64,000 nucleotides of DNA from an uncultured Chloroflexia bacterium (lineage in GTDB: Bacteria > Chloroflexota > Limnocylindria > Limnocylindrales > CSP1-4): positions 194,677 through 258,676 of the forward strand of contig CAVXSS010000001.1 of NCBI GenBank assembly GCA_963764515.1. The letters are read 5' to 3'. Under the pieces are notes generated by a model that ran no database searches, was not told where the DNA came from, and was given only the letters and a program-made list of their open reading frames with translations. Shown one piece after another: positions 1 to 64,000 of this stretch (position 1 is its first letter; the number at the start of each line of letters is the position of its first letter). The position numbers and the translations under genes were made by a program.

Positions 1-65
1 TCAGCGGCGACCTCGGCCTCGGCACGGCCCAGCTGCTCGTCCGTCATCCGGTGTTCGTCCGCCAT
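1..65 (-). CDS. Partial CDS of unknown function. It starts with ATG at 65 (MADEHRMTDEQLGRAEAEVAA...) and runs off the window edge.
   Basis: The ATG lies 14 nt downstream of the M16 peptidase stop on the same strand. Only 21 codons are visible, with no stop before position 1. Confidence 0.2.
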   Translation of the reverse strand, partial: MADEHRMTDEQLGRAEAEVAA

Positions 66-78
66 CGTCGCGCCTCGG

Positions 79-1347
79 TCAGCCCGGCAGCCGGAGCCGC
101 GACTCGAGCCCGCGGAGACTGCGGGCCGGCGCGACCGCGGCCAGCCTGAGCGCGTCGTCGTGGAAGAGTCGACCGGCCAGCGCCTGGACCTCCTCCGCGC
201 CCACGGCTGTCACCGCGTCGAGTGCCTCGTCCAGGGTGAGGACCCGGTCGTGTAACGCTTCCTGCCCGCCGATCCACGAAGCGACGTGGCGCGTGTCGTC
301 CATGCGCAGCTCCATGCCGCCCGAAAGGTAACGCTTGGCCTTCTCCAGCTCTTCCGGGGGAACCGGCTCGTCGCGCAGCCGCGCGAGCTCGGCGAGGATC
401 GCCTTGAGCGCGGCGCGGATGCCCGCCGGATCCACGCCGGCCGAGATCTCCAAGGCTCCGGCATCGGCGTAGTCGACGAGACCGGACGAGACGTCGTAGG
501 CGAGACCGCGTTCCTCCCGCACCGACAGGAAGAGCCGGCTGCTCATCCCGTCCCCGAGCACGGCGTTGAGCACGGCCAGCGCCCAGCTGTCCGGATGGTC
601 ACGGTGCAGGGCAGGGAGACCGAGCACGAGCTGGGCCTGCGCGGTGTCCCGCTTGCCCACGGCGATCCTCGGGCCGGCCGGGAGCACCGGCGCCGGCGCG
701 AACCCGTGTATCGCGCCGTTGCCGGTGCCGAACGCCGCTCCGACGAGACCGACCGCGTCCGCGTGCGCCAGGTCACCGGCGACCGCCACCACGGTATTGG
801 CGGGCCGGTATGCCGACCGCCAGAAGGAGCGGATCGTCTTGACGCGGAGTGCCCGGATGCCCTCCTCGTCACCGCAGATCTCACGGCCCAGCGGGCCATC
901 GCCGAAGAGGGCCGTCTGGAACAGGATGTGGCAGTACTCCGACGGATCGTCGAGATAGGACCGGATCTCCTCGACGATGATCGTCCGCTCGTTCTCGATC
1001 TCGCGCTTCGCGAGCGTCGGGCGCACGATCAATTCCCCGAGGACGTCCACCGCTCGGGCGGCCTCCCGCCGCGGGACTCGGACCCAGTAGACCGTCGACT
1101 CGCGATCGGTGGCGGCGTTGAACGAGCCGCCGACACCCTCGATCGCCTCACTGATGGCCCGCGTCGTCGGGTAGCCCGACGTCCCCTTGAACGTCAGGTG
1201 CTCCATGAAATGCGCGACCCCGGCCTCATCGTCGGTCTCGAACCGCGAGCCGGCCAGGACGTACGCGGCGATGGAAACCGAGCGCGCACCGGGCATCCGG
1301 GCGCTGATGACGCGCGGCCCTAACGCCAGCGCCGTCCGTTCGAACAT
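79..1347 (-). CDS. M16 family zinc peptidase (pitrilysin/insulinase-like)
   Basis: 422-aa ORF. The N-terminus carries the inverted zinc-binding motif HFMEHLTFKGT (HxxEH) typical of M16 peptidases, and length and architecture fit. Confidence 0.85.
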   Translation of the reverse strand: MFERTALALGPRVISARMPGARSVSIAAYVLAGSRFETDDEAGVAHFMEHLTFKGTSGYPTTRAISEAIEGVGGSFNAATDRESTVYWVRVPRREAARAVDVLGELIVRPTLAKREIENERTIIVEEIRSYLDDPSEYCHILFQTALFGDGPLGREICGDEEGIRALRVKTIRSFWRSAYRPANTVVAVAGDLAHADAVGLVGAAFGTGNGAIHGFAPAPVLPAGPRIAVGKRDTAQAQLVLGLPALHRDHPDSWALAVLNAVLGDGMSSRLFLSVREERGLAYDVSSGLVDYADAGALEISAGVDPAGIRAALKAILAELARLRDEPVPPEELEKAKRYLSGGMELRMDDTRHVASWIGGQEALHDRVLTLDEALDAVTAVGAEEVQALAGRLFHDDALRLAAVAPARSLRGLESRLRLPG

Positions 1348-1422
1348 CGCCGCGATGGTACAGGAACGGCGACGGCGCCCCGGCTCGGAGGTCGGGGCGC
1401 CCCTCGTGCCCGGGGGGAGAGG

Positions 1423-2763
1423 CTAGTTCGGCAGGACCGCCGGCAGCCACTCCTGCGCGAAGAACACCAGGAATGCAACGCTGACCAGCCACATCAGCAG
1501 ATGGACCTCGCCGATCTTGCCCTTGACGACCTTGATCAGCACCCAGCTGATGAAGCCGGCGCCGATCCCGACCGTGATGTCGTAGGTCAGCGGCATGAGG
1601 ATCATCGTCAGCAGAGCCGGGAGACCCTCCTCGAAATCGCCGACCGGGATGTCCTTGACGAGCGTGAACATGAGGTAGCCGACGAGGACGAGGGCCGGCG
1701 CGGTCGCGACCCCGGGCACGATGCCCGCGATCGGCGTGAGGACGATCGCCAGGAGGAACAGGACGCCCGTCACGACGGAGGTGAATCCCGTCCGCCCTCC
1801 CTCGGCGACGCCGGCGGCGCTCTCGATATATGTCGTGTTGGATGAGGTCCCGGCCAGGCCACCGACGGCGGCCGCGACGGAGTCGACCAGCAGCACTCGA
1901 CTCACCCCTGGGACCGAGCCGTCCTCGTTCGCGAGACCGGCTTCGGCGGCGACCGCGGTCACGGTCCCCATCGTGTCGAAGAAGTCGGTGAGCAGGATCG
2001 CGAAGATCGTCAGGATCGCGATCAACGGCCCGAGCGTCCAGACGTTCCCGAGATCGAACTTGCCGAGCGTCGAGAAGTCCGGGGTCGCGGTGAAATCCGT
2101 CGGGATCGTCGCCACGCCCGCGATGAGCGCGATGATCGTGGTCAGGAAGATGCTGATCAGCAGAGCGGCAGGGATCCGCAGTGCATACAGGGAGATCGTG
2201 ATGAGGAGGCCAGCGATGAACACGAATTGCGAAGGCGTCGTCGGGTAGGCGACCGCGACGAGCGTGCCGCTGCCTCCCTTGATCAGCCCGCCATTGGCAA
2301 ACCCGATGAACAGGATGAAGAGGCCGATGCCGACACCGATCGCTCGCTTCAGCGACAAGGGGACGGCATTCATGATCGCCTCGCGCATACCGGCGAGCAC
2401 CAGCAGCGTGACGACGACGCCTTCGATGACGATGACGCCCATGGCACCGGCCGGCGTGAGCCCCTTCGCGATCAGGGTGAAGGCCACGATGCCATTGATG
2501 CCGAGCCCTGCCGCCAGGGCGAACGGGTAGTTCCCGACGACGCCCATCGCGATGGTCATCACCCCGGCCACCAGGGCGGTCGCGGCGGCGAGCGCCGGGA
2601 AGGTGAAGGCGGGATCGGCGTCCTTGAAGCCGGCCGTCAGGATCGACGGGTTCACGAAGATGATGTAGGCCATGACCATGAACGTGGTCAGACCCGCCTT
2701 TGCCTCCGTGCCCAAGTTCGTGCTGCGCTCGGAGAACTTGAAATACGACGCGATCGCGTCCAC
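1423..2763 (-). CDS. NCS2 family purine permease (AzgA/PbuG-like guanine/hypoxanthine permease)
   Basis: Multi-TM protein with the conserved N-terminal block SYFKFSERSTNLGTEAKAGLTTFMVMAYIIFVNPSIL of the AzgA family. The GTG start at 2763 was chosen because a GGAGGGA RBS sits 6 nt upstream. The longer ORF start at 2952 adds a non-protein-like Arg/Ser-rich extension. Confidence 0.85.
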   Translation of the reverse strand: MDAIASYFKFSERSTNLGTEAKAGLTTFMVMAYIIFVNPSILTAGFKDADPAFTFPALAAATALVAGVMTIAMGVVGNYPFALAAGLGINGIVAFTLIAKGLTPAGAMGVIVIEGVVVTLLVLAGMREAIMNAVPLSLKRAIGVGIGLFILFIGFANGGLIKGGSGTLVAVAYPTTPSQFVFIAGLLITISLYALRIPAALLISIFLTTIIALIAGVATIPTDFTATPDFSTLGKFDLGNVWTLGPLIAILTIFAILLTDFFDTMGTVTAVAAEAGLANEDGSVPGVSRVLLVDSVAAAVGGLAGTSSNTTYIESAAGVAEGGRTGFTSVVTGVLFLLAIVLTPIAGIVPGVATAPALVLVGYLMFTLVKDIPVGDFEEGLPALLTMILMPLTYDITVGIGAGFISWVLIKVVKGKIGEVHLLMWLVSVAFLVFFAQEWLPAVLPN

Positions 2764-2899
2764 GCGTGCAACTCCCTCCTGGAGCGGTCGCGCCGAGTCC
2801 TGGGCTGGCTCGGACCGCGCCGCCGCCCGAACGAGCGGCCGTCCCGCGACGCCGCCTTCCCAACCCCCTGGTCGGACCGGTCCGACCCCTCCGGATCCG

Positions 2900-3274
2900 C
2901 TACTCGTCCTCGTGGGCGTCGAGGCTGAGCAGCTCCATCTGGACGTAGTCACGCATCTCGAACGTGAGCTGGGTCGGCGCGAACGGGGACGTGTCGTCGC
3001 TGCCCGGGCCCACCGGCGCGAACTCCACGATCACCCGCTCGTCGCCCTGGACGAGCGCGTAGACCAGTAACTGGTCGGGCCGCGTCTCGAACTCGAGGTG
3101 CTCGAACGAGTCGATGTTCAGCGTGATCGCGAGGGGCGTGAAGTACGTCGAGGTGTCGTCGGCGTCGACGACGATCCGTTCGACCCAGCCCGTCCCGTGC
3201 GAGACGACCTCGCGGCCGCGCATGTACCGGTAGCTGACGGTCTGCTTCAGCAGCGGACGGAGGAGGTGGAGCAT
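2900..3274 (-). CDS. Hypothetical acidic protein (~124 aa), transcribed divergently from coaX
   Basis: Only the C-terminal 124 codons of the 339-aa ORF look protein-like (MLHLLRPLLKQTVSYRYMRGREVV...LSLDAHEDE). The ATG at 3274 was chosen for that reason. I do not recognise a family. Confidence 0.4.
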   Translation of the reverse strand: MLHLLRPLLKQTVSYRYMRGREVVSHGTGWVERIVVDADDTSTYFTPLAITLNIDSFEHLEFETRPDQLLVYALVQGDERVIVEFAPVGPGSDDTSPFAPTQLTFEMRDYVQMELLSLDAHEDE

Positions 3275-3587
3275 GTCCGTCCGACTCGTCACGACACCCT
3301 GGTTCACGAAGAACTTGGCGGCCGCCGGGGTCGTCACTGGTCGTCTCCAAGGCACGGAGGATGGACGAGTGCGCCGATGGTACCGCACGGCGATGGTGCC
3401 GATACATGTCGGGACGCGAGGGATCAGCTCACCGTGATGCGACCGTAGGCGATGCCGTCCCCCGCCAGGCATGCGGTCTCCCAGCCGATCGACGGCGCCG
3501 CTGAAACGGCGATGAGTTGGCAGCGACGAGGGCATGCCGCGGGCGATCGGGCGGGGCCACCCGGATGGGCCGCGTATCATCGGCCCC

Positions 3588-4400
3588 ATGCTCCTCGCCC
3601 TCGACATCGGCAACACGAACGTCACGCTCGGGCTGTTCCGGGCGGGCGCGCTCGTCACGACCCGCCGCGCGGCGACCAACCCGCGCGCGAGCGCCGATGA
3701 GTTCGAGGCGCTGCTCGGTGCGCTCCTGCGCCTCGACGACGCGTCGCTCGCCGACGTCTCCGCGATGGTCGCCGCGTCCGTGGTCCCGAGCGTGACCGCC
3801 GCGATCGAGTCGGTCGCCGCGCGCCGCGAGCGACCGCTCCTGCTCGCGACCGCGGGGACGGTGCCGCTGGCCGTGCGCGTCGACCGCCCCGACGAGGTCG
3901 GGGCCGACCGCCTGGTCAATGCGCTGGCGGCGGGACGGATCTACGGCACGCCCGCGGTCGTCGTCGACTTCGGCACCGCGACGACACTCGACTGCGTCGC
4001 CGCCGACGGCGCATACGTGGGGGGCGCGATCGCCCCGGGCCTCGAACTCGGCCTCGAGGCGCTCGCGTCCCGGACCGCCAAGCTGCCGCGAATCGAGTTG
4101 CGAGCGCCGCACCGGGCGATCGGGCGCGACACGGTGTCGGCCATGCAGTCGGGCACGGTGTTCGGATACCAGGCCCTCGCGAGCGGCCTGCTCGCGCGCG
4201 TGCGGGCCGAACTCGCCGAGATGGGCGGCGTGGCGCCCGCGGACGTTCGGGCGATCCTGACCGGCGGGCTGTCCGGCGCACCCTGGGCGCAGGCGCTCCC
4301 GGGCGTCGATGCGATCGACCCCGACCTGACGCTCAAGGGCCTCGCGATCCTCCACGCCGAGGTCGTCGCCGGCCAGCGCCTGGAGCTCGGCCTGCCGTGA
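3588..4400 (+). CDS. coaX: Type III pantothenate kinase
   Basis: MLLALDIGNTNVTLGLF N-terminus (the DIGNT phosphate-binding motif of the Bvg accessory factor/CoaX family) and a ~270-aa length. The stop overlaps the coaBC start in a GTGA arrangement. Confidence 0.9.
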   Translation: MLLALDIGNTNVTLGLFRAGALVTTRRAATNPRASADEFEALLGALLRLDDASLADVSAMVAASVVPSVTAAIESVAARRERPLLLATAGTVPLAVRVDRPDEVGADRLVNALAAGRIYGTPAVVVDFGTATTLDCVAADGAYVGGAIAPGLELGLEALASRTAKLPRIELRAPHRAIGRDTVSAMQSGTVFGYQALASGLLARVRAELAEMGGVAPADVRAILTGGLSGAPWAQALPGVDAIDPDLTLKGLAILHAEVVAGQRLELGLP

Positions 4401-5779
4401 CCGGACGGCTCGATGGACGGCTCATCGCCCTCGGGGTGACCGGTTCGATCGCCGCCTACAAGGCCGTCGAGTTGCTGCGCCTCCTGACGGCCGAGGGTGC
4501 CGACGTCGCGGTGATGCTCTCGTCCGCGGCGACCCGGTTCGTCGGGCCGCTCTCGTTCGCCGCCCTCTCCCGTCATCCGGTCGAGACCGAGGTGCTGGAC
4601 CTCCTGCCCGACGGGCGGATCGGCCACATCGTCCTCGCCGATTCGGCCGATGTCATCGTCGTCGCCCCGGCGACCGCCCACTGGCTGGCCGCGATGGCCA
4701 CCGGCCTGGCCGCCGACGTCATCACCGCGACCTGTCTCGCCACGTCGGCACCGATCGTCGTCGCGCCGGCGATGGACGGCGACATGTGGACGCACCCGGC
4801 CACGAGGACGAACACCGCGCGGCTGCGCGACGACTTCGGCTATCGCATCGTCGAGCCCGGGGCCGGGCCGCTGGCATCGGGCCAGTCGGGCGTCGGGCGC
4901 TTGGCCGACCTCGAGGCGATCGTCGACGCGGTCGTCGAGGCCGTTGCGGACCTGCCGGTCCGCGCCCCGGACGGGGCCGCGCGCCCGCCGCTGGTCGGGC
5001 CGGGGCGAGACGCGGACCTCACGGGCCGCCATCTGGTCGTGACGGCCGGCGGCACCCGCGAGCCGATCGATCCGGTTCGCTTCATCGGCAACCGCTCGAC
5101 CGGGAAGATGGGTGTCGCGGTCGTCCGGGCGGCCCTCGACCGGGGGGCGCGGGTGACGCTCCTCGCCGCGAACCTCGAAGTGCCCGTCCCCGAGGATGCC
5201 GAGCTTGCCGTGGTCCGGGCCGAATCCACGGCCGACCTGCGGGCCGCTCTTCTTCGGGCGACGACGAGCGATGGCGAGCGAGCCGGCTTCGATGCTCTGA
5301 TCATGGCCGCGGCCGTCGCGGACTTCCGCCCCAGCGGGGCCGCGGACCGCAAACTGGAGCGTGGCGGACCGCTCAGCCTGGAGCTCGAGCCGACGCCCGA
5401 CCTGCTCGCCGAGATCGGACGGATCAGCCATGGGCTGGACGCCGACGACGCGCCGACCCGGCGGCCACTCCAGCCGCCTCCCTTCCTCGTGGCGTTCGCC
5501 GCCGAGACCGGGTCCCTGGACCGGGCCGCGGACAAGCTCCGCCGAAAGGGCGCCGACCTCCTCGTCGCGAACGACGTCGCGGAGGCGGGCTCCGGGTTCG
5601 GGACCGACACCAACCGGGTCGCGATCCTCGCCGCCGACGGCACGCGCGACGACCTGCCGCTGCTCACCAAACGGGAGGTCGCCGACGCCATCCTCGATCG
5701 TGTCGCTCGCGCGCTGGACGAGCGCGATGCCGCCGCGCAGACTGGAAGAAGCACCGAACCCGCTCGGGAGCCAGCATGA
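4397..5779 (+). CDS. coaBC: Bifunctional phosphopantothenoylcysteine decarboxylase / phosphopantothenate-cysteine ligase (Dfp)
   Basis: N-terminal flavoprotein block LIALGVTGSIAAYKAVELLRLL and a C-terminal CoaB domain (LVVTAGGTREPIDPVRFIGNRSTGKMG). 460 aa. The stop overlaps the panB start (ATGA). Confidence 0.9.
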   Translation: MTGRLDGRLIALGVTGSIAAYKAVELLRLLTAEGADVAVMLSSAATRFVGPLSFAALSRHPVETEVLDLLPDGRIGHIVLADSADVIVVAPATAHWLAAMATGLAADVITATCLATSAPIVVAPAMDGDMWTHPATRTNTARLRDDFGYRIVEPGAGPLASGQSGVGRLADLEAIVDAVVEAVADLPVRAPDGAARPPLVGPGRDADLTGRHLVVTAGGTREPIDPVRFIGNRSTGKMGVAVVRAALDRGARVTLLAANLEVPVPEDAELAVVRAESTADLRAALLRATTSDGERAGFDALIMAAAVADFRPSGAADRKLERGGPLSLELEPTPDLLAEIGRISHGLDADDAPTRRPLQPPPFLVAFAAETGSLDRAADKLRRKGADLLVANDVAEAGSGFGTDTNRVAILAADGTRDDLPLLTKREVADAILDRVARALDERDAAAQTGRSTEPAREPA

Positions 5780-6690
5780 GCGTCACCAACGACACCCCGA
5801 AACGCCTCAACGTCGTCGACATCGCCAAGCGATACGCCGATGGCGAACGGCTGCCGATGCTCACGGCCTACGACTTCCCGACCGCGAAGCTGCTCGACGA
5901 GGCCGGCATCCCGCTCCTGCTCGTTGGCGACTCGCTCGGCCAGGTCGTGCTTGGCTACGAGACGACCGTCCGCGTCACGATGGCCGAGATGCTCCACCAC
6001 ACGAAGGCCGTCGTTCGCGGTTCGCAGCGAGCCATGGTCATCGCGGACATGCCGTTCCTCTCCTATTCGACGGCCGACGAGGCCCTCGAGAACGCCGGGG
6101 TCTTCCTGCGCGATGCGGGTGCCCAGGCGGTCAAGGTGGAAGGCGGCGTCCGCACTGCTCGGATCATCGAGACGCTCGTCCGCGCCGGGATCCCGGTGAT
6201 GGGCCACATCGGGCTGACGCCCCAGTCCATCAACACCATCGGCAAGCACCGCGTCCAGGGCAAGGATCGCAACCAGGCTCGCGCCCTGCTGGCGGACGCG
6301 CAGGCCGTCCAGGAAGCGGGTGCCTTCTCGATGGTCGTGGAGCTCGTGCCCGAACAGCTCGCCGCGGCGATCACCGAGCGCCTGCGGGTGCCGACGATCG
6401 GCATCGGGGCCGGCCCCGGGTGTAGCGGCCAGGTCCAGGTCATCACCGATCTGATCGGCCTCGGCGATTTCTTCCCCCGCCATGCCCGTCCGTATGCCCA
6501 TGTCAGGGAGGCTATCCTCGAGGCCGCACGGTCATACGCGGCCGATGTCGCCGCCGGGACGTTCCCAGGTGCTGCGGAGACCGTCCGGATGGACGAGACC
6601 GTGCTCGACGAGGTCCTCGGTCGCGGCTCCTCGGATCAACCGGCGGGATCGATGCCGGTCGGCGGGATCCCGCTCGACCGCGATCTCTGA
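5776..6690 (+). CDS. panB: 3-methyl-2-oxobutanoate hydroxymethyltransferase (ketopantoate hydroxymethyltransferase)
   Basis: 304-aa C-terminal part of the 634-aa track ORF. Motifs LTAYDFPTAKLLDEAGIPLLLVGDSLGQVVLGYETT and MGHIGLTPQS are present. The ATG at 5776 overlaps the coaBC stop. Confidence 0.9.
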   Translation: MSVTNDTPKRLNVVDIAKRYADGERLPMLTAYDFPTAKLLDEAGIPLLLVGDSLGQVVLGYETTVRVTMAEMLHHTKAVVRGSQRAMVIADMPFLSYSTADEALENAGVFLRDAGAQAVKVEGGVRTARIIETLVRAGIPVMGHIGLTPQSINTIGKHRVQGKDRNQARALLADAQAVQEAGAFSMVVELVPEQLAAAITERLRVPTIGIGAGPGCSGQVQVITDLIGLGDFFPRHARPYAHVREAILEAARSYAADVAAGTFPGAAETVRMDETVLDEVLGRGSSDQPAGSMPVGGIPLDRDL

Positions 6691-6740
6691 GCGCCGACGC
6701 GCCGCCCACGCCCGCGCCAGGGCTGTTGGGTGAGCGGCAC

Positions 6741-7592
6741 GTGACCCGGGTGCTGCGGACGCGCTCAGAGTTGCGCGACGCGCTCGCCTCGGCCCCCCGG
6801 CCGGTCGGTCTCGTCCCGACCATGGGCTGGCTCCACGACGGCCACCGGGCGCTCATGCAGCGGGCTCGCAGCGCGGACGCGACCACGGTCGTGTCGATCT
6901 TCATCAACCCGCGCCAGTTCAACGAGCCGGTCGACTACGAGCGGTACCCGCGCAACGAGGCACGGGACCTCGCGATCTGCGAGGCCGAGGGCGTCGATCT
7001 CGTCTGGGTGCCGCCCGTCGATGAGGTCTACCCGCCGGGCTCCGATACGGCCGTCCACGTCGGGGCGATCGCCGGACCCCTCGAGGGCGCGGCGCGACCC
7101 GGTCACTTCGACGGTGTCGCCACCGTGGTCGCGATCCTGTTCGGCGTGGTCGGGGCCGAGCATGCGTACTTCGGGCAGAAGGATGCGCAACAGGTGATGG
7201 TCATCCGCCAGATGGCGCGCGACCTCGCCATCCCGACCGATGTCATCGCCTGTCCCACGGTCCGCGAACCCGACGGGCTCGCCCTCTCGTCGCGCAACGT
7301 CCACCTGACGCCCGAGCAGCGACTCGCGGCAGCCGTCCTGCGCCGGGCCCTGCGGGCGGCTCGGGCGGCGTTCGAGGCCGGCGAGCGTTCTGGCGACGCG
7401 CTCCGAACGACGATGCGCCGGGTCCTTGCGGCCGAGCCGCTGGCCGAGGTGGAGTACGTCTCGGTCGCCGGCGCGACGACGCTCGAGGAGCTCGAGGATG
7501 TCGCCGGCCCGGCCCTGGCATCGCTCGCAGTCCGCTTCGGCACCACCCGGCTCATCGACAACGAGCCGTTGCTGCCCGAGGGATCGGTCTAG
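6741..7592 (+). CDS. panC: Pantoate--beta-alanine ligase (pantothenate synthetase)
   Basis: PTMGWLHDGHRALM (HIGH-like) and FINPRQFNEPVDYERYPR blocks. The start is either TTG at 6726 or GTG at 6741. Confidence 0.9.
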   Translation: MTRVLRTRSELRDALASAPRPVGLVPTMGWLHDGHRALMQRARSADATTVVSIFINPRQFNEPVDYERYPRNEARDLAICEAEGVDLVWVPPVDEVYPPGSDTAVHVGAIAGPLEGAARPGHFDGVATVVAILFGVVGAEHAYFGQKDAQQVMVIRQMARDLAIPTDVIACPTVREPDGLALSSRNVHLTPEQRLAAAVLRRALRAARAAFEAGERSGDALRTTMRRVLAAEPLAEVEYVSVAGATTLEELEDVAGPALASLAVRFGTTRLIDNEPLLPEGSV

Positions 7593-7755
7593 GCCTGTCT
7601 ACCCCGACGGCGACGCGAGCCCGCGGAGCGGCAGCGGCACCATGACCGCCGCGCAACTGTCGTCGCCTATCGGGCACGCCTGTCCGCCCAACGTAACCGT
7701 CCGACCACCGCCAGGGTGGCCGCCGTCAAGCCGATCAGCAGGCGCCGGTGATGCA

Positions 7756-8856
7756 CTAGGCCCTGGCCTCCGTGGCGACGCCGAGGATCCGGTCGATGAA
7801 CAGGTACTCCCATACGAGCGCCTTGATCTCCTCGATCTTGCCGAGGTCCGCGGGGTGGGTCTTGACCAGCAGGTCGTGGACCTCCGACGCCACCGCGTAC
7901 GTGTCCTCGGGCACGAGCGTCGCGAACACATCGGCCCGGCGGATCGATTCGATCACCCGGTCGCTGGGGCGGTAGCCGCCGGAGAGAACGAGGCCGATCG
8001 CGGCTTCCCTCCGATCCCCGTCCCGATGCGCCCCGACGATGGCGGCGATGACGTCCTCCCGGTCGCCGGGCACGATGATCAGGCTGCGCGGCACGATGTG
8101 TTCGAGCATGTGCTCCGGCTCCATCGCACCGATCGCGACGCCGCCGATCACCTGATCGAGGTCGGGGCCCGGATGAAGCGTCTCTCCGTGGACCCCCTCG
8201 AGGACCATGGCCAGGGTCGGGTTGGAGAGGATCGGCCGGTACGGGAGCACGCCGAGCAGCGGGATGCCCTGACGCGCGAGGCCCAGATCGAGGGTCCGGG
8301 CCAGTCCGGGCTTCGCGTCGAGGTCGACCTTGTTCACGATCGCCCCGGCCACGTGGACTCCCTGGCGTTCGAAGAGCGCGGCGTTGAGGACGATCTCGTC
8401 GATCGGACGGCCGACGCCCCCCTCGGACACGATGACCGCCGGCGCACCGATCATCGCGGCGACCGCGGCATTGGACAGCCCGACGACGGCCCCGACACCG
8501 GCGTGACCCGTCCCCTCGATGAGCAGGATGTCCCGGTCGGCGGCGAACGCGGCGTGGGCCGTCCTGATCCGGTCACCCAGGTCCTCCACGACCCGGCCCT
8601 CGATGTAGGCCTGGGTGAAGCCGCGCGGGATGTGGACCGGGCTCATCTGCCCGAGCGGCTCCGCGAGCTGGAACACGCTCTTCATGAGGACCGCGTCCTC
8701 GTCCGCCGGAACGCCATCCTCGATGATGGTTCGCTGGCCGACCGGCTTGATGAACCCCGTCGAGAGGCCGCGCCGGTGGAAGCCGTCGAGGACGCCAAGG
8801 CTGACCGTGGTCTTGCCACGGTTCTGACCGGTCGCGGCGAGGTACACCTGGCGCAT
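7756..8856 (-). CDS. P-loop (AAA_26/CobQ-like) + DRTGG domain protein, resembling the N-terminal domains of long phosphotransacetylases but lacking the PTA_PTB catalytic domain
   Basis: N-terminus VYLAATGQNRGKTTVSLGVLDGFHRRGLSTGFIKPVGQ (P-loop), and a C-terminal DRTGG-like block IIVPGDREDVIAAIVGAHRDGD...GLVLSGG. 366 aa. Confidence 0.65.
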   Translation of the reverse strand: MRQVYLAATGQNRGKTTVSLGVLDGFHRRGLSTGFIKPVGQRTIIEDGVPADEDAVLMKSVFQLAEPLGQMSPVHIPRGFTQAYIEGRVVEDLGDRIRTAHAAFAADRDILLIEGTGHAGVGAVVGLSNAAVAAMIGAPAVIVSEGGVGRPIDEIVLNAALFERQGVHVAGAIVNKVDLDAKPGLARTLDLGLARQGIPLLGVLPYRPILSNPTLAMVLEGVHGETLHPGPDLDQVIGGVAIGAMEPEHMLEHIVPRSLIIVPGDREDVIAAIVGAHRDGDRREAAIGLVLSGGYRPSDRVIESIRRADVFATLVPEDTYAVASEVHDLLVKTHPADLGKIEEIKALVWEYLFIDRILGVATEARA

Positions 8857-8868
8857 CGGGCGCCCGGG

Positions 8869-9474
8869 TCAGGGGTGCGAGGCGGTCTTGCGCTCGATGA
8901 GCGCGAGGGCATCGCGTAGCCGCGACATCGTCTCGGCGTCGACGGCGTCAGGCTCCAGATAAGGCCCGAGCCGCTCCATGATGTCGGCTACGAGTCCCAG
9001 GAAGACGCTGGCGTCCGCGACAAAGAACTGCGGCTCGTTGTTGTAGCGCACGAGGGTCAGCCGACCCTGCAGGACGCGCCGCTCCTCGACGTGCGCGATC
9101 TGCGTCGCGAAGTTGTGGCCCTGGATGCCGTCGGGGTTGTTCAGGAAGTTGAGGGCGTTGTCGATGGCCAGCCCGAACCGGGCACGCCAGGCCACCAGAC
9201 GCTCGTGCACCTCGGACGGGATGCGCACCTCGGCGACCTCGTCGAAGACCTCCGGTGGGACCGTCAGGAGGCCCACGAGGGTGGTTCCGGCACGCGGCCC
9301 GAGCATCACCTGGAGGCTGCGCTCCAGGGTGAAGACCTCCGAGTCGAAGCGAGGGCTCGTGATGACGTCGGTCAACAGGTCCTCGACGTTGTCGAGGATG
9401 CCCGGCTCCGCCACCGCACTGCCCAGATGGAGGATCTCCTCCTTGAACAGGAACTTTTCCTCGTGGTCGTACAT
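8869..9474 (-). CDS. Hypothetical protein (~200 aa), probably co-transcribed downstream of the DRTGG protein (12-nt gap)
   Basis: Protein-like composition from MYDHEEKFLFKEEILHLGS. The start could instead be at 9516. No family recognised. Confidence 0.45.
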   Translation of the reverse strand: MYDHEEKFLFKEEILHLGSAVAEPGILDNVEDLLTDVITSPRFDSEVFTLERSLQVMLGPRAGTTLVGLLTVPPEVFDEVAEVRIPSEVHERLVAWRARFGLAIDNALNFLNNPDGIQGHNFATQIAHVEERRVLQGRLTLVRYNNEPQFFVADASVFLGLVADIMERLGPYLEPDAVDAETMSRLRDALALIERKTASHP

Positions 9475-9574
9475 GGCCGGAATGCTAGCACCGGGCCGGT
9501 GCGAGTCCGGGGGCAAGCAGCGCGCCGTTCAGGCGAGGATCTGCTCGTTCGAGCCCCGGCCGGCGAAACGCGAA

Positions 9575-9601
9575 GCCCCGACCGGTCGAACCGGTCGGGG
9601 C
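9575..9601 (-). terminator. Putative intrinsic terminator hairpin downstream of gdh
   Basis: Perfect 11-bp inverted repeat GCCCCGACCGG-tcgaa-CCGGTCGGGGC, 27 nt after the gdh stop. On the minus strand it is followed by TTCGCGTTTCG, which is only weakly U-rich. Confidence 0.5.
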
Positions 9602-9627
9602 TTCGGGCTGCTCAGGATGCAAGCGAC

Positions 9628-10893
9628 TTACGGGTACAGCCCACGCATCTCCATCGCGTCGGCGACGCGGTTCACCGCCAACAGGTAGGCGGCGGTCCGC
9701 ATGTCACACGACTCGCGCTTGGCGATGTCGAGCGTCTCGCCGAAGGCCTTGACCATGATGCCCTTGAGCTTTTCGTTGACGACCGCCTCGCTCCAGTGGT
9801 CGCGGTTGAGGTCCTGCACCCACTCGAAGTAACTGACGGTCACGCCCCCGGCGTTGCACAGGATGTCGGGGATCATGAACACCCCGCGATCGAACAACTC
9901 GATGTCGGCGTCCGGCGTCGTCGGGCCGTTGGCGGCCTCGGCGATCAGTCGAGCCTTGACCTTGCCGGCGTTCCGACTCGTGATCTGGTTCTCGAGGGCG
10001 GCCGGGATGAGGATGTCGCAGTCGACCTCGAGGAGGTCGGCGTTCGTGATGTCCGTCGAGCCGGGGAAGCCCTGGACCGTGCCGTGCTCCTGCTTCCAGG
10101 CGACGACCTTGGCGATGTCGAGGCCGCCAGGAGCCCGGATGCCGCCGCTGGAGTCGGACACGGCGACGACCGTCGCGCCCGCCTCGGTGACGAGCCGTGC
10201 CGCGATGGAGCCCGCGTTGCCGAAGCCCTGGACCGCGACCCGGGACGTGCTGAGATCCATGCCCAGGTGGCGGGCGGCCTCGACGATCGTGTAGACGCAG
10301 CCGCGAGCGGTCGCCTCATTGCGACCTTCCGAGCCGCCGAGGCTGATGGGCTTGCCGGTGACGACACCCGGGACCGTGTAGCCCTGGTGCATCGAATAGG
10401 TGTCCATGATCCAGGCCATGACCTGGGCGTTGGTGTTGACGTCGGGAGCCGGGATGTCCCGCTCCGGGCCGATCAGGACCTCGATCTCGGTCGTGAAGCG
10501 GCGGGTCAGACCCTCGAGCTCCTTCTGGCTCAGCTTCTTGGGGTCGACGATGACGCCGCCTTTGCCGCCGCCATAGGGGATGCCCACGACCGCGCACTTC
10601 CAGGTCATCCACATCGCGAGGGCCTTGACCTCGTCGAGGCTCACGTTCTGGTGGTATCGAAGGCCACCCTTGGCGGGACCGCGACCCAGGTTGTGCTGGA
10701 CGCGATAGCCGGTGAAGACGTGGACCGAACCATCGTCCATGTGGACAGGGAAATGGCAGGTGAATTCGCGTCGTGGCTCGCGCAGGACCTGGCGCAGGCC
10801 ATCGTCCAGGTTCAGGCGTTCGGCCGCCAGGTCGAACTGTCGCTGGGCGACCTCCCAGGGATTGATCGCGGCTGCGACTTGCTCAGTCGTCAT
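9628..10893 (-). CDS. gdhA: Glutamate dehydrogenase (Glu/Leu/Phe/Val dehydrogenase family, hexameric ~420-aa type)
   Basis: The protein runs from MTTEQVAAAINPWE through to the C-terminus. The GGLRYHQNVSLDEVKALAMWMTWKCAVVGIPYGGGKGG block is the catalytic Lys region of GDH, and GFGNAGS is the dinucleotide fold. ATG at 10893. Confidence 0.9.
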   Translation of the reverse strand: MTTEQVAAAINPWEVAQRQFDLAAERLNLDDGLRQVLREPRREFTCHFPVHMDDGSVHVFTGYRVQHNLGRGPAKGGLRYHQNVSLDEVKALAMWMTWKCAVVGIPYGGGKGGVIVDPKKLSQKELEGLTRRFTTEIEVLIGPERDIPAPDVNTNAQVMAWIMDTYSMHQGYTVPGVVTGKPISLGGSEGRNEATARGCVYTIVEAARHLGMDLSTSRVAVQGFGNAGSIAARLVTEAGATVVAVSDSSGGIRAPGGLDIAKVVAWKQEHGTVQGFPGSTDITNADLLEVDCDILIPAALENQITSRNAGKVKARLIAEAANGPTTPDADIELFDRGVFMIPDILCNAGGVTVSYFEWVQDLNRDHWSEAVVNEKLKGIMVKAFGETLDIAKRESCDMRTAAYLLAVNRVADAMEMRGLYP

Positions 10894-11097
10894 GGATGGA
10901 AGAACCTCGTTGCCGGGCGGACTCTGACGCCGCCACGTCGATGTGGGTCGTCTCCCGGACGACCCCACGGGGCTCGTCGGCCGCGGCGACAGGACCACTC
11001 GGGTGCCATGTCGGCGCGACGACGCGCGACTCAATGCCCCCCAAGTGTAGCCCGACCCCGGGGTTTTGCGCCTCCCCGATGGTACCGGTCGGCAAGG

Positions 11098-11127
11098 TTG
11101 TCGCAACCCTCGTGCAACCTGTGCTGC
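11098..11127. promoter_or_regulatory. Direct repeat GCAAC-n6-GCAAC ~210 bp upstream of gdh, a possible GlnR-type box
   Basis: Sequence gttgtcGCAACcctcgtGCAACctgtg. It resembles the actinobacterial GlnR half-site GnAAC-n6-GnAAC. It lies in an unusually long (300 bp) gdh upstream region. Confidence 0.25.
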
Positions 11128-11192
11128 CGGAAATACCGCTGGGCGGCCTGCCCGCCGATCCTGGCAGTCGGGTCGGCCGCGGTTCGTGCGCG

Positions 11193-12083
11193 TCAGGCCC
11201 GATACAGCACGGCCGCCCCGACGCAGCCCGGGCCGAGGTGCGGCCCGACCGACGCCCCGACGAGGTTGATCGATACGTCCGCCGGATCGAGGTCACCCGA
11301 TGCCCTTGCGAGGACCTCGTCGCGAAAGCCCTCGACATCCGGCGTGACCGTGTGGAGGATCGCGAGACGCTCGATCGGGCGCTGGCAGATGAGCTCGATC
11401 ACGCGGTCGCGGGCCTTCGCACGCGTCCGCACCCGATCCGCCGTCTCGACGACGCCGTGCTCGACCGCGATGATCGGCTTCAGTGACAGCAGCGTCCCGA
11501 TGGCCGCCTGCGCGCCGGAGATGCGGCCACCCTTCTTGAGGTACTCGAGGGTCTCGAGCGCCACGTACATCCGCATGTCCGGTGCGCGACCTTCGAGGGT
11601 CTCGGCGATCTCCGCCGCGGGCCGGTCGTCGGCCGCCATCTCCACGCCCATCCGTGCCAGGATCCCCTCGGCCATCGATGCGCCAAACGAATCGACGACG
11701 TGGATCTCGCGGTCAGGCAGCATGTCCCGAGCGATCTGGGCGCTCTTGATGGTGCCGGACAGGCTCCCCGCCACATGGATCGAGACGATCGCCTCGGCAC
11801 CCGCGGTGAAGGCCGCCTCGTAGGCCTCCTTGAACTCGCCCGGTGACGAGGCCGCCGTTGTTGGGAACGGCGCATCGGGCGCGACCATCCGCTCCCAGAA
11901 CGCCTCGGCCGACAGTTCGGAGCCGGCCTTGAATGTCTCCTGACCGAAGTTGACCAGCAGCGGGATGATGGTGATGCCCTCGGCCTCCGCGTCGGCCGGG
12001 TCCAGGTCCGAGGCCGAATCGGTGAAGATGGCGACGCGGCTCAAGCATTCCTCCTCGCTGCGGGCCCCGAACGTTGCGGGCAT
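11193..12083 (-). CDS. DegV family fatty-acid-binding protein
   Basis: VAIFTDSASDL start and a ~290-aa DegV/EDD fold (GTIKSAQIA, YLKKGGRISGA). The start is ambiguous. The ATG at 12083 and a TTG at 12044 with a GAGGAGGAA RBS are both possible. Confidence 0.8.
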   Translation of the reverse strand: MPATFGARSEEECLSRVAIFTDSASDLDPADAEAEGITIIPLLVNFGQETFKAGSELSAEAFWERMVAPDAPFPTTAASSPGEFKEAYEAAFTAGAEAIVSIHVAGSLSGTIKSAQIARDMLPDREIHVVDSFGASMAEGILARMGVEMAADDRPAAEIAETLEGRAPDMRMYVALETLEYLKKGGRISGAQAAIGTLLSLKPIIAVEHGVVETADRVRTRAKARDRVIELICQRPIERLAILHTVTPDVEGFRDEVLARASGDLDPADVSINLVGASVGPHLGPGCVGAAVLYRA

Positions 12084-12149
12084 GATACGAGCCGGGGTCC
12101 AGCCCGGTGCCGGTGTCGCTCGGGTCGGCGAGCCGCTACGCTTCGGGCG

Positions 12150-13454
12150 ATGGACCGCTCCCTCCGGGCCGTGCTGGCCGGCACCTTCACGCTCCGGTTC
12201 AGCACCGGCCTGACGGGCGCGATGCTGGCGGCGTACCTCGCGAAGCTCCCCGACCACGGCGGGCCGGTCGTGGCTGCGACCACGCTTGCCGCGCTGCACG
12301 TCACGTTCTACACGGCCGAGCTGGTCCTCTCGCCCGTGTTCGGGTTGCTCTCCGACCGGCTGGGACACCATCGCGTGATGCTCTTCGGCCCGGCCTTCGG
12401 AGCGGCCGCGGTGGTCCTGACCGGCCTCACGACGAATCTCGTCCTCCTGGGTGGCACGCGCCTGCTCGAGGGTGCCTCGACTGCCGCGAGCATCCCATCC
12501 ATCCTCGGTTACATCGCCGCGATCACGGCCGGCAGCGAGATCCTGCGAGGCAAGGCCGCCGCGCGCTTCGAAGGGGCGACCCTGGCCGGGATCGGCATCG
12601 GCTTCGTGGTCGCGCCGCTGCTGTTCGCGGCCCTCGGGCCGGTCGCATTCTTCCTGAACGCGGCGTTCTACGGCGTCTCGTTCCTCATCTATCGCTTCGG
12701 CGTCGTCGACCACGACGCCGAGGAACGGGCCTCGCGACCGGGCGCCGGGACCGGCCCGCGCGTCGACTGGCGCCGGTACGGCGTGCTCCTGCGAAGCTCG
12801 CATGTCTGGCTCCTCGCCCCCACGTGGATCGCGGTCAACGCCGCGATCGGCCTGTGGTTCAGCCAGTCCATCTTCCAGTTCTCGAAAGCGGACCCGCGCT
12901 TCCCGGACCAGTTCCTGCTGCACGGTTTCAGCCCCGTCCAGATCTCCTTGTCGGCCGTGGTCATCGGGTTGCTGTTCGGGGCTGGACTCATCTACTGGGG
13001 CAATCGATTCAAGAACATGCGCCGGACGACGATCATCCTCTACGGCATCCTGGGTGGCGCGGTGCTGGTCGTCGGCGGGGTGGCCATCAACCACGGTGCC
13101 GACCTGCCCATCGTCGTGCCGCTGGCCGGGCTCATCGCCGCGGGCCTCGGCCTGTTCGTCCTTGCCGGCGCGACACCGGCGGCGCTCGGGCTCCTGGCCG
13201 ACATCTCGGAGCGGTTCCCGGCCGATCGTGGGGCGATCATGGGCCTCTACAGCGTCTTCCTCGCGATCGGTCAGATCCTTGGCGCGCTCGTCGGCGGGCT
13301 GGCCGCCGACTGGCGCGGGATCGACGGGCTGCTCGTTGGCACGTTGTCGATGCTGCTGATCGCGCTGCTTCCGCTCGCCCTGTTGCGACGCCAGGAGCGC
13401 TACGTCGGTGGCCCGGGCACCGTGGCGTCGTTCGGCGACGCGCCCCAGACATGA
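12150..13454 (+). CDS. MFS transporter
   Basis: 434-aa protein with ~12 TM segments, and a GLLSDRLGHHRVMLFGP loop typical of MFS motif A. The stop overlaps the ggt start (ATGA). Confidence 0.8.
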   Translation: MDRSLRAVLAGTFTLRFSTGLTGAMLAAYLAKLPDHGGPVVAATTLAALHVTFYTAELVLSPVFGLLSDRLGHHRVMLFGPAFGAAAVVLTGLTTNLVLLGGTRLLEGASTAASIPSILGYIAAITAGSEILRGKAAARFEGATLAGIGIGFVVAPLLFAALGPVAFFLNAAFYGVSFLIYRFGVVDHDAEERASRPGAGTGPRVDWRRYGVLLRSSHVWLLAPTWIAVNAAIGLWFSQSIFQFSKADPRFPDQFLLHGFSPVQISLSAVVIGLLFGAGLIYWGNRFKNMRRTTIILYGILGGAVLVVGGVAINHGADLPIVVPLAGLIAAGLGLFVLAGATPAALGLLADISERFPADRGAIMGLYSVFLAIGQILGALVGGLAADWRGIDGLLVGTLSMLLIALLPLALLRRQERYVGGPGTVASFGDAPQT

Positions 13455-15121
13455 CCGGCGAACGGCCATGGGCGCCGGTCCCGCTCGTCCGGGGCGTCCG
13501 CGGCGCGGTGGTCGCCCCGCACCATCTCGCGACCGAAGCCGGGCTCTCGGTCCTGCGGGCCGGCGGCTCGGCGGTCGATGCGGCCATCGCCACCAATGCG
13601 GCGCTCGCTGTCGTCGTGCCCAGCAGCTGCGGGATCGGAGGCGACGCCTTCTGGTTGACCTGGGACGCTGGCGCCGGCCGCCAGGAGGCCATCAACGGAT
13701 CCGGGCGCGCCGGCTCGCACGCCGACGCCGGCTGGCTCCGCGCGACCGGGCTGACCCAGCTGCCGCGGCGGGGTCCGCTCACGATCACGGTCCCGGGCGC
13801 GGTCCGGTCGTGGGGGGACGCCCACGCGGGAGCCGGCCGACTGTCGCGTGACGCGATCCTGGCCCCGGCCATCGAGCTGGCACGGAACGGGTTCCCGGCG
13901 TGGGACGGGTTCATCGAAGGCGTGGAACGCACTGCCGTGCTGGTCGCGAGCGACCTTGGCCCCGACGCCGGCTTCTTCGAGGTCTTCCGGCCGGATGGCC
14001 GGCCATGGCATCCCGGTGAGCGTGTCCGCCTGCCGGCCCTGGCCGCGACCCTCGAGACGCTCGCCCGGGACGGTTTCGACGCCTTCTACGAGGGCGACCT
14101 TGGCGAGCGCCAGGCCCGGGCGCTGGCCGATGTCGGCGCACTCGTCACCGCTGCCGACCTTCGCTCCCACACATCGACCCGCGCGGACCCGATCGAGGTC
14201 GACTACCGCGGCGTCCGGGTCACGACCCATCCCCCGAACAGCTCGGGGGTGGTCGCGCTGGAGCTGCTGTCGATCCTGTCGAGATTCGAGGCGCCGGGGC
14301 GCGAAGCCTTCGGACCCACGGGAGTCACGGACCCCGCCTGGATCCACCTCGGCATCGAGGCGGCGAAGCTCGCGATGACCGATCGGGACGCCTGTCTCAC
14401 CGACCCGGCCTTCGAGACCGTGCCCGTCGACCACCTCCTCGACCCCGCGTATGCCGCGGAGCTTGCGGCACGGATCGACCCGCGACGGGCCGCCCGGCCG
14501 GCCGCCTCGACCAATCCGCGCGGTGGCGGCACGATCTACCTCGCCGTCGTGGACGGGGACGGCAACGCGGTCAGCCTCATCGAGTCGAACTACATGGGTT
14601 TTGGTTCGGGGGTCGTGGACCCGGCGACCGGCATCCACTACCAGAACCGGGGGAGCTACTTCAGCCTGGACGAGCATCACCCGAACCGCCTCGCGCCGGG
14701 CAAGCGGACCCTCCACACGTTGCTCCCCGGGATGCTGTTCCGTGACGGTCAGCCCGGTCCGTGGGTCGTCGCGGGGTCGATGGGCGGCGACGCCCAGCCG
14801 CAGATCCACGCGCAGCTGGTATCCGCCCTGGTCGACGGTGGGGTCGACGTCGCGACCGCCGTCGCGGCCCCGCGCTGGTACGTCGAACCGTCCGACCACT
14901 TCGCGCCGCCCGTCGACGTTCGACTCGAGCCACGACATGCCCCGGGCGTCGCCGAGGCGCTCGAGGCGATGGGTCATCCGCTGCTCCCCACCGAACCGTT
15001 CGATGGCGCCCTCGGGCACGAGCATGCCATCGAATGTGTCGCCGGCGGACCGGGCGCGTCGGGGGGCTCCCTGGCGGCGGCCACCGACCCCCGGAGCGCG
15101 GGTCTGCCGGCCGTCTGGTAG
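13451..15121 (+). CDS. ggt: Gamma-glutamyltranspeptidase
   Basis: 556-aa part of the 1004-aa track ORF. It carries GGT blocks including the autoprocessing Thr region TIYLAVVDGDGNAVSLIESNYMGFGSG and GSMGGD. Confidence 0.9.
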   Translation: MTGERPWAPVPLVRGVRGAVVAPHHLATEAGLSVLRAGGSAVDAAIATNAALAVVVPSSCGIGGDAFWLTWDAGAGRQEAINGSGRAGSHADAGWLRATGLTQLPRRGPLTITVPGAVRSWGDAHAGAGRLSRDAILAPAIELARNGFPAWDGFIEGVERTAVLVASDLGPDAGFFEVFRPDGRPWHPGERVRLPALAATLETLARDGFDAFYEGDLGERQARALADVGALVTAADLRSHTSTRADPIEVDYRGVRVTTHPPNSSGVVALELLSILSRFEAPGREAFGPTGVTDPAWIHLGIEAAKLAMTDRDACLTDPAFETVPVDHLLDPAYAAELAARIDPRRAARPAASTNPRGGGTIYLAVVDGDGNAVSLIESNYMGFGSGVVDPATGIHYQNRGSYFSLDEHHPNRLAPGKRTLHTLLPGMLFRDGQPGPWVVAGSMGGDAQPQIHAQLVSALVDGGVDVATAVAAPRWYVEPSDHFAPPVDVRLEPRHAPGVAEALEAMGHPLLPTEPFDGALGHEHAIECVAGGPGASGGSLAAATDPRSAGLPAVW

Positions 15122-15254
15122 CGCGGGTCTCCGTCCCGGCCACGGCCGGATTCGGCGGCTCGGCGCGTATACTCGGGCCCGCCGGTGGCAGGCTGCGCTC
15201 ACACGAAGCCGCCACCGGCGACGAACGACCGGAGCGCGCCGTCGGGAGGGGCAC

Positions 15255-15527
15255 GTGACCTCGAACATCAGCCAGAACTACCCCTACACGAGCGAATCCG
15301 AGGACGAGCGCGCCTCGCACATCGCCTCGCTCGTGGCGGCGCGGTCCGGGCTGGCCGACACCCTCGCCGCGGAGACGACGCCGCTCGGTGACGATCCGCG
15401 CTGGTGGGTCTGGAAGTGCCCGACGCCAGGCTGCGCGGGTCTGCTCCACACGGCCGGGTACGCCCTAGAGAAGCACGCCGTCTACGTCGTGTGCGACGGG
15501 ACCTGCGCCAAGACCTTCCTGCGCTGA
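15255..15527 (+). CDS. Small (90-aa) putative zinc-ribbon protein
   Basis: GGGAGGGG RBS 3 nt before the GTG at 15255. Two Cys pairs, CPTPGC...CDGTC, suggest a zinc ribbon. Its 3' end overlaps the likely azlC start. Confidence 0.4.
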   Translation: MTSNISQNYPYTSESEDERASHIASLVAARSGLADTLAAETTPLGDDPRWWVWKCPTPGCAGLLHTAGYALEKHAVYVVCDGTCAKTFLR

Positions 15528-16393
15528 ACGACCGCGGCGCAAGCGACCCCACGACCGGCGCGGCGTCCCAGCGCGAGAGCCGGCGGCGGCTGATCACCGA
15601 GGGCATCGGGATCGCCGTCTCGGCGGCCGGGTTCGGCTTCGTCTACGGCCTGTCCGCCCGCCAGGCGGGCTTCTCGCCGATCGAGGCCATCGCGATGAGC
15701 GTGATCGTCTTCGCGGGCGCGGCCCAGTTCGCGGCCGTCGGCTACGTGGCGAGCGGCGTGGCATGGCCCGCCATCGCGCTCCTGACCGGGCTCCTCAACG
15801 CCAGGCACCTCCTGTATTCGGCGGCGCTCCGTCCGTGGCTGCGGGACGTGCCGTTCCCGCGCCGGGCACTCATGGCCCACCTGCTCACCGACGAGGCGTT
15901 CGCGCTCACGATCGGTCACTTCCGGCGCATCGACCGGAGCGACGAGTGGGGGTTCTGGGTCGCCGCGATCGGGACGACGTTCATCCCGTGGAATCTGGCG
16001 ACGATCGCCGGAGTCTTCCTCGGCGGACAGATCCCGGACCCCGCACGGTTCGGCATCGACATCATCTTCCCGGCCGCGATGGTGGGGCTCGCCGTCGGCC
16101 TGATCTCCGGACGGCGGGAGCTCGTCGCGGCGGTCGTCGGGGCCGGGATCGCCGTCGTCGTCGCGCTGGTCTCGAGCCCGTCGATCGGGATCGTCTCGGG
16201 TGGGATCGTCGGGCCGGCCATCGGCCTGCTCGTCCCCGCGGGGGCGGCGCATGAGACGGCGCCGATCGGGACGACCGCCTCGGCCGAACGCTACGCGGTG
16301 CCGCGCGCCCATCTCGAACCCGACACCGCCGATGACACGTCCGCAGGGACGCCCGGGACCGACGCGACCGACGGGAACGAGGCCGCCCGATGA
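15491..16393 (+). CDS. azlC: AzlC family branched-chain amino acid permease
   Basis: AzlC-like TM protein (SVIVFAGAAQFAAVGYVASG, LTDEAF). The start is uncertain between GTG at 15404, 15416 or 15491. The stop overlaps azlD (ATGA). Confidence 0.75.
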   Translation: MRRDLRQDLPALNDRGASDPTTGAASQRESRRRLITEGIGIAVSAAGFGFVYGLSARQAGFSPIEAIAMSVIVFAGAAQFAAVGYVASGVAWPAIALLTGLLNARHLLYSAALRPWLRDVPFPRRALMAHLLTDEAFALTIGHFRRIDRSDEWGFWVAAIGTTFIPWNLATIAGVFLGGQIPDPARFGIDIIFPAAMVGLAVGLISGRRELVAAVVGAGIAVVVALVSSPSIGIVSGGIVGPAIGLLVPAGAAHETAPIGTTASAERYAVPRAHLEPDTADDTSAGTPGTDATDGNEAAR

Positions 16394-16731
16394 GCACGAG
16401 CCTGATCGTCCTTGCCCTCGTGATGCTGGCGGTGACCTATCCGTCACGTGCACTCGGCCTGCTCACGCCCGGGCTCGATCGCTTGCCGCGCTGGGCGTTC
16501 GACTACCTCCAGCTCGTAGGGCCGGCGGTGCTCGCTGCGCTGGCGGCGGTCAACGTGATGGTCGCCAAGGACGCCGACGGGCTCCCTTCGTTCCATGTTG
16601 GCGTCGAGTGGGTCGCGGTCCTCGCCTGCATGGCGGTCGTGGCCTGGCGACGCAACCTGTTCCTCGGCCTGATCGTCGCGGTGGCCATCGTCGTGGTCGC
16701 GCGGGCGGCCGGGATCGCCGCCCTGCCCTGA
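16390..16731 (+). CDS. azlD: AzlD family branched-chain amino acid transport protein
   Basis: 113-aa four-TM protein immediately after azlC, coupled by an ATGA overlap. Confidence 0.75.
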   Translation: MSTSLIVLALVMLAVTYPSRALGLLTPGLDRLPRWAFDYLQLVGPAVLAALAAVNVMVAKDADGLPSFHVGVEWVAVLACMAVVAWRRNLFLGLIVAVAIVVVARAAGIAALP

Positions 16732-16811
16732 CGGGCCAAGAACAGGCCCAAGCCATCGCAGGTCGCCTCGACGCCCGCGATCGGGAGCGGCAGGCGAGGC
16801 GCGCGCGAACC

Positions 16812-17201
16812 CTAGCCCTTGCGGGCCTCGGCCTCGATCTCGATGAGCAAGCTCGGCTCGATGAGGGCGCGCACCTCGACCATCGTGGCGGCGGGTCGCG
16901 TCTCGTCGAAGAACTCGCGATGGACCGCGATGACCTCGCCCGAGCGGGCGATATCGGTCACGAACATCCGGGTCCTGACGACATCGCCGAGACGGAACCC
17001 GGCCGCCTCGAGCGCCGTGGCGATGATCGCAAGGCTGGCACGCGCCTGGCCGGCGATATCCCCCGGGTGCTGCGACCGGCCATCCGGCCCGGCATCGGTC
17101 GTCCCGGCGACCCAGCACGAATCGCCGACCACGACGGCTCGGCTGTAGCCGCCGAGCGTCTCCCACGGCCCTCCCGAGGAGATCCGGCGGCGACCGGTCA
17201 T
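16812..17201 (-). CDS. ridA: RidA/YjgF family reactive-intermediate deaminase
   Basis: 129-aa C-terminal part of the track ORF, with characteristic RTRMFVTDIA and EVRALIEPSLLIEIEAEA blocks. Lies 7 nt downstream of the M20 gene. Confidence 0.8.
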   Translation of the reverse strand: MTGRRRISSGGPWETLGGYSRAVVVGDSCWVAGTTDAGPDGRSQHPGDIAGQARASLAIIATALEAAGFRLGDVVRTRMFVTDIARSGEVIAVHREFFDETRPAATMVEVRALIEPSLLIEIEAEARKG

Positions 17202-17208
17202 GCCGGCC

Positions 17209-18444
17209 CTACCCCGCGTCGGGCGGTGTGTCGCGCCAGGCGACGATGGCCGGGTCGCGACCGATGGCGAGCAGCAGCCCGGCCAGCAGCGATGTCCGCG
17301 GCACGATCGACTCGATCTCGAGGTACTCAGCCGGCGCGTGGTCGCTGCCGCCGATCGGTCCGAGGCCGTCCAGGCTCGGCACGCCCATGCCGGCCGTGGT
17401 GTTCGCGTCGGACGCACCGCCGGTCGCTGCATCGGCGATCGAGAAGCCAAGGCCCTCGGCGACCGCCTTCGCATGCGCGACGAGACGGGCGCTGCGGGCG
17501 AGCTTCTCCATCGGCCACCAGCGCGCCATCGGTTCGAACTCGACGCTGGTGTCCGGCACCACGGTGGTCTCGGCGATGCGGTGGATCTCGGCCTCCGCGG
17601 CCTCCAGCTCGGCGCGGGTCACGCCACGGACGTCCACCTCGAGCGAGCAGCGCTCCGCGACGACGTTCGGTCGCGTGCCGCCGGCGATGACCCCGACGTT
17701 GACCGTGACGCCCGGCCACCGTCCGTTGAGGCCATGCAGGTCGCCGACGATCCGGGCCGCCTCCAGGATGGCGCTCCGACCCTTCTCCGGCTCCACGCCG
17801 GCATGGGCCGCACGCCCGGTGACGGTGATGCGCAGGTCCAGGATGCCCTTGCGCGACGAGACGATGTCGCCGTTCGCGCGGGCGCATTCGAGCACGAGCG
17901 TCGCATCCATGTCTCTGGCGAGCGCGCGGATGTGGGGGGCCGACGTCGGCGAGCCGATCTCCTCGTCGGGGTTCGCCACGAAGACGAGCCGCTCGAAGGG
18001 CAGTCCCCCAAGCTGACCCATCAGGGCCTTGAGCGCATACAGCCCAGCCAGCAGGCCACCCTTCATGTCGGTCACGCCGGGTCCTCGGGCGAGCCCGTCG
18101 GCGATGGCGAACGGCCGGTCGGCGACGGTCCCCGGATCGAACACCGTATCGAGGTGGCCGATCAGCAGGATCCGCGGCGCGCCAGCACGACCGTCGAAGG
18201 TCGCCACCACCGTGTCGCCGAGGCGGCCGGCCGGATCCGGCCGGCGTTCGACAGTCGCGCCGAGACCGACCAGGAACTCGGCCGTCCAGCTCCCGACCTC
18301 GTTGACGCCATCGGGGGTGTAGCTGCCGCAATCGATATTGACGAGGCGCTCGAGGTCGCGCAGGAAGCTCGGGAAATCGGCGGTCACCGCGTCGCGCAGG
18401 GCGTCGAGCTCGGGAGTCTTCGGAACCGCGGTCATGGCATCCAC
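17209..18444 (-). CDS. M20 family metallopeptidase (dipeptidase/deacylase-like)
   Basis: HLDTVF (metal-binding His), GVTDMKGG and NPDEEIGS blocks (Asp/Glu metal ligands). 411 aa. Confidence 0.85.
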   Translation of the reverse strand: MDAMTAVPKTPELDALRDAVTADFPSFLRDLERLVNIDCGSYTPDGVNEVGSWTAEFLVGLGATVERRPDPAGRLGDTVVATFDGRAGAPRILLIGHLDTVFDPGTVADRPFAIADGLARGPGVTDMKGGLLAGLYALKALMGQLGGLPFERLVFVANPDEEIGSPTSAPHIRALARDMDATLVLECARANGDIVSSRKGILDLRITVTGRAAHAGVEPEKGRSAILEAARIVGDLHGLNGRWPGVTVNVGVIAGGTRPNVVAERCSLEVDVRGVTRAELEAAEAEIHRIAETTVVPDTSVEFEPMARWWPMEKLARSARLVAHAKAVAEGLGFSIADAATGGASDANTTAGMGVPSLDGLGPIGGSDHAPAEYLEIESIVPRTSLLAGLLLAIGRDPAIVAWRDTPPDAG

Positions 18445-18531
18445 GCCCCGGAGTCTAGCCTCGCCGGATCGGTCCTACCGGCTGAGGAGGCGGGTCTCAC
18501 GGCGATCGCCGCTTGCTATCCTGCCGGGACC

Positions 18532-20292
18532 GTGCGACTGATCGAAACCCGCCTCCTCGAGGGACCCAACGTCTACCGGCTAGAACCGGTGGTGAAGCTC
18601 GAAGTCGCGGTCGGCCGACGGCGCACGTGGTACGGGCAACGGGATCCGGCTCGCCACGCGCTCGTCCACCTCGGCGCTCCCGTCCTGTCGCGGGACTGGC
18701 CGGACGGCGTCGCCGCCCTCGTCGCATGGATCCGCCGCTTGCGGGCCGACCACGGCGAGGGACGCCGCGGTCTGGCAGTCCATCGGTCATCCGATCCGGG
18801 ACACTGGATCATCACCTTCCCGTGGGTCGGCGCGGAACGGGCCCAGACCATCACAGACGCCGCACAGGCACTCGCTGGGCGGGACGTGTCCCCGTCGCGG
18901 ACCGCGCGACTCACGGGGAACCAGGAACGCCTGCTGGCCCGTTGGTCGGAGCGGATCCGAGAGGCCCGGACGTCTCCACCCTCGTGGATCCGTGACGTGG
19001 ACCGACGCGTGCCGGTGGTCTCGATCTCCGGCACGAACGGCAAGAGCACCGTGACCCGGCTCATCACCCACATCCTGATCGGAGCCGGACGGCACGTCGG
19101 GACGACGACCTCCGACGGCGTGCTCGTCGACGAGCGCCTCATCGAGCCCGGCGACTGGACGGGGCCTGGCGGCGCCCACCAGATCCTCGCCCGGCGCGAC
19201 ATCGACGTCGCGGTCCTGGAGACGGCCCGTGGCGGCATCGTCCTGCGCGGCGTCGGCTACGAGTCGAACGAGGTGAGCATCCTGACGAACGTGACGTCGG
19301 ACCACCTGGACCTGCAGGGCATCCACACCCTCCCCGAGCTGGCCGAGGTGAAGGCCACGATCGCGCGCATCACGACGCCCGACGGGTGGGTCGTGCTCAA
19401 CGCCGACGACGCGTATGTCGCTGCAGTCGCTCGACGGGTGCGCGGGCGGGTGGCGTTCTTCTCGACCGAGGACGGGTCGGCCGTCGTGCGCCGACACCGC
19501 GCCGCCGGAGGGCGGGCCTACCTGCTCCGACGAGGCTGGCTGGTCGAGGCCGACGGCGACCGAGAGATACCGGTCGTCGAGATCGGTCAGGTACCCATCA
19601 CGATCGGCGGACTGGCGCGCTACAACATCGCCAATGCCCTCGCGGCGGCCGGCGGGGCGCGTGGCCTGGGAGTCTCGATCGAGGGGGTCCGCGACGGTCT
19701 CATCGACTTCCGGCCATCGGCCGAACGATCGCCAGGGCGGCTCAACCTGTACCGGCTGGGCGCCCGGGTCATCATCGTGGACTTCGCCCACAACGAGGCG
19801 GGCGTCGCGGCCATCATGGACGTGGCCGAGGGCATCGCGGCAGGCGCCGCGGGCCGCGCGGCCCCGATCACCGCCATCATCGGCACCGCGGGCGATCGAC
19901 CCGACGACACGCTCCGCGGGATCGGCCGGATCGCCGCCGAACGGGCGCAGCGGGTCGTCATCAAGCAGACCCTCAAATACCTGCGAGGCCGGACGCCCGA
20001 GTCGGTGGTCGGAGAACTGCTCGCCGGTGTCAGTGCCGGTGGCGGACGCGTGGCCGACGTCCCGGTCTACGACTCGGAGACCGCGGCACTGCGGGCCGAG
20101 CTCAACAGCGCGGCGGGGCGCGGTCCGGAAGGTCGCCGGTCCGACGCCCCCAGGGTCATCGTCCTGATGTGCCACGAGGATCGCAGCGGCGTGTACGAGC
20201 TCCTCGCGACCGCTGGGGCACGCCCCGTCGACGTCTCCTCGGAGCTGACCGAGCTCGTGCCCAGGCTCCAGGACCGCCCGCGCCCCGCCTGA
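18532..20292 (+). CDS. Cyanophycin-synthetase-like protein with the CphA N-domain fused directly to a Mur-ligase (M) domain, with no ATP-grasp domain
   Basis: The N-terminus VRLIETRLLEGPNVYRLEPVVKLEV matches the CphA N-domain; compare the bona fide CphA here, LRIIEARVLRGPNYWAREPVIRLLV. The Mur-ligase P-loop VVSISGTNGKSTVT sits at residue ~165, so there is no room for the ~270-aa ATP-grasp domain. The C-terminus is a Mur-ligase fold (LNADDAYV, DFAHNEAG). GTG start at 18532. Confidence 0.75.
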   Translation: MRLIETRLLEGPNVYRLEPVVKLEVAVGRRRTWYGQRDPARHALVHLGAPVLSRDWPDGVAALVAWIRRLRADHGEGRRGLAVHRSSDPGHWIITFPWVGAERAQTITDAAQALAGRDVSPSRTARLTGNQERLLARWSERIREARTSPPSWIRDVDRRVPVVSISGTNGKSTVTRLITHILIGAGRHVGTTTSDGVLVDERLIEPGDWTGPGGAHQILARRDIDVAVLETARGGIVLRGVGYESNEVSILTNVTSDHLDLQGIHTLPELAEVKATIARITTPDGWVVLNADDAYVAAVARRVRGRVAFFSTEDGSAVVRRHRAAGGRAYLLRRGWLVEADGDREIPVVEIGQVPITIGGLARYNIANALAAAGGARGLGVSIEGVRDGLIDFRPSAERSPGRLNLYRLGARVIIVDFAHNEAGVAAIMDVAEGIAAGAAGRAAPITAIIGTAGDRPDDTLRGIGRIAAERAQRVVIKQTLKYLRGRTPESVVGELLAGVSAGGGRVADVPVYDSETAALRAELNSAAGRGPEGRRSDAPRVIVLMCHEDRSGVYELLATAGARPVDVSSELTELVPRLQDRPRPA

Positions 20293-20359
20293 CGAGGCCA
20301 CAGCTGTTCCTGGCTCCCACGGCAAGCTGAAAGGCGGGACCGATGGGCCGTGCAGGACC

Positions 20360-21079
20360 CTAGGCCGGTCGGGGCCACCAGGCGCGGACATCGAGGCGAG
20401 CCGCGAAGCGCAGGTGCGGCGGCTCGTCGGGGAGCGTGAGGCCGTGGCTTTCGGCCATCGTATCGCGCCCGATGCGCGCGGCGGCCGGCTGGAGTGGCCA
20501 CGGCTTGTGTCGGATCTCCGTCCGCAGCAGGCGGCCCTCCTCGTCGAGCGCGAACAGCCGTTGTCGATCGGTGAGGAACGCCTCGAGTGAGCCCGGTGCG
20601 GCGGGCTCGACCGGCCCGGTGGCCCGGTACCGGGCCTCGAAGCGGGCCGGCGGACCGCGTCGGTCGATCCGGATCGATCGATAATCCACGACCTCGCGCA
20701 CCCGCCCGACCGACATCGACGCCTCGAAGTACGGCAGGTGGAACGACGCCCGCGCTCCCTCGACGGCGGCGCGGCTGCCCGCGTCCAGGCTGAGGAACCA
20801 GACGCCGGCGCGACCCTCGTGCCGGACGTACGTCCGGACGTTCAGCTCCGGGAAGGCACCGGCGATCGGTGGCGCCGGCAGGCCCCGCGGCGCGACGTCC
20901 TCCATCCGGAACGGCACGACGCCGAGGTAGGCGCGACCGTCGAAGAGGTCCAGCTCGAGACCAGCGGGGACCAGTGCCCGCAGGACATCCGATTCGACCG
21001 GCCAATGCGCGAACAGCAGGTCCACCCACCGCATGCGCATCACCCACGGGCGGGGCCCGAGATCCGGCCGACCCGTCAT
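20360..21079 (-). CDS. DUF2071 family protein
   Basis: WVDLLFAHWPV and LNVRTYVRHEGRAGVWFLSLD blocks, typical of the YqjF/DUF2071 family. Confidence 0.6.
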   Translation of the reverse strand: MTGRPDLGPRPWVMRMRWVDLLFAHWPVESDVLRALVPAGLELDLFDGRAYLGVVPFRMEDVAPRGLPAPPIAGAFPELNVRTYVRHEGRAGVWFLSLDAGSRAAVEGARASFHLPYFEASMSVGRVREVVDYRSIRIDRRGPPARFEARYRATGPVEPAAPGSLEAFLTDRQRLFALDEEGRLLRTEIRHKPWPLQPAAARIGRDTMAESHGLTLPDEPPHLRFAARLDVRAWWPRPA

Positions 21080-21223
21080 GCCGCGAACACCGACGGCACC
21101 AGCCCGCACCCGAACGCGCTACTCATCGGTAGCACGATACACCGACCGGTCGTCGACCGCTTCGCCGGACGCCGCCGGGCGGCCGCCCCGAGGATGCTCT
21201 CCCCGCGCCAGGGTTCGTGCGCG

Positions 21224-24124
21224 TCAGCCCTCGGGGGCCTCGAGCTCGCCTGGATCCGCGAAGGCGGTCCCGCCGCGGGACGTCCCGGCGGCGGCCAGGG
21301 CCTCCCGGTAGACGCCGATCGCATCGTCCACGCAGCAGACGACGAGGTCGCCCGGGATCGCCCGCCGCAGGGCGGCACGCACGGCGGACATCTCGTCGAG
21401 CACTCTCTCGGCGCGCGTGGTTCGTGAGCCCTCCTCGCCCTTCGTCTGACGCACGCCCTCGAGGACGTTCGCGGCGGTCTCGCCGGCGGCCCGGCCGCGG
21501 AGATTCTTGTCCTCGCGGACGATGATCTCGTCGAACGCGGTCGCGGCGACCGCCCCGTAGGCCTTCTGGTCCTCGTCCCGGCGATCGCCCGGGATCCCCA
21601 GGACGCCGATGGCCCGGCCGCTCCGTGTTCCGGAGCCGGACGTCCGGAGGCGCCCCGCTTTGGAGACCGACTCGGTCATCATGCGCTCGACGAAGTCGGC
21701 GAGTTGGCGCATGCCGTCGACGTTGTGGCAGTAGTCGATGACGACCCGAATGCCGCCGACGTCGAGCAGGTTGAGTCGGCCCGGAGCCTGGAAGAATGAG
21801 GTCGTGAAGGTCCGCAGGCCCTGGCGGATGTCGTGGAGATGCGCCCCGGCGGCCCATGCCGCGGCGGCCGCGGCCAGGGCGTTCGCGACGTTCATCCGGG
21901 CCCGGCCGCCGAACGTCGCCGGGATCAGGTGCGTATACAGCACGGGCATCGTGCGCGGCCCGAGCCGAAGGACGATGAGTTCGCCCTCCGCCGAGGGCTC
22001 GAGGCAGAACGCCGCACCGCCGCGTCCGGCGTGCCCGTCGACGCGATCGAATCCGTCCTCGCCCTTCGTCGTCGACATGCTGAACAGGACCACCCTGCCA
22101 GCGCAGTGGCGGCCCATCCGGTAGACGTGGCTGTCGTCGGCGTTGAGGACTGCGGTCCCCGACCGCGGCACGGCCTCGACGACGACACCCTTGACGTTGG
22201 CGAGCTGTCCGATGGTGGCGATGCCGCCGAGCCCCAGATGGTCGCCGGTCACGTTGGTCACCACGGCCACGTCGTTGCGGTCGTAGCCGAGGCCCTCGCG
22301 CAGGATGCCGCCGCGCGCGACCTCGAAGACGGCCGTGTCCACGGTCGGGTTCTGGAGGACGATCTGGGCCGACTTCGGGCCCGACATGTCGCCCTTCTTG
22401 ACGAGCCGGTTGTCGACGACGATGCCGTCGGTCGAGGTCATCCCGACCCGCCGACCCATCAACTTGAGGATGTGCGAGATCATCCGGACCGTCGTCGTCT
22501 TCCCGTTCGTGCCGGTCACCGCGACGATCGGGATCCGGGCCGACGAGCCGGGCGGAAAGAGCGAATCGATCACCGGGCGAGCGACGTACTGCGGCTCGCC
22601 CTCGGTCGGGTTGGTGTGCATCCGGAAGCCGGGCGCGGCGTTGACCTCGACGATCGCGCCGCCGGTCTCGCGCACGGGCGTGGCGATGTCGGGGCAGATG
22701 AAGTCGATGCCGGCCACGTCGAGGCCGACGATCCGGGCCGCCGTCTCGGCGATCTCGACGTTGTCGGGGTGCGCCTCGATGGTCCGGTCGATCGACGTCC
22801 CGCCCGTCGACATGTTGCCGGTCAGGGCGAGCTTGATCCACGTTCCTGCGGGCGGGACGGCGTCGAGCTCGAAGCCCTGCGACCGGACGAGCGCCTCGGC
22901 CGCCGCGTCGACCTTGATCCGCGTGAGGACCCTCTCGTGGCCGATCCCACGCCGAGGATCCGCGTTCGCGAAATCGACGAGCTGTCGCACCGAGTGCTCG
23001 CCGTCCCCGGTGACCGACGCGGGGACGCGCTCCGCGATGGCGGCCATCGTGCCCGCGATGACCAGGCAGCGGTAGTCGTTGCCGACCACGTAGGTCTCGA
23101 CGACCAGGTCGCCGGAACGGCTCTCGGCCATAGCGCCGTGGTAGGCGGCGCGCACGGCCTCCTCCGAACGAAGGTCCAGGTGGACGCCCCGGCCGTGGTT
23201 GCCATCGAGCGGCTTCACCACGCACGGGAAGCCAAGGCGCAACGCGGCTGCGACCGTCTCGTCCTCGGTCGAGACGACCGCGGAGCGCGGCACCGGCAGG
23301 CCGGCCGAGTCGAGGAGGCGGTTGGTCAGGCTCTTGTCCGAGGCGATGTCCACGCCGATCGCCGAGGTCCGCGACGTCATCGTCGCGCGGATCCGCTGCT
23401 GGTGGACGCCATGTCCGAACTGGACCAGGGAATGGGGGTCGAGGCGGATGAACGGGATGTCGCGGCTGATGGCCTCGTCGATCAGCGCCTGCGTGGACGG
23501 CCCGAACGCCTGGCGTTCAGCGAGCCGGATGAGCCGCTCGAGCTCGGGCGCGAAGTCGAAGAAGACCGCGGGGTCGTCCGGCGCCACGAGGTGGTTGATC
23601 AGGCCCACGGCCATCTTCCCCGCCTCGAGGCCGACCTGCTCCTCGCGGTACTCGAAGATGCAGTTGTACTGGCCGGTCGGGCCGGCCGATCGGGTCTTCC
23701 CGTGGCGGACGTCGGTGCCGGCGAGGTTCTGGAATTCCAGGGCGACGTGTTCGGCGATGTGGCCGGCCCAGGTCCCGTCCCGAAGCCGGCTGACGAAGCC
23801 GCCCCGACGGCCCAGCGAGCAGGCGTGGTCCTCGAGCGTCGGGAGGAGCGCGATCAAGGCGTCATTGAAGCCGGGGAGCTTGTTCGATGGGTACTGCTCG
23901 AGGACGCCAAGGTCCACCAGCAGGCGGATGACCGGCTCGCGCGCCCAATAGTTCGGCCCCCGCAGCACCCGGGCTTCGATGATCCGAAGCGTCGGAGCCG
24001 GGGCCCCCGCGACGACGGGCACGCGGGCCTTGGCCGCGCGAGAGCCGCCGCGCTTGGGGCGGGACGCGGATGCGGTCTGGGCCACGGATACCTCCTCGGT
24101 CGCCGGCTTCGGGTGACGGTGCAT
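21224..24124 (-). CDS. cphA: Cyanophycin synthetase
   Basis: Full three-domain architecture. N-domain: RIIEARVLRGPNYW. ATP-grasp: HGRGVHLDLRSEE, GNDYRCLVIAG. Mur ligase: IVAVTGTNGKTTTVRMISHIL, LNADDSHV, DYCHNVDG. The start is either ATG at 24124 or a GTG at 24085, which has a GGAGG RBS. Confidence 0.9.
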   Translation of the reverse strand: MHRHPKPATEEVSVAQTASASRPKRGGSRAAKARVPVVAGAPAPTLRIIEARVLRGPNYWAREPVIRLLVDLGVLEQYPSNKLPGFNDALIALLPTLEDHACSLGRRGGFVSRLRDGTWAGHIAEHVALEFQNLAGTDVRHGKTRSAGPTGQYNCIFEYREEQVGLEAGKMAVGLINHLVAPDDPAVFFDFAPELERLIRLAERQAFGPSTQALIDEAISRDIPFIRLDPHSLVQFGHGVHQQRIRATMTSRTSAIGVDIASDKSLTNRLLDSAGLPVPRSAVVSTEDETVAAALRLGFPCVVKPLDGNHGRGVHLDLRSEEAVRAAYHGAMAESRSGDLVVETYVVGNDYRCLVIAGTMAAIAERVPASVTGDGEHSVRQLVDFANADPRRGIGHERVLTRIKVDAAAEALVRSQGFELDAVPPAGTWIKLALTGNMSTGGTSIDRTIEAHPDNVEIAETAARIVGLDVAGIDFICPDIATPVRETGGAIVEVNAAPGFRMHTNPTEGEPQYVARPVIDSLFPPGSSARIPIVAVTGTNGKTTTVRMISHILKLMGRRVGMTSTDGIVVDNRLVKKGDMSGPKSAQIVLQNPTVDTAVFEVARGGILREGLGYDRNDVAVVTNVTGDHLGLGGIATIGQLANVKGVVVEAVPRSGTAVLNADDSHVYRMGRHCAGRVVLFSMSTTKGEDGFDRVDGHAGRGGAAFCLEPSAEGELIVLRLGPRTMPVLYTHLIPATFGGRARMNVANALAAAAAAWAAGAHLHDIRQGLRTFTTSFFQAPGRLNLLDVGGIRVVIDYCHNVDGMRQLADFVERMMTESVSKAGRLRTSGSGTRSGRAIGVLGIPGDRRDEDQKAYGAVAATAFDEIIVREDKNLRGRAAGETAANVLEGVRQTKGEEGSRTTRAERVLDEMSAVRAALRRAIPGDLVVCCVDDAIGVYREALAAAGTSRGGTAFADPGELEAPEG

Positions 24125-24140
24125 GGCCGCCGGGGCGCGA

Positions 24141-24986
24141 CTAGCTCGACGCGGCCTCGGCGCCGGGCAGGGCATGGAGCGTCGGTGCCGTCAGACGTTC
24201 TCGATGGCGCAGGTCGAAGCGATAGCCTGATGGCAGCGAATGGAGCACGACGCCGCTGATCATCAACGGCCGATGGCCGCGGACCTCCCAGGCATCGGTC
24301 TCGGATTGCGAGCCGTCGACCACGGTGATCGAACCACGCCCGATGACCTCGAGGATGCCATCGGGCCCGACCACGCCGGCGGTGTCCTCGTCGACGCCAA
24401 GACCCAGCAGGGAGGGGTTCTGGGCGATCAGGCTGAGCAGCCTGCCCAGCCGGTTCCGCTGCTGGAAATGCTGATCGATGATGACGCCCGGCAGGACGCC
24501 GAGGCCCGCCGAGATCTGGGCCATGCGGTGTTTGGGGGTGGCCCCGGACGCACCGAACGCGATCATGTGGCTCGACATCGCCGATGCGCCCGCGGACGTG
24601 CCGGCGACCACGGCCCCGTGCCGGAAGCGCTCCAGGATCGCGTCGGCCAGGCGCGTGCCGCCGATGGTCGATGAGAGGCGCAGCTGGTTGCCACCGGTCA
24701 GGAAGATGCCGGTCGCTTCGCGGATCGCGAGGGTCGAGACCTCGTCGTTGGCCTGGCTACGCGTGACCGCGTGGAGCGCGATGACCCGGGTGACGCCCAG
24801 GTCGCCGAAGACCTGCTTGTACCGCTCCCCCGCCTCGAGCCCCAGCGAGGACGCGGTGGAGATCACCGCGATCGTGGCGTCCACCCCGCCGGCGAGCGCG
24901 ACGAAGCGACTGAGGATGACCCGGTCCCGGACCTTGTCCTCCGCGCCGCCGATGATGATCACGGTTCCTTCGGTCACGAGCCCCAC
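24141..24986 (-). CDS. cphB: Cyanophycinase (peptidase S51)
   Basis: VIIIGGAEDK N-terminus and GTSAGASAMSSHMI (catalytic Ser in GxSAG), ~280 aa. Lies immediately upstream of cphA on the same strand, the classic cphBA operon. Confidence 0.85.
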   Translation of the reverse strand: MGLVTEGTVIIIGGAEDKVRDRVILSRFVALAGGVDATIAVISTASSLGLEAGERYKQVFGDLGVTRVIALHAVTRSQANDEVSTLAIREATGIFLTGGNQLRLSSTIGGTRLADAILERFRHGAVVAGTSAGASAMSSHMIAFGASGATPKHRMAQISAGLGVLPGVIIDQHFQQRNRLGRLLSLIAQNPSLLGLGVDEDTAGVVGPDGILEVIGRGSITVVDGSQSETDAWEVRGHRPLMISGVVLHSLPSGYRFDLRHRERLTAPTLHALPGAEAASS

Positions 24987-25086
24987 GGACTTCGGTGCTG
25001 GTTGGCGGTGAGGATACCGCCTCGAACCGGGCCGCCGCCGGAGCGAACCCGAGGCCGCGACGGCGGCGTGCGAGAATCGGTCCGCC

Positions 25087-26016
25087 ATGGCCGACCCGAA
25101 CGAGCCACCCACCCTGCATCCGATCCCCGGATCGGCACGCGGGCGCGGACGGATCGTGGCGGACCTCGCGGACCTGATCGATCGTCCGACCCGCCGCCGT
25201 GCGGGAGTCTTCCGGCGCGCACTGCGGCGCGAAGTCTCGCGATTGCGTGACCCGCGGCGGATCGCCGCGATCCTGCTCCTGAGCCTGACGTTCGCGCTCC
25301 TGGTCTCGGGGCTGCTGGCACGCGGCGAGTCTGGTGGGGCGGACGCCCGGGCGTACTGGGCCGGAGTCCGGATCTGGCTCAACGGCGGCGATCCGTATCA
25401 CCCGACCGGACCATTCCTGCCCTACGTCTACGCCCCCTGGATGCTGCCGATGTTCGCGCCGTGGGCCGTGCTGCCGTGGGACGTCGCCTGGTTCGTCTGG
25501 CGGGGGGGCACGATCCTGCTCCTGCTCTGGACGATCCACTGGGCGTACCGTCGCCGACCGCTCACGACGGCGGTCATCATCGCGATGCTGGGATTCCCGT
25601 TGGGCGCCAACCTCGATACGGGCAACATCAACCTGCTGCTGACGCTCATGCTGTGGGGTGCCCAGTTCTCGGGCCCCCGACTTGGGGGCCTCCTGTGGGC
25701 CCTCGCGACCTGGATGAAGTGGCTGCCGGCGATCCATTGGTTCATCCTCGGGCCGCGCACGCGTCTGTGGGGGTTCGTCTGGCTGGCGGTCTCGATCGTG
25801 CTCAGCGTCGTCACGCTTCCGCTCACGATCATCCAGCTCAAGGTCCTGTTCGGGTTCGGGGCAAGACCGATCCGACTGGACTACCTCGTCTTCCTGTGGG
25901 CCTTCGTCCCCTGGCTGTACCGGCGGCCCGACCAGTTCGATTTCCTTCGTCCGGCCACCTTGCGCTCGTGGGCGGCGACCCTGCGCGGCAGGATCAGCCG
26001 GCCGCTTCCGGGCTGA
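25087..26016 (+). CDS. Polytopic membrane protein, possibly DUF2029/GT87-like glycosyltransferase
   Basis: 309 aa, ~8 TM segments and aromatic-rich (PYVYAPWMLPMFAPW). The family assignment is tentative. Confidence 0.45.
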   Translation: MADPNEPPTLHPIPGSARGRGRIVADLADLIDRPTRRRAGVFRRALRREVSRLRDPRRIAAILLLSLTFALLVSGLLARGESGGADARAYWAGVRIWLNGGDPYHPTGPFLPYVYAPWMLPMFAPWAVLPWDVAWFVWRGGTILLLLWTIHWAYRRRPLTTAVIIAMLGFPLGANLDTGNINLLLTLMLWGAQFSGPRLGGLLWALATWMKWLPAIHWFILGPRTRLWGFVWLAVSIVLSVVTLPLTIIQLKVLFGFGARPIRLDYLVFLWAFVPWLYRRPDQFDFLRPATLRSWAATLRGRISRPLPG

Positions 26017-27340
26017 TGGCCAGAGGGGGCACATCGGCGTCGTCGCGGCGTCCTTCACGGACGGGCACGAGCAGCGCCGCTCCGATGGCGAACCAGACGG
26101 GTGCCAGCAGGAACGCGAGACGCGGCCCCATCTCGGGTGACCCGGCGGCGGCCAGGCGGTCGATCAGGATCCCGCCGATGAACGCCGCGGTCACGCCGTT
26201 CGTCGCGGTCGCGACGTTGGAGATGCCCATGTACCGGCCCGACGACGCCTTCGGGATGATGTCGGTCATGAGCGCCCAGTCGACCGAGAGGAACGTGCCG
26301 GCGCCCACCCCCACGATGATCGCGCCCGGCAGGAACGTGGTCGGCGAGGGCGCCAGGGCGCAAACGAGCATCCCGATGGCGCCCGTGGCGCACGCGGCGT
26401 AGATCAGACGCTTGCGCCCGAGCCGGTCGGACAGCCGCGCCGCCGGGATCGTGGAGATCGCGGTGAACAGCGCGACCAGGAGCGTGGCGGTGTTGATCCA
26501 GAGCGCCCGTTCATCCGGGTTGGTGATCTCCTGCGACCGTTCCAGGTAGGGCACGGCGAGATTGAACAGGAACGCGGTCCCGCCGAGCACGAAGAACCTC
26601 GACCCCACCAGGAACAGGAAGCTGCGTTCGCGGAGGATGTCCGTGCCCCAGGCCTCGGTCGCGACCGACCACCAGCTGCGTGACCCTCGGTCCCTCGCAC
26701 GACGGCCCTCGTCGAGTCGGATGAAGAGCGAGAGCATCGTCGCGAGCTCGATCACACCGAGCAGGATCGTGGGGATCGTGAAGTCGCCGATGACCAGACC
26801 GATGGTCGCGACCGCCACCCCGGTGACGACGCCGAGGACCTGGAACAGCCCGACGAGCGCGCTCGCGAGACCTACCTGCGACGTCGGCACGAGATCGGGC
26901 ACGAAGCCCTGGAACGGACCCTGGGCCATGTTCGAGGAGAACTGGAGCAGGATGATGAAGGCGGCCACCGCGAGGATCGTGTTCGAGGTGGCGAGGCCGA
27001 TCAGGAAGACGACGTCCAGGAGCGTCCCGACGAGGATGTACGGCTTGCGCCGCCCGAAACGGCTGACGGTGTAGTCGCTGATCGATCCGACCGTCGGCTG
27101 GACGAGGACGGCGATCGCGACGCCCGCCACCTGGACCACGCCGAGGGTCGTGTACTGGACGCTGGGATCGGGCACCAGGTCCTTGATCCGCTCCTGGAGG
27201 ATGATCGTGATGCCGTTGAAGACGGCGACCAGCCCCAGCCAGTAGACCGACAGGCGCAGGAGATGGCCGATCGGCAAGAGCGCCGTCGGACGCGCGTTCG
27301 CCGGGTCGCCGAGGCCGCCTGGGCTGTCCACTCGTCCCAC
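25994..27340 (-). CDS. MFS transporter
   Basis: 448 aa with 12-14 TM segments, and a LSDRLGRKRLIY motif-A-like loop. Confidence 0.75.
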   Translation of the reverse strand: MGRVDSPGGLGDPANARPTALLPIGHLLRLSVYWLGLVAVFNGITIILQERIKDLVPDPSVQYTTLGVVQVAGVAIAVLVQPTVGSISDYTVSRFGRRKPYILVGTLLDVVFLIGLATSNTILAVAAFIILLQFSSNMAQGPFQGFVPDLVPTSQVGLASALVGLFQVLGVVTGVAVATIGLVIGDFTIPTILLGVIELATMLSLFIRLDEGRRARDRGSRSWWSVATEAWGTDILRERSFLFLVGSRFFVLGGTAFLFNLAVPYLERSQEITNPDERALWINTATLLVALFTAISTIPAARLSDRLGRKRLIYAACATGAIGMLVCALAPSPTTFLPGAIIVGVGAGTFLSVDWALMTDIIPKASSGRYMGISNVATATNGVTAAFIGGILIDRLAAAGSPEMGPRLAFLLAPVWFAIGAALLVPVREGRRDDADVPPLAISPEAAG

Positions 27341-27373
27341 CCTCGTCCGCGGTGCTGGATCGTCCCGCGCATC

Positions 27374-28090
27374 CTACCCTTCGGTGATGGCGGCTCCACC
27401 GGTATCGAGCGTGACGGTCGTGTGCAGCGGGACCAGCCGTCGCTCGGATGCGCCCTGGGCCACGAACCGGAAGAGCGAGCGATCGAGCGAGTAGATCCCG
27501 GTCGAGACCACGCCGATGCGACCGAGCCGGAACGAGAAGACCGGGTTCTCACCATTGCCCGCGTAGTGGTACGGCGCACCGTCGCGACGGAGCACGGCCA
27601 GGTTGGCCTGGCCGCCGAAGCGGTCGTGCAGCGCGCCGAGCAACTGGGTCACCGATCCGTTGGGCTGCCAGGCGTCCTCGAGCCAGCGCGCCCCGACCTC
27701 GGTGTCGGCGCGGCCGTGGATCCGGCCCTCGCCGCGGTACATCGCCCGAAGTCGCCGGTAGTCGAGCAGGTCGCCGTTGTGGCTGAACGCATACCGGCCG
27801 GCGGGATCCTCGAACGGCTGCGCATCGGGGAGGGTCAGCGTGGACAGCCTCGACGGCCGGCGCAGATGGACCAGCACCGCGGTCGTGAGGTTGGCTCCGA
27901 CGTCACCGCGGGCGGGATCGTCGCGGAAGGTCCTGATGTCGCGGTATGTGCCCAGCGACCCGTCCGGCGCGAGCCACGCCGCGCCCCAGCCGAACCCGGC
28001 GATCCCGAAACGCTCCAGGCGCTCGGCGAATGGCCACAGTTCGTCGAGCCGGAACGGCTCCGCGGCACGAGCGATGAAGTGCTCACACAT
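27374..28090 (-). CDS. Class II (Ntn-type) glutamine amidotransferase domain protein (YafJ-like)
   Basis: Starts MCEHFIARAAEPF, with Cys2 as the Ntn nucleophile after Met removal. ~238 aa. Confidence 0.7.
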   Translation of the reverse strand: MCEHFIARAAEPFRLDELWPFAERLERFGIAGFGWGAAWLAPDGSLGTYRDIRTFRDDPARGDVGANLTTAVLVHLRRPSRLSTLTLPDAQPFEDPAGRYAFSHNGDLLDYRRLRAMYRGEGRIHGRADTEVGARWLEDAWQPNGSVTQLLGALHDRFGGQANLAVLRRDGAPYHYAGNGENPVFSFRLGRIGVVSTGIYSLDRSLFRFVAQGASERRLVPLHTTVTLDTGGAAITEG

Positions 28091-28152
28091 GGGTCCCGAT
28101 GCTAGCGTGTCTCGTGCCGACGGGGGATGCACGCCTGGTCCAGGGTCGGCCG

Positions 28153-28180
28153 TGAACGTTCCCTCCTCCTGGATCGTCGA
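28153..28180 (+). promoter_or_regulatory. Putative ECF-type promoter upstream of the sigma factor gene
   Basis: tGAACgttccctcctcctggatCGTCga has a GAAC(-35)-N17-CGTC(-10) layout. It ends ~35 nt upstream of the sigma GTG, which fits ECF autoregulation. Confidence 0.35.
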
Positions 28181-28215
28181 ATGAGGTGAGCGCCGTCCCG
28201 CCCAGGAGTGAGCCC

Positions 28216-28764
28216 GTGCTGATCAGTGAGGCCATCGAACGGTCCGACGAGGATCGAGCCGATGCCTTCACGCGCCTCCTGGATCGAGGCCTCGATTCGC
28301 ACTATCGGCTGGCGTCGGTGATCCTGGGCGATCCGATCGAGGCCGAGGACGCGGTCCACGATGCCGCGGTCGTGGCCTGGCGCGGATTCGGGGCGCTGCG
28401 CGACCGCGATCGGTTCGAGGCCTGGTTCGGGCGGATCCTCGTGAACGGCTGCCGAGACCGGCTGCGGCGCCGCCGGAGACGCCCGATCGTCGCCTGGATC
28501 CCGATGCTCGGCGACCTCGACACCGGGCCCAAGGTCCTCGATGAGACCGAGGCGGTCGCGACCCGCGACGAACTTGGACGGGCGTTCGCAACACTCGAGC
28601 CGGACCACGTCGTCGTCATCGCCCTGCGGTTCTATGCCGACCTCTCCGTTCGGGAGATCGCGAACCGCCTGGGCATCCCCGAGGGCACGGTCAAGTCCCG
28701 GCTGCACCACGGACTCAAGCACCTCAAGGCTGCGGTCGAGGAGAACCAGGAGACGATCCGATGA
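28216..28764 (+). CDS. ECF-subfamily sigma-70 factor
   Basis: Sigma region 2 (DAVHDAAVVAWRGFGAL) and region 4 (DLSVREIANRLGIPEGTVKSRLHHG). The GTG at 28216 has an AGGAG RBS 8 nt upstream. The track start is 28186. Confidence 0.85.
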   Translation: MLISEAIERSDEDRADAFTRLLDRGLDSHYRLASVILGDPIEAEDAVHDAAVVAWRGFGALRDRDRFEAWFGRILVNGCRDRLRRRRRRPIVAWIPMLGDLDTGPKVLDETEAVATRDELGRAFATLEPDHVVVIALRFYADLSVREIANRLGIPEGTVKSRLHHGLKHLKAAVEENQETIR

Positions 28765-29744
28765 CCGACGACCCCTTCGAATCCGCGCTCCGAGCCTGGC
28801 TGGCGGACCGGGCGCCTGCGGGTGCCAGCCCGTCGCTGAGCGCACGTATCGCGGCCGTGCCGACCGACGCCCCGTCCTCCCTGAGGTCGGCGATCGGACG
28901 CCCTGCCCGGCTCGTGGCGTCGATGGGGGTTGTCGCCTCGTTCATCGTGGCGCTCGCGTGGCTTGCCATGCGCGTGGCCCTCGTCCGGCCTGGGGGCGGC
29001 TCCGTCGGCGCGACGCCGTCATTCCCGCCGCTGGACCCGACCGCCGTCGGGGTGGGCGTCGTCGCGGCGCCCGGCATCCAATGGCTGGCGGTCATCGCCA
29101 TCCTCGCCGTCCTGATCGGCCTCGCCGTCAGCATCCTGCGCGAGCGACGACGATGGGCCCGGGGCATCCTCGGGGCCACCTTCGTGCTGGTGAGCGCGGC
29201 CTTCTCGATGATCTCGAACTCGACCTGGATCGGGTTCGGTCCCAACGGATCGTGGGGGGCCGGTCTCGGCTTCGACCACTGGGGGACGGCGACGGAGAGC
29301 GTTGCCGGCATCGATGACGCCGTCTTCCACGTGCGGCCCGGGGAGCCGTTCACGTTTGCCTTCACGGTGACGAATCATGCCCCCGTTCCGCTTACGATCG
29401 AGGGCCTCGTTCCGAATCCGCCGAACTCAGGTTTCCAGCTGACGGGTCTGGGCCTCCAGCGCCCGGTCCAAGGGCTCGAACCCGACCAATGGCCGGTCTC
29501 CGGGCTTCCTGCGGACAGCGTCCCGTTCACTCCGATCCGGATCGAGCCGAATGCCTTCCGCCTGATCGTCGTGACCGGCAAGGCGGGACCCTGCGCGGGT
29601 GGCTGGGAGGATGCCGCCAATGCGACCTCTATGTCGACCGACGTCGTGACGCTCGCCTACTCGGCATTCGGCCTCGAGCGGACCGAGCAGGTGCAGCTCC
29701 CATCGTCGGTCGAGATCCCGATCGTCATGGGCTGTACCGGGTAG
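28761..29744 (+). CDS. Putative membrane anti-sigma factor
   Basis: ATGA overlap with the sigma gene. It has a short cytoplasmic N-terminus, TM segments and an extracytoplasmic domain. Confidence 0.6.
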   Translation: MTDDPFESALRAWLADRAPAGASPSLSARIAAVPTDAPSSLRSAIGRPARLVASMGVVASFIVALAWLAMRVALVRPGGGSVGATPSFPPLDPTAVGVGVVAAPGIQWLAVIAILAVLIGLAVSILRERRRWARGILGATFVLVSAAFSMISNSTWIGFGPNGSWGAGLGFDHWGTATESVAGIDDAVFHVRPGEPFTFAFTVTNHAPVPLTIEGLVPNPPNSGFQLTGLGLQRPVQGLEPDQWPVSGLPADSVPFTPIRIEPNAFRLIVVTGKAGPCAGGWEDAANATSMSTDVVTLAYSAFGLERTEQVQLPSSVEIPIVMGCTG

Positions 29745-29942
29745 TCAGCGGCGGATCGTCGCCTCGTAGTCGGGGAAGTAGTGCCCGATCACCGGCAGGT
29801 CGAAGGTCCGCAGGATCAATTCCTTCGTCTCGTGAGCGAGCAGGAACCGGAATGAGCGCTCGATGAGCTCGTGCGGATCCGTGGCGCCGGGCGCGAGGCG
29901 CTCGAGATCCTCGTCGGACAACGCCACCCGGTGACTCGACAT
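29745..29942 (-). CDS. Small hypothetical protein (65 aa) downstream of nei
   Basis: Protein-like sequence MSSHRVALSDEDLERLAPGATDPHELIERSFRFLLAHETKEL. The longer track ORF to 30125 would overlap nei by 100 nt, so it was trimmed. Confidence 0.35.
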   Translation of the reverse strand: MSSHRVALSDEDLERLAPGATDPHELIERSFRFLLAHETKELILRTFDLPVIGHYFPDYEATIRR

Positions 29943-30022
29943 GGAGCCGTCGGCGTCGGTCAGTGTCACGCCGCAGGTCCACCCGCCCGACTCGGCCCTG
30001 GCGCAGCTGGCGTCGATGTTGG

Positions 30023-30847
30023 TCACCGGGTCGGTCCCCCCTGGCACTGTGGGCACCAATAGGTGGTGCGTGGCAGGTCTGATCCCTGGCGAGTCGACGC
30101 GATGGGCGTGCCGCAGCGGCGGCACGGGCGACCGCCTCGACCGTAGACGTACAGCGGACCGGGGGCGGCGCGATCCCCGGTCGTCGTGACCCGCTCCGCG
30201 CCCCGCCCCGGCGCGGCGTTCGCCAGCAGCAGTCGTCGCACGGTCGCGATCAATCGATCGATCGTCGCGTCGTCGAGCTCGGCGACGGTCGCGAACGGCG
30301 ACACGCGCTCGATCCAGAGAACCTCGTTCTTGTACACGTTGCCGATGCCAGCCTGCGCTCGCTGGTCGAGCAGTGCAAGGGCGATCTCCGTGCCAGCCCG
30401 CGACGGATCGCGCAGGCGTTGGTGGGCTGTCGCCGCATCGAACGACGGATCGAGGAGGTCGGGGCCGAGGCGCCCGAGCGAGGGATGGACCCGCTCAGCC
30501 CGAGTCTCGAAGAGCTCGACGACGGGCGCATCGAAGCAGACCGCGACCGCGCCCGGCACCTCGAGGACGAGCCGCGCGCGGGACGCCGGTCGCTTCCAGG
30601 GTTCACCCGGCCGGTACCGGTGCCACGACCCGTTCATCCGCAGATGCGTGCGGAGCTCCAGGCCGCCGTCGAACCGGATGATGAGGTTCTTGCCGACCGA
30701 GTCGACGGCATCGATCGTGCGTCCGACGAGGCGGTACGCCTGCGGGACGGCACCTGGACCGCTGGCGCGCGCCGCGGTGACGGCCCGCCCGACGAGGTGC
30801 GGCCGAAGACCCGCGGCGGTCCGGAACAGCGTGTCGCCTTCAGGCAC
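30023..30847 (-). CDS. nei: Fpg/Nei family DNA glycosylase (endonuclease VIII-like)
   Basis: MPEGDTLF N-terminus (catalytic Pro2/Glu3) and a C-terminal zinc finger CRRCGTPI...CPQCQ. Confidence 0.9.
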   Translation of the reverse strand: MPEGDTLFRTAAGLRPHLVGRAVTAARASGPGAVPQAYRLVGRTIDAVDSVGKNLIIRFDGGLELRTHLRMNGSWHRYRPGEPWKRPASRARLVLEVPGAVAVCFDAPVVELFETRAERVHPSLGRLGPDLLDPSFDAATAHQRLRDPSRAGTEIALALLDQRAQAGIGNVYKNEVLWIERVSPFATVAELDDATIDRLIATVRRLLLANAAPGRGAERVTTTGDRAAPGPLYVYGRGGRPCRRCGTPIASTRQGSDLPRTTYWCPQCQGGPTR

Positions 30848-30897
30848 TCAGATCGTCCGTGGGTGGATCGGCTGGGCTCGCACGGCGCATCGACTGC

Positions 30898-33800
30898 TCA
30901 CCGGGTGCCCCGCAGGACCAGGCCGCGGTATCCGGGCACGAAGCCTGCGACCTGCAGCGTCGACCGGAAGCTCGATTCGCCGACCGGCAGGCCATCGACC
31001 TTCTTGATGACCAGTTCCCGAAGGCGCCCGTCGGCGAGCAGTCCTTCGAGCGCCCGGGCCGCGAGAGCGCCGAGCTCGGGATCGTCGGCCGCCGGTAGGG
31101 TCTGGAGGGTCGAACCGCCGCGTTCCACGTAGAGGACCGCAACCCCATCGACGGTGACGACATACGCCCCGGCAGCACGTTGCAGCGGCCGGCGGTCCGC
31201 GACGCCACGGCGTGGCCAGGCCAGGGCCGCCCCGTACGGTTGGGCCGGGTCCGCGGCGGCGAGCAGCTGGACGGCTGGTGCCCCGCCGCCACCCGCTGCC
31301 TCGCGGGTGGCCCGCAGCCGATCGAGCGCCCCGGACAGCGCGAACTGTGCCGCACCGAGCCCATCGACGAAGTAGCCGCGCCGGATCCGGCCGGCGTCCT
31401 CTAGAGCACGCAGGATCGGATAGACGGCGCTGAACCCGCCGTCGAGTCCTTCGGACGCGACCGCCTCGCGGGTCAGCACCCCATGGCGCTCGAGCATGGC
31501 CAGGGCCTGGGCATGCAGACGCTCGGTGGCGCTGATCGTCGCGGGTGGCTCGACCAGGGACCAGCGGCCCGCCGCCTCGGGCGGGCCTAGGGCCGTCAGC
31601 CGTCCGGGCCGCGGCCGGCGTGTCCCGCCACTCCCGGTCCGCTTCCAGCGGAGCGCCCGAAGCGGCGCGAACGTGTCGTTGGTGACCTCGCCAGCCCAGA
31701 CCAGGTCCCACAGCGCGTCGAGGACCTCCCGGTCCGGCCCACCGCCCGATGCCGCGTGCAGCTCGCGATAGAACGACGCCCCGCGGCGCGTCAGGTGCTC
31801 GCGCAGGGCCTCATGACGCGCTGCGGACGGTCGTTCGACTCCCTCCACCGGGCCGAAGGGGCGCAGCGCGTCGCGCCCCGGCCGGAGGAGCGCGACCCGG
31901 CCGTCGTCGCGTCCGAGGCTCCCCCGCCCCACCCAGGCCACCTCGCCGAGCGAGCCGAGCTCGTCGAGCAGTCGCGGCTGGTACCCGGGGATCCGTGCCG
32001 GCAGCACGTCGCGTTCGAGGACCGACGCTGGGATCGGCAGGCCGGCCAGCTGGTCGACGACCTCGGCCAGCCGCTCGAGGGCGGCCGTGCCACGGAACGG
32101 GGTCGGGGCACTCCCCGCCGGCGCGATGCCGTGCCAGTCGGGCAGGAAGCGGCCCAGCGCGGCCGGATCGACCGGTTCGACCTCGCGACGCAGGCGCGCC
32201 AGCGACCGACGTCGAAGCAGCCGAAGGACGTCGGGGTCGCACCATTCCCGTTCCGCGCCACCGGGCCGGAATTCGCCGCGGAGCACCGTGCCCGCGGCCA
32301 GCAACCGCTCCAGGGCATCCTCGACGACCCCGACCGGCAGCCCCCACCGACGGGCCGGCTCGGGCGTCAGGAACGGCCCGTGCGAGCGGGCCCAGCGCGC
32401 CAGCAGCCCGTCGAGTGCGCCACCGACGGGCGCGAGGAACGCCTCCGGCACGCCGACGGGCGCGGATGCGCCCACGCCGTCCCGGTAGCGCGCCACGTCT
32501 TCGATGGCGATCCAGCGCTCCTCCCCGGCGATCCGGGTTCGCACGGCCCGTCGGCCCGAGGTGAGTTCCTCGAGCCAGGGATCGGCGACGCCGGCACCGC
32601 CCTCCGTCCGGGCGGCGAGCTCGTCGGGACTCAGGTCGCCCAGACGTCGCAGGAGGTCGTGGACGGCGTCGGGGCTCGTGGCGCGTCGGTCGTCGGTGAG
32701 CGCCTGGAGGGACAGCTCGAGGTCGGCGAGGGCATCTGGATCGAGCAGCTCGCGGAGCTCCTCCTGGCCGAGCAGCTCGCGGAGGAGGTCCCGATCGAGT
32801 GTGAGCGCTCCGGCCCGTCGTTCCGCCAGCGGGGTGTCGCCGTCATACATGTAGGCGGCGACGTAGTCGAACAGGAGGCTGCTCGCGAACGGACTCGCCC
32901 GGAGCGTCTCGACGCTGTGGACCGCGATCTCCCGCCGCGCGACGCCGCCGAGGACCTCGCGCAGGGCCGGCAGGTCGAAGACGTCGCTCAGGCACTCCCG
33001 ATAGGTCTCGACGAGGATCGGAAAACTGCCGTACCGGGACGCGACCGCAAGCAGGTCCGCTGCACGCTGGCGCTGCTGCCAGAGCGGTGTCCGCGTCCCC
33101 GGGCGGCGGCGGGGCAGCAGCAGGGCTCGCGCCGCGTTCTCGCGGAACCGGCTGGCGAACAGCGACGAGGACGCCACCTGCCCGACGACCAGGTCTTCCA
33201 GCTCGTCGGACTCCGGGAAGAGCAACGCTTCGATGCCATCGAGCGGCGCATCGCCCTCGGGCAGGCGGATCGCGATCCCATCGTCCGACCAGATCGTCTG
33301 GACGTCGAGGCCCAGCCGCTCGGCCAGCCGGCTCTCGATGGCCATCGACCACGGGGCGTGGACTCTGCCGCCGAATGGCGTCAGCAGGGTCAGCCGCCAG
33401 TCGCCCAGCTCGTCGCGGAATCGTTCGAGGACGATCCGCTTGTCGGTGGGCAGGGCGCCGGTCGCCTCGCGCTCGTCCTCGAGGTAGGCGAGGAGGTTCT
33501 CGGCGGCGCGCTCATCGAGGTCGTGCTCCTCGCGCAGCCGGCCGGCGGCCGCCCGTCGACCGCGATCGCCGTTCGCGAGGTCGGCTTCGAGCTCGCCGAC
33601 GAACGCGCCCATCGCGCGCCCGAGCTCGATCGGGCGACCGACGGCGTCGCCCTTCCAGAACGGCAGCTTGCCGGGGACGCCCGGTGCCGGGGTGACCGTG
33701 ACCCGGTCGTGGGTGATCTCGTCGACGCGCCAGCTGCTGGCGCCCAGGACGACGACGTCGCCGTGCATCCCCGCCCGCAGCTCGTAGACCATCTCCTCGT

Positions 33801-35454
33801 CGAGCTCGCCGACGCGCCGGCCGGGCGTGCCGGCTTCGCCGACCATGAACACGCCGTACAGGCCGCGATCGGGGATCGTGCCGCCGCTCGTGACGGCCAC
33901 GACGCGCGCATCGCGGCGTCCCTCGACGACGTCGGTCACGCGGTCCCAGACGACCCGCGGCTTGAGCTCCGCGAACTCGTCCGAGGGATAGGCGCCCGCC
34001 AGCATCCCGAGCACGCCCTCGAGCAGGTCCCGCGTGAGCGTCTCGTAGGGTGACGCTCGGGTGACCGTGTCCAGCAGGTCCGAGACCGTCCAGCGGTCCA
34101 TCACGGTCATGGCCACGAGTTGCTGGGCGAGGACATCGAGCGGATTGCGCGGGATCGTCGTCGCCTCGATGGCGCCGTCGTGCATCCGCTTGGTGACGAC
34201 CGCGACCTCCAGGAGGTCGCCTCGGTACTTCGGGAAGATGACGCCCTTGCTCGGGGCGCCCACCTGGTGGCCGGCCCGGCCGATCCGCTGCAGGCCGCGC
34301 GCGACGCTGGTCGGCGATTCGACCTGGATCACGAGGTCGACCGCGCCCATGTCGATGCCGAGCTCGAGGCTGGACGTGGCGACGAGGGCTGGGAGGCGAC
34401 CGGCCTTGAGGTCTTCCTCGATGGTCAGGCGCTGCTCACGCGCGATGCTCCCGTGGTGCGCCTTGACGAGGTCCTCGCCGGCCAGCTCGTTGAGCCGCTG
34501 GGCGAGCCGCTCGGAGAGCCGGCGGCTGTTGGTGAAGACGATCGTGCTCTTGTGCTCGCGGATGAGCTCGAGGATCCGCGGGTGGATGGCCGGCCAGATG
34601 CTGGTCCGCAGGTCCGGGCTGGTGGCCGGACCGCCTGGCTGCTCCTCGAGCGGCAGGATCTCGCCGATCGCCGCCATGTCATCGACGGGCACGACGACCT
34701 GGAGATCGAGGGGCTTGCGGGCGCCAGCATCGACGATCTCGACCTCGCGGCCCGGCCCGACGCCGCCAAGGAACCGGGCGATCGCATCGAGTGGCCGTTG
34801 CGTGGCGGACAGGCCGATGCGCTGGAGGGGCGCGGCGTCGGGCGAGCGGAGTCGCTCGAGACGTTCCAGGCTCAGCGCGAGGTGGGCGCCACGTTTCGTG
34901 CCCGCGATCGCGTGGACCTCGTCGACGATCACGTGCTCGACGCCGCGGAGGACCTCGCGTGCCTGGCTCGTGAGCATCAGGTAGAGCGATTCGGGGGTCG
35001 TGATGAGGATGTCGGGCGGGCGCCGAGCGATCTCGCGACGGTCCTCGCTGGGCGTGTCGCCCGTGCGGCTGGCGACCGTGATCGTGGGCATCGGCTGGCC
35101 GAGGCGCTGCGCCGCGTGCCCGATGCCGGTGAGCGGGGCTCGCAGGTTGCGCTCGACGTCGTAGGTCAACGCCTTCAGCGGCGAGACGTACAGGACGCGA
35201 ACCGTGCCGGGCTGGGCCCGCGTCCGTTCGGGCGTCGGGTGGGTCGCGAGCCGGTCGAGGGCCCACAGGAACGCCGCGAGCGTCTTGCCCGAACCGGTCG
35301 GCGCGTGGATCAGCGTGTTGCGACCCGCCGCGATGGCCGCCCAACCGCGTGCCTGCGCATCAGTGGGAGCCTCGAAGCTCGCCTCGAACCACTCGCGAAC
35401 GGGTCGCGAGAACGGGGCTAGTGGATCGGCTCGGACGGGGACGGTCGCGGTCAC
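30898..35454 (-). CDS. lhr: Lhr large ATP-dependent helicase
   Basis: 1518 aa. SF2 motifs LIHAPTGSGKT, DEVH, a HELICc domain, and the long Lhr C-terminal extension. It lies immediately upstream of nei, as in mycobacterial lhr-nei operons. Confidence 0.9.
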   Translation of the reverse strand: MTATVPVRADPLAPFSRPVREWFEASFEAPTDAQARGWAAIAAGRNTLIHAPTGSGKTLAAFLWALDRLATHPTPERTRAQPGTVRVLYVSPLKALTYDVERNLRAPLTGIGHAAQRLGQPMPTITVASRTGDTPSEDRREIARRPPDILITTPESLYLMLTSQAREVLRGVEHVIVDEVHAIAGTKRGAHLALSLERLERLRSPDAAPLQRIGLSATQRPLDAIARFLGGVGPGREVEIVDAGARKPLDLQVVVPVDDMAAIGEILPLEEQPGGPATSPDLRTSIWPAIHPRILELIREHKSTIVFTNSRRLSERLAQRLNELAGEDLVKAHHGSIAREQRLTIEEDLKAGRLPALVATSSLELGIDMGAVDLVIQVESPTSVARGLQRIGRAGHQVGAPSKGVIFPKYRGDLLEVAVVTKRMHDGAIEATTIPRNPLDVLAQQLVAMTVMDRWTVSDLLDTVTRASPYETLTRDLLEGVLGMLAGAYPSDEFAELKPRVVWDRVTDVVEGRRDARVVAVTSGGTIPDRGLYGVFMVGEAGTPGRRVGELDEEMVYELRAGMHGDVVVLGASSWRVDEITHDRVTVTPAPGVPGKLPFWKGDAVGRPIELGRAMGAFVGELEADLANGDRGRRAAAGRLREEHDLDERAAENLLAYLEDEREATGALPTDKRIVLERFRDELGDWRLTLLTPFGGRVHAPWSMAIESRLAERLGLDVQTIWSDDGIAIRLPEGDAPLDGIEALLFPESDELEDLVVGQVASSSLFASRFRENAARALLLPRRRPGTRTPLWQQRQRAADLLAVASRYGSFPILVETYRECLSDVFDLPALREVLGGVARREIAVHSVETLRASPFASSLLFDYVAAYMYDGDTPLAERRAGALTLDRDLLRELLGQEELRELLDPDALADLELSLQALTDDRRATSPDAVHDLLRRLGDLSPDELAARTEGGAGVADPWLEELTSGRRAVRTRIAGEERWIAIEDVARYRDGVGASAPVGVPEAFLAPVGGALDGLLARWARSHGPFLTPEPARRWGLPVGVVEDALERLLAAGTVLRGEFRPGGAEREWCDPDVLRLLRRRSLARLRREVEPVDPAALGRFLPDWHGIAPAGSAPTPFRGTAALERLAEVVDQLAGLPIPASVLERDVLPARIPGYQPRLLDELGSLGEVAWVGRGSLGRDDGRVALLRPGRDALRPFGPVEGVERPSAARHEALREHLTRRGASFYRELHAASGGGPDREVLDALWDLVWAGEVTNDTFAPLRALRWKRTGSGGTRRPRPGRLTALGPPEAAGRWSLVEPPATISATERLHAQALAMLERHGVLTREAVASEGLDGGFSAVYPILRALEDAGRIRRGYFVDGLGAAQFALSGALDRLRATREAAGGGGAPAVQLLAAADPAQPYGAALAWPRRGVADRRPLQRAAGAYVVTVDGVAVLYVERGGSTLQTLPAADDPELGALAARALEGLLADGRLRELVIKKVDGLPVGESSFRSTLQVAGFVPGYRGLVLRGTR

Positions 35455-35755
35455 GGGACCGCGAGTATAGGCGGGTCCATCGATCTAGACCAGATGTTCT
35501 GTATCGGGCGGTTCGGTCCAGCCGTTCCGGCCCAGGACCGGCCCTGGCAGACCGGGGTCACGCCCGCGGCCGGTCAGCCAACATGCCGCGAATCGCTTCG
35601 CCATCGATGGTCTTTGCGGCATGGGCCGAATGGCCCTCGATAGGGGCCCTTGGACCCGTTCGTCCGGGACCGCGGTCGGGGTGGAATGGCAACAGCCACG
35701 CGAAGGGGGTCAACGAGGCGCCGAGGGGCGCTCAGGAAGGGAGTGAAGGGACACG

Positions 35756-36520
35756 ATGGAACGTCGGAACCTAGCATTGGGGCTTGGCGCGATCGCCACG
35801 CTCCTGCTCTTCTACGCGGCCAATCCGTGGGTCACCCCGCCGGATGGCGCGATCACGGTGATCGTGAACGTCGGGTTCTGGGTCGCGGCGATCGCGCTGG
35901 CGGTCGTGTTGTTCGAGGATCGCCGGGCGCTCGCGGCCGAGTCGGTCGAGATCGACGGGCCGCCCTTCGCGCGGTTCCTGTTCAGCAACTCGCGGGCCGG
36001 CCTGTTCTGGCTGCCGATCCGGCTGTTCGTCGGCTTCGCCTGGGTCGAGGCCGGCTACCACAAGCTGACCGGCGGCGGCTGGGTCACCGACGGGGGCTCG
36101 GCCCTGGCCGGCTACTGGGCGGGTGCGGTCAAGGTCCCCGATCCGGCGGCCGGTCGACCGCCGATCACCTACGAGTGGTATCGCGACTTCATCAACTTCC
36201 TGCTGACCGGCCACCACGAGACCTGGTTCGCCTGGCTCATCACGTTCGGCGAGCTGGCGGTCGGGCTCGGCCTGCTGCTCGGCGCGCTGACCGGCCTGGC
36301 GGCCTTCTTCGGGGCGCTGATGAACATGTCGTTCCTGCTGGCGGGCTCGGGCTCGTCCAACCCGGTCATGTTCTCCCTGGCCATCGGGCTCATCCTGGCC
36401 TGGAAGGTCGCCGGCTACTACGGCCTCGACCGCTACCTGCTGCCGATGCTCGGGACCCCATGGCGACCCGGCGCGCTGACAGGTCGCGCCACCAACCCAC
36501 AAGGGGCCCCGGCCGGCTGA
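35756..36520 (+). CDS. DoxX family membrane protein
   Basis: FLFSNSRAGLFWLPIRLFVGFAWVEAGYHKL, typical of DoxX. A GGGAGTGAAGGGA RBS precedes the start. Confidence 0.7.
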   Translation: MERRNLALGLGAIATLLLFYAANPWVTPPDGAITVIVNVGFWVAAIALAVVLFEDRRALAAESVEIDGPPFARFLFSNSRAGLFWLPIRLFVGFAWVEAGYHKLTGGGWVTDGGSALAGYWAGAVKVPDPAAGRPPITYEWYRDFINFLLTGHHETWFAWLITFGELAVGLGLLLGALTGLAAFFGALMNMSFLLAGSGSSNPVMFSLAIGLILAWKVAGYYGLDRYLLPMLGTPWRPGALTGRATNPQGAPAG

Positions 36521-36630
36521 CCACCACCGTGGGCCCGGATGGGCCCCCCTTGCCCATCCTTCACCGCCTCCGGTCCTTCCCCCGGAGGCGGTGCCTTGTC
36601 CGGGTCGTTCGCCCGGCTCGACTCGCCTGA

Positions 36631-38304
36631 TCAGCGAGTCCCACGAAGTGCCAGGGGGTCGGCCGCACGGAGATGGCCGTCGGCCGGGGAGACCGTGAAC
36701 CCGGCGCGCTCGAGCACCCGCCTCGCGATGGCGGCGCGGGTCGTCCGGTCGAGGGGTTCCAGCGGGTCGCGCTCGGCCACGGTGATCTCCGCGACGTCGG
36801 CCGGGCTGCCGGCCAGGAGTGCACCGGCCAGACCGGAGTGCCGCCGGTCCGGCGCAACGCCGAGCGCCAGGAGGTCGCGGCGCCCGCCTGCGGCCGTCGG
36901 GGCCGCGACGGCCAGGCCGACCACCAGGCTGCCGACGACCGCGGCCGTGACGTGCGCTCCATCCTGGATGGCCGCGAGCAGCAGCGCGTGCCCCACGTCG
37001 GCATCCGCCGGCGAGACGACGCGGGGAGCGAGTCTGAGCCGCGCCCACGTCCCCGCATCGACGGCCGGGACGATCGACGGTGCGCCGACGCCCGGGCCCG
37101 GCGCCGGCATGGTCGTCGCCGGCGCCACGTCCGGATCCCACCATCCACGGCCGCGCGCCTCGCGGAGGAGCCGGGGCACGACCATCATCCTGACCAGCGC
37201 GGTCGTGATCCGCGAGCGCGCTTCGCCCGCCTCCTGGGCGCCATCGACCTCGACCCCGGCGTTCGGGACATCGGTGAAGGCCCCGGGTAGCGGCGCCTGC
37301 CCATAGCGCGCCCCCTCGCCGTTCCAGCGCTCGCGCCAATCCGCCGGCGTCGCTTCCGGCACCTCGCGGTGGGCGCCCGCGAGCCAGACCAGGCTCCACA
37401 TGCGCGGCACGACCCGGTAGGCGTCGTATCCGCCGCCGCCAGTCGCGAGCCACCGGCCGGACGCGTGGCGATGCGCGATCGCGTCGACCAACCTGGCCGC
37501 CTTGCCCATCGCGGTCGTCGTGACCCGCAGGTGCGCCAGCGGATCCCACGCGTGCGAATCGGCGCCGTGCTGGCTGACGATGACGTCCGGTCCGAACGTG
37601 GCGGCCAGCTCGGGGAGGAGGATTCCCACGGCCTCAAGCCAGGCACCCTCGCCGGTCATCGGTTCCATCGGGACGTTGACCGCGGTGCCGGCCGCGGTCC
37701 CCTCCCCGAGCTCATCGACGAAGCCACTCCCCGGAAACAGGTGACGGCCGGTCTCGTGGATCGAGAACGTCAGCACCCCTGGGTCATCCCAGAACATCGC
37801 CTGGACGCCGTCGCCGTGGTGGACGTCGAGGTCCACATACAGGACGCGCAACCCGTCGCGTCGGGCCCGGGCGATGGCCAGCGCCGGGTCGTCGTAGATG
37901 CAGAAACCCGAAGCGTGGTCCGGCATCGCGTGATGGAGGCCACCACCTGGATGGAACGCATGGGCGTCGTCGCCATGCAGGATCGCCTCCATCGCGCGGA
38001 TGGATCCGCCGGCCACCGCCGCTGCGGCGTCGTGCATGCCCCCGAACGGCGGGTTGTCGCCGAGCTCGCCGATGCCCGCCAGCGGACCTCCGTACGGCGC
38101 CTCGGAGAAGCGGCGCACGACCTCGATGTAGCGAGCGTCGTGACACCATCGCAGCTCATCGTCGGGCGCGGGCTCGGGCGCGAGGCCCGGCTCCGCCCCG
38201 ACCGCCCGCAGGAGGTCGATCGAGGGCGCGAACCGTCGCGGCGTGAGCGGATGGTCCGGCCCGAAGTCGTAGGTCGTCGAACGCGGGCCGAAGACGAGCA
38301 GCAT
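36631..38304 (-). CDS. Histone deacetylase-family protein (AcuC/acetoin-utilization-like) with a ~150-aa C-terminal GNAT-like extension
   Basis: HDAC core: HHGDGVQ, DLDVHHGDG, HPGGGLHHAMPDHASGFC. The C-terminal extension (PDRRHSGLAGALLA ... RRVLERAGFTVSP) resembles a GNAT acetyl-CoA-binding region. The ATG at 38304 (MLLVFGPRSTTYDFGPDHP) was chosen over the track start at 38325. Confidence 0.75.
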   Translation of the reverse strand: MLLVFGPRSTTYDFGPDHPLTPRRFAPSIDLLRAVGAEPGLAPEPAPDDELRWCHDARYIEVVRRFSEAPYGGPLAGIGELGDNPPFGGMHDAAAAVAGGSIRAMEAILHGDDAHAFHPGGGLHHAMPDHASGFCIYDDPALAIARARRDGLRVLYVDLDVHHGDGVQAMFWDDPGVLTFSIHETGRHLFPGSGFVDELGEGTAAGTAVNVPMEPMTGEGAWLEAVGILLPELAATFGPDVIVSQHGADSHAWDPLAHLRVTTTAMGKAARLVDAIAHRHASGRWLATGGGGYDAYRVVPRMWSLVWLAGAHREVPEATPADWRERWNGEGARYGQAPLPGAFTDVPNAGVEVDGAQEAGEARSRITTALVRMMVVPRLLREARGRGWWDPDVAPATTMPAPGPGVGAPSIVPAVDAGTWARLRLAPRVVSPADADVGHALLLAAIQDGAHVTAAVVGSLVVGLAVAAPTAAGGRRDLLALGVAPDRRHSGLAGALLAGSPADVAEITVAERDPLEPLDRTTRAAIARRVLERAGFTVSPADGHLRAADPLALRGTR

Positions 38305-38323
38305 GCGTGGCACGATACCGGTC

Positions 38324-38740
38324 ATGGACCGGGTCTACACCACGCCGCTCCTCGACAAGCTCGGGATCCGGCCTGGCATGCGGGTCGCCCTCGTCGACAT
38401 CGACGACGAATCGGTCCGTTCGCTGCTGGCCGAGCGGACGGCCGACCTCACGGAGGGCTGGCCCAAGCCCGACACCGACATCGTCCTGCTGGGCGCCGAA
38501 TCGATGGCGCAACTGGCGTCACTCCCCGAGCTGGCCGCCCTGATCCGGCCGAACGGCGCGATCTGGGTCGTCTCCCGAAAGGGCAAGGCCGCGACCCTCC
38601 GTGACGTCGAGGTCATCGCGGCGGCCAAGGCGTCGGGTCTCGTTGACAACAAGGTCGCCTCGTTCTCGCCCACGCACACGTCCCTGCGCCTCGTGATCCC
38701 GGTGGCGCTTCGCGGAGTACCATCCACGCATGGGTCCTGA
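38324..38740 (+). CDS. DUF3052 family protein
   Basis: MDRVYTTPLLDKLGIRPGMRVALVD matches the DUF3052 N-terminus. Confidence 0.6.
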   Translation: MDRVYTTPLLDKLGIRPGMRVALVDIDDESVRSLLAERTADLTEGWPKPDTDIVLLGAESMAQLASLPELAALIRPNGAIWVVSRKGKAATLRDVEVIAAAKASGLVDNKVASFSPTHTSLRLVIPVALRGVPSTHGS

Positions 38741-38945
38741 CCTCCTGATCGTCCTCCTCGTCATCCTCGTGCTCGCCGTCATGTGGCGCGGCCCCAAGAC
38801 CCTCCCGAAGCTCGGCGAGGCGCTCGGACGAGGCGTCAAGGAAGCGAAGAGCGAGGCGACGAAGGCCCAGGCCGAGATCAAGGCACGGGTCGATGGCGAG
38901 CCGGTCCCGCCGGCCGGGGGCACCCCGCCCGACCGACCGGCCTGA
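38730..38945 (+). CDS. tatA: Twin-arginine translocase subunit TatA/E
   Basis: 71 aa, with an N-terminal TM helix followed by the amphipathic GPKTLPKLGEALGRGVKEAK. It has the classic TatA layout. Confidence 0.8.
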   Translation: MGPDLLIVLLVILVLAVMWRGPKTLPKLGEALGRGVKEAKSEATKAQAEIKARVDGEPVPPAGGTPPDRPA

Positions 38946-38978
38946 CCGCAGCGGCTCCACACCAGACCCGGTGAGCGC

Positions 38979-39581
38979 GTGATCCCCGACGAGATCGCCG
39001 CCCTCACCGTCCGTCCCGGACCGGGCTCGCATCGAACGATGCTCACGATCGATGGCCGACCGATCGAGACCCTCGCGGATCTTCCGCCCATGAGGAACAA
39101 GCTCCTCTTCGTCGGCCTGAACCCGTCGCCGGTCAGCGTCACGGCGGGCCACTACCACCAGGGCCGGCTCGGGCGCACGTTCTGGCGCCGGCTGATGCTG
39201 GCCCGCATCCTGCCGCCCGGCACGCCGATCGAGGCCGCCGACGACGTCCTGGCTGCGGCCGGTCACGGCATCACGGACCTGCTCAAGCGCCCGACAGCTC
39301 GCGACGAGGCCACCGATGCGGACCTGACGACCGGCGTCGGACCGCTCTGGCGGAAGATCGCCATCTGGCGGCCGGCCGCGGTGGTGTACATCTACAAGCG
39401 CGCGGCGGCGATCTCGGCCGGTCGCCCTCTCACGGAGCACTGGGGACAGCTGCCCGGCGTGGCCATGGCCGGCAGGCCGTGCTTCCTCATGCCCGGCCCG
39501 TATGCGCCGACAAAGGAGGTCGACGAAGGGCTCAACTTCCTGCGCAACCTCTCGGCGGCACTGCCGATGGACGAGAGCTAG
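38979..39581 (+). CDS. mug: G/U mismatch-specific DNA glycosylase (UDG family 2, Mug/TDG-like)
   Basis: LLFVGLNPSPVS ... GHGITDLLKRPT blocks parallel the Mug GINPGL ... motifs. 200 aa. Confidence 0.6.
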   Translation: MIPDEIAALTVRPGPGSHRTMLTIDGRPIETLADLPPMRNKLLFVGLNPSPVSVTAGHYHQGRLGRTFWRRLMLARILPPGTPIEAADDVLAAAGHGITDLLKRPTARDEATDADLTTGVGPLWRKIAIWRPAAVVYIYKRAAAISAGRPLTEHWGQLPGVAMAGRPCFLMPGPYAPTKEVDEGLNFLRNLSAALPMDES

Positions 39582-40555
39582 CTGCCGGCGCGCTCCGGGA
39601 AAGCCTCGCCGGACGGAAGGCGGCGCGCGAAGGCGGCCAGCAACACGAGGGAGCCGACCGCCGCGAGGATCGACGTCGCGAGCCCGATCCACGTGAGGAT
39701 CGAGACGTCCGCGCTTGGTGTGACCATGAGATAGGCCAAGTTCGATACGGACGAGCTGATCGTTGACGCCGCGACGATCGACCATGCCCCAGTCGTCGCG
39801 AGCCGCCAGGCGCCGGCGGGTCGCTCGCCGGCAGCCGCGCCGGCAGAGACGACGATCGCGAGATAGCCGACCGATGCGAGCGTCAGCCAGCTCGCGGCGA
39901 GCAGGACCGCGTTGTACCAGAGGTTGACGTCCGGCTGCTCGGAGCCGTAGCGGGCCAGCGCGAGCAGCCCGACCGCGACCGTCCAGGCCACCAGCAACAC
40001 GAGCACGACGACGGTCGCCCGACCACGGCGCGGCGAACCTCCGCGGTCGGAGCGGAGGCGTGCGACTCGGAGGCCCCGGGCCACCCAGATGAACCCCGTG
40101 GCCAGCAGGGCCGCCACGAGCAGGCTGTACGCCGTCATGGCGGCGCCGGACGGATCGTCGAAGAGCCCACGGATCCACATCCCGGCCGTCTGCATCGTTT
40201 GGCCGGCCGCCAGGAGCCCGACGCCAATGGCGACCGAGCGCAGGGTCGACCAGGCCGACGGTCGGCAGGCGAAGACGGCTGCCCCGAACAGCACGTTGGC
40301 GACAGGCGGGACGAGGCCGGAGATCGTTGCAACGATGGTCCGAACGAAGATGCCGCTGTCGAGCGCAGGATCGGGCGGGTAGACGAGGCGACGGTCGGCC
40401 GCGAGGGCGACGCCGTTGGCGACAGCCAGGATGACAAACGCCCACGAGACCGCAGGCAGCCTCCCTGGGAGGCTGGTCAGCCGGTCCGGCAGGTGCGGGC
40501 CGCGAGCTTCCGCCCACGGCGTGCCGTCGATCGTTCGGCCGACGGGCTCGTTCAT
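39578..40555 (-). CDS. Hypothetical polytopic membrane protein
   Basis: Only the 325-aa C-terminal part of the 713-aa track ORF is protein-like, with ~8 TM segments. ATG at 40555. Confidence 0.5.
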   Translation of the reverse strand: MNEPVGRTIDGTPWAEARGPHLPDRLTSLPGRLPAVSWAFVILAVANGVALAADRRLVYPPDPALDSGIFVRTIVATISGLVPPVANVLFGAAVFACRPSAWSTLRSVAIGVGLLAAGQTMQTAGMWIRGLFDDPSGAAMTAYSLLVAALLATGFIWVARGLRVARLRSDRGGSPRRGRATVVVLVLLVAWTVAVGLLALARYGSEQPDVNLWYNAVLLAASWLTLASVGYLAIVVSAGAAAGERPAGAWRLATTGAWSIVAASTISSSVSNLAYLMVTPSADVSILTWIGLATSILAAVGSLVLLAAFARRLPSGEAFPERAGS

Positions 40556-40678
40556 CGCCGCATCCTGGGCCACCGTCGACGGGACGTCAACGACACCCGC
40601 GAGGTCGATCGCCCGTATCACTGTGATATCATTTCGATCGCGCGGATTCAGATCGCGCAGAAGGAGTATCGGCCACCC

Positions 40679-41581
40679 ATGAACAAGGAGCGCCAAGCCC
40701 GCACCCTCCCCGGCATCCCCACCTTCCTCGTCCTCCTGGCCGCGCTGATCGCGCTGGTCGTCGCGGCGATCTGGTACGTCGCGGCGGTCCTGGTGCCGGC
40801 GGGCAATTCCGTCGACTTCCTCACCATCGCGCCATTGCTGCTGATCGTCCTGGCGATCACCGCGGTCTGCATCGGGTTCGGTGGCCTCACCGCGGTGAAC
40901 CCGAACGAGGCCCGCGCGCTGGTGCTGTTCGGCCACTACGGCGGCACCATCCACACCCAGGGCCTCCAGTGGGTGAACCCGTTCACGATGCGCCGCAGGA
41001 TCTCCGTCCGCGTGCGCAACTTCGAGACCTCCAAGCTCAAGGTGAACGACCACGACGGCAACCCGATCGAGATCGCCGCGGTCGTCGTCTGGAAGGTGAC
41101 CGACACCGCCGAGGCGCTGTTCGAGGTCGACGACTACGAGAACTTCGTCCACGTGCAGGCCGAGTCGGCACTGCGGAACCTCGCCACGACGCACCCGTAC
41201 GACGCCCACCAGGAGGGCGATGTCGCCCTGCGCTCGAACCCGGCCGAGATCGCGGACCAGCTCCGGACCGAGATCCAGGATCGGCTCCAGAAGGCCGGCG
41301 TCGAGGTCATCGAGGCGCGCATCAGCCACCTCGCCTATGCACCTGAGATCGCCAACGCGATGCTCCGCAGGCAGCAGGCCAACGCGGTCATCGCCGCACG
41401 CACGCGGATCGTCGAGGGCGCGGTCGGGATGGTCGAGATGGCACTGGATCAGCTGTCCGCCAAGAACGTCGTGAACCTCGACGAGGAGCGCAAGGCACAG
41501 ATGGTCAGCAACCTGCTCGTCGTCCTGTGCTCGGAGCACGAGACGCAGCCGGTCGTCAACACCGGGACGCTGTACGCGTAG
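40679..41581 (+). CDS. SPFH/Band-7 (stomatin/prohibitin-like) domain protein
   Basis: N-terminal TM anchor followed by an SPFH domain ([22 protein letters not shown]). An AAGGAG RBS lies upstream of the ATG. Confidence 0.8.
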
Positions 41582-41627
41582 CGCCGGACCGACCGCAGGC
41601 CGGCCCGTCGAGCCAGGTCCCACGACC

Positions 41628-41813
41628 ATGACCGAGCGGAAGCCGTTCCTCCTCCGCCTCGACCCCGAGACGTTCGCGGCCCTCCAGCGGTGGGCCGCGG
41701 ACGACCTCCGCTCGGTCAACGGGCAGGTCGAGTTCCTCCTCCGGCGGGCACTCCGCGATGCCGGCCGCGTGCGCGAGCCGAAGGACCGCCCGACGAGGGA
41801 CCCCGCTCCGTAG
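41628..41813 (+). CDS. Arc/MetJ-type ribbon-helix-helix DNA-binding protein
   Basis: [37 protein letters not shown] follows the RHH pattern of Arc-family proteins. Confidence 0.5.
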
Positions 41814-41833
41814 CCGTCGGTTGCGCGCCTCCC

Positions 41834-42544
41834 TCAGCCCTGCCGATCCCAAAGCCACTCACGGAGGCTCAGCCCGCTGTCGTGGACGGTCGCGGCGGCC
41901 TCGCGGCCGATGTACCGAACGTGCCACGGCTCCGCCTTGTAGCACGTGACCTGCGGGCTCCAAGCGGGCGGATAGCTCACGACGAAGCCGTACCGCCAAC
42001 CCTGGTCCGCGAGCCAGTGATCCCCACCATCGATGTCGAGCGCGGTCCCGAGCTGATGCTCGGAATGGCCCGGCCGGGCCGCCGAGGTCAGCGCGTAGTC
42101 GCTCCCGTACGCCCGTTCGAGGCTGCCGAACGTCGCGACCTGCGCATCGAAGCTGCGATAGGCCGACCTGACCACCAGCGTGACACGATCCGCGCGAGCG
42201 GCACGATCCATCGCCCGCAGGTCGTCCACGACCACCCGGCGCACCGTCCCGCGTCCGGCGATGCCGGCCGTGCCGACCGAGACGAGGTCCGTCGGCGCAT
42301 CGGCCTCGGCCAGCGTGAACGCCGGGTCGAGGAACGTGCGGCGCCAGTCCCCGGCTCCTCGATGCGGCGTCAGGATCTCGGCGCGGCCGCACGCCGGCAG
42401 CGGCCCGTCGAGCCGGGGCCCGGACCGGCTCAAGACGCCGCCCGGCCCGGCCAGCATCCAGGCCCCGGCCGCGATCGCCAGCAACAGGGCGATGGCGACC
42501 AGCGGTCGGCGGCGAAGGACTGGTGTCCCCCCAGTCGAGTCCAT
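41834..42544 (-). CDS. D-alanyl-D-alanine carboxypeptidase, VanY/M15B family
   Basis: SAYRSF...GHSEHQLGTALDI...WHVRY zinc-binding blocks typical of VanY, with a signal/TM N-terminus. Confidence 0.75.
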   Translation of the reverse strand: MDSTGGTPVLRRRPLVAIALLLAIAAGAWMLAGPGGVLSRSGPRLDGPLPACGRAEILTPHRGAGDWRRTFLDPAFTLAEADAPTDLVSVGTAGIAGRGTVRRVVVDDLRAMDRAARADRVTLVVRSAYRSFDAQVATFGSLERAYGSDYALTSAARPGHSEHQLGTALDIDGGDHWLADQGWRYGFVVSYPPAWSPQVTCYKAEPWHVRYIGREAAATVHDSGLSLREWLWDRQG

Positions 42545-42551
42545 GCGACGC

Positions 42552-44855
42552 CTACTCGATCCTGACCGCGTCCGGGCGGGTCAGGCGCTCGAGGGGCGGC
42601 AGCATCAGCGCGACGACGGCCATCGCTCCCGCGAGGCTGACCGCCAGCGTCAGGGCCAGGGCCCCGTTCGGCCACGGGACTGTCTCGGCGCCGGCCAGAC
42701 GAAGGACTAGTTGCGCGACCACGATGCCCAACCCGGCGCTGACGACGGCGACCGCGGCCAACGGCGCGCCGGCCTGCAGCAGCACCAGGGCCCGGAGACG
42801 GGATACCGGCATCCCGGCACTCCGCAGGAGCGCGAATTGCCGGCGACGCTCGAGGACCCCGGTGGTGACCGCGACGGCCAGGCTGCAGCCCGCCAGGACG
42901 AGCGAACCGATCAGCCCCAGCGCGACGACGCGCCCGAACTCCTGGTAGACGTGCGAGGTCTCGCGGTCCTCTGCGGCGAGACGAACGAACGCCGTCGGGA
43001 CGGTCGCCATGACCGCCGTCCGAACCTGCTCGCCCGTCGCCGCGGAGCCATCCGTGTCCACGTAGAACGTGGTCGGTGACGGCGCCCGACCGCTCGCCGC
43101 CATGGCGCCCGGCTCGATGATGACCTGGGGGAGCCGGGCTCGGGCAGCGCGGGCCACGATGTCGGTGGTGACCGTGCTGAGGCCGGGTTCGAACGTCGCG
43201 ATATCGGACGCGCTGACCGCGACGGGGATCGGCAGTCGCTCGCCACGGTCCGGGATGAGGTCATAGGACCCGGCGGCGAGCGAGGTCGATCCATCGAGCA
43301 CGTGGATCGGGGCGGTGCCGCACTGTCCGGACGGCAGGTCGAACTGGCGCATCAGGTCCGCGCACGAGACGACCCATGTGGTCACCGGCTGGCCATCCAC
43401 GAAGAGCTCGCCCCAGGCGATCGGCAGGACGCCGCGGACGCCCGGGACCGCCCCGATCTCCGATGGGACTTGCGCGAACGGCGGACCCTCGTTCAGCGGC
43501 ATCTCGATGTAGACCTGGTTCGGTCGCAGCACCCCGGCGCGATCGAAGCTCTGGTCGTCCGCGTAGCTTACGAACGTGTAGAACGCGCTTGCGACGAAGA
43601 CGGCCATGATCACGCCGGTGATGGCGCCGAACGACCCGCGCGGATCGTCGGTCAGCCGTCGAGACGCCAGCAGCGTCGACGCTCCGAATGGAAGTCGATG
43701 CAGGACCCGTCCCACGAGCACCGTCAACCACGGTCCGGCGAGGACGATCCCGACGATGACGCCGCCGAAGCCAGCGCCGATGAGCGCGAGACTCTTGATG
43801 TCGCTCGAGGCCTCACGGCCGAGGATGGCCATCGCGCCGACGAAGCCGGCCATCGAGACGGCGAGTGGCAGCGCCCGGAGCATGCTGGGCGATGGCGGCG
43901 TCTGCCGCCGCTGGACGCCGAGCGGGGTGACGATGACCCGTCGGAGGGCCAGCATCGCCGCCGCCGCGCCGACGACCGGGATGGCCAGCAGCATGAGCAC
44001 CGCCGGGACGATCGGTGGCGCGATCGAATTGGGGAACCATGTCGCATCGTCGAGCGGGATCATCGCGACCAGGGGACGAGCGAGGAGGAAGAGCGCGATC
44101 CCGGCGAAGGCCCCGATCGTGGTGATGAACACCGCCTCGACGAGGGCGAGCCGGCTCACCTGGACCGAGGTTGCACCGATGAGCCGGAGCGCCGCAAGGC
44201 GCTGCTCGCGCCGAGCGGCCGAGAGCCGCGTGGCGGTCGAGACGAAGACTGCGACCGGCACAAGGGCGCCGACGATCGCGAGGGCGATCATCAGGACCGC
44301 GATCGGCGGGATGTCGCGGTCCGGTAGTCGCGAAGCGAAGGCCTTGACGGGCGAGGCCCCGAGCGCCGTGATGTCGGCCGGGGTCATGCCGATGACCGCG
44401 ACAAGCTCCTGCGGCGAACGCAACCCGGCATCCCCGATCGTGCCGACGACGGTCCCGACGCGGTCGCCCAACTGGTCGGCCGGGACCGCGGCGATCCGTG
44501 CCGCCAGCGCCGGGGAGACCACCGCCTGACCCGGGCCGGGCCAGCGATCGACGCCGGGCGGCAGTGGCGCGTCGCCGACGAGCGCCGCCACCATCACCCG
44601 AACCAGGGGCTGGCCCTGGTACGAATCGAGGGCCGTCGTCATCAGGAGGGCCGCGTCGTCGGTGGTGTGACTGTCCGAGATCACGATGCTGGACCGCCAG
44701 GCACTGCGTTCCGCTCGATCCTGGACGGCGGGCAGGAACGAGAGCGCGAACAGCAGGATCGCCGTCCCGATCGCGACGGCGAGTGCCGTGAGCGCAAGCC
44801 CGACGATGGCGCCACGACCGCCGGCCAGTGCCAGGCGCAGACCGAGGCGTGTCAT
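42552..44855 (-). CDS. ABC transporter permease, MacB/FtsX-like with duplicated FtsX domains
   Basis: 767 aa with two four-TM FtsX modules separated by a large extracytoplasmic domain. ATGA overlap with the ATPase gene. Confidence 0.8.
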   Translation of the reverse strand: MTRLGLRLALAGGRGAIVGLALTALAVAIGTAILLFALSFLPAVQDRAERSAWRSSIVISDSHTTDDAALLMTTALDSYQGQPLVRVMVAALVGDAPLPPGVDRWPGPGQAVVSPALAARIAAVPADQLGDRVGTVVGTIGDAGLRSPQELVAVIGMTPADITALGASPVKAFASRLPDRDIPPIAVLMIALAIVGALVPVAVFVSTATRLSAARREQRLAALRLIGATSVQVSRLALVEAVFITTIGAFAGIALFLLARPLVAMIPLDDATWFPNSIAPPIVPAVLMLLAIPVVGAAAAMLALRRVIVTPLGVQRRQTPPSPSMLRALPLAVSMAGFVGAMAILGREASSDIKSLALIGAGFGGVIVGIVLAGPWLTVLVGRVLHRLPFGASTLLASRRLTDDPRGSFGAITGVIMAVFVASAFYTFVSYADDQSFDRAGVLRPNQVYIEMPLNEGPPFAQVPSEIGAVPGVRGVLPIAWGELFVDGQPVTTWVVSCADLMRQFDLPSGQCGTAPIHVLDGSTSLAAGSYDLIPDRGERLPIPVAVSASDIATFEPGLSTVTTDIVARAARARLPQVIIEPGAMAASGRAPSPTTFYVDTDGSAATGEQVRTAVMATVPTAFVRLAAEDRETSHVYQEFGRVVALGLIGSLVLAGCSLAVAVTTGVLERRRQFALLRSAGMPVSRLRALVLLQAGAPLAAVAVVSAGLGIVVAQLVLRLAGAETVPWPNGALALTLAVSLAGAMAVVALMLPPLERLTRPDAVRIE

Positions 44856-45571
44856 CCGAGGTCCGACCCGCTCACGCGTCCGTCACGGACGATGACCTCC
44901 CGGTGCGCGTAGGCCGCCACGCGAGCTTCATGCGTGACGAGGACAACGGCCGCACCGCCCGCGACCGCCGCGCTCGTCAGGAGCTCCATGACGCGCTCTC
45001 CGGCCAGGCTGTCGAGCGAGCCGGTCGGCTCGTCGGCGAAGACGACCGCCGGTTCGATGACCAGGGCACGGGCGACCGCGACACGCTGGGCCTGGCCGCC
45101 CGACATCTCGCCGGCGCGCCGGCGCTCGAGGCCGTCGAGCCCGAGTCGAGGGAACCACTCGGCGGCGATCTGCTCGGCGTCCGCGCGACCGACGCCGTTG
45201 AGGAGCAACGGCAGCGAGACGTTCTCGATCGCCTCGAGCTCGGGGACCAGCTGACCGAACTGGAACACGAAGCCGAACGACGTCCGACGCAGCCGACTGC
45301 GTTCGGCGTCCCCCATCGTCGCGACGGCCCGGCCCTGGAACTCGACCACGCCGCGATCAGGGAGGGCGATGCCCGCGAGGCAGTGGAGCAGCGTCGACTT
45401 GCCCGAGCCGCTCGGACCCATGATCGCGACGATCTCTCCGGGCAAGAGTTCGAAGTCGAGGCCGCGCAGGGCCTCGGTCGGTCCGAAACGCTTGTGGAGG
45501 TCCGTGCCCAACAGCAGCGCCGCATCAGGCCGCGACCGGGGTTCGAGGATCGAGATCGGCGAGGCGATCAT
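44852..45571 (-). CDS. ABC transporter ATP-binding protein
   Basis: Walker A GPSGSGKST, signature LSGGQAQRVAVARAL, Walker B VVFADEPTGSLD. Confidence 0.9.
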   Translation of the reverse strand: MIASPISILEPRSRPDAALLLGTDLHKRFGPTEALRGLDFELLPGEIVAIMGPSGSGKSTLLHCLAGIALPDRGVVEFQGRAVATMGDAERSRLRRTSFGFVFQFGQLVPELEAIENVSLPLLLNGVGRADAEQIAAEWFPRLGLDGLERRRAGEMSGGQAQRVAVARALVIEPAVVFADEPTGSLDSLAGERVMELLTSAAVAGGAAVVLVTHEARVAAYAHREVIVRDGRVSGSDLG

Positions 45572-46107
45572 GGGACCTCCGGCGATTCGAGCAGGGTGTG
45601 TCGGAGCTCGTCGATTCGGGCGGCCGTCAGGTCCAGCCAGCGCAGGTCGGCCTCGAGATGGAAGAGGGCGTAGTCGGCGAGGAGCGCGAGCGGCATCGTC
45701 GCGTTGCGGCGGATCCTCGTGAGTTCGCGCATCCGCTCCAGGTGCGCGTGCCGCTCGGCGTCCACGAGCGGCTCCACGGGCCGGCCGGAGAGGATCGCGA
45801 GCACGACCTTCGTGAACAGGGACGCCTGGAGGTGCGGCTCGGCGTCGAGGGGGGCTTCCAGCCAGCGCTCGAGTTCACGGGTCCCCTCGTCCGTGATCGC
45901 GTAGCGGCGGCGGTCCGGCCCCTCGGCGCGTTCGATGGCCTCGAGCCGGACACGACCCCGTTGCTCCAACCGACCGAGCGTCGAGTACACCTGCGCGAAC
46001 GCGACCGGATGGTCCGGCGCGAAGTACCGGTCGAACAGCCGTTTCAGGTCGTAACCGTGCCGCGGCTGTTGTTCCAGGAGGCCCAGCAGGGCGTAGGGGA
46101 CGCTCAT
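45568..46107 (-). CDS. PadR family transcriptional regulator
   Basis: MSVPYALLGLLEQQPRHGYDL...VYSTLGRLEQRG winged-helix blocks. It is the first gene of the padR-ABC operon. Confidence 0.85.
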   Translation of the reverse strand: MSVPYALLGLLEQQPRHGYDLKRLFDRYFAPDHPVAFAQVYSTLGRLEQRGRVRLEAIERAEGPDRRRYAITDEGTRELERWLEAPLDAEPHLQASLFTKVVLAILSGRPVEPLVDAERHAHLERMRELTRIRRNATMPLALLADYALFHLEADLRWLDLTAARIDELRHTLLESPEVP

Positions 46108-46110
46108 CGG

Positions 46111-46139
46111 CGTCACTATAAACTCGGTTTATAGTGACG
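46111..46139. promoter_or_regulatory. Perfect 13-bp inverted repeat, a candidate PadR operator (alternatively a terminator hairpin of the upstream gene)
   Basis: CGTCACTATAAAC-tcg-GTTTATAGTGACG. It sits 4 nt upstream of the padR ATG and immediately after the NUDIX-MBL stop. The AT-rich core is unusual in this GC-rich DNA. Confidence 0.55.
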
Positions 46140-47411
46140 TCAAGTGCCGGCCGGATGACCCCCGAACCGCATCGAATCGGGCGCGAACGAATCGAGGCGT
46201 GACCTCGAGGCCGCCCACGCGGCCTCGTCTCCGGGGCCGGGCATGGCGTGCGCCCCACGCCGTCCGTCGAGGTCACCGCTCAGCACGATCTGGCCATCGC
46301 CGATCACGAACGCCAGGTGGTCCGGCCGCGGTCCGGGTGTCGCCAGGACACGGAGCGGGACGTCGCCCGGGTCGACGACCTCGCCGTCGGCCAGCTCGCG
46401 GACGGCGTACGGCAGCCGTCGTCCCCCACCAGGACCGACGACCACCTCGATCGCGAGTTGCTCGGCGACGGCCTCGGCGCCGGCCGCGTGGTCCGGGTCG
46501 ACGTGGGTCAGCGCGATCACCCGGATCGTGCCGCCGCGCTCCGCTGCCACCTCGATCGCCCGCTCCGCGCCGGGTCCCGTCGGGTCCCCCGGGTCGACCA
46601 ACACGAACGAACGGCGGCCGACGAGATAGGCGTTGACCGGCTGGCCCGCGACGCCGCCACCGGCCGGCATGACGATGCGGACCACGTCCTGGGCCACCTC
46701 GTCGACCTCGACCTGACCGAGGGTGCCGGCCGCCAACCGCGAGCGAACGTCCCCGAACTCGCGAACATGCTCGAGCTGCTGGAGTGTCGTGCTCGTCGGC
46801 AGCCAGAGAGCCAAACCGCCGGCCGCCATGGCGTCGAGAGCATCGGTCGGACGCAGCCACGCGTGTTCGACCACCTCCTCGCCCTCGATCGTGGCCCTGG
46901 CCCCGTCCGGCAGCTCGGCCGCGAAGAAGCGGGCGTCGAACCGGCGCGGAAAGGTCGGAGGAGTGACCCAGCGGGACAACGGCACGAGCCAGTCCGTCCG
47001 GAGCGTGAGGTCGAGCTGCGCGGCGAGCGCCTGGAACCCGATCTCGCCACCGACCAGGGCCGCACGTGCCGCCCCCAGCGCGCCCGGCGACAAGCCCGGG
47101 CCGACATCGGCGAGCAACACACCTGCTTCCTCGAACGACTCGCGGATCGCGGCGATGAACGCGGCGATCGCCTGGGCCGGTGGCAGGTCGCCGCCCATGG
47201 CGGCCGCCGCATCCTGAGGTGACGCGACGGACCGCGCGACCAGGCTCGGGTGGGCATCGGTCGGGTCGACCCGGCCGCCCGGGAAGACGTGGACATCCGG
47301 AGCGAATGCCATCGACGCCGGCCGGCGACCCAGCAGGACTTCGTGGCCGGCCCTTCCGGAGCGCATCAGGACGACGGTCGCCGCCGGCCGGGCCTCGACC
47401 GGGTCAGCCAC
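46140..47411 (-). CDS. NUDIX hydrolase fused to an MBL-fold metallo-hydrolase domain
   Basis: N-terminal Nudix box (GGRVDP...REsFEEaGV). C-terminal beta-lactamase fold ([12 protein letters not shown], cf. HxHxDH). The GTG at 47411 gives an 8-nt overlap with the upstream stop. The ATG at 47441 is the alternative. Confidence 0.7.
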
Positions 47412-49458
47412 CGGCAGCCACGAGCTGCGTACGGAACCCATCGACGTCAGTGACCGGCAAGCGGCAGACGAAGCCCCGGCAGACGTAGGCGGTCGGGCGC
47501 CCATCGATCGCCAGGCGCTCGGCCAGCAACGGCACGACGCTCGCGGCGGGATCCGCGCTGACGGCCACGACCCGGTGCGGGCGGAACCCGGTCTCGACGA
47601 CCGCGAGGAGCACCTGCGTCGCCGGATCGGCGAGATCGCCGACGATCGCCACCTCGACCGCCGGCGACAGTGCGAGGTCCATCGCCGAGAGCCACTGCGC
47701 GAAGCCGGTCGGATAGCGCCCGACGAACCCGACGACGGTCCGGAGTGCGCGCTCGGCCGCATCGCGGTAGCGCCCCTCCCCGGTCCATGCCGCCAGGCGG
47801 AGCAGGACCAGGGTCGCGACCGCGTTCCCGGAGGGCACCGCGTTGTCCTGGAGGTCCTTTGGCCGCACCACGAGGCGCTCGTGGTCGTCGGCGGTGTCGA
47901 AGAACCCGCCGGCGGGGTCCGCGAACCGCGCGAGCACGCGGTCCATCAGCGCCCTGGCGGTCGTGAACCATCGTTCGTCGAAGGTCGCCTCATAGAGCGC
48001 GAGCAGGCCGTCCGCCAGGTGCGTGTGATCCTCGAGCACACCCTGACCCGTGGCCCGGCCATCCTTCCAGGAACGTGCCAGTGTGCCGTCGGCGGCCAGC
48101 AGCCCGCCCGTGATCGACTCGGCGGCTCGCGCCGCCGCCGCCCGATACCGCTCCGAGGCGTCCGGATCGTCCCGGCGCAGCAGACGCGCGGCGTCGGCGA
48201 AGGCCGCGATCGCGAGGCCGTTCCAGGCCGCGAGCGCCTTGTCATCGCGGGCCGGCTGCGACCGCTCCGATCGGCGCGCCAGGAGGCGGGCGCGCGAGCC
48301 CGCAAGGCTCGCCTCCAGTCGAGCGTCATCTCGCGGCGGCGGCGTGTGCATGTCCGGCCAGACACGCGAGAGGATCGTGCGGCCCTCCCAGTTGCCCTCG
48401 TCGGTCGCGCCGTAGGCGGCGAGGAAGGGCTCGGCATCGTCGCCGAGGACCTCCCGGATCTCGGTCGCGGTCCAGACGAACGTCAGTCCCTCGATGCCTT
48501 CGGTGTCGGCGTCCTGGCTCGCCGCGAAGGCGCCGTCGGCGGTCGTGAGCTCGCGGATCATGTAGTCGAGCGTGCCCATCGCCACGTCCCGATACCGGGT
48601 TTCGCCGGTCTGCGCCCAGGCGTGGAGGTAGACCCTCGCGAGCTGGGCGTTGTCGTAGAGCATCTGCTCGAAGTGGGGCACGAGCCAGACCGGGTCCGTC
48701 GAGTAGCGGTGGAAGCCGCCACCCAACTGGTCGTGGATGCCGCCGTCGGCCATCTTGTCGAGCGTGAACCGGACGACGGCATCGAACCGGGCGTCGCCGC
48801 CGGCAAGCCGGCGGAGCAGGTATTCGATGGTCATCGGTTGGGGGAACTTGGGCGCCCCGCCCCAGCTGCCGTTGCGCGCGTCGAACGACCCTAGGAGCCC
48901 GCTCGCAGCGGCCTCGAACAGCGCCGGCGTCGGGTCGTCCGTGCCCGCCTCGATGCGTTGCTGGGCCACGAGCGCGGCCACCAGCCGGGTCCCGGCCCCC
49001 TCCACCTCGGCGCGCTGGTCGAGCCAGGTGCGGTCGACGCCCTCGAGGACCTGGCGGAAGGACGGCATCCCGTGGCGCGGTTCGTCGGGGAAGTACGTGC
49101 CGCCGTAGAAGGGCTTGCCGTCGGGGGTCAGGAAGACCGACATCGGCCAGCCCCCACCGCCGGTCATCGCCTGGACCGCGCCCATGTACAGCTGGTCAAG
49201 GTCGGGGCGCTCCTCGCGATCGACCTTGATCGAGATGAAATGGTCGTTGAGGTAGCGGGCGGTCGGCTCGTGCTCGAACGATTCACGCTCCATGACGTGG
49301 CACCAGTGGCACGCTGCGTAGCCGATCGAGAGGAAGATCGGACGGTCGAGCAGTTTCGCGCGCGCGAGGGCGTCGGGGCCCCACGGGAACCAGTCGACGG
49401 GATTGTTGGCGTGCTGGAGCAGGTATGGGCTCGTCTCGCCGGCAAGGCGGTTGGGCAT
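47404..49458 (-). CDS. Thioredoxin-domain protein of the YyaL/DUF255 family (N-terminal thioredoxin fold + six-hairpin glycosidase-like domain)
   Basis: [46 protein letters not shown] matches the DUF255 CxxC block. ~684 aa. Confidence 0.8.
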
Positions 49459-49635
49459 GGGTGGATGGTACGTGGCAGGCCCCGTCACCATCGTCTGGTG
49501 ACTGGCCGCCACACAAGGCGCCGGTTTTGGTGCCGGGCGGCACCAGGACCTGGCGAATAACGGCCAGATGAAGGGTCGCGCGTATGGTGTTGGCGACCGA
49601 CCAGGCATACGCTGGCCGCCCGCCAGGAATAGGGG

Positions 49636-51444
49636 GTGTCCTCGGTGGTGAGGAGACTCGGCTCGGTCGTTTCGGCGCTGCTCCTCGCCGGCGTCCTCGC
49701 GTCGGCAGGCGTGGTCGCGCCGGTCGCCGCCGCCTCAGCGGTCCCCAAGGTCGTGTTCGTCGTCGGGCCGGCCGGCGCGGCCACGGATCACTACCGGGGA
49801 GAGGCGCGTGCGGCAGCGGCCGTCGCGCGGCGGTACACGCCCGACGTCACCGAGATCTACTCCCCGAATGCCACGTGGCCCGCGGTCAAGGCCGCGCTCC
49901 AGGGAGCATCGCTGGTCATCTACATGGGTCACGGCAACGGCTGGCCCAGCCCGTACCGCGACGCGCTCTATCGACCGTCCCAGGACGGCTTCGGGCTCAA
50001 CCCCAGGGCCGGCGGGGACGACGCCACGCATCAGTACTTCGGGGAGAGCCGGATCGCCGCCTCGATCAACCTCGCGACGAACGCCGTCGTCCTGCTCCAT
50101 CACCTGTGCTACGCCAGTGGCAACTCGGAGCCGGGCCTCCCGGAGGGCACGCTCGACCAGGCGAAGCAGCGGGTCGACAACTTCGCGGCCGGGTTCATCG
50201 CCGCCGGGGCATCGGCCGTCATCGCCGAGGCCGACGACGACCCGTCCGGCTACGTGAGATCCATCCTGGGCGGTGGACGATCCATCGATGCGATCTGGCG
50301 CTCCGCACCGACGGCCAACGACCACACCTTGGCGTTCACGAGCCAGCGCAGCCCCGGCTACGTCGCCCAGCTGGACCCGACGCACCCGACGTCGGGCTTC
50401 CGGCGCTCGATCGTGCTGCGCGAGGGCCTGGCGTCCGCCGATGTCCTCGCGGGTGCGCGCGGGTCGGCGAATCGCGGTTCGGCGACAGGCGGATCGCCCC
50501 CGATCGTGCCGGGGCCGCCGAACCTGCTCGCGACGGGGATCGGGCTCAGCACGCCGACCATCCACGGTTCGACGACGGCCACCGGCACGGCCACGCTCCT
50601 GATCCCCTTCAGGATCGCCGATCGGAACCAGCTGCCCGCGTCCATCGAGGCCAGCGTGCGCTGGGATCCGCTCGACGTGACGCTCGCCCCGACCGACCCG
50701 GCGACCGAGACTCCCGCCCAATCCGTCGCGCCCGTCGAATCCCCGACGCCGAGTGCCTCGCCCTCCGCCGAGCCATCCGCGACCCCGATTCCGACGCCCG
50801 AACCGCTCCAGCCGCCGCGACCGCCGATCGAGCTCGCGCTCGTGACGCCGGAACAGCTCGGCGACGTCGTCGCCCCGACCGAGCTGCATCTCGGCTCGAA
50901 GTACCTGTCGGTGCGGCTCGCCCTGCCCGCAGCGGCCGGCCGCTACCGCCTGACGATCACCCTGCATGACGGAGAGGGCGTCGCGTACGACCCGGCGACG
51001 CAGGCCGCCCTCCCGAGCCTCATCGTCCGCGTCACGGGCGATCCGGACGGTGCGATCCTCGTCGCCCCGACCGCGACCTTGACCGCGGGGAGCGACGTCG
51101 AGCTCCCGATCCGCGTCGTCAACCTGGGCACGTCCGCCTGGGGGCATGGCCCGACGCTCAGCAACCCCGGCCCGGACGGTCGCGCCGGCGAGGTCTCCGC
51201 GACCCTCGTCGGGCGCTGGCTGTCGCTCGGTGACGATTCATCCACGCTCATCCCCGCGAACGCCGAGATCGGCTTGCCGGCCGGCATGAAGCCGAACGTG
51301 CCCGTCGACCGCGGGCTCGAACTGAGGCTCCCGGCCAGCCCCGGCGAGTACCTCCTTGTCCTCGACGTCGTCACGCCCGAGGACGGCTCGCTGACCGCGG
51401 CCGGCGTCGAGCCCACGATCGTCAGGATGACCGTCGTCCCGTAG
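49636..51444 (+). CDS. Secreted caspase-fold (clan CD-like) putative cysteine peptidase with a Pro/Thr-rich linker and a C-terminal beta-rich domain
   Basis: Signal peptide ([30 protein letters not shown]). His/Cys dyad context [10 protein letters not shown] ... [13 protein letters not shown], each after a hydrophobic beta-strand. A PT-rich linker ([22 protein letters not shown]) follows. Confidence 0.5.
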
Positions 51445-51470
51445 CTCTGGCGGCCACCCGGCCTGGGCAC

Positions 51471-51788
51471 GTGACCTTTGGGCGGGTGGCGAGTGACTTC
51501 GTGAAGATCGACATCGGGCTCATCCGGGGCATCAACGCCGACGTGTCACGCCAGGCACTCGTGGTCGGGCTGCTCCATTTTGCCCGCGCATCGAACTGGC
51601 ATGTCATCGCCGAGGGGATCGAGACGGCCGCCGAGCTGGCGACGTTGAGGGCTCTTGACGTGCGGTTCGGCCAGGGATTCCTGCTTGGGAAGCCGGGAGA
51701 CGCCGCCACCTGGAGCGCGACCGCCACCGGGGTGTCTTCGGTCAGTTCGAGCCCGCGACGACCGCCGCGCCCTACCATGGCTGCGTGA
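51471..51788 (+). pseudogene. EAL-domain C-terminal remnant (~80 codons of a c-di-GMP phosphodiesterase domain)
   Basis: DFVKIDIGLIRG...VIAEGIETAAELATLRALDVRFGQGFLLGKP are the last conserved EAL blocks. No upstream part of the domain appears in any frame. The stop overlaps the DUF72 GTG (GTGA). Confidence 0.5.
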
Positions 51789-52822
51789 GCGACGCCGTCC
51801 ACGACCCCGGCCCCGATCGCAGCGCGGCGCGCGTCGCGGATCTGCCGCCCGATGTCGCCGCGGAGCCCATCCACCTCGGGCCCGGCCCCGCCGATACCGG
51901 CATCGTCCGGATCGGGACCGCGTCCTGGACCGACCCGACGATGACCGCGGCCGGCGTCTTCTATCCCGAGGGCGCCGACTCCGCCGAGGAGCGCCTCGGC
52001 TATTACGCCAGTCGGTTCCCGCTCGTCGAGGTCGACGCGACCTACTACGCGCTCCCCGCCCGGCGGACGGCCGAGCTATGGGTCGAACGCACCCCGCCCG
52101 ACTTCACCTTCGACGTCAAGGCACACGCCCTGATGACCGGCCAGCCGACCGAGACGAAACGCCTGCCGAAGGACCTCCGGGCCGCTCTCCCCGACGACAT
52201 CGCCGCGAAGCCGCGCATCTACGCCAAGGACCTGCCCGATGCGCTGCGCGACGACGTCTGGGCCTGGTTCGCCGACGGCCTCGAGCCGCTCAAGGAGGCG
52301 GGCCAGCTCGGCTCGATCCTGCTCCAGTACCCGCGCTGGTTCTTCACCTCATCGGAGAACCGCGCCCAGATCGAGGAAGCCATCGGTCGCCTGCGGGACG
52401 CGGGGATGACCGGCGCGGTCGAGTTCCGGAGCGCGTCGTGGTTCAACGAGAAGAACATCGAGCGGACGCTCAAGTTCCTCGGCGATCGGGGGATCCCGAT
52501 GGTCATCGTCGATGGCCCGCAGGGCTTCAAGTCGAGCGTGCCCGCGGTCGTCGCCGCCACCTCACCGGAGCTCGCGATCGTGCGTTTCCACGGCCGCCGG
52601 ACGGAGACCTGGGAGGCGAAGGGCATCCAGACCGTCGAGCGGTTCCGCTACCTGTACGACCGCGACGAGCTCAAGGAATGGGCGCCGCGCGTCCAGGAGA
52701 CCGCGGGCCAGGCGAAGGACACGCACGTCCTCTTCAACAACTGCTACGCGAACTACGGCGCGACCAACGCGCTCGAACTGGCGCAGCTCCTGCTCGACCT
52801 TGAGGCCGCCGACTCGTCGTAG
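51785..52822 (+). CDS. DUF72 family protein
   Basis: IRIGTASWTDP ... YALPA ... FRSASWFNEKN, typical DUF72 blocks. 345 aa. Confidence 0.75.
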   Translation: MSDAVHDPGPDRSAARVADLPPDVAAEPIHLGPGPADTGIVRIGTASWTDPTMTAAGVFYPEGADSAEERLGYYASRFPLVEVDATYYALPARRTAELWVERTPPDFTFDVKAHALMTGQPTETKRLPKDLRAALPDDIAAKPRIYAKDLPDALRDDVWAWFADGLEPLKEAGQLGSILLQYPRWFFTSSENRAQIEEAIGRLRDAGMTGAVEFRSASWFNEKNIERTLKFLGDRGIPMVIVDGPQGFKSSVPAVVAATSPELAIVRFHGRRTETWEAKGIQTVERFRYLYDRDELKEWAPRVQETAGQAKDTHVLFNNCYANYGATNALELAQLLLDLEAADSS

Positions 52823-52828
52823 CGACGA

Positions 52829-53362
52829 CTACGTCGAGGCGTCGCGGAGCGCCTCCGCCCGGAGCTTGGCCAGGTACGCCGAGGCACCCTTGTAGTTCGG
52901 CCACGTGACGTCGTGCTCGTACGGCGATGACGCCTCGGAGAGTCGGTGACTGCCAGGTGCAATGGCTCGACCACCAGCAGCAGCCCGCAGTCGCCGGTCG
53001 AAGGTCATGAGGGATCCCTCAACCGCGTCAGCAAGGGCCAGGTACATCGCGTCGTACGAGGTCAAGGAGTGCCGCTCGGCAAAGTCGATCGCCGACAGCA
53101 GCAACGCTCGATCCAACTCGACCGTTTCGAGCTCCATCTCGTCGAGGTCGCGCAGCGCCCGAACGACCTCGGAGGTGGGCCAACGATGACGCCGGATCAG
53201 CGAATTCACGACCTCGAGCCAGAAGTGCGACGGGGTGACGATCCGGCGACGCTCGCGAGTCCATCTGTCAACTGCAATCGCGGCGGCAGATCCTTCGGAC
53301 TCATCGCGAACGATCGAGACCGCCACGGAGGCGTCGATGACGATCGCGGGCAACTCATTCAT
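52829..53362 (-). CDS. vapC: PIN-domain toxin of a type II TA pair (VapC-like) with a C-terminal extension
   Basis: AIVIDASVAVSIV (first PIN acidic residue) ... LTSYDAMYLALA. The ATG overlaps the antitoxin stop (ATGAATGA). Confidence 0.75.
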   Translation of the reverse strand: MNELPAIVIDASVAVSIVRDESEGSAAAIAVDRWTRERRRIVTPSHFWLEVVNSLIRRHRWPTSEVVRALRDLDEMELETVELDRALLLSAIDFAERHSLTSYDAMYLALADAVEGSLMTFDRRLRAAAGGRAIAPGSHRLSEASSPYEHDVTWPNYKGASAYLAKLRAEALRDAST

Positions 53363-53696
53363 GGTCGAGCGGGGGGAGTCCACGAGCCGCACGATCGATT
53401 TGTTCGTCTCGCCGTTCGTATTCGCGATGTCGCCATTCGACCTCGGTCAGGCCATCGTCCGGGGGCGGGTACTTCTCGGCCATCTCCTTGCCGAGTGCGA
53501 CGAGCCGATCGAGGGCGGCCAACCGGCGTCGAAGGCGCTCATCCTGATCGGGATCCAACCGCCGGCCATCCTCCACAGACACCAGGTACGCCAGGGGGCG
53601 ATGGTCGCGCTCGATCAGGATCCGCTCGCCCGCCGACGCGGCGTCGAGGATCTCGCCGAGGCGCTTGCGCATGTCCATCGCCGTCACGGTTCTCAT
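53355..53696 (-). CDS. vapB: Phd/YefM-type antitoxin
   Basis: MRKRLGEILDAASAGERILIERDHRPLAYLV matches the Phd/YefM N-terminal fold. It lies immediately upstream of the PIN gene. Confidence 0.75.
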   Translation of the reverse strand: MRTVTAMDMRKRLGEILDAASAGERILIERDHRPLAYLVSVEDGRRLDPDQDERLRRRLAALDRLVALGKEMAEKYPPPDDGLTEVEWRHREYERRDEQIDRAARGLPPLDHE

Positions 53697-53963
53697 GATT
53701 GATCATGATAATCGTATATCATGGTCGGTCGAGGCGCCACGGCGCCCGGCCAGCCGGGCGGGCGTGCTTCCCAGACAGCACGGGGCGTCCCAAGGGCCTG
53801 ATCGACCATGCTGGGTGCCCATTCGGTGTCTGGTGGGCACGCGTGCGCGCCCAACCCGCTCGATGCAACGGTTCAGTGCCATGGTGCTGTCTGCCAGGCA
53901 CGCGCACGATCCCGGCCCAAATCCATGACGTCGCGCAGATATCGCTGTCGTAGGCTATCGCCT

Positions 53964-54578
53964 ATGAGTGCGAACGCCGTGGCTGGCTTCCTGCCGAGCA
54001 CCTGGGGGCTGCATTTCGCGAACAACTATCCGTCGGGGCCCACCGTCAAGCTCGGGCCCCTCGATCCGCGCTGGGTCGGCATCGGCGACGCGAGTTCGGG
54101 CCTGTGCGGGGGGATGAGCTGGTACGTGCGCGACGCGTTCGCGGCGAAGCGCCCGATCCCGCCCGACACGACCGCCCCGGCCAACGGCACGCCGCTGTTC
54201 AAGGCGATCGTCCGGAACCAGGTCCAGTCGCTCTACTGGCTGAGCGTCCCGCTGCGGTTCTACTGGCTATCGGCATTCGTCGGCGGCAAGCCCGGCCGCC
54301 GGGCGGTCGACCATGAGTGGGCCAAGATCACCGGCGCCATCGACGCCCAGAAGCTGCCGATCATCGGGCTCATCCGCAAGTCGTCGTGGAACCCGTTCAA
54401 GCTGACCTCGAACCATCAGGTCCTCGCGTACGCCTACGACGACGATGGCACGACGCGCCACCTGAAGCTCTACGACCCGAACCACCCCGACGACGACACG
54501 GTCGTGATCACCATCGACGCATCCGGCCTCAAGCAATCGACCGGCGAGGACCTGCTCGACCTCTTCAACGCGGGGTAG
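53964..54578 (+). CDS. Hypothetical protein, putative papain-fold cysteine peptidase
   Basis: 204 aa. Candidate triad Cys (GLCGGMSWY), His (SNHQVLAY, ~112 residues later) and Asp (YDPNHPDDD, ~16 residues later). This spacing recalls YopT/AvrPphB (C58)-type enzymes. Confidence 0.35.
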   Translation: MSANAVAGFLPSTWGLHFANNYPSGPTVKLGPLDPRWVGIGDASSGLCGGMSWYVRDAFAAKRPIPPDTTAPANGTPLFKAIVRNQVQSLYWLSVPLRFYWLSAFVGGKPGRRAVDHEWAKITGAIDAQKLPIIGLIRKSSWNPFKLTSNHQVLAYAYDDDGTTRHLKLYDPNHPDDDTVVITIDASGLKQSTGEDLLDLFNAG

Positions 54579-54949
54579 GAGGAGACAAGGGACTGGGGTC
54601 CAACGAGCGCGCCTGCTTGGAGCAACCGTCGGAATTGGGCGGTGATAGCGGAGACTTGATCGGGGCTCGGCCAAGCCGCCCGTCCGGTTGGCAGCAGCAG
54701 AGGTCGTCCCGCGAACACGGGTGGTTGATCGACACCGATGCGGTGACGGCCGCAGCCTCCCTGAAGTGCTTGCTCGATACGTTCACGACGAAGTCCGACA
54801 ATCAATGATGCGGATGGGTGCGACGCCCGCCGACAAGCGATCGACGCAGATCGAGTTCACGAATTGACTGCTCCGCTTCATGAGCAGCGCCAAGACAAGC
54901 GGGCCAGCGTTTGATGACGCCATCGACATCTCGGGTACCTTTCGAGCCT

Positions 54950-57700
54950 GGGTGACCTGACAACCGGAGATCGTCCTCCCATCGAAGGGACACGCTAGTC
55001 GGAGACCCTGCGGTCAAGGGCACAACGACTTCCAGATTGGAACGGTCGGTCGTGAGATCGAGAGTGCCGATCGGATCGATCTCTTGTGTGCGTTCGTACG
55101 GTTCGCAGGGCTTCGGCTGATCCGACCGCAGGTACAAGATTTCCTCCTCCGTGCTGACCAAATCCGGCCAACGCAGCGACCGGCCTAAGGAGCGCCGAGC
55201 CCTCGACGACCCTCAGGCCATGGAACCAAGGTCAGGACCCGTAAGACTCGCAAACACGACTGTACGCGGAGGCCTGGCTCTTTCATCGCGATTCCGGCTA
55301 CCACACCGCATATGTCGGGTCATCGAACCTCACCCATTCGGCCCTGCTAGACGGCCTCGAATGGAACATTCGCAACGGCCATCGACGACGCGTCGCGTCA
55401 TCGCATCCGCGACTTCGAGCAGTACTGGAATGAACCGGAATTCGAGTCATACGACCCTCGTGTCGACGGAGAGCGCCTGGAGCAGGCCCTCAACCAGCAG
55501 AAGGGCATGACGCTCGCACCCGAGGCGTTCAACATCTCAATCGAGTTTGGGCCCAAGCCGTTTCAGCAAGAAATGCTCGAGGCGCTCGCGGCCGAGCGAC
55601 AGCGTGGCCACATGCGAAACCTCGTTGTCGCGCCAACTGGAACCGGGAAGACCTGGGTATCCGCCTTCGACTACAAGCGCCTGCGGAGCGAGGGATTGGA
55701 CCGCCTGCTCTTCGTGGCTCACAGAGACGAGATCCTGCAGCAGAGCCAACAGGTCTTCAGGTATGTCCTCGACGACATGTCATTCGGCGAACGTCACGTG
55801 GGAGTCGAACGACCGGCAATCGGCGATCATGTCTTCGCTTCGATTCAGTCGTCATCGACCTCATACGCCCGAGGTCGGTACGACCTCGTAGTCATCGATG
55901 AGTTCATCACGCCGAGTTGACCAGACGTGCCCGAATCTCCAGGATCTGTCGACCACAGGTCTTGCTAACTAGGCGACCCCGGATACGCGCCGGATGACAG
56001 CACATTCGTTGACGGTTCGACAACCGGATCGCTTGCGACATGCGACTGTGGCAGGCGCTGGATCAGGGCCTGCTCTCGCCGTTCCACTATTTCGGCGTTC
56101 ACGACGGTACCGATCTACGCGGCGTTGCTTTCGAGCGTGGGCGGTACGCCCCCGGCGAGCTCGAGGGCATCTCACCGGAGACCAGTCCGCGCTCGTCGAA
56201 GTCTCGATTCCGCCCAGGAATGGGTGCTGGACGGAACGAAGATTCGGGAACTCGGGTTGTGCGCCGGGGTCGCGCACGCCCAATTCATGGCCGACCAATT
56301 CAACCAAGCGGGCTTGCCTGCAGTCGCGCTGCATGGTGGTTCGCCTCGTGACGTCCGCGTCAATGCCGTTAGGCAGCTTCGAAGAGGCGAACTGCGAGCC
56401 ATCTTCACGGTCGACATCTTCAACGAAGGTATCGACATCCCGGAGGTCGATACGATCCTCCTACTCCGACCCACGGAGAGCGCGACCATATTTCTTCAGC
56501 AGCTAGGCCGGGGTCTGCGCTGGGCCGAAGGCAAGACCGTGCTGACGGTCCTCGACTTCATCGGTCAGTCCAACGCCAAGTATCGGTTTGATCTCCGGTA
56601 CCGCGCGATCATGGGCGGGACCCGCCAGCAGCTGCGACGAATGATCGAAAGTGGCCTCCCACAGGGGCCGCCCGGTTCCGCGGTGCGATTAGACGTGATC
56701 GCCCAGGAAATCGTCCTCGAGAACGTCCGGAGCAGCCTGCGACTCAGTCGGCGGGAGCTTGTCGACGATCTGCGTGGGATGCCTGCTAACACGACGCTGG
56801 GCGAGTTCCTGGCAGCAAGCGAACACGAACTCAGTGACGTCTACTCGAGCCCAGGCCAGACCTTCATGTCGCTGCGACGGGCTGCCGGGCATGTCCGCGG
56901 ACCCGCCGATCCAATGGAACAGGACGGGTCGAAGGCGTTGGCGCGGATCCTCCATGTGGACGACGAGGAGCGATACGCGCATTGGACGCGATTCCTCAAC
57001 GGTGGTCCGATTGATACGGACATTGCCAGCCGCGAAGGGCGCCTCAACCTGATGCTCTTCGCCGCGTTGGGACATTGGAAACGGCCCGTGACTGATCTCG
57101 CGACCACCTTGGACGCGTTCCGCGAGAATCCGGCCCTCCGGGATGAGCTCGGCCAGCTGTAGAGGTCTGCGGGACCTAACCGCTCGGAGACTCGCCCGGT
57201 CAAGCGCCTCGGGGCCGGTTCCGTTGCACAGCCACGCTACGTATGGCCTTTACGAGTTGATCGCTGGTTACGGCATGATCAGCAAGGAGCGGCTCCGAGC
57301 GAATCGTGAGGGATTGGCCTGGGTCCCGGAACAGCAGACTGACCTGTTCTTCGTGACCCTGAACAAGTCGGATGACGACTACTCGCCAACGACCAGGTAT
57401 CAGGACTATCCGATCTCCCCAACTTGATCCAGTCGAGGCGGACACGGCGTCGTCGCCCACTGGTCGGCGCTACATCAATCATGTCGCACTTGGGTCGAAG
57501 ATCGTCCTCTGCGTTCGCGAGAACCGGAAAGATGGGCGTGGTGAGTCGGCGCCCTACGTCTGTCTCGGACCCGCCAGATTGGTTCGACACGAGTCGGAGA
57601 AGCCGATTAGATCGTTTGGGAACTCGAACGGCCAATGCCAATCGAGATGTTCCAGTCAGCGAAGGTGGCCGCCGGCTGAGCTCGGCAAGTGTACCAGGCC
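54950..57700 (+). pseudogene. Decayed gene for a PLD-like nuclease / SF2 helicase / DUF3427 protein, broken by multiple frameshifts and stops
   Basis: Pieces lie in three frames. PLD/HKD fragment: IDLLCAFVRFAGLR ... AWLFHRDSGYHTAYVGSSNLTHSALLDGLEWNIRN. Helicase motif I: NLVVAPTGTGKTW, then DEF at 55900. Motifs V-VI: TVDIFNEGIDIPEVDTILLLRPTESATIFLQQLGRGLR. DUF3427-like tail: YSPTTRYQDYPISPT / RRYINHVALGSKIVLCVRE...PYVCLGPARLVRHE. Confidence 0.65.
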
Positions 57701-57951
57701 AAGTCGAGGTTCGGGTAGCGAGCGGCGAGTTCGTCGAGGGTGAACGAGGCAACGCCGAGGCGGGCTTCGGTTCCGTCCAGATCGGTGATGACGGCGTCCA
57801 CCAACAGCTCGGCATCCCCAGGTCGAAGTTCTATGTTTTCGAGGACGAGCTTCACGATCTGCGGCAGGGTCTGGGCGACCTCGTCGCGGAGTTCCCGGCC
57901 GTACGCTCGAATGACGATGTTCAGTGCCCAGCGACGACTGGCTGATCCCAT
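57607..57951 (-). CDS. Hypothetical protein (114 aa)
   Basis: Protein-like ORF (LPQIVKLVLENIELRPGDAELLVDAVITDLDGTEARL) at the right edge of the lower-GC island. No family recognised. Confidence 0.3.
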   Translation of the reverse strand: MGSASRRWALNIVIRAYGRELRDEVAQTLPQIVKLVLENIELRPGDAELLVDAVITDLDGTEARLGVASFTLDELAARYPNLDLAWYTCRAQPAATFADWNISIGIGRSSSQTI

Positions 57952-58025
57952 GCCGTGACACTACCGGGATCGCTGGAGATCGTCGATCGGGCAAATCGCA
58001 CCAGAGTGCCCGTCCCCGAGCCTGC

Positions 58026-59270
58026 TCAGAACATCGTCGAGTTCCAGGGGGCCAACGCCGTCGTGAACAACGCGTCGGCGGCGGCTAACCCTCCCGGGTG
58101 ACACTCCCGCACTCGGCCCGCGGCGGCAAGCTGGGCAAAGCTGAACGCCCCGAGGTACACCGCCGCCAGGTCGCGGATGTCCATCGAGAGGTCCGGCGCG
58201 GCGCGGGCGCCGGTGACCTTGGCCGGGCTGTCGGCCTCCTTGACCGTCAGCCGCCACGTGCCGGCGTTCCAGGGGCAGAAGTCGTCGGTCACCTCGAAGA
58301 CCGGGCTGCCGGGGCCACGGTATGACCGGCCCTCGAGGGCGGCCGGCAACTCGATGATCCGCAGCCACATCGCGTCGCTCACGGTCGCGGCGAGGCGGCG
58401 CGGCTCGGTGATCATGAGTTGCAAGGGGTGGGGCGTCGGGCCGCGCCAGGTCCGGACGATGCCGACGAGGTCGATGCTGAAGACCCACTGCCAGAGCGCC
58501 TGCTCCGACGCGGCGTCGACGCCGATCAGCTCAAAGACCGTCACGATGCTCTTCGGTCCGCGGCTGTCCCAGTCCGCGTTGATCCGGTAGATGACGTACG
58601 CCCGCGCCTCGCCATCGACCTCCAGCAGCGCCCGCACCTTGGGCCCGTTGCCGCGGCGCATCCAGTCGGCGTCGTGGACGAGCTGGTAGCGCCACTTCGC
58701 GTCGGTGCGCGTCAGCGATCCGGCGATCGTCGTGCGGCGCGCCTCGAAGATCGGCGGGAATCGATCGGCCGCTTCGTCGCGATCGACGATCCGGACCCGC
58801 CCCTTCGACTCCACCGGTCGCGCGAACACGATCTTGTCCGTCGGCGCCTCGATCTCGGTCTGGAGGGTCGCGGGCCCGTACCCGAACCGCTGGTAGATCG
58901 CTGCCTCGGACGCCCACAGGATCGCGACCGGCTCACCGCGCTCGCGCGCCTGCTCGAAGAGGCGGGTCATCATCAGGCGCAGGATGCCGCGACGGCGATG
59001 CGTGGGCATGACCCCGACCTGGGTGATCCCGGCCGCCCCGACCTCGCCGCCCGGTGTCGTCATCCGGAACGTGAAGGCACCCGCCATGCCGACGGGCGCG
59101 TCGCCGTCGAAGGCGCCGAACAGCCGATCGAGCTCGGTGACCTGGCGCTCGTTCTCGATCTCCGGCGCCGTGTACTCCTCGCCGAAGGCGATCGCGAGCG
59201 GCGCGAGGAAGGTCGGCAGGTTCTCTTCGGTCGGGGTCCGAAGGGTGATCCCGGTGAGGTCGTCTGGCAC
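58026..59270 (-). CDS. eis: Eis-like GNAT family N-acetyltransferase (GNAT + SCP2-like C-terminal domain)
   Basis: GVMPTHRRRGILRLMMTRLFE parallels the Eis acetyl-CoA-binding PTHRRRG block. ~415 aa. The GTG at 59270 has an AGGA 10 nt upstream. The track ORF starts at 59354. Confidence 0.7.
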   Translation of the reverse strand: MPDDLTGITLRTPTEENLPTFLAPLAIAFGEEYTAPEIENERQVTELDRLFGAFDGDAPVGMAGAFTFRMTTPGGEVGAAGITQVGVMPTHRRRGILRLMMTRLFEQARERGEPVAILWASEAAIYQRFGYGPATLQTEIEAPTDKIVFARPVESKGRVRIVDRDEAADRFPPIFEARRTTIAGSLTRTDAKWRYQLVHDADWMRRGNGPKVRALLEVDGEARAYVIYRINADWDSRGPKSIVTVFELIGVDAASEQALWQWVFSIDLVGIVRTWRGPTPHPLQLMITEPRRLAATVSDAMWLRIIELPAALEGRSYRGPGSPVFEVTDDFCPWNAGTWRLTVKEADSPAKVTGARAAPDLSMDIRDLAAVYLGAFSFAQLAAAGRVRECHPGGLAAADALFTTALAPWNSTMF

Positions 59271-59465
59271 GTGCGCATCCTGCCACGCCGATGAGCCGGT
59301 GGTAAGGGGCGTCTGCTTGACTGCGTTCGTGGCTCGCGCAGCTGTCAGTTGCACGTTCGGGATGAACGCCTCGTGGACCGTTTCCCAGACTGCAGATCCT
59401 GCAGGATTCGGCTTGGGTTCACGCTCGTTCGTTCGGGATGTGCATCTGGGAGAGGCGGGTCCCGG

Positions 59466-59538
59466 ATCGGGGAGCTGGCTGAGCCCCGGGGAGCTGGCTC
59501 AGATCGGGGAGCTGGCTCAGACGGGTGGGAGCTCCTGC
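59466..59538. repeat. Tandem ~18-19-bp repeat (3 full copies + 1 degenerate copy)
   Basis: CGGGGAGCTGGCTGAGCC / CCGGGGAGCTGGCTCAGAT / CGGGGAGCTGGCTCAGACG / GGTGGGAGCTCCTGCAGG. It overlaps the last codons and stop of ligD and extends into the eis upstream region. Confidence 0.6.
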
Positions 59539-62270
59539 AGGTCGGTCTGGGCCGCAGCGAACAGGTCGCCGCCCTCCGCCACGCGATCGAGGATGGTCCG
59601 GATCGTCCAGCGGTCCGGGCGAAGGTCAGCGTCGTCCAGCTCGTCCCAGGCGATCGGGGCGGACACCGGCGCGCCTGCGGCCGGTCGCACGGCATACGGC
59701 GCGACGAGCGTCTTGATGCTCGCGTTCTGCGTGTAGTCGAGGCGGGCGCGGCCCTTGCGGGCCTCCTTGGCCCACTCCCAGGAGACGAGTTCGGGCACCG
59801 TCGAGCCGACGGCGCGACTGACCCGCTCGACCCAAGCGCTCGTCTCATCGAACCCGTACTTCGGCTCGATCGGGATCCAGACCTGGATGCCGCGCTTGCC
59901 GGTCGTCTTGGGATAGCCACGGACGCCGAGGTGCCCCAGGGCCGTCCGGTAGAGGCGGGCCAGCACGAGCGTCTCGTCCCAGGTGGTCCGCTCCCCGGGG
60001 TCGATGTCGATGTACGCGAACGTGGGTCGCCAGGGGTCCGGGAGGCGGCCGGTCCAGGCATGGATCTCGAAGCTCGCCTGGTTCCCGAGCCAGGCGAGGG
60101 CCGCGGCCCGGTCCGCAAGAAGGTGGTCGTTGGCGTCGCGGCCACTGCGGCCGTCGACACCGGTCTCGTGCCAGCGGGTAAGCCACTTCGGGGCGGTCCC
60201 GGGGATGTCCTTCTGCCAGAAGCCGGGCGCGCCCGCGCCGTTGGGGAATCGCTGGAGGTTGAGCGGCCGGCCGTCGAGGTGGCGCAGCATCGCCGGGGCG
60301 ATCCGCGCGAAATAGCCGATGAGCTCCCGCTTGGTGATCGGGCCGCCGCCGTCCGGCTCACGCGCCTCGAACAGCGGCTTGTCGAGGTTGGTCAGCTTCA
60401 GCTCGTCGCCACCGGCCTTCCAGACCCCTTCCTTGCCGAGCGCCGCGAGGGCCGTGAGCTCGCCATCGGTGACGCGCCAGGACGCCGGGGCGTCGGCGGG
60501 GTCGGCGCCCGGGTCGGCGCCGGTTGTGGCCGTCGATCGCCCGGCCGATGTCGATGCCTTGGCCATGCGCGAATCCTGCCTCGGTTCTGTCGTTTCGGGC
60601 GCCGCGGCCTCGGCGGCACGGACCGCGGTGGTCGTGGCGACCGCGGTCTCGCGCACGACGGCGGTCGGGTCGCGGTCGGGCTCGATCCCCTTGAACGCGG
60701 ACTGGCGAACCATGTTGTCGCGGGACCAGCCGCCCAACTCGGCCCGGATGACCAGCTCCGGCCGGACCCAGGTGATGTTCGCGAGGTCGCCGCCCCAGCG
60801 GCCGCGGTAGTCCTTGGGCGGCGCCGGATCGAACGGCGGCTCGTCGGTCGCGAGCGGTCGCATCCGCGCCAGCAGGTCCTTGCGGATGGCGCCCGTGAAT
60901 CCCGAGCCGACCTTGCCGCTGAAGCGCAGCTTGCCGTCCTCGTAGACCCCGACCGCGAGCGCCCCGAGGTCGCGCGCATTCCCCTCCCCCGGCGTCCAGC
61001 CACCGACCACGAGCTCCTGCTCGGGGCGGATCTTGAGCTTCAGCCAGGCGTTGGTCCGCCGCCCCGGCTCGTACCGCGACCGGCGGAGCTTGGCGATGAC
61101 GCCTTCGACCTGGTTCGCCTTGGCGGCCTCGTAGAAGGCGAGGCCTTCACCCTCGATGTGCGTCGCGAACCGGACCCGCGGGTGCTCCTTGAGCACGCTC
61201 CGAAGCAGGCGCTTGCGATCCTCGAGTGGCACGTCGAGCAGGGACCGACCGTCGAGGTACAGCAGGTCGAAGACCTGGTAGACGAGCCCCGAGGCCGTCT
61301 TCGCCCCGAGCTTGGTCTGGAGCAGCGAGAAGTCGGGCCGGCCGTCCTCGTCGAGCGCGACGACCTCGCCATCGACGATCGCCTGGCGCGCCTCGATCCA
61401 CGACGGCGGGGTCAGGAGCCTCGGGAAGTAGGTCTCGGCGTCGTTGAGGTTGCGCGTCCAGATGCGGACCTTGCCATCGGCGACGACCGCCTGGACGCGA
61501 TAGCCGTCCCACTTGATCTCGTAGAGCCAGTCGGGGTCGCTGAAGGGCTTCGAGGCCAGGGTCGCGAGCATCGGTTCGATGTGCGCTGGCATCGGGGCCG
61601 CGACGGCGCCGGCGAGGTCGATCTCCGCGCTGGCCGCCGGCGCCTGGCCGTTCCAGAGGGCATCTCGGTCGGCCTTGACGTCGTCGTTGGTGCGGCCGGT
61701 CTTGACGCTCTGCGGGTGGTCCTCCGCGTCCCAACCGGTCTGCGCGGCCTCGTCGCGCTTGTGGATGAGCAGCCACTGGTCGCCCTCGTCGTCCTCGAAC
61801 GCCTTGGTCGGCGCGGTGCCGGGACGGCGACTGGTCCGGACGATCGTGAAGCGGCCTTTCAGCTTCTGGCCGTTGAGCACGAACTTGAGCTCGCCGTTGG
61901 GGATGGCGGTCGTCGCGTCGGTGGTCGGGGCCTCCGCCTCCCACGTTCCCCAGTCCCAGACGATGACGTCGCCCGCGCCGTACTGCCTGGCCGGGATGAC
62001 GCCCTCGAAATCGAAGTACTCGATGGGGTGGTCCTCGACGTGGACCGCCATCCGCCGGACGGCCGGGTCAAGGGTGGGTCCCTTCGGGACGGCCCAGCTC
62101 GCGAGCACGCCGCCGACCTCGAGGCGGAAGTCGTAGTGGAGGCGGGTGGCACGATGCCGCTGGACCACGAAGCGGCCACGGCTCCGGCCGATCTCGGCGT
62201 TCGGCGCTCCCGGGGCCGGCTCCGGGGTCTTGGTGAAGTCGCGCTTACGGAGGTATTCCTCGAGGGGCAT
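59517..62270 (-). CDS. ligD: Multidomain ATP-dependent DNA ligase D (phosphoesterase - ligase - polymerase/primase order)
   Basis: PE domain (FVVQRHRATRLHYDFRLE), ligase (YEIKWDGYRVQ, KxDG adenylation motif) and a C-terminal LigD-Pol domain (KRGIQVWIPIEP). ATG at 62270. The track ORF has a 104-aa non-protein-like extension. Confidence 0.9.
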   Translation of the reverse strand: MPLEEYLRKRDFTKTPEPAPGAPNAEIGRSRGRFVVQRHRATRLHYDFRLEVGGVLASWAVPKGPTLDPAVRRMAVHVEDHPIEYFDFEGVIPARQYGAGDVIVWDWGTWEAEAPTTDATTAIPNGELKFVLNGQKLKGRFTIVRTSRRPGTAPTKAFEDDEGDQWLLIHKRDEAAQTGWDAEDHPQSVKTGRTNDDVKADRDALWNGQAPAASAEIDLAGAVAAPMPAHIEPMLATLASKPFSDPDWLYEIKWDGYRVQAVVADGKVRIWTRNLNDAETYFPRLLTPPSWIEARQAIVDGEVVALDEDGRPDFSLLQTKLGAKTASGLVYQVFDLLYLDGRSLLDVPLEDRKRLLRSVLKEHPRVRFATHIEGEGLAFYEAAKANQVEGVIAKLRRSRYEPGRRTNAWLKLKIRPEQELVVGGWTPGEGNARDLGALAVGVYEDGKLRFSGKVGSGFTGAIRKDLLARMRPLATDEPPFDPAPPKDYRGRWGGDLANITWVRPELVIRAELGGWSRDNMVRQSAFKGIEPDRDPTAVVRETAVATTTAVRAAEAAAPETTEPRQDSRMAKASTSAGRSTATTGADPGADPADAPASWRVTDGELTALAALGKEGVWKAGGDELKLTNLDKPLFEAREPDGGGPITKRELIGYFARIAPAMLRHLDGRPLNLQRFPNGAGAPGFWQKDIPGTAPKWLTRWHETGVDGRSGRDANDHLLADRAAALAWLGNQASFEIHAWTGRLPDPWRPTFAYIDIDPGERTTWDETLVLARLYRTALGHLGVRGYPKTTGKRGIQVWIPIEPKYGFDETSAWVERVSRAVGSTVPELVSWEWAKEARKGRARLDYTQNASIKTLVAPYAVRPAAGAPVSAPIAWDELDDADLRPDRWTIRTILDRVAEGGDLFAAAQTDLQELPPV

Positions 62271-62520
62271 GGCGTGGAGTGTGCCCGAAGACGGGACCGC
62301 CGGTGCGAGACCCGGCTCTTGCTCTGGGTGCAAGTAACAGCGGCCGTGAGCCCTCAATGGGCCACGTTCTGCTCCATGAGGTCTGGGTGAGCCCTCGTGC
62401 GAGTGACCAGCGGCGGCAACTCCTGCGTCGGGGACACGAATCCGGGCGGTTCGGGGTCCGGAGTGGGCTCGGGCAGCTGGTACTTGCTGTGCAGGCAAGG
62501 CGTCAGGGCGAGACAGGCCG

Positions 62521-64000
62521 TCAGGCCGGGTGGTCGCCTTCCCTGGTCGGTTTCGGCTGGAGGTGCTGCCAGAGACCGGCACTGACCAAGAGCAGCAACC
62601 CGAGCGCGATCAGCGATACGACACGGTACGCGACGTCGAGCGCGGACAGGTCGAATAGGAACACCTTGGCCGTGGCGAGCGCCAGCAGCCCCAGCCCTGC
62701 CTGGCGAAGGCTCGCGTATCGGAGCCGCAATCCGGCCACGAACCCGATGACGCCGAGGACCGCCCAGAGGACGCTGAGCGCCACCTGGCCCCACGTTCGC
62801 AGCTCGTTGAGCGAGACGGTGCCGCCGACCTGGCTCGCGACGGCGTCGACCAGGCCAACCGACAGCAGGTAGACGAGCGTCACCCCGGCCGCCAGCCATG
62901 TCCATCGAGCCCACGGCAAGTCCTTCGCGGACCACGCGATGGCCGCCAGTCCGAGGCCGATCCCCCCAAGCGCCGCGGCCGACTGGAGGGCGACTAGCGG
63001 TGCGACGCCGTCTTCACCGACGACGAGGCGTGTCGGCGGCGCGACGAGGGCGATCGCCACCGCCACGGCGCCTGCGATGAAGACCAGATTCGAGGCGAGG
63101 AATGTCAGCCGTCCCTCGCCATCGACACGTGTCAGAAGCGTCAGCCCGGCACCGATCGCCACCCACAGGATCGTGACCAGCCAGGGGTCGACTTCGAACG
63201 CGATCGCGTACGCCATCACGACGGCGGCCGCGATGACCGAAGCCCGGCGCACGAGGGCGTCACCGTGGAGGAGGCCGGCAAGAACAACAGCCACGGCCAG
63301 GGTGATCGCCGCGATGCCCGCCGGGTCGGCGAACGGGATCCCGGTCGGTGCCGACGCGAACGGCCTGCCGTACACCCCCTCGACGAGGACACCGGCCGCG
63401 AGCGCACCGACGAGTAGCGAGGCGACGAACAGCAGCTCATCGACCCACGGTCGCCAGGGTCCGATCTCCTTGAACTCGATCGGGATCAGACCGTCGACCT
63501 GCCACGGGATCTCGGCCGACGGGAGCCTCGGGAGGAGCCGCCGGACGCCGACCCCGACGACCATCAGGAGCGAGAGGGCCACGACGAGCTGGGGATCGTC
63601 CAACCTCGTCGCGGCACAGATGGCCGCGATGACGACGCCGAACGCCGAGAGCGCGGATCGAAGGCTCCGGTCGCGGACGAACCAGACCCCGGCGGCGACC
63701 CCGAGCAGGAAGAACCCGAGTGCCGCACCCGGCCCGTCGACGAACGGCAGCCCCTCGACCTGGATGCGCGCGGGCAGGTAGAGGTCGATGAGCGCCGCGC
63801 CCGCGAGCCCGTAGAGCACCGCCGATGCCAGCGCGCTGTAGGGGTGACCGCGGCGCGCCGCGAGCCAGGCCAGAGCGGCGCCCTCGGCGGTCCACGCAAC
63901 GGGCACCAGCGGGGCACCCAGCTGCGCCGGAGCCGCCATCGTCAGGGCCGCGATCCCGGTCCCGATCGTGAGCAGGCCGAAGAGGTTGCGCTCGCCGTCG
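62521..64000 (-). CDS. DUF2339-like large polytopic membrane protein, partial (continues past the window end)
   Basis: Continuous TM-rich reading frame with no stop up to position 64000. Confidence 0.5.
   Translation of the reverse strand, partial: DGERNLFGLLTIGTGIAALTMAAPAQLGAPLVPVAWTAEGAALAWLAARRGHPYSALASAVLYGLAGAALIDLYLPARIQVEGLPFVDGPGAALGFFLLGVAAGVWFVRDRSLRSALSAFGVVIAAICAATRLDDPQLVVALSLLMVVGVGVRRLLPRLPSAEIPWQVDGLIPIEFKEIGPWRPWVDELLFVASLLVGALAAGVLVEGVYGRPFASAPTGIPFADPAGIAAITLAVAVVLAGLLHGDALVRRASVIAAAVVMAYAIAFEVDPWLVTILWVAIGAGLTLLTRVDGEGRLTFLASNLVFIAGAVAVAIALVAPPTRLVVGEDGVAPLVALQSAAALGGIGLGLAAIAWSAKDLPWARWTWLAAGVTLVYLLSVGLVDAVASQVGGTVSLNELRTWGQVALSVLWAVLGVIGFVAGLRLRYASLRQAGLGLLALATAKVFLFDLSALDVAYRVVSLIALGLLLLVSAGLWQHLQPKPTREGDHPA

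Follow-up and report, generated by a model that had tools for sequence, protein, structure and literature searches.

Genes and features of the locus

The window (the whole stretch of DNA analysed, 64,000 nucleotides from an uncultured Chloroflexia bacterium) carries a gene for a 586-aa protein in the vicinity of cphA1 and cphB. This protein consists of an N domain and an M domain, and is referred to below as the N+M protein. The relevant features are the following.

16812..17201, minus strand: RidA (Pfam and NCBIfam), paired with the M20 peptidase gene and divergent from the N+M gene
17209..18444, minus strand: M20 peptidase (Pfam and NCBIfam), paired with the RidA gene and divergent from the N+M gene
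18532..20292, plus strand: N+M gene, a CphA paralogue lacking the G domain, 586 aa (open reading frame with GTG start; independent gene call)
18532..19002, plus strand: N domain, residues 1-157 (CphA N-domain fold, R7-x-L9-x-G11-P12-N13 loop; no Cx19HxxEH motif)
19024..19653, plus strand: Mur_ligase_M core, residues 165-374 (Pfam; P-loop K171/S172, S194, E230, D257-H258, K274)
19735..20115, plus strand: Mur_ligase_C (Mlid), residues 402-528 (Pfam and conservation; motifs H420-N421, G454-D-R456 and R485-G-R487)
20360..21109, minus strand: DUF2071 gene between the N+M gene and cphA1 (Pfam, 249 bits)
21224..24175 (longest open reading frame), minus strand: cphA1, full cyanophycin synthetase 1 with N, G and M domains (TIGR02068, Pfam architecture, motif, gene call)
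24141..24986, minus strand: cphB, cyanophycinase, Peptidase_S51 (TIGR02069, 262.6 bits, cutoff 126.6; Pfam)

The cphB-cphA operon that an earlier note had described on the minus strand was confirmed, as both genes score above the cutoffs of their families (1118 bits against a cutoff of 850 for cphA1 and TIGR02068). The called start of cphA1 at 24085 yields a protein of 953 aa (21224..24085), in which the Cx19HxxEH motif is intact. An independent gene call on the source contig gave an identical 586-aa product for the N+M gene. The gene is convergent with cphA1, 932 bp from it and outside the cphBA operon; its opposite-strand position about 1 kb away had been given correctly, but the intervening DUF2071 gene had not been mentioned. 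Promoter/terminator, Rfam and tRNA scans found nothing.

The 586-aa protein has an N domain and a full M domain but no G domain

The earlier note had proposed that a CphA N domain is followed after only about 165 residues by a Mur-ligase P-loop, with no room for an ATP-grasp domain. The P-loop (G167-T168-N169-G170-K171-S-T) is where it was said to be. In the full-length predicted model, which is compact and confident (pLDDT 90.4, pTM 0.91), the N fold and the P-loop are no more than about 40 residues apart. Neither Pfam nor NCBIfam gave an ATP-grasp match in the protein, and when the CphA1 G domain was compared by tblastn with all six frames of the window, only cphA1 was found, the next match (E 0.23) lying elsewhere; a G domain hidden by a frameshift was thus not found. 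The protein is a CphA paralogue composed of an N domain and a full M domain, without the ATP-grasp G domain. In CphA1 the G domain (about 325 residues) adds Asp to the backbone, therefore backbone extension by the N+M protein is impossible.

Profile-profile comparison matched the N domain to the CphA N domain with a probability of 97.6%, and in a fold search the isolated N domain had its best matches in CphA2 and CphA1. Although remote, the homology of the domain to the CphA N domain is real, and the possibility that the N terminus is unrelated to CphA was ruled out by these two comparisons. It is diverged: the Pfam profile PF18921 left the N domain unmatched in 35 of 35 aligned family members, and no HxxEH was found in the N part of any of the 35. 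Its sole strongly conserved motif is formed by L9, G11, P12 and N13. The equivalent loop of SuCphA1, with Y14 and I17, contacts the M domain (PMC9262961).

Against TIGR02068 the N+M protein scores 382.4 bits, which is below the cutoff of 850, and the match covers profile positions 476-838 only. The M part is 37% identical to the M domain of the local CphA1 (E 1e-68), and the best matches in a PDB sequence search were all CphA1 (E 1e-75 to 1e-58). These comparisons bear on the alternative that the protein is an ordinary cell-wall or folate ligase of the Mur family (MurE, MurF, MurT, FolC or PgsB) which lies near cphA by chance. With the MurE model the score was 102.7 bits, far below the 382 bits obtained with TIGR02068 and also below the model's own cutoff of 373; the scores for FolC (38, cutoff 162.65), MurT (29.7, cutoff 800) and PgsB (28.9, cutoff 222.7) fell similarly short. 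Mur ligases (MurC-F, especially MurE), FolC, MurT and PgsB have a different N-terminal domain and a different genomic context, whereas the N terminus of the N+M protein has the CphA N fold, its M domain matches CphA1 better than Mur ligases by 40-60 orders of magnitude, and linkage to cphA1 is conserved across phyla (see below). A plain Mur-type ligase, which the earlier note had named among the outcomes that would refute its proposal, is therefore very improbable, and judged by its sequence the M domain is of the CphA type and not of the Mur type.

Catalytic residues are conserved

Residues of the Mur_ligase_M core were mapped on SuCphA1 and TeCphA1 by ungapped alignments, complemented by column conservation. 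K171, S172, S194 and E230 correspond to K499, T500, T522 and E558 of TeCphA1, which are ATP/Mg and catalytic residues (PMC9427784). D257-H258 corresponds to D585-H586 of SuCphA1, a pair that cannot be mutated without loss of M-domain activity (PMC9262961). Across 35-68 divergent sequences, all the ATP/Mg and catalytic residues show little or no variation. CphA1 M domains have 69 columns with a conservation of 90% or more, and 48 of them hold the same residue in both N+M subfamilies (defined below).

Such conservation is unexpected in a purely structural protein, and it speaks against the idea that the N+M protein is a non-enzymatic scaffold or regulator whose N and Mcore surfaces link CphA1 oligomers or granules. 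The idea has some appeal, since Mcore and the N domain take part in the oligomer contacts of CphA1 (PMC9427784), a C-terminal TPR_5 domain, suggestive of protein-protein binding, is fused to some actinobacterial members, and CphA2 shows that a domain can be retained for structure alone (PMC10273328). Nevertheless, we regard a scaffold as quite unlikely.

A few residues that are invariant in CphA1 are changed in the N+M protein (L238, T480, R279). The D of the CphA1 'ED..RGR' motif is replaced by T480, located within a 'YLRGR' motif, and in subfamily A a CphA1 arginine is replaced by L238. S603 and E607 of SuCphA1 correspond to A275 and R279 in the window protein. These changes at CphA1-conserved positions (L238, T480, A275, R279) suggest that the specificity for the acceptor or the donor may differ.

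Comparison with CphA1 and CphA2

The N+M protein shares with CphA1 (TIGR02068; 7LG5, 7WAC, 7LGM) a homologous N domain with the same GPN docking loop, a complete M domain (core and lid) with the same P-loop, Mg ligands and D-H pair, and most of the CphA1-specific conserved M-domain columns; moreover, the two are encoded side by side. Apart from the missing G domain, it differs in having an N domain unrecognised by PF18921, in an M domain that belongs to a separate old clade, and in lacking the Cx19HxxEH peptidase motif of the CphA1 N domain. This last feature is not strictly defining, because it is present in 83% of CphA1s.

CphA2 (7TA5), which had been cited as the known truncated form, does retain N and G domains, its M domain being truncated and inactive (PMC10273328). 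The N+M protein is its converse: the G domain is absent, and the N domain is combined with a full M domain that, judged by its residues, appears to be active. CphA2 comes from cyanobacteria and polymerises beta-Asp-Arg dipeptides, whereas the N+M family occurs in Chloroflexota, Actinomycetota, Gammaproteobacteria, Myxococcota, Planctomycetota and Acidobacteriota.

N+M proteins form an old family under purifying selection

Close homologues of the window protein are 580-597 aa long and 78-95% identical to it, and more distant full-length matches are 33-45% identical. Subfamily A was delimited by a length of 530-600 aa, an N-terminal R-x-L-x-G-P-N loop and a CphA-type M domain beginning after about 150-180 residues; the window protein has all of these features and belongs to clade A, as seen in the alignment of 35 sequences and in the M-domain tree. 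Members of subfamily A come from Chloroflexota and Actinomycetota, those of subfamily B from Lysobacterales and other phyla. That N+M proteins make up a large, old, multi-phylum family and not a local oddity had been overlooked earlier.

Proteins of this architecture and length are found in hundreds of clusters and in several phyla, dN/dS values of 0.12-0.27 indicate purifying selection on both halves, and in the M-domain tree the N+M proteins (530-600 aa) fall into clades apart from all CphA1 M domains. The N+M lineages are old and distinct from CphA1 M domains. Together with the absence of G-like sequence from every frame of the window outside cphA1, these observations effectively refute both a decaying cphA duplicate now without its G domain and a G domain concealed by an assembly error or a frameshift, for which nothing speaks except the unusual architecture itself.

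Proteins of the DUF4938 type (PF16292), from Herpetosiphonaceae and other Chloroflexota, have the same N+M architecture and are about 570 aa long. One of them, P0236, joins the base of the window's subfamily in the M-domain tree; it is the only one of the 35 aligned members matched by PF16292, which gave no match to the window protein at E up to 0.1. In the literature searched, a single paper on DUF4938 was found, in which knockout of a Pseudomonas protein so labelled had no effect on the secretion phenotype tested (PMC13592688). Neither the N+M architecture nor its function was described anywhere in that literature (searches included CphA3, G-less, Mur ligase family protein and DUF4938). Databases label N+M proteins "cyanophycin synthetase", "UDP-N-acetylmuramyl tripeptide synthase" or "Mur ligase family protein".

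Linkage to cyanophycin genes

Within subfamily A, cphA1 lies at a distance of 8 kb or less in 13 of 15 loci centred on the N+M gene (L001-L006, L010, L015, L017, L020, L024, L044 and L046), usually together with cphB. Of the other two, L007 is uninformative on linkage, as its contig ends just past the gene, and in L009 cphA1 is absent from the 3.4 kb upstream and the 8 kb downstream that were available. In subfamily B the N+M gene lies directly downstream of cphB-cphA1 in the same orientation, 9 bp from it (L084, L086, L087), and the order cphB-cphA1-N+M is also found in Plesiocystis, in Luteimonas and in MAGs of Planctomycetaceae, Acidobacteriota and Steroidobacteraceae. For Kribbella, L044 and Terrabacter the tree of the N+M proteins is congruent with that of the adjacent cphA1. 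The DUF4938-type lineage had neither cphA1 nor cphB within 8 kb on either side in two genomes; this lineage and L009 show that the wider superfamily is not strictly tied to cyanophycin clusters.

Other neighbours are less constant. The M20-ridA pair, which had been suggested to handle dipeptide products, is shared by the Limnocylindria/Chloroflexia loci L001-L004 alone; none of the actinobacterial or subfamily-B loci has it. The known families of cyanophycin dipeptidases are IadA, IaaA and CphZ, and M20 is not among them (PMC10206079, PMC9974463), so that the suggestion is weak. The DUF2071 gene is confined to L001-L003, and L004 is among the loci without it. As their conservation is confined to Limnocylindria/Chloroflexia loci, M20/RidA and DUF2071 were rejected as components of the system. 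In Actinomycetota a fabG/inhA-like SDR pair lies upstream of the N+M gene, which looks like housekeeping synteny.

Possible function of the N+M protein

The intact catalytic residues and the linkage to cphA1 and cphB fit an enzyme that would ligate an amino acid to cyanophycin or to another acceptor. The reading that we favour, with moderate confidence, is that the N+M protein would be a stand-alone M-type ligase adding side chains, most probably Arg, in trans to the cyanophycin of the neighbouring CphA1. The N domain would dock on the Mur-ligase core through the conserved GPN loop, and the two would form a platform holding the cyanophycin chain. The M domain would bind ATP-Mg and phosphorylate the free beta-carboxylate of a backbone Asp, to which an amino acid, most probably Arg, would then be ligated. 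Acting in trans on chains made by CphA1, the enzyme could complete or repair side chains or accelerate the M step. From the evidence given above we infer cyanophycin as the acceptor, Arg as the donor and this physiological role; it points specifically neither to capping nor to Lys as the donor, both of which had been raised before.

Why a second M activity should be present is not obvious, because the M domains of the adjacent CphA1s are all intact. The position of the window's gene, convergent with the cphBA operon, also counts against the favoured reading, as do the changed residues and the relatives that have no cphA1 nearby. That the N+M protein makes up for an inactive M domain in the neighbouring CphA1 was considered and rejected: in the CphA1s sampled, neighbours included, the P-loop K, the E and the D-H pair are 100% conserved. 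N+M proteins might represent a distinct class of cyanophycin-tailoring enzymes, which fill un-arginylated Asp inside the chains or install a residue other than Arg; this proposal is rather doubtful. CphA1 may be unable to fill internal Asp residues, since the unmodified Asp residues observed in its M domain have all been C-terminal.

An active ligase could also serve an acceptor other than the polymer. With free Asp or short beta-Asp peptides as acceptors of Arg, it might make primers or dipeptides for CphA1; alternatively, it might act on an unrelated carboxylate and merely be co-regulated with nitrogen storage. The intact catalytic residues agree with this, as do the changes (A275, R279) at residues which in CphA1 hold the polymer at the N-domain site and the DUF4938-type relatives that are not clustered with cphA1. 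A priming helper would also fit subfamily B, where six of the seven adjacent CphA1s lack the primer-generating Cx19HxxEH motif. However, the CphA1s beside subfamily A, that of the window included, keep the primer-making motif, which argues that help with priming is not generally needed, and retention of the N domain, which binds polymer in CphA1, is hard to explain for a small-molecule substrate. We consider a non-polymer acceptor unlikely, and continue to prefer side-chain addition to cyanophycin.

Implications

Cyanophycin is a nitrogen-storage polymer whose synthesis is ascribed to a single enzyme, CphA1. To our knowledge, CphA2, with its N and G domains, is the only reduced relative of CphA1 that has been described. 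The conserved N+M counterpart, which by its catalytic residues is apparently active and which in several phyla is encoded within cphA1-cphB clusters or next to them, implies that cyanophycin metabolism includes a step not recognised so far, for which side-chain completion, repair, altered composition and priming are candidates. Because N+M genes carry misleading labels, genome surveys can miscount cyanophycin producers. The N+M protein would offer a naturally isolated M domain for mechanistic work and, possibly, a tool for producing tailored cyanophycins. If the tailoring interpretation is true, the composition and solubility of the polymer would be set by two enzymes in Chloroflexota, Actinomycetota and Lysobacterales.

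Gene content of the locus

The gene for the 586-aa protein, a CphA paralogue with N and M but no G domain (N+M protein), and its neighbors are arranged as follows:

16812..17201, minus strand: RidA gene, paired with the M20 peptidase gene and divergent from the N+M gene
17209..18444, minus strand: M20 peptidase gene, divergent from the N+M gene across a gap of about 90 bp
18532..20292, plus strand: N+M gene (GTG start, 586 codons); the gene call of the source contig, made independently, gives an identical product
20360..21109, minus strand: DUF2071 gene (acetoacetate-decarboxylase-like), located between both ligase genes
21224..24175, minus strand: cphA1, longest ORF (called as 953 aa); TIGR02068, 1118 bits, cutoff 850
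24141..24986, minus strand: cphB; TIGR02069, 262.6 bits, cutoff 126.6

The cphA1 gene specifies the full architecture (Cyanophycin_syn, ATP-grasp, Mur_ligase_M and Mur_ligase_C). Its start is uncertain: the longest ORF overlaps cphB by 35 nt (24141..24175) and includes a 60-residue Arg/Pro-rich leader, and the source-contig gene call opens 30 codons downstream. The GC content of the window is high (~0.70), and the nearest relatives of its proteins are labeled Candidatus Limnocylindrales or Chloroflexota. Between positions 53000 and 58000 GC drops from ~0.71 to 0.62, several ORFs are without any Pfam match, and Helicase_C is the sole Pfam match of ORF 56125..57162; this segment is possibly an island of foreign or mobile DNA.

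Among the loci compared, M20, RidA and DUF2071 were confined to Chloroflexota. The DUF2071 gene is kept in the Limnocylindria loci (L001-L003); tblastn gave no sign of it in the other loci. The proposal of the earlier note that the M20-RidA pair handles dipeptide products found no support beyond lineage-specific synteny, as only Chloroflexota loci have the pair.

The 586-aa protein is a CphA paralogue without ATP-grasp domain

In the 586-aa protein Mur_ligase_M was found at residues 165-374 and Mur_ligase_C at 402-528. TIGR02068 matched with its M-domain part only (profile positions 476-838, 382 bits), and the best MurE model scored 103 bits. The top PDB sequence matches were all CphA1 M domains (E 9e-75 to 5e-58), and the M part is 37% identical to the M domain of the local CphA1. 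No ATP-grasp domain was found in the protein with either profile library, and the CphA1 G domain, searched against all frames of the window, had no match outside cphA1. These results confirm the earlier description of the protein as a CphA paralogue lacking ATP-grasp, and revealed neither a G domain hidden by a frameshift nor a plain Mur- or FolC-like ligase with an unrelated N-terminus; that the protein is an ordinary Mur or FolC ligase is very improbable. The predicted full-length model is compact and of high confidence (pLDDT 90.4, pTM 0.91); in it the P-loop follows the N fold after ~40 residues.

With no G domain and 382 bits against the cutoff of 850, the protein falls outside the CphA1 family. 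CphA2, the described reduced form, consists of N, G and a truncated, inactive M domain (PMC10273328), whereas the N+M family has the converse architecture. Assignment to CphA2 or to any curated Mur-family model was rejected (NCBIfam scores below cutoffs, G absent). NCBI names such proteins "Mur ligase family protein" or, in one lineage, "DUF4938 domain-containing protein"; JGI uses "cyanophycin synthetase" or "UDP-N-acetylmuramyl tripeptide synthase".

Tandem cphA pairs were observed in betaproteobacterial loci L045, L060, L061, L064, L067, L069, L071 (Nitrosomonas europaea), L076 and L083. The first cphA aligns to the window CphA1 up to about residue 700-750, in the middle of the M domain. 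We interpret this as the arrangement with two cphA genes already described for Betaproteobacteria, a reduction different in kind from that of the N+M family.

Family spread and selection

Relatives number in the thousands (4603 at E < 1e-10 among the scored candidates), and many 530-600 aa proteins among the 50%-identity cluster representatives align end to end with 33-45% identity. A neighbor-joining tree of 68 M domains resolved three groups: all CphA1 M domains; subfamily A, comprising the window protein and Actinomycetota and Chloroflexota members; and subfamily B, whose members start with S-R-R-L-T-G-P-N and have a longer linker. This separation indicates that the N+M proteins are old lineages rather than recent deletions of neighboring cphA1 genes. 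The CphA1s adjoining N+M genes belong to a single CphA1 subclade, and the branching orders of N+M and CphA1 agree for Kribbella, L044 (an Actinomycetota MAG) and Terrabacter.

Compared with three orthologues (66-81% identical), the gene has dN/dS values of 0.12-0.21 for its N part and 0.17-0.27 for its M part. Judged from such substitution ratios, selection is maintaining both halves; the chance that the gene is a remnant or artefact appears negligible.

Linkage to cphA1 and cphB

A pattern scan that covered a single genome from each GTDB species, and a subsequent tblastn search with the window proteins, led to the subfamily-A loci. The scan yielded Kribbella (L005, L024), Terrabacter (L015, L017), Nocardioides (L007) and MAGs of Sphaerobacteraceae (L009), Chloroflexia (L004) and Actinomycetota (L006, L010, L020, L044, L046). 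With the Limnocylindria loci L001-L003 included, cphA1 lies within 8 kb in 13 of 15 loci, mostly accompanied by cphB and mostly in opposite orientation. The L007 contig stops shortly beyond the N+M gene; in L009 no cphA1 was found in the 3.4 kb upstream and 8 kb downstream. In Actinomycetota the N+M gene is directly downstream of a fabG/inhA-like short-chain dehydrogenase pair (L005, L010, L015, L024, L044; Pfam-annotated in L024, matched by gene size and position in the others), which is probably housekeeping synteny and not a functional link.

Linkage is tighter in subfamily B. Three Lysobacterales contigs (L084, L086, L087), retrieved via the N+M protein itself, have the order amidohydrolase (IadA-like)-cphB-cphA1-N+M on a single strand; cphA1 and the N+M gene are 9 bp apart. 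The gene is also near cphB-cphA1 in Plesiocystis pacifica, Luteimonas lutimaris and four MAG groups (Planctomycetaceae, Acidobacteriota, Steroidobacteraceae, Gammaproteobacteria). In this second set of loci it is on the strand of cphB-cphA1 except in L080; the set is biased towards linkage, because the search started from cphA1. The third, DUF4938-type (Pfam) lineage occurs in Herpetosiphonaceae and other Chloroflexota; on two long contigs of Herpetosiphonaceae-like Chloroflexota (genes L088:8001-9704 and L089:8001-9707) neither cphA1 nor cphB was present within 8 kb.

Active site and N domain

The window protein aligns without gaps to SuCphA1 (7LG5) and TeCphA1 (7WAC) over residues 158-361, with an offset of +328. 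K171, S172, S194 and E230 correspond to TeCphA1 K499, T500, T522 and E558, the P-loop lysine and Mg ligands (PMC9427784), and D257-H258 to SuCphA1 D585-H586, whose double mutation serves to kill the M domain (PMC9262961). CphA1 M domains have 69 columns with conservation of 90% or more; at 48 of these both N+M subfamilies have the same residue, including all of the residues above and K274, R403, H420-N421, G454-D-R456 and R485-G-R487. A CphA1-invariant Arg is replaced by Leu238 in subfamily A; in the window protein T480 replaces the Asp of the CphA1 'ED..RGR' stretch and belongs to a 'YLRGR' motif specific to the family, and A275 and R279 occupy the positions of SuCphA1 S603 and E607, two residues that help the peptidase site of the N domain to retain cyanophycin (PMC9262961). 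Though small in number, these differences may matter.

[quoted passage not shown] The G-P-N loop is the single N-domain motif common to CphA1 and the N+M family; its SuCphA1 counterpart is a hydrophobic loop (Y14, I17) touching the M domain (PMC9262961). L015:7911-10187 (Terrabacter sp. BE26) and L020:7809-10238 encode N+M proteins with a C-terminal TPR_5 (PF12688) extension (758 and 809 aa, respectively, by longest ORF), suggestive of a function in protein-protein interaction. The Terrabacter fusions hint at a non-catalytic partner, but the invariance of the catalytic residues speaks against such a role, which we regard as quite improbable.

The Cx19HxxEH metallopeptidase motif is absent from the N domain of all 35 N+M members. 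It is retained in all CphA1s beside subfamily-A genes (window, L005, L006, L015, L020, L024, L044), and is missing from six of seven beside subfamily-B genes (L051, L066, L077, L079, L080, L081; present in L054). This absence may bear on a priming role in subfamily B. An active ligase with a different acceptor (for instance free Asp or short peptides, as in priming) gains some support from these neighboring CphA1s mostly lacking the primer-making motif; as a general explanation it seems rather unlikely.

Proposed function

The best-supported reading, in which we have moderate confidence, is a self-contained, active M module working on the cyanophycin of the neighboring CphA1. The retained N domain would be a docking partner and polymer platform. 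The M domain, predicted to be an active ATP-dependent ligase, would form an acyl-phosphate on the Asp beta-carboxylate, to be attacked by an amino acid, most probably Arg. Such a protein would be unable to extend the backbone, and, because the genes are linked, its acceptor would most probably be cyanophycin made by the adjacent CphA1. Possible roles for a second M beside the intact M domain of CphA1 are side-chain completion or repair, use of a different donor, or kinetic help.

A full-text literature search that reached a minority of the subscription journals, so that an earlier description may exist, returned no paper on a G-domain-less CphA, and a term search of a bioinformatic survey of cyanophycin genes (PMC10206079) gave nothing on one. 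The N+M family is genuine and conserved; it represents an apparently undescribed variation on an enzyme of known kind, and it offers a clear, testable functional hypothesis.

Follow-up and report, generated by a model that had tools for sequence, protein, structure and literature searches.

A gene on the minus strand of the window (the whole stretch of 64,000 nucleotides that was analysed) was found to encode a protein in which a zinc-dependent deacetylase of the AcuC type is joined through a variable linker to a C-terminal acetyltransferase domain of the GNAT fold, with AcuA as its structural likeness. The favoured proposal, with a probability of about one half, is that this gene specifies a single chain which unites "eraser" and "writer" of lysine acetylation. 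In the literature searched, no description of an HDAC-GNAT fusion was found.

The gene and its deacetylase half

The fusion gene (36631..38304, minus strand) is complete, with 557 codons and a stop codon according to the ORF list and a check of the translation, and its product is 100% identical to a database protein (P0001). A longer ORF on the same strand (36631..38325) would encode 564 amino acids, with an alternative upstream ATG at 38325 adding seven residues to the N-terminus. Because an alignment of 120 homologs showed these seven residues to be missing in approximately 88% of them, the true start is almost certainly Met8 of the longer ORF. The ORF and the homolog starts thus exactly reproduced the gene limits given in an earlier reading made from the sequence alone (36631-38304, 557 aa). 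That reading had also allowed for a frameshift splitting the region into two genes, which can be dismissed for the window, where the gene is uninterrupted and carries neither a frameshift nor an internal stop. Rfam and tRNA scans found no RNA features across the window. An NCBIfam scan left the protein unmatched, which is uninformative because the library is without AcuA or AcuC models, the genuine AcuA and AcuC proteins of B. subtilis being likewise unmatched.

Residues 18–307 (37384..38253, minus strand) form a Zn-dependent deacetylase core, matched by the Pfam family Hist_deacetyl (PF00850) at 255 bits (E = 1e-75) against a curated cutoff of 27.9 bits. All nine catalytic and zinc-binding residues were found to be intact, each being kept in 81 of 81 sequences (the window and 80 species loci). 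These are the His-His pair H124-H125 (37930..37935); D158, D160, H162, H163 and D165 in the motif DLDVHHGDG (residues 158–166, with DLDVHHGD, residues 158–165, at 37810..37833); D249 in the motif GADSHAWDP (37558..37560); and Y293 in the motif GGGGY (37426..37428), all on the minus strand, with the histidine pair and the DLDVHHGDG motif verified in the translation. Following established knowledge of HDAC8 and HDLP, H124-H125 are assigned as the catalytic pair, D160, H162 and, as the third, D249 as the zinc ligands, and Y293 as the catalytic tyrosine.

The core is followed by a helical C-terminal extension (residues 308–391; 37132..37383, minus strand) which ends in a conserved RGWWDP motif and shows a median identity of 56% across 80 species. 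The first part of this extension is of the AcuC type. In a BLASTP comparison, residues 2–345 aligned to genuine B. subtilis AcuC (P0397, so named by both NCBI and UniRef) with 40% identity and 270 bits, the alignment reaching into the AcuC-specific region past the HDAC core. Beyond residue 345, where this alignment ends, the extension is family-specific; residues 351–390 are predicted to be helical, with block-mean pLDDT values of 89–95 in the full-length model. The PDB set contained no AcuC chain, and a sequence search against it matched the core to HDAC6, HDLP, Clr6, HDAC8 and HDAH, with scores of 171 bits for the two-domain HDAC6 (78 and 91 per domain), 150 for HDLP and 137 for HDAC8. On these sequence scores the deacetylase half belongs with AcuC, being closer to it than to the other HDAC-family matches in the PDB, and relatives of the protein carry the name "acetoin utilization protein AcuC" in several sources. 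Assignment to an HDAC subclass by comparing the full-length model with the PDB remained unresolved, with HDAH, HDLP, HDAC8 and Kdac1 scoring alike and the HDAC part having low pLDDT in places.

AcuC of the B. subtilis acuABC operon (UniProt P39067) is a class-I-like Zn lysine deacetylase which stands alone at approximately 387 amino acids. The fusion shares all of its catalytic and zinc residues and differs in having an additional helical extension of approximately 45 residues up to RGWWDP, followed by the linker and a GNAT domain of 148 residues. It is proposed that the N-terminal 390 residues constitute a catalytically competent AcuC-type zinc deacetylase, for which there are no activity data. 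The description of the first ~400 residues as an HDAC/AcuC fold in the sequence-only reading holds as to the classical zinc HDAC/AcuC domain and its motifs, but has to be narrowed in extent, with the core occupying only residues 18–307 and the remainder being the AcuC-type C-terminal region of residues 308–391.

The GNAT half and its likeness to AcuA

Between the two halves lies a linker of 18 residues rich in Pro, Ala and Gly (392–409; 37078..37131, minus strand). It is the least conserved part of the protein, with a median identity of 29% and a length that varies among relatives. The remaining residues (410–557; 36634..37077, minus strand) were modelled by AlphaFold as a compact GNAT fold with the element order β1-α1-α2-β2-β3-β4-α3-β5-α4-β6-β7, at a pLDDT of 93.5 for residues 408–557 alone and of 93–97 within the full-length model. 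Comparison of the model of residues 408–557 with the PDB using Foldseek gave 64 matches at E ≤ 0.001; the 50 that were listed are without exception GNAT-fold acetyltransferases. The suggestion, made from the sequence alone, that the last ~150 residues form an acetyltransferase fold with an R/Q-x-x-G-x-A loop is borne out by the predicted fold, by these PDB matches and by the sequence RHSGLA at residues 488–493, and a tail without any fold can be rejected.

A Pfam domain search, also proposed earlier, returned Hist_deacetyl clearly, whereas the GNAT signal of the window copy stayed below threshold (Acetyltransf_7, 13.9–16.4 bits; cutoff 27). The window copy falls below the Pfam GNAT cutoffs because helix α3 is shortened in its clade, which is characterised by a deletion of approximately 12 residues in this helix. 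Across relatives the signal was clear, with Acetyltransf_7 detected in 58/65 and Acetyltransf_1 in 57/65 at E ≤ 0.01, and one relative (P0018) exceeded both curated cutoffs (31.9 against 20.7 and 31.6 against 27). A profile of the domain alone gave 49 PDB hits at E ≤ 1, almost all of them GNAT chains (best match 2r7h, E = 4e-4). Judged by these profile comparisons, the GNAT signal at the level of the family is far beyond chance.

GNAT motif A has the form Arg/Gln-x-x-Gly-x-Gly/Ala (PMC8556138). The putative acetyl-CoA pyrophosphate loop R488-H-S-G491-L-A493 (36826..36843, minus strand; confirmed in the translation) has the form R-x-x-G-x-A and was aligned by hhalign with R108-G-C-A-V-G of AcuA. 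Across species, the arginine is present in 77/78, the glycine in 75/78 and alanine or glycine at the last position in 76/78. A family-specific motif, E511-R512-D513 (36766..36774, minus strand), is located just past strand β5 and beside the active-site cleft, with E in 72/76 species, R in 75/76 and D in 76/76. It appears to occupy the place of E135-Y-Y(-W-H-W) in AcuA, an inference from our own comparison beyond the point at which the hhalign alignment ends. The GNAT domain as a whole has a median identity of 48% over 80 species, yet both motifs are approximately 95–100% conserved, a pattern in keeping with selection on a site for ligand binding or catalysis and not with a domain in decay. In more divergent members (e.g., P0231) the loop is entirely canonical, reading R-G-R-G-L-G, and helix α3 has its full length.

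The highest-ranking Foldseek matches among those listed were the AcuA structures 2q04 and 9g7f_C (ranks 1–6, TMq 0.75–0.81, E = 5e-8 to 7e-7), with the remaining listed GNATs at a TMq of about 0.45–0.60. AcuA (9g7f chain C, 2q04; UniProt P39065) acetylates the acetyl-CoA synthetase AcsA at K549 and is the partner of an AcuC-type deacetylase, the antagonism of AcuA and AcuC on AcsA being established biochemistry (PMC11255334, PMC11910552, PMC8556138). As the modelled GNAT half is AcuA-like in structure, a likeness that had escaped the sequence-only reading, the gene would join the opposing members of an established regulatory pair. At the level of sequence the likeness to AcuA is weak and was detected with profiles only. 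Alignment of the GNAT domain with the AcuA family alignment by hhalign (the AcuA query sequence is identical to PDB 9g7f_C) gave E = 9.5e-5 over 89 columns with a probability of 25–59%, the acetyl-CoA loop and a "VAPD-x-R" segment being aligned in common, and AcuA was absent from the 49 PDB sequence matches of the GNAT profile.

The GNAT half of the fusion is not an orthodox AcuA, and its departures from the published catalytic base and AcsA-binding tail had likewise gone unnoticed in the sequence-only reading. The position of E102, the essential general base of AcuA (PMC11255334), is aligned by hhalign to a glycine (G482; 36859..36861, minus strand) which is found in 74/76 species. The motif 138-WHW-140, of which W140 helps acetyl-CoA binding (PMC11255334), is missing, with the corresponding segment in our own alignment reading E-R-D-P-x-E-P without Trp or His. 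The C-terminal tail of AcuA, of which residues 203–210 insert into the CoA site of AcsA (PMC11910552), is also missing, and the protein stops at the last GNAT strand. In addition, the N-terminal ~20 residues of AcuA are lacking and the β3-β4 and β5-α4 loops are shorter, so that the domain is approximately 60 residues shorter overall.

Distribution and genomic neighbourhood

The earlier reading had left it to a survey whether the fusion is conserved in relatives. Among the 80 best species-level genomes, almost all of which are Limnocylindrales/Chloroflexota, 75 carry it at full length, and its co-linear architecture holds down to 56% identity with motifs conserved in both halves. On this survey, the fusion extends throughout a lineage of Chloroflexota from soil and fresh water. 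The GNAT-domain profile matched only 345 cluster representatives among 1.84 billion, and most of the short matches inspected begin within the HDAC extension or carry frameshifts. Three Met-initiated GNAT-only calls were considered as possible standalone genes and rejected, since each corresponds to the 3' portion of a fusion locus (P0129 with 97% identity to locus L037; P0124 and P0125 with less identity and located on contigs of ~1 kb). As the GNAT-only entries inspected trace to fusion genes or frameshifts, the GNAT of the fusion appears to have evolved solely within it.

In Bacillus the genes are arranged as acsA-acuABC, whereas the fusion loci have no linked acsA: in a motif scan, which was not genome-wide, neither the window nor any of the 80 related loci showed the Acs signature motifs. 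Likewise, an acuA/acuB/acsA neighbourhood was not seen around the fusion gene, the neighbouring genes encoding an Lhr helicase and UDG-family, DUF3052-like and DoxX proteins. It should also be noted that a lone, unrelated-looking PRTRTGK match lies at the edge of locus L011.

Proposed function, alternatives and significance

In the proposed mechanism, the C-terminal 148 residues would act as an AcuA-like GNAT which binds acetyl-CoA and acetylates the same protein targets that are cleared by the deacetylase; the binding, the transferase activity and the choice of proteins over small molecules as substrates are all inferred. Writer and eraser would be locked at a 1:1 ratio, net acetylation would track the level of acetyl-CoA (or acetyl-CoA/CoA), and one polypeptide would perform the job of the separate AcuA and AcuC of Bacillus. 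Opposing activities on one chain would amount to a futile cycle unless they were reciprocally regulated; such control is inferred only, and there is no evidence of it here. The glycine at the E102 position, the missing WHW motif and AcsA-plugging tail, the absence of a linked acsA and the weak sequence likeness to AcuA all count against an eraser plus writer.

The main alternative, serious but still tentative and already raised as a possibility in the sequence-only reading, is that the GNAT half is non-catalytic and serves either as an acetyl-CoA/CoA sensor which switches the AcuC deacetylase in cis or as a dock for substrates. The replacement of the AcuA base by a near-invariant glycine and the loss of WHW would agree with this, as would the strict retention of the CoA-binding loop, which is expected of a ligand sensor. 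Parallels exist in the ACT domain of AcuB, which inhibits AcuC in trans, and in the acyl-CoA-synthetase-like domain of Pat enzymes with its allosteric binding of acetyl-CoA. Control of AcuC by a partner domain that binds close to its active centre has precedent (PMC13039410), and the AcuA core binds AcsA tightly even without acetyl-CoA (PMC11910552), so that the fold is able to dock. The pTM of 0.83 of the full-length model, obtained despite the variable linker, may further suggest a fixed arrangement of the two domains, although this is an inference made without PAE values or coordinates. Against inactivity, general bases are poorly conserved in active GNATs, and loss of E102 is no proof of it because a mycobacterial Pat mutant without the putative base keeps its activity (PMC8556138). 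The near-invariant E511 and invariant D513 past β5 could replace the base, and the loop and full α3 of divergent members such as P0231 are typical of active GNATs.

It is unlikely, by comparison, that the substrate of the two domains is a small molecule (e.g., a polyamine, an amino sugar or an amine resembling an antibiotic), which would pass through a cycle of metabolite acetylation and deacetylation. The HDAC fold does include acetylpolyamine amidohydrolases (PMC11532494), many of the weaker structural GNAT matches acetylate small molecules such as phosphinothricin, diaminobutyrate and spermidine, and no gene for a protein substrate is linked; however, the deacetylase half is nearer to the protein deacetylase AcuC than to HDAC6 or HDLP, the GNAT half is nearest in structure, among the matches listed, to the protein acetyltransferase AcuA, and the neighbouring genes hint at no such pathway. 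An artefact, in which a frameshift or lost stop has joined two genes or added a non-functional read-through tail, is scarcely credible. High-GC MAGs do contain frameshifts, and L037, P0126, P0181 and P0218 show them within the fusion gene, but the same layout recurs in independent species-level genomes and no clean two-gene version was found among the relatives. In L037 an in-frame stop and a subsequent restart gave the appearance of gene fission, which was rejected because two compensating frameshifts, with LLREARDRGWWDP encoded out of frame, explain it. Comparison of the genes thus leaves the artefact effectively refuted.

Reversible lysine acetylation in bacteria is seen as a contest between separate GNAT writers and erasers of the sirtuin or AcuC-type HDAC kinds, and the regulation of the erasers is only lately being resolved (AcuB and Ap4A/ATP, 2026). 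Bifunctional enzymes with opposing activities include GlnE (adenylyltransferase/adenylyl-removing), AceK (kinase/phosphatase) and SpoT (synthetase/hydrolase), in which one chain keeps the writer and the eraser of a modification in constant proportion and a metabolite switches them reciprocally, the same logic as that proposed for the fusion. Their reciprocal regulation has been demonstrated, whereas for the fusion it is only hypothesised; to our knowledge none of these enzymes acts on lysine acetylation. The domain order of the fusion is that of the type III bacterial GNATs, in which an N-terminal regulatory domain of approximately 300–400 residues precedes a C-terminal GNAT (PMC8556138), as in mycobacterial cAMP-Pat, actinobacterial ACT-GNAT and the NADP-sensing MxKat of Myxococcus. 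The N-terminal domain of type III enzymes senses a small molecule, whereas its counterpart in the fusion is an entire enzyme whose activity opposes that of the GNAT, and a deacetylase-fused class is not included in the published scheme of five GNAT types (PMC8556138).

The fusion may be regarded as a natural "Rosetta stone" which, from a lineage far removed from the Bacillota in which the link was established, independently supports the functional coupling of AcuC-type deacetylases with AcuA-like GNATs, and at approximately 60 kDa it offers a compact and testable system linking acetyl-CoA level to protein acetylation state. Annotation also benefits, since in several hundred genomes of uncultured Chloroflexota this protein now bears the name "AcuC" or "GNAT" and not both. 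If the GNAT were a sensor, the fusion would exemplify cis-regulation of an HDAC through a pseudo-acetyltransferase that binds acetyl-CoA, which would be relevant to HDAC regulation generally. If instead both domains are active, acetylation would join the short list of modifications under bifunctional opposing enzymes. More speculatively, the fusion could be the first natural protein to unite a lysine acetyltransferase and a lysine deacetylase on one chain, with an AcuA-derived GNAT and the AcuC deacetylase sharing their targets and being switched reciprocally by acetyl-CoA (or acetyl-CoA/CoA). It would represent a new type of bacterial GNAT lysine acetyltransferase beyond the five and would replace separate AcuA, AcuB and AcuC throughout the Limnocylindrales; in that case the acetylation of its targets would report acetyl-CoA status regardless of enzyme abundance.

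The fusion gene and its deacetylase half

The HDAC-GNAT fusion gene lies on the minus strand within an ORF of 564 aa (36631..38325) from the ORF list of the window. In an alignment with 120 database homologs, the first seven residues of this ORF were missing in approximately 88% of the homologs, and the true start is therefore almost certainly Met8, which gives a gene at 36631..38304 and a predicted product of 557 aa that is 100% identical to the database protein P0001. The interval proposed in the sequence-only reading is thus supported both by the homologs and by this identity. No stop interrupts the ORF, and it aligns co-linearly with its homologs over the full length, ruling out the frameshift into two genes that would have refuted that reading. 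All coordinates were verified by translation; the G+C content of the window is about 70%.

A CATG palindrome (38302-38305) provides back-to-back start codons for the fusion gene and for a divergent DUF3052-like gene on the plus strand (38303..38740), and a second CATG (38323-38326) offers alternative starts for both. With these two options, the genes either overlap by 2-23 nt or lie just 19 nt apart, implying leaderless mRNAs or promoters located inside the coding sequence of the neighbour. The same geometry was seen in the related loci L001-L003, L010, L011 and L013.

The N-terminal half matched Pfam Hist_deacetyl over residues 18-307 (255 bits), and a sequence search of the PDB returned HDAC-family chains only, with HDAC6 (171 bits, over two domains), HDLP (150) and HDAC8 (137). 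The AcuC reference used (P0397) is among the proteins named 'acetoin utilization protein AcuC [Bacillus subtilis]' by NCBI and UniRef. It shares 40% identity with residues 2-345 of the fusion protein (270 bits, E=6e-90), the alignment extending beyond the HDAC core into the C-terminal region of AcuC with 'GGGGYD.(Y/W)RVVPR.W...WL' followed by 'P..W..(R/K)W'. Nine residues, namely the His-His pair H124-H125, D158, D160, H162, H163 and D165 of DLDVHHGD, D249 and Y293 of GGGGY, are each conserved in 81/81 sequences (the window and 80 species-level genomes). Their zinc-binding and catalytic roles are assigned here from established knowledge of HDAC8 and HDLP. As judged from sequence and these assigned roles, without activity data, this half is an intact, catalytically complete AcuC-type deacetylase, and the HDAC/AcuC fold initially recognized in it stands. 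The core is followed by a conserved helical extension (residues 308-391; median identity 56%), whose end is marked by an RGWWDP motif that hardly varies. The full-length model of the fusion protein gave no deacetylase sub-class, the HDAC half being less confident with several segments of pLDDT <50.

The GNAT domain and its comparison with AcuA

The C-terminal domain of the window's own protein scored only 13.9-16.4 bits against Acetyltransf_7, below the cutoff of 27. Relatives, however, matched Acetyltransf_7 in 58/65 cases and Acetyltransf_1 in 57/65 at E<=0.01, and one of them (P0018) lies above both curated cutoffs with 31.9 bits, a score equal to that of genuine AcuA. The weak score of the window's copy is explained by the loss in its clade of approximately 12 residues, which shortens helix a3 and the next loop (36784-36825, residues 494-507) compared with most of the family. 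In the alignment of this domain alone, the window has 'GLAGALLAGSPADVAEIT' where other members have, for example, 'GLAGQLLAAHIEGMRPGDVDLVAEVT'.

A profile built from that alignment gave 49 PDB matches at E<=1, almost all GNAT chains, the top one being 2r7h (E=4e-4). AlphaFold2 predicted the canonical element order b1-a1-a2-b2-b3-b4-a3-b5-a4-b6-b7, with a pLDDT of 93.5 for the domain alone and 93-97 within the full-length model. A Foldseek search of this structure against the PDB yielded 64 matches (E<=0.001), and each of the 50 listed is a GNAT-fold acetyltransferase. The family-wide evidence settles the identity of the C-terminal 148 residues as a true GNAT fold. The domain searches and structure prediction called for by the sequence-only reading thus bear out its acetyltransferase fold rather than a region without fold similarity, and its acetyl-CoA loop was likewise recovered. 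This loop, motif A (Arg/Gln-x-x-Gly-x-Gly/Ala; PMC8556138), occurs as R488-H-S-G491-L-A493 and is conserved across species (R in 77/78, G in 75/78, A or G in 76/78). Due to its presence, binding of acetyl-CoA is very likely, an inference made without binding data.

The six top Foldseek matches were chains of 2q04 and chain C of 9g7f (TMq 0.75-0.81, E 5e-8 to 7e-7), with the remaining GNATs among the matches listed at a TMq of about 0.45-0.60. Of these, 9g7f chain C is the AcuA of B. subtilis and 2q04 an ortholog from Exiguobacterium (E=1e-85). AcuA acetylates AcsA at K549, leaving it inactive, and AcuC undoes this modification (PMC11255334, PMC11910552, PMC8556138). Profile-profile comparison (hhalign) of the fusion family's domain with a 117-sequence AcuA alignment gave E=9.5e-5 over 89 columns, among them the b1-a1-a2 part at the N-terminus, and paired 'LLALGVAPDRRHSGLAGALL' with 'LGAIEVAPDYRGCAVGKTLL' of AcuA. 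The domain nevertheless differs from AcuA in three respects. The essential general base E102, whose E102Q exchange kills activity (PMC11255334), is replaced by G482, which is Gly in 74/76 species. In place of 138-WHW-140 there is a family-specific, almost invariant E511-R512-D513-P-x-E/D-P, a correspondence that rests on our own comparison as the hhalign alignment ends before this region. The C-terminal tail that AcuA inserts into the CoA site of AcsA (PMC11910552) is absent, the protein ending with the last GNAT strand. Because of these differences, the domain is better placed in a GNAT subfamily of its own, AcuA-like but outside the AcuA family.

Distribution and genomic neighbourhood

Scanning GTDB with one genome per species confirmed at least 576 relatives, of which the best 80 were examined. 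Nearly all of these 80 are Chloroflexota MAGs labelled Candidatus Limnocylindrales, 'Chloroflexia' or 'Chloroflexota', the few other taxon labels being probably binning or naming effects, and their identity to the window's protein ranges from 56% to 77%. As to whether relatives keep the fusion or carry separate genes, a GNAT region of >110 aa was present in 75/80 loci, the others being frameshifted or cut off where the contig ends, and in none of the loci examined was a clean arrangement of HDAC and GNAT as two genes found. The covalent linkage is maintained over a large lineage, and it is highly improbable that the fusion is an assembly artefact. The HDAC core has a median identity to the window of 76% in these 80 genomes and the linker one of 29%; the GNAT, at 48%, thus evolves faster than the core while keeping its key motifs.

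Among 1.84 billion proteins, the domain-only profile matched just 345 cluster representatives (E<=0.001). Most of those inspected start within the HDAC extension ('...RGWWDP...') or carry frameshifted sequence, and no convincing stand-alone version was found among them. Three Met-initiated GNAT-only calls were rejected as each matches the 3' part of fusion loci, P0129 matching L037 at 97% and P0124 and P0125 (contigs of ~1 kb) matching at lower identity. Gene fission at L037 (6001-7716) was also rejected, since two compensating frameshifts leave the conserved LLREARDRGWWDP segment out of frame. As a result, the frame meets a stop at 7150-7152 and a GNAT-only gene of 183 aa was called (P0392), to which P0129 is a 97%-identical counterpart from another assembly. 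Either indel errors of a long-read assembly or decay into a pseudogene would account for the broken gene.

The fusion gene is flanked downstream by an opposite-strand gene for a DoxX-family membrane protein (35756..36520) and then, on its own minus strand, by an Lhr-type helicase of 1518 aa (30898..35454) with DEAD, Helicase_C, DEAD_assoc and four Lhr winged-helix domains. A same-strand downstream Lhr is present in 48/62 loci with enough sequence, sometimes at a spacing of just 89-250 bp. Upstream, beyond the DUF3052-like gene (present in 34/71 loci with enough upstream sequence), is a divergent UDG-superfamily gene (38979..39581; family present in 42/71). The Lhr and UDG neighbours may point to DNA repair or may simply reflect the conserved gene order of one lineage.

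Elsewhere in the window, a plus-strand SPFH/Band-7 ORF (40199-41581, 460 aa as listed) overlaps a 713-aa minus-strand ORF (39578-41719) whose C-terminal half resembles a multi-pass membrane protein, leaving the true gene boundaries ambiguous. The stretch 52000-58000 has a G+C content of 0.62-0.67 against about 0.71 elsewhere and may be an acquired island; ORFs 52946..53698 and 53808..54578 have no Pfam match, ORF 56125..57162 has a Helicase_C domain only, and a DUF72 gene lies at 51785..52822. About 20 kb away from the fusion gene, the window also encodes an Eis-type acetyltransferase of 442 aa (58026-59354, minus; Acetyltransf_9, Acetyltransf_17 and SCP2_2), a second candidate for acetylating proteins or aminoglycosides.

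Proposed function of the fusion protein

The reading favoured here, at a probability of roughly 50%, is that of a bifunctional writer/eraser, inferred from the two halves: the GNAT would bind acetyl-CoA and acetylate the very proteins from which the deacetylase removes the groups, and the balance between the two would track acetyl-CoA. It is possible, if only tentatively inferred, that the GNAT instead controls the deacetylase in cis, solely by sensing acetyl-CoA/CoA or by docking substrates. The loss of both E102 and the WHW motif of AcuA favours this second reading, and control of an AcuC-type deacetylase by a partner domain has a precedent in the ACT domain of AcuB, which inhibits AcuC from a binding site close to the active centre (PMC13039410). 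However, active GNATs are notorious for the variability of their general bases (PMC8556138), and the conserved acidic E511-R512-D513 sits beside the GNAT cleft, where a substitute base could be. The pTM of 0.83 for the full-length model hints at a fixed inter-domain arrangement, which remains a prediction without interface data. No acetyl-CoA synthetase signature was detected in the window or the related loci, to which the scan was limited, so that the acsA-acu linkage of Bacillus is absent there and the substrate cannot be read from gene context. A cycle of acetylation and deacetylation of a small molecule is considered unlikely.

Among the five published types of bacterial GNAT lysine acetyltransferases, types I-III carry acyl-CoA-synthetase-like, cAMP-, ACT- or NADP-binding N-terminal partners and no deacetylase (PMC8556138), whereas the partner here is a deacetylase. 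A GNAT fusion is unmentioned in the main text of the 2024 survey of bacterial classical deacylases (PMC11532494); an HDAC-GNAT fusion is not mentioned in recent AcuA/AcuB/AcuC papers, and full-text literature searching found no description of one. Database names are either 'AcuC family' or 'GNAT family', so the co-occurrence is visible in automated annotation yet uninterpreted. The protein is rated as a fusion of writer and eraser, an AcuC/AcuA pair in which the AcuA-like module is divergent, and with its function unproven but directly testable, it is of solid interest for the field of bacterial acetylation.

What the first reader, a model, noticed from the sequence alone, without database searches (positions are those of the whole stretch)
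49636..51444. Secreted caspase-fold protein with a PT-linker and beta-rich C-terminal domain
The signal peptide is followed by a domain whose His (YMGHGNGW) and Cys ([11 protein letters not shown]) each follow a hydrophobic strand. This is the arrangement of clan CD peptidases (caspase, gingipain, clostripain, legumain). A Pro/Thr-rich linker and a ~250-aa C-terminal domain come next. This could be a secreted or cell-surface protease.
Basis: partly seen in the sequence, partly recalled or inferred. Interest (0 to 1): 0.55.

Follow-up and report, generated by a model that had tools for sequence, protein, structure and literature searches.

The report
Secreted caspase-fold-like cysteine protease, new family
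This gene most likely encodes a secreted, cell-surface cysteine protease whose catalytic domain is a distant, previously unrecognised relative of the caspase/gingipain/separase group (clan CD); it belongs to a large family seen so far only in Chloroflexota soil and freshwater bacteria, and no database has named it.

Summary
The ORF (49636-51444, +, 602 aa) is real and built as described. It has a signal peptide, a ~245-aa alpha/beta N-terminal domain, a Pro/Thr-rich segment of variable length, and beta-sandwich C-terminal domains.

The caspase-like (clan CD) reading is supported, but only at clan level:
- H99 (YMGHGNG) and C158 (HLCYASG) each follow a predicted strand. They are kept in 144 and 146 of 150 diverged representatives.
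- C158 is the only cysteine in the protein.
- The best solved-structure matches to the N-domain model (pLDDT 83, pTM 0.86) are separase, a secreted C11 protease and the Craspase CHAT protease. The scores are weak (E 4e-3 to 0.15, TM 0.32-0.44).
- Sub-threshold Pfam hits in diverged members recur to Peptidase_C25, C50 and CHAT, always on the stretch that ends at the His.

No known family threshold is met, and the profile match to C25 is marginal (8 of 200 shuffles score as high). The protein therefore fits a new clan-CD-like family: at least 2,074 proteins and 1,143 clusters at 50% identity, named members all Chloroflexota, mostly Limnocylindrales. Diverged relatives carry cell-wall-binding tails (CWB2, SLH, SH3, GW), which suggests action at the cell surface. 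Substrate and P1 specificity are unknown, and no activity has been tested.

The parts
49636..51444 (+). Whole gene, 602 aa plus stop: signal peptide, clan-CD-like domain, variable Pro/Thr segment, beta-sandwich domains
   Evidence: ORF listing. The identical protein is in public MAG assemblies (P0001; L001). At least 2,074 homologues.
49636..49737 (+). Signal peptide (residues 1-34): RR n-region, hydrophobic core, A-S-A before the predicted cleavage site; no Cys, so not a lipoprotein
   Evidence: Sequence and hydropathy. Modelled as a low-confidence helix at residues 9-23. The same layout is seen in all homologues. Judged by inspection; SignalP was not run.
49741..50475 (+). N-terminal alpha/beta domain (residues ~36-280), the putative clan-CD-like catalytic domain
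   Evidence: Most conserved region, 74% mean identity. Model has pLDDT 83 and pTM 0.86. Foldseek top hits are separase, C11 and CHAT. Recurrent sub-threshold C25/C50/CHAT Pfam hits.
49921..49944 (+). His motif YMGHGNGW; the H99 codon is 49930-49932; it follows strand 93-97; putative catalytic His, followed by Gly
   Evidence: Translation. H99 kept in 144 of 150 representatives, G98 in 149 and G100 in 148. hhalign places it on catalytic His211 of gingipain R.
50092..50124 (+). Cys motif [11 protein letters not shown]; the C158 codon is 50107-50109; it follows hydrophobic strand 150-155; putative nucleophile
   Evidence: Translation. C158 kept in 146 of 150 representatives. It is the only Cys in the protein, and 90 of 120 close homologues have exactly one Cys.
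50521..50670 (+). Conserved beta segment before the linker (residues ~296-345), pLDDT 84-95; probably part of an Ig-like sandwich
   Evidence: Strands 308-310, 318-326 and 338-345 in the full-length model. Conserved motif ...FKIKDR..LP...ASVRWDP.
50671..50865 (+). Pro/Thr/Ala/Ser/Glu-rich disordered segment (residues 346-410)
   Evidence: 26% Pro, 12% Thr; length 35-192 aa among homologues. pLDDT below 50.
50866..51441 (+). C-terminal beta-sandwich region (residues 411-602), all-beta
   Evidence: Thirteen strands of 3 or more residues, pLDDT mostly 80-93. Foldseek matches to alpha-2-macroglobulin MG domains, RbmA FN3 domains, transglutaminase beta-barrels and the Deinococcus HPI S-layer.
47404..49608 (-). 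Context only: divergently transcribed DUF255/YyaL thioredoxin-fold gene, a conserved neighbour
   Evidence: Pfam Thioredox_DsbH, 1.3e-73. Upstream and divergent in 76 of 84 loci. No functional link is shown.
53964..54578 (+). Context only: conserved co-directional neighbour 'ORF204', an unannotated ~205-aa protein with invariant Cys48/His151/Asn173/Asp178
   Evidence: Present in 69 of 84 loci and only 80-190 bp downstream of the target in about 18 of them. Invariant residues. At least 5,426 homologues, all 'hypothetical'. No Pfam, PDB or PADLOC hit.

Best explanation
The gene encodes an exported, probably cell-surface-associated cysteine peptidase. Its ~245-aa N-terminal domain has a caspase-hemoglobinase-like (MEROPS clan CD-like) alpha/beta fold.

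Proposed mechanism (inferred): after Sec export and signal-peptide removal near Ala34, Cys158 acts as the nucleophile and His99 as the general acid/base. Cys158 sits at the C-terminal end of the hydrophobic strand AVVLL(H/N)HLC, and His99 sits at the end of the preceding strand LV(I/V)YMGHG, followed by Gly. The enzyme would then cleave, or possibly transpeptidate, a specific peptide bond chosen mainly by the P1 residue, as clan CD enzymes do.

The conserved polar residues around the dyad are candidates for the S1 pocket. They are Y134, E137, H/R156, E165, R179, D181, N182, E/D198, R238, D247 and R257. The Pro/Thr-rich segment and the beta-sandwich domains would act as a stalk or a binding module. 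In diverged relatives the same catalytic domain is fused to cell-wall-binding modules, which suggests substrates in the cell envelope or at the cell surface.

Shown: gene, architecture, conservation, predicted fold, weak but convergent similarity to clan CD. Inferred: catalysis, dyad roles, export, site of action. Unknown: substrate, P1 specificity, activation mechanism.
For: (1) Dyad geometry and conservation. His follows strand 93-97 and Cys follows strand 150-155, in the order His then Cys. H99 is kept in 144 of 150 and C158 in 146 of 150 diverged representatives, and the flanking G98, G100, G102, Y159 and G162 are at least as well conserved.

(2) C158 is the sole cysteine of a 602-aa exported protein, and 90 of 120 close homologues have exactly one Cys. 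It therefore cannot form an intramolecular disulfide. An invariant lone thiol fits a nucleophile.

(3) The N-domain model is good (pLDDT 83, pTM 0.86). Foldseek against the PDB ranks clan-CD-fold proteins on top: separase 9hm7 (E 4.4e-3, prob 0.99), ctSPD 5fby, B. thetaiotaomicron C11 6n9j, Craspase TPR-CHAT 7y84/8d9f/7y85 (TM up to 0.44) and Raptor 5wbk. That is about 16 of the top 50. Most of the rest are flavodoxin-like proteins, which share the 2-1-3-4-5 parallel core.

(4) Among 56 diverged members scanned against Pfam at E <= 10, the sub-threshold enzyme-family hits seen in more than one member among the 25 listed families were clan CD families: Peptidase_C25 in 12 members (best E 0.0072), Peptidase_C50 in 6 and CHAT in 2. 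Where coordinates were seen, the C25 and C50 hits cover the same stretch, beta1/alpha1 through beta3 and GHG. The family consensus hits only Peptidase_C25 (E 0.01).

(5) hhalign aligns [33 protein letters not shown] with gingipain R 181-214, KIIKCYDPGVTPKNIIDAFNGGISLVNYTGHGSE. This puts H99 on catalytic His211.

(6) The N-domain is the most conserved part of the protein (74% mean identity, against 53% for the C-terminal region and 43% for the linker), as expected for the functional core.

(7) Tails of diverged members are surface or cell-wall modules: CWB2 (E 1.5e-55), SLH, SH3_3, GW, Ig-like, PKD, fn3.
Against: All similarity to known peptidases is below conventional significance:
- No Foldseek hit has E <= 1e-3, TM-scores are 0.32-0.44, and generic flavodoxin-like folds score almost as well.
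- Pfam scores are 10-16 bits against cut-offs of 23-28.
- hhalign probability is 4-10%. In my shuffle control, 8 of 200 column-shuffled C25 alignments scored as high as the real one, an empirical P of about 0.04.
- hhalign did not place C158 on the catalytic Cys244 of gingipain.
- PDB sequence and profile searches found nothing relevant.

The beta-sheet order, a defining feature, could not be checked because no coordinates were accessible. The region between His and Cys, where caspases have alpha3, is poorly predicted (pLDDT 44-68). No prodomain or other activation device is apparent. Genomic context gives no functional clue. No enzymatic data exist.
Confidence: 0.67

Rival explanations
1. The N-domain is a flavodoxin-like or Rossmann-like alpha/beta domain that uses Cys158, with or without His99, for different chemistry on the cell envelope. 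Examples would be a peptidoglycan or teichoic-type amidase, an esterase or an acyl-transferase, rather than a clan-CD-type peptidase.
For: Flavodoxin-like proteins (MdaB, azoreductases, flavodoxins) make up about a third of the top 50 Foldseek hits, with scores close to the clan CD hits. Cell-wall-binding tails (CWB2, SH3_3, SLH, GW) are typical of cell-wall hydrolases. In one locus an M15_4 D-Ala-D-Ala carboxypeptidase gene sits directly upstream, and a VanY gene lies about 7 kb upstream in the near-identical locus L001.
Against: Flavodoxin-like hits are expected for any domain with the shared 2-1-3-4-5 core. They carry no His/Cys pair at the ends of beta3 and beta4. The only enzyme families picked up at sequence level are clan CD peptidases. 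A Cys-then-His order, as in class I amidotransferase or DJ-1-like hydrolases, is not available, because no conserved His follows C158 in the domain. CWB2-anchored cysteine proteases are also known; Cwp84 is mentioned in PMC12445089.
Confidence: 0.17
2. The protein acts as a transpeptidase (a sortase-like or ligase-like enzyme) rather than a hydrolase. It would attach or mature surface proteins of these bacteria, as the clan CD enzymes GPI8 and PorU do in other organisms. This is a sub-variant of the main explanation.
For: The fold and dyad evidence is the same as for the main explanation. The gene is single-copy, syntenic and highly conserved across Limnocylindrales, which looks like a housekeeping envelope function rather than a nutritional protease. 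That transamidases have arisen repeatedly within clan CD is my own background knowledge and was not tested here.
Against: No candidate substrate family with a shared sorting signal was looked for or found. No membrane anchor is present in the protein. Hydrolysis is the default outcome for this chemistry.
Confidence: 0.1
3. The protein is a non-catalytic surface or S-layer-type structural protein or adhesin. Its His and Cys would be conserved for structural or metal-binding reasons.
For: The beta-sandwich C-terminal domains resemble adhesin, S-layer and matrix proteins such as RbmA, the HPI S-layer and invasin-like proteins. No activity is demonstrated.
Against: The alpha/beta domain, not the beta-sandwich part, is the most conserved region. 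It is kept while the tails are swapped freely. A lone invariant thiol next to an invariant His, in the canonical strand-end positions, is hard to explain structurally.
Confidence: 0.06

Closest known systems
Gingipains and Peptidase C25 (MEROPS clan CD; Pfam PF01364), e.g. RgpB, PDB 1cvr
   Same: Both are exported bacterial proteins with a His-Gly ... Cys dyad at strand ends, followed by an Ig-like beta-sandwich domain. This is the most frequent weak Pfam hit (12 of 56 members, plus the consensus). The local alignment [10 protein letters not shown] / ISLVNYTGHG puts H99 on catalytic His211.
   Different: Scores are below the Pfam cut-off (at most 15.6 bits against 23). hhalign probability is 4-10% and the empirical P is about 0.04. 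Pfam detects no C25 propeptide (PF08126) and no C25 Ig-like C-terminal domain (PF03785), whereas true C25 homologues show both. The catalytic domain is about 245 aa against about 350 aa. The His-Cys spacing is 59 residues against 33. There is no T9SS C-terminal domain. The host phylum is Chloroflexota, not Bacteroidota.
Separase (C50) and the CHAT protease of Craspase (TPR-CHAT)
   Same: These are the best structural matches to the N-domain model: 9hm7 (E 4.4e-3, prob 0.99), 5fby, and 7y85 (TM 0.44). Weak Pfam C50 and CHAT hits cover beta1 to the His motif.
   Different: Those enzymes are intracellular, regulated and embedded in large multidomain proteins. Here the domain is N-terminal, exported and stands alone as the catalytic unit. 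The similarity is sub-threshold.
Clostripain family C11, e.g. the secreted B. thetaiotaomicron C11 protease (PDB 6n9j) and PmC11
   Same: A secreted bacterial clan CD peptidase. It is the third-ranked structural hit and has the longest alignment (271 columns, TM 0.39).
   Different: There is no Pfam Peptidase_C11 hit at any threshold listed. C11 enzymes have an extended nine-stranded sheet and a helical C-terminal domain (PMC4357240), whereas this protein has beta-sandwich tails.
Cwp84-type cell-wall-anchored cysteine proteases (clan CA, C1) of Clostridioides difficile
   Same: This is an analogy of architecture only: an exported cysteine protease domain fused to cell-wall-binding repeats. CWB2 occurs in 4 of 56 diverged members of this family. 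Cwp84 is cited in PMC12445089.
   Different: The fold (papain-like) and catalytic order (Cys then His) are different. There is no homology.

Membership tests
MEROPS clan CD (caspase-hemoglobinase fold cysteine peptidases) | Alpha/beta/alpha sandwich with a central sheet of order 2-1-3-4-5-6, strand 6 antiparallel (PMC4357240) | tested here: inconclusive
   The secondary-structure order fits: beta1-alpha1-beta2-alpha2-beta3 ... beta4-alpha-beta5-alpha-alpha-beta-hairpin. The top Foldseek hits are clan CD proteins, but E is 4e-3 to 0.15 and TM 0.32-0.44. The sheet order could not be read because no coordinates were accessible.
MEROPS clan CD (caspase-hemoglobinase fold cysteine peptidases) | Catalytic His at the C-terminal end of beta3, next to Gly (His-Gly) | tested here: met
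   Strand 93-97, then G98-H99-G100. H99 is kept in 144 of 150, G98 in 149 and G100 in 148.
MEROPS clan CD (caspase-hemoglobinase fold cysteine peptidases) | Catalytic Cys at the C-terminal end of beta4, after a hydrophobic block, and after the His in sequence | tested here: met
   Strand 150-155 (AVVLLH), then H-L-C158. C158 is kept in 146 of 150 and is the sole Cys of the protein.
MEROPS clan CD (caspase-hemoglobinase fold cysteine peptidases) | Site-specific endopeptidase activity governed by the P1 residue | not testable with these tools
   This needs enzymology. Candidate S1 residues are listed only from conservation.
Peptidase C25 (gingipain family, PF01364) | Sequence match at or above the Pfam gathering score (23 bits), or a significant profile-profile match over the catalytic domain | tested here: not met
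   Best scores are 13-15.6 bits. hhalign against a 21-sequence C25 profile gives prob 4%, with only 12-32 columns around the His. In the shuffle control, 8 of 200 shuffles reach the real score.
Peptidase C25 (gingipain family, PF01364) | Accompanying C25 propeptide (PF08126) and C25 Ig-like C-terminal domain (PF03785) | tested here: not met
   Neither is detected in the window protein at E <= 10. Both are seen in true C25 homologues.
Peptidase C50 (separase), CHAT, Peptidase C11, C13, C14 | Pfam match at or above the gathering score | tested here: not met
   The window protein has no hit. In diverged members, C50 reaches at best E 0.095 (12.3 bits against 27.8) and CHAT at best E 0.0065. C11, C13 and C14 are not among the 25 listed families.
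Sec-exported protein (signal peptidase I substrate) | Basic n-region, hydrophobic h-region, small residues at -3 and -1 (A-x-A) | tested here: met
   R6-R7; hydropathy peak of 2.2 over residues 10-30; A32-S33-A34. The layout is conserved in homologues. Judged by inspection only. The RR is not in a canonical Tat context.

The most novel reading that the evidence does not exclude
This is the founding member of a new, ninth-or-later clan CD family found only in Chloroflexota. It would serve as a housekeeping cell-envelope maturation enzyme: a site-specific protease or sortase-like transpeptidase for surface or S-layer proteins. It may work together with the equally unannotated, co-directional Cys-His-Asn/Asp protein (ORF204) that accompanies it in most Limnocylindrales genomes.
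Probability: 0.2. Interest if true: 0.65.

Novelty: new variant of a known kind. Interest (0 to 1): 0.5.

Why it matters
MEROPS lists only eight clan CD families (PMC12445089), and new ones such as YabG are added rarely. This candidate family is large, with at least 2,074 proteins and 1,143 clusters at 50% identity. It has no Pfam or NCBIfam model and is annotated only as 'hypothetical' or, wrongly, as 'FlgD'.

The family is a conserved, syntenic gene of Limnocylindria, an abundant lineage of soil and freshwater bacteria known here only from metagenome-assembled genomes. Its fusions to CWB2, SLH, SH3 and GW modules suggest that it acts on the cell envelope, which in Chloroflexota is, to my knowledge, poorly understood. 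If the activity is confirmed, it would add a family to clan CD, give a handle on surface-protein processing in this phylum, and correct thousands of annotations.

The practical gain is modest unless the substrate proves to be unusual.

Tried and rejected
- **Direct family assignment.** Pfam, NCBIfam, PADLOC, and PDB sequence and profile searches of the window protein and of family profiles gave nothing relevant.
- **Fold search with the full-length model.** It was swamped by the Ig/FN3/MG-like C-terminal domains. The N-domain had to be modelled alone.
- **Membership of Peptidase C25.** I built a real C25 profile from RgpB homologues. hhalign aligned only the His motif at 4-10% probability, and the shuffle control gave P of about 0.04. 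Rejected as a C25 member and kept as a clan-level hint.
- **Functional inference from gene context.** The DUF255, NUDIX-MBL and ORF204 neighbours are conserved. This looks like lineage synteny: alternative contexts (an M20 peptidase with MarR and KAS; M15_4; a multicopper oxidase) share no theme. The A2M-like and S8 neighbours occur in one species only; L003 and L028 are the same contig.
- **Apparent paralogy.** Three loci in MAG MFD09267.bin.2.90 each carry the whole neighbourhood, so they more likely reflect strain mixture in the bin.
- **Lipoprotein and Tat export.** There is no Cys in the signal peptide, and the RR is not in an S/T-RRxFLK context.
- **Class I amidotransferase or DJ-1-like Cys-His hydrolase.** No conserved His follows C158.
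- **Identity of the partner ORF204.** No Pfam, PDB or PADLOC match was found, and all 120 listed homologues are 'hypothetical'.
- **Literature.** I found no paper that describes this family.
Full report
**1. What is there**

Window 49636-51444 (+) is an open reading frame of 602 codons in a region of about 71% G+C. The identical protein occurs in public metagenome-assembled genomes (P0001; locus L001). The large protein database holds at least 2,074 homologues with E <= 1e-3. All are 'hypothetical' and none has a precomputed Pfam domain.

The protein itself matches nothing in Pfam, NCBIfam, PADLOC or PDB sequences.

YMGHGNGW is at 49921-49944 and [11 protein letters not shown] at 50092-50124.

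**2. Architecture**

- **Residues 1-34** look like a Sec signal peptide: R6-R7, a hydrophobic core, and A-S-A at 32-34. There is no Cys, so this is not a lipoprotein. I judged this by inspection, since SignalP was not available. Homologues mostly begin M/V-RRL, so the true start may lie 3-4 codons downstream.
- **Residues ~36-280** form an alpha/beta domain. It is the best conserved part, with 74% mean identity to 39 homologues, against 53% for the C-terminal region and 43% for the linker.
- **Residues ~296-345** are a confidently modelled beta segment.
- **Residues 346-410** are 26% Pro and 12% Thr, have pLDDT below 50, and range from 35 to 192 aa among homologues.
- **Residues 411-602** are all-beta, with pLDDT mostly 80-93.

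The full-length model matches MG domains of alpha-2-macroglobulins, the FN3 domains of RbmA, transglutaminase beta-barrels and the Deinococcus HPI S-layer protein, which are generic Ig-like sandwiches.

About 192 aa, not about 250, follow the linker. Part of the beta-rich region precedes the linker.

**3. The His/Cys pair**

In a 40-sequence alignment, H99 and C158 are invariant. I then searched the N-domain alone against 1.84 billion cluster representatives. This found 1,143 clusters with E <= 1e-3, of which 400 reach E <= 1e-30. The domain is always near the N-terminus, in proteins of roughly 300-1,100 aa.

In the 149 best representatives plus the query, H99 is kept in 144 of 150 and C158 in 146 of 150. 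The following residues are kept in at least 138 of 150: G98, G100, G102, P104, Y134, G136, E137, Y159, G162, E165, R179, D181, N182, R238, D247 and R257.

C158 is the only cysteine in the whole protein, and 90 of 120 close homologues also have exactly one. A lone, invariant thiol in an exported protein cannot form an intramolecular disulfide. It is what one expects of a nucleophile.

**4. Fold**

The N-domain modelled alone (residues 34-276) has mean pLDDT 83 and pTM 0.86. Its order of elements is beta1, alpha1, beta2, alpha2, beta3, then the His. A poorly ordered loop with small beta bridges follows, then beta4 and the Cys, a long helix, beta5, two helices, and a beta-hairpin.

Foldseek against the PDB gave no hit with E <= 1e-3. 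The ranking is still telling:
- human separase 9hm7 (E 4.4e-3, prob 0.99);
- the separase protease domain 5fby;
- the secreted B. thetaiotaomicron C11 protease 6n9j;
- the TPR-CHAT protease of Craspase (7y84, 8d9f, 7y85; TM up to 0.44);
- further separase entries, and Raptor's caspase-like domain.

That makes about 16 of the top 50. Most of the remainder are flavodoxin-like proteins, which share the parallel 2-1-3-4-5 core.

**5. Sequence-level links**

I scanned 56 diverged members (30-45% identical to the window protein over the full length) against Pfam at E <= 10. Among the 25 listed families, the enzyme families hit by more than one member were Peptidase_C25 (12 members, best E 0.0072), Peptidase_C50 (6) and CHAT (2). 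All three are clan CD families.

Wherever coordinates were shown, the C25 and C50 hits fall on the same stretch, from beta1/alpha1 to just past GHG. That corresponds to C25 profile positions 192-252 of 374 and C50 positions 271-332 of 395. A plurality consensus of the diverged N-domains hits only Peptidase_C25 (E 0.01, 15.6 bits, cut-off 23).

hhalign aligned family residues 70-102 with RgpB 181-214, 36% identical, placing H99 on catalytic His211. A 21-sequence C25 profile gave the same 32 columns.

These matches are weak. Probability is 4-10%, and in my own control 8 of 200 column-shuffled C25 alignments scored as high. The Cys register was not recovered. By eye, PFIFDVAC in RgpB and VVLLHHLC here share the pattern of four hydrophobic residues, three others, then Cys.

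**6. Verdict on identity**

Four lines of evidence point the same way, although none is individually strong:
- the dyad geometry;
- near-invariance, together with the lone cysteine;
- the structural ranking;
- recurrent clan-CD-only sub-threshold hits in register at the His.

I conclude that the N-domain is most likely a caspase-hemoglobinase-fold (clan CD-like) cysteine peptidase domain. It is not a member of C25, C50, CHAT, C11, C13 or C14 by their own thresholds. MEROPS listed eight clan CD families in March 2025 (PMC12445089), and this would be an additional one.

**7. How it probably works (inferred)**

The protein is exported by Sec and the signal peptide is removed. Strand beta1 starts only 2-3 residues after the predicted cleavage site, so there is no N-terminal prodomain. 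If the enzyme is made as a zymogen, control would have to come from the C-terminal parts, as in legumain (my own knowledge, not tested here).

Cys158 attacks the scissile carbonyl and His99 protonates the leaving group. Specificity would come from an S1 pocket lined by loop residues after beta1, beta3, beta4 and beta5. Candidates from conservation are H/R156 (two residues before the Cys, the position of Gln in caspase QAC by my own knowledge and of Asp177 in PmC11), E/D198 after beta5, and R179, R238 and R257. I cannot predict the P1 preference.

**8. Where it acts**

Tails vary freely behind the constant N-domain. Those seen include FlgD_ig, Big_13, PKD, fn3 and CHU_C-like sandwiches, and in some members CWB2 (E 1.5e-55), SLH, SH3_3 and GW. 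These are cell-wall or surface-binding modules, so the cell surface or envelope is the likely site of action. JGI's name 'flagellar hook assembly protein FlgD' for some members derives only from the Ig-like domain.

**9. Distribution and context**

A pattern scan of one genome per GTDB species found 389 loci. The 80 best are almost all labelled Chloroflexia, Chloroflexota or Candidatus Limnocylindrales (taxonomy). The named diverged members are also Chloroflexota. The scan patterns were close to the query, and I could not see the tail of the 1,143 clusters, so restriction to Chloroflexota is likely but not proven.

Across 84 loci:
- the DUF255/YyaL thioredoxin-fold gene is divergent upstream in 76;
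- a NUDIX-metallo-beta-lactamase gene lies beyond it in 65;
- an unannotated ~205-aa gene (ORF204; window 53964-54578) lies downstream on the same strand in 69, and only 80-190 bp away in about 18.

In the window, DUF72 and a PIN/Phd toxin-antitoxin pair lie between the target and ORF204. Loci without these neighbours have unrelated contexts. I read this as lineage synteny. It gives no mechanism.

**10. Rivals**

- Another Cys-dependent envelope hydrolase on a flavodoxin-like scaffold (0.17).
- A transpeptidase variant of the same fold (0.10).
- A non-catalytic surface protein (0.06).

These are set out in the rival-explanations section, with the evidence for and against each.

**11. Novelty and interest**

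I found no paper on this family. It is a new, large, unannotated family within a well-known kind of enzyme. That is interesting for protease classification and for Chloroflexota envelope biology, but it is not mechanistically surprising. Interest 0.5.

Noticed in passing
window 53964-54578 (+); listed as ORF 53808-54578: An unannotated ~205-aa protein ('ORF204') with invariant Cys48 (GLCGGM), His151 (HQV), Asn173 and Asp178. The order resembles a papain-like Cys-His-Asn/Asp triad. It has no signal peptide and no Pfam, PDB or PADLOC match, yet at least 5,426 homologues exist, all 'hypothetical'. It accompanies the target gene in 69 of 84 loci and is often only 80-190 bp downstream on the same strand.
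   Followed up: partly
window 46140-49608 (-): A DUF255/YyaL thioredoxin-fold gene is transcribed divergently from the target, followed by a NUDIX-metallo-beta-lactamase fusion. They are conserved next to the target in 76 and 65 of 84 loci. The listed 734-aa ORF probably starts further in: the gene call in L001 is 684 aa, which leaves about 178 bp of intergenic DNA.
   Followed up: partly
window 51785-53696: A DUF72 gene (+) and a PIN/Phd-YefM toxin-antitoxin pair (-) sit between the target and ORF204 here. They are absent from many related loci (DUF72 in 14 of 84, PIN in 30 of 84), which suggests insertions into an ancestral gene pair.
   Followed up: partly
window 54001-58000: G+C drops to about 0.62 from about 0.71 elsewhere. 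In the near-identical locus L001 this stretch carries an HNH_2 endonuclease gene and an Eis-like acetyltransferase. ORF204 is only 90% identical between the window and L001, whereas the target is 100% identical. This may be a variable or acquired segment.
   Followed up: no
L024, L026, L046 (MAG MFD09267.bin.2.90): Three contigs of one MAG each carry the complete DUF255, target and ORF204 neighbourhood. This more likely reflects strain mixture in the bin than true paralogy.
   Followed up: no
L003 / L028 (same contig): In this species the family member is followed by ORF204 and then by a 1,463-aa alpha-2-macroglobulin-like gene (a protease-trap family). A subtilisin (S8) gene and a cadherin/Big_9 surface-protein gene lie upstream. 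This was seen in a single species only.
   Followed up: no
P0265, P0217, P0207 and their cluster members: Diverged members of the family are annotated by JGI/IMG as 'flagellar hook assembly protein FlgD', and one by NCBI as 'OmpL47-type beta-barrel domain-containing protein'. These names come only from the C-terminal Ig-like domains. The conserved N-terminal domain is unannotated.
   Followed up: yes
L010 (contig DASPHN010000204.1): A 3.1-kb contig that carries a family member (54% identical to the window protein over 587 aa) is binned as 'Candidatus Saccharimonadales'. Fragments of DUF255 and ORF204 flank the gene, so this is probably a mis-binned Chloroflexota contig.
   Followed up: no
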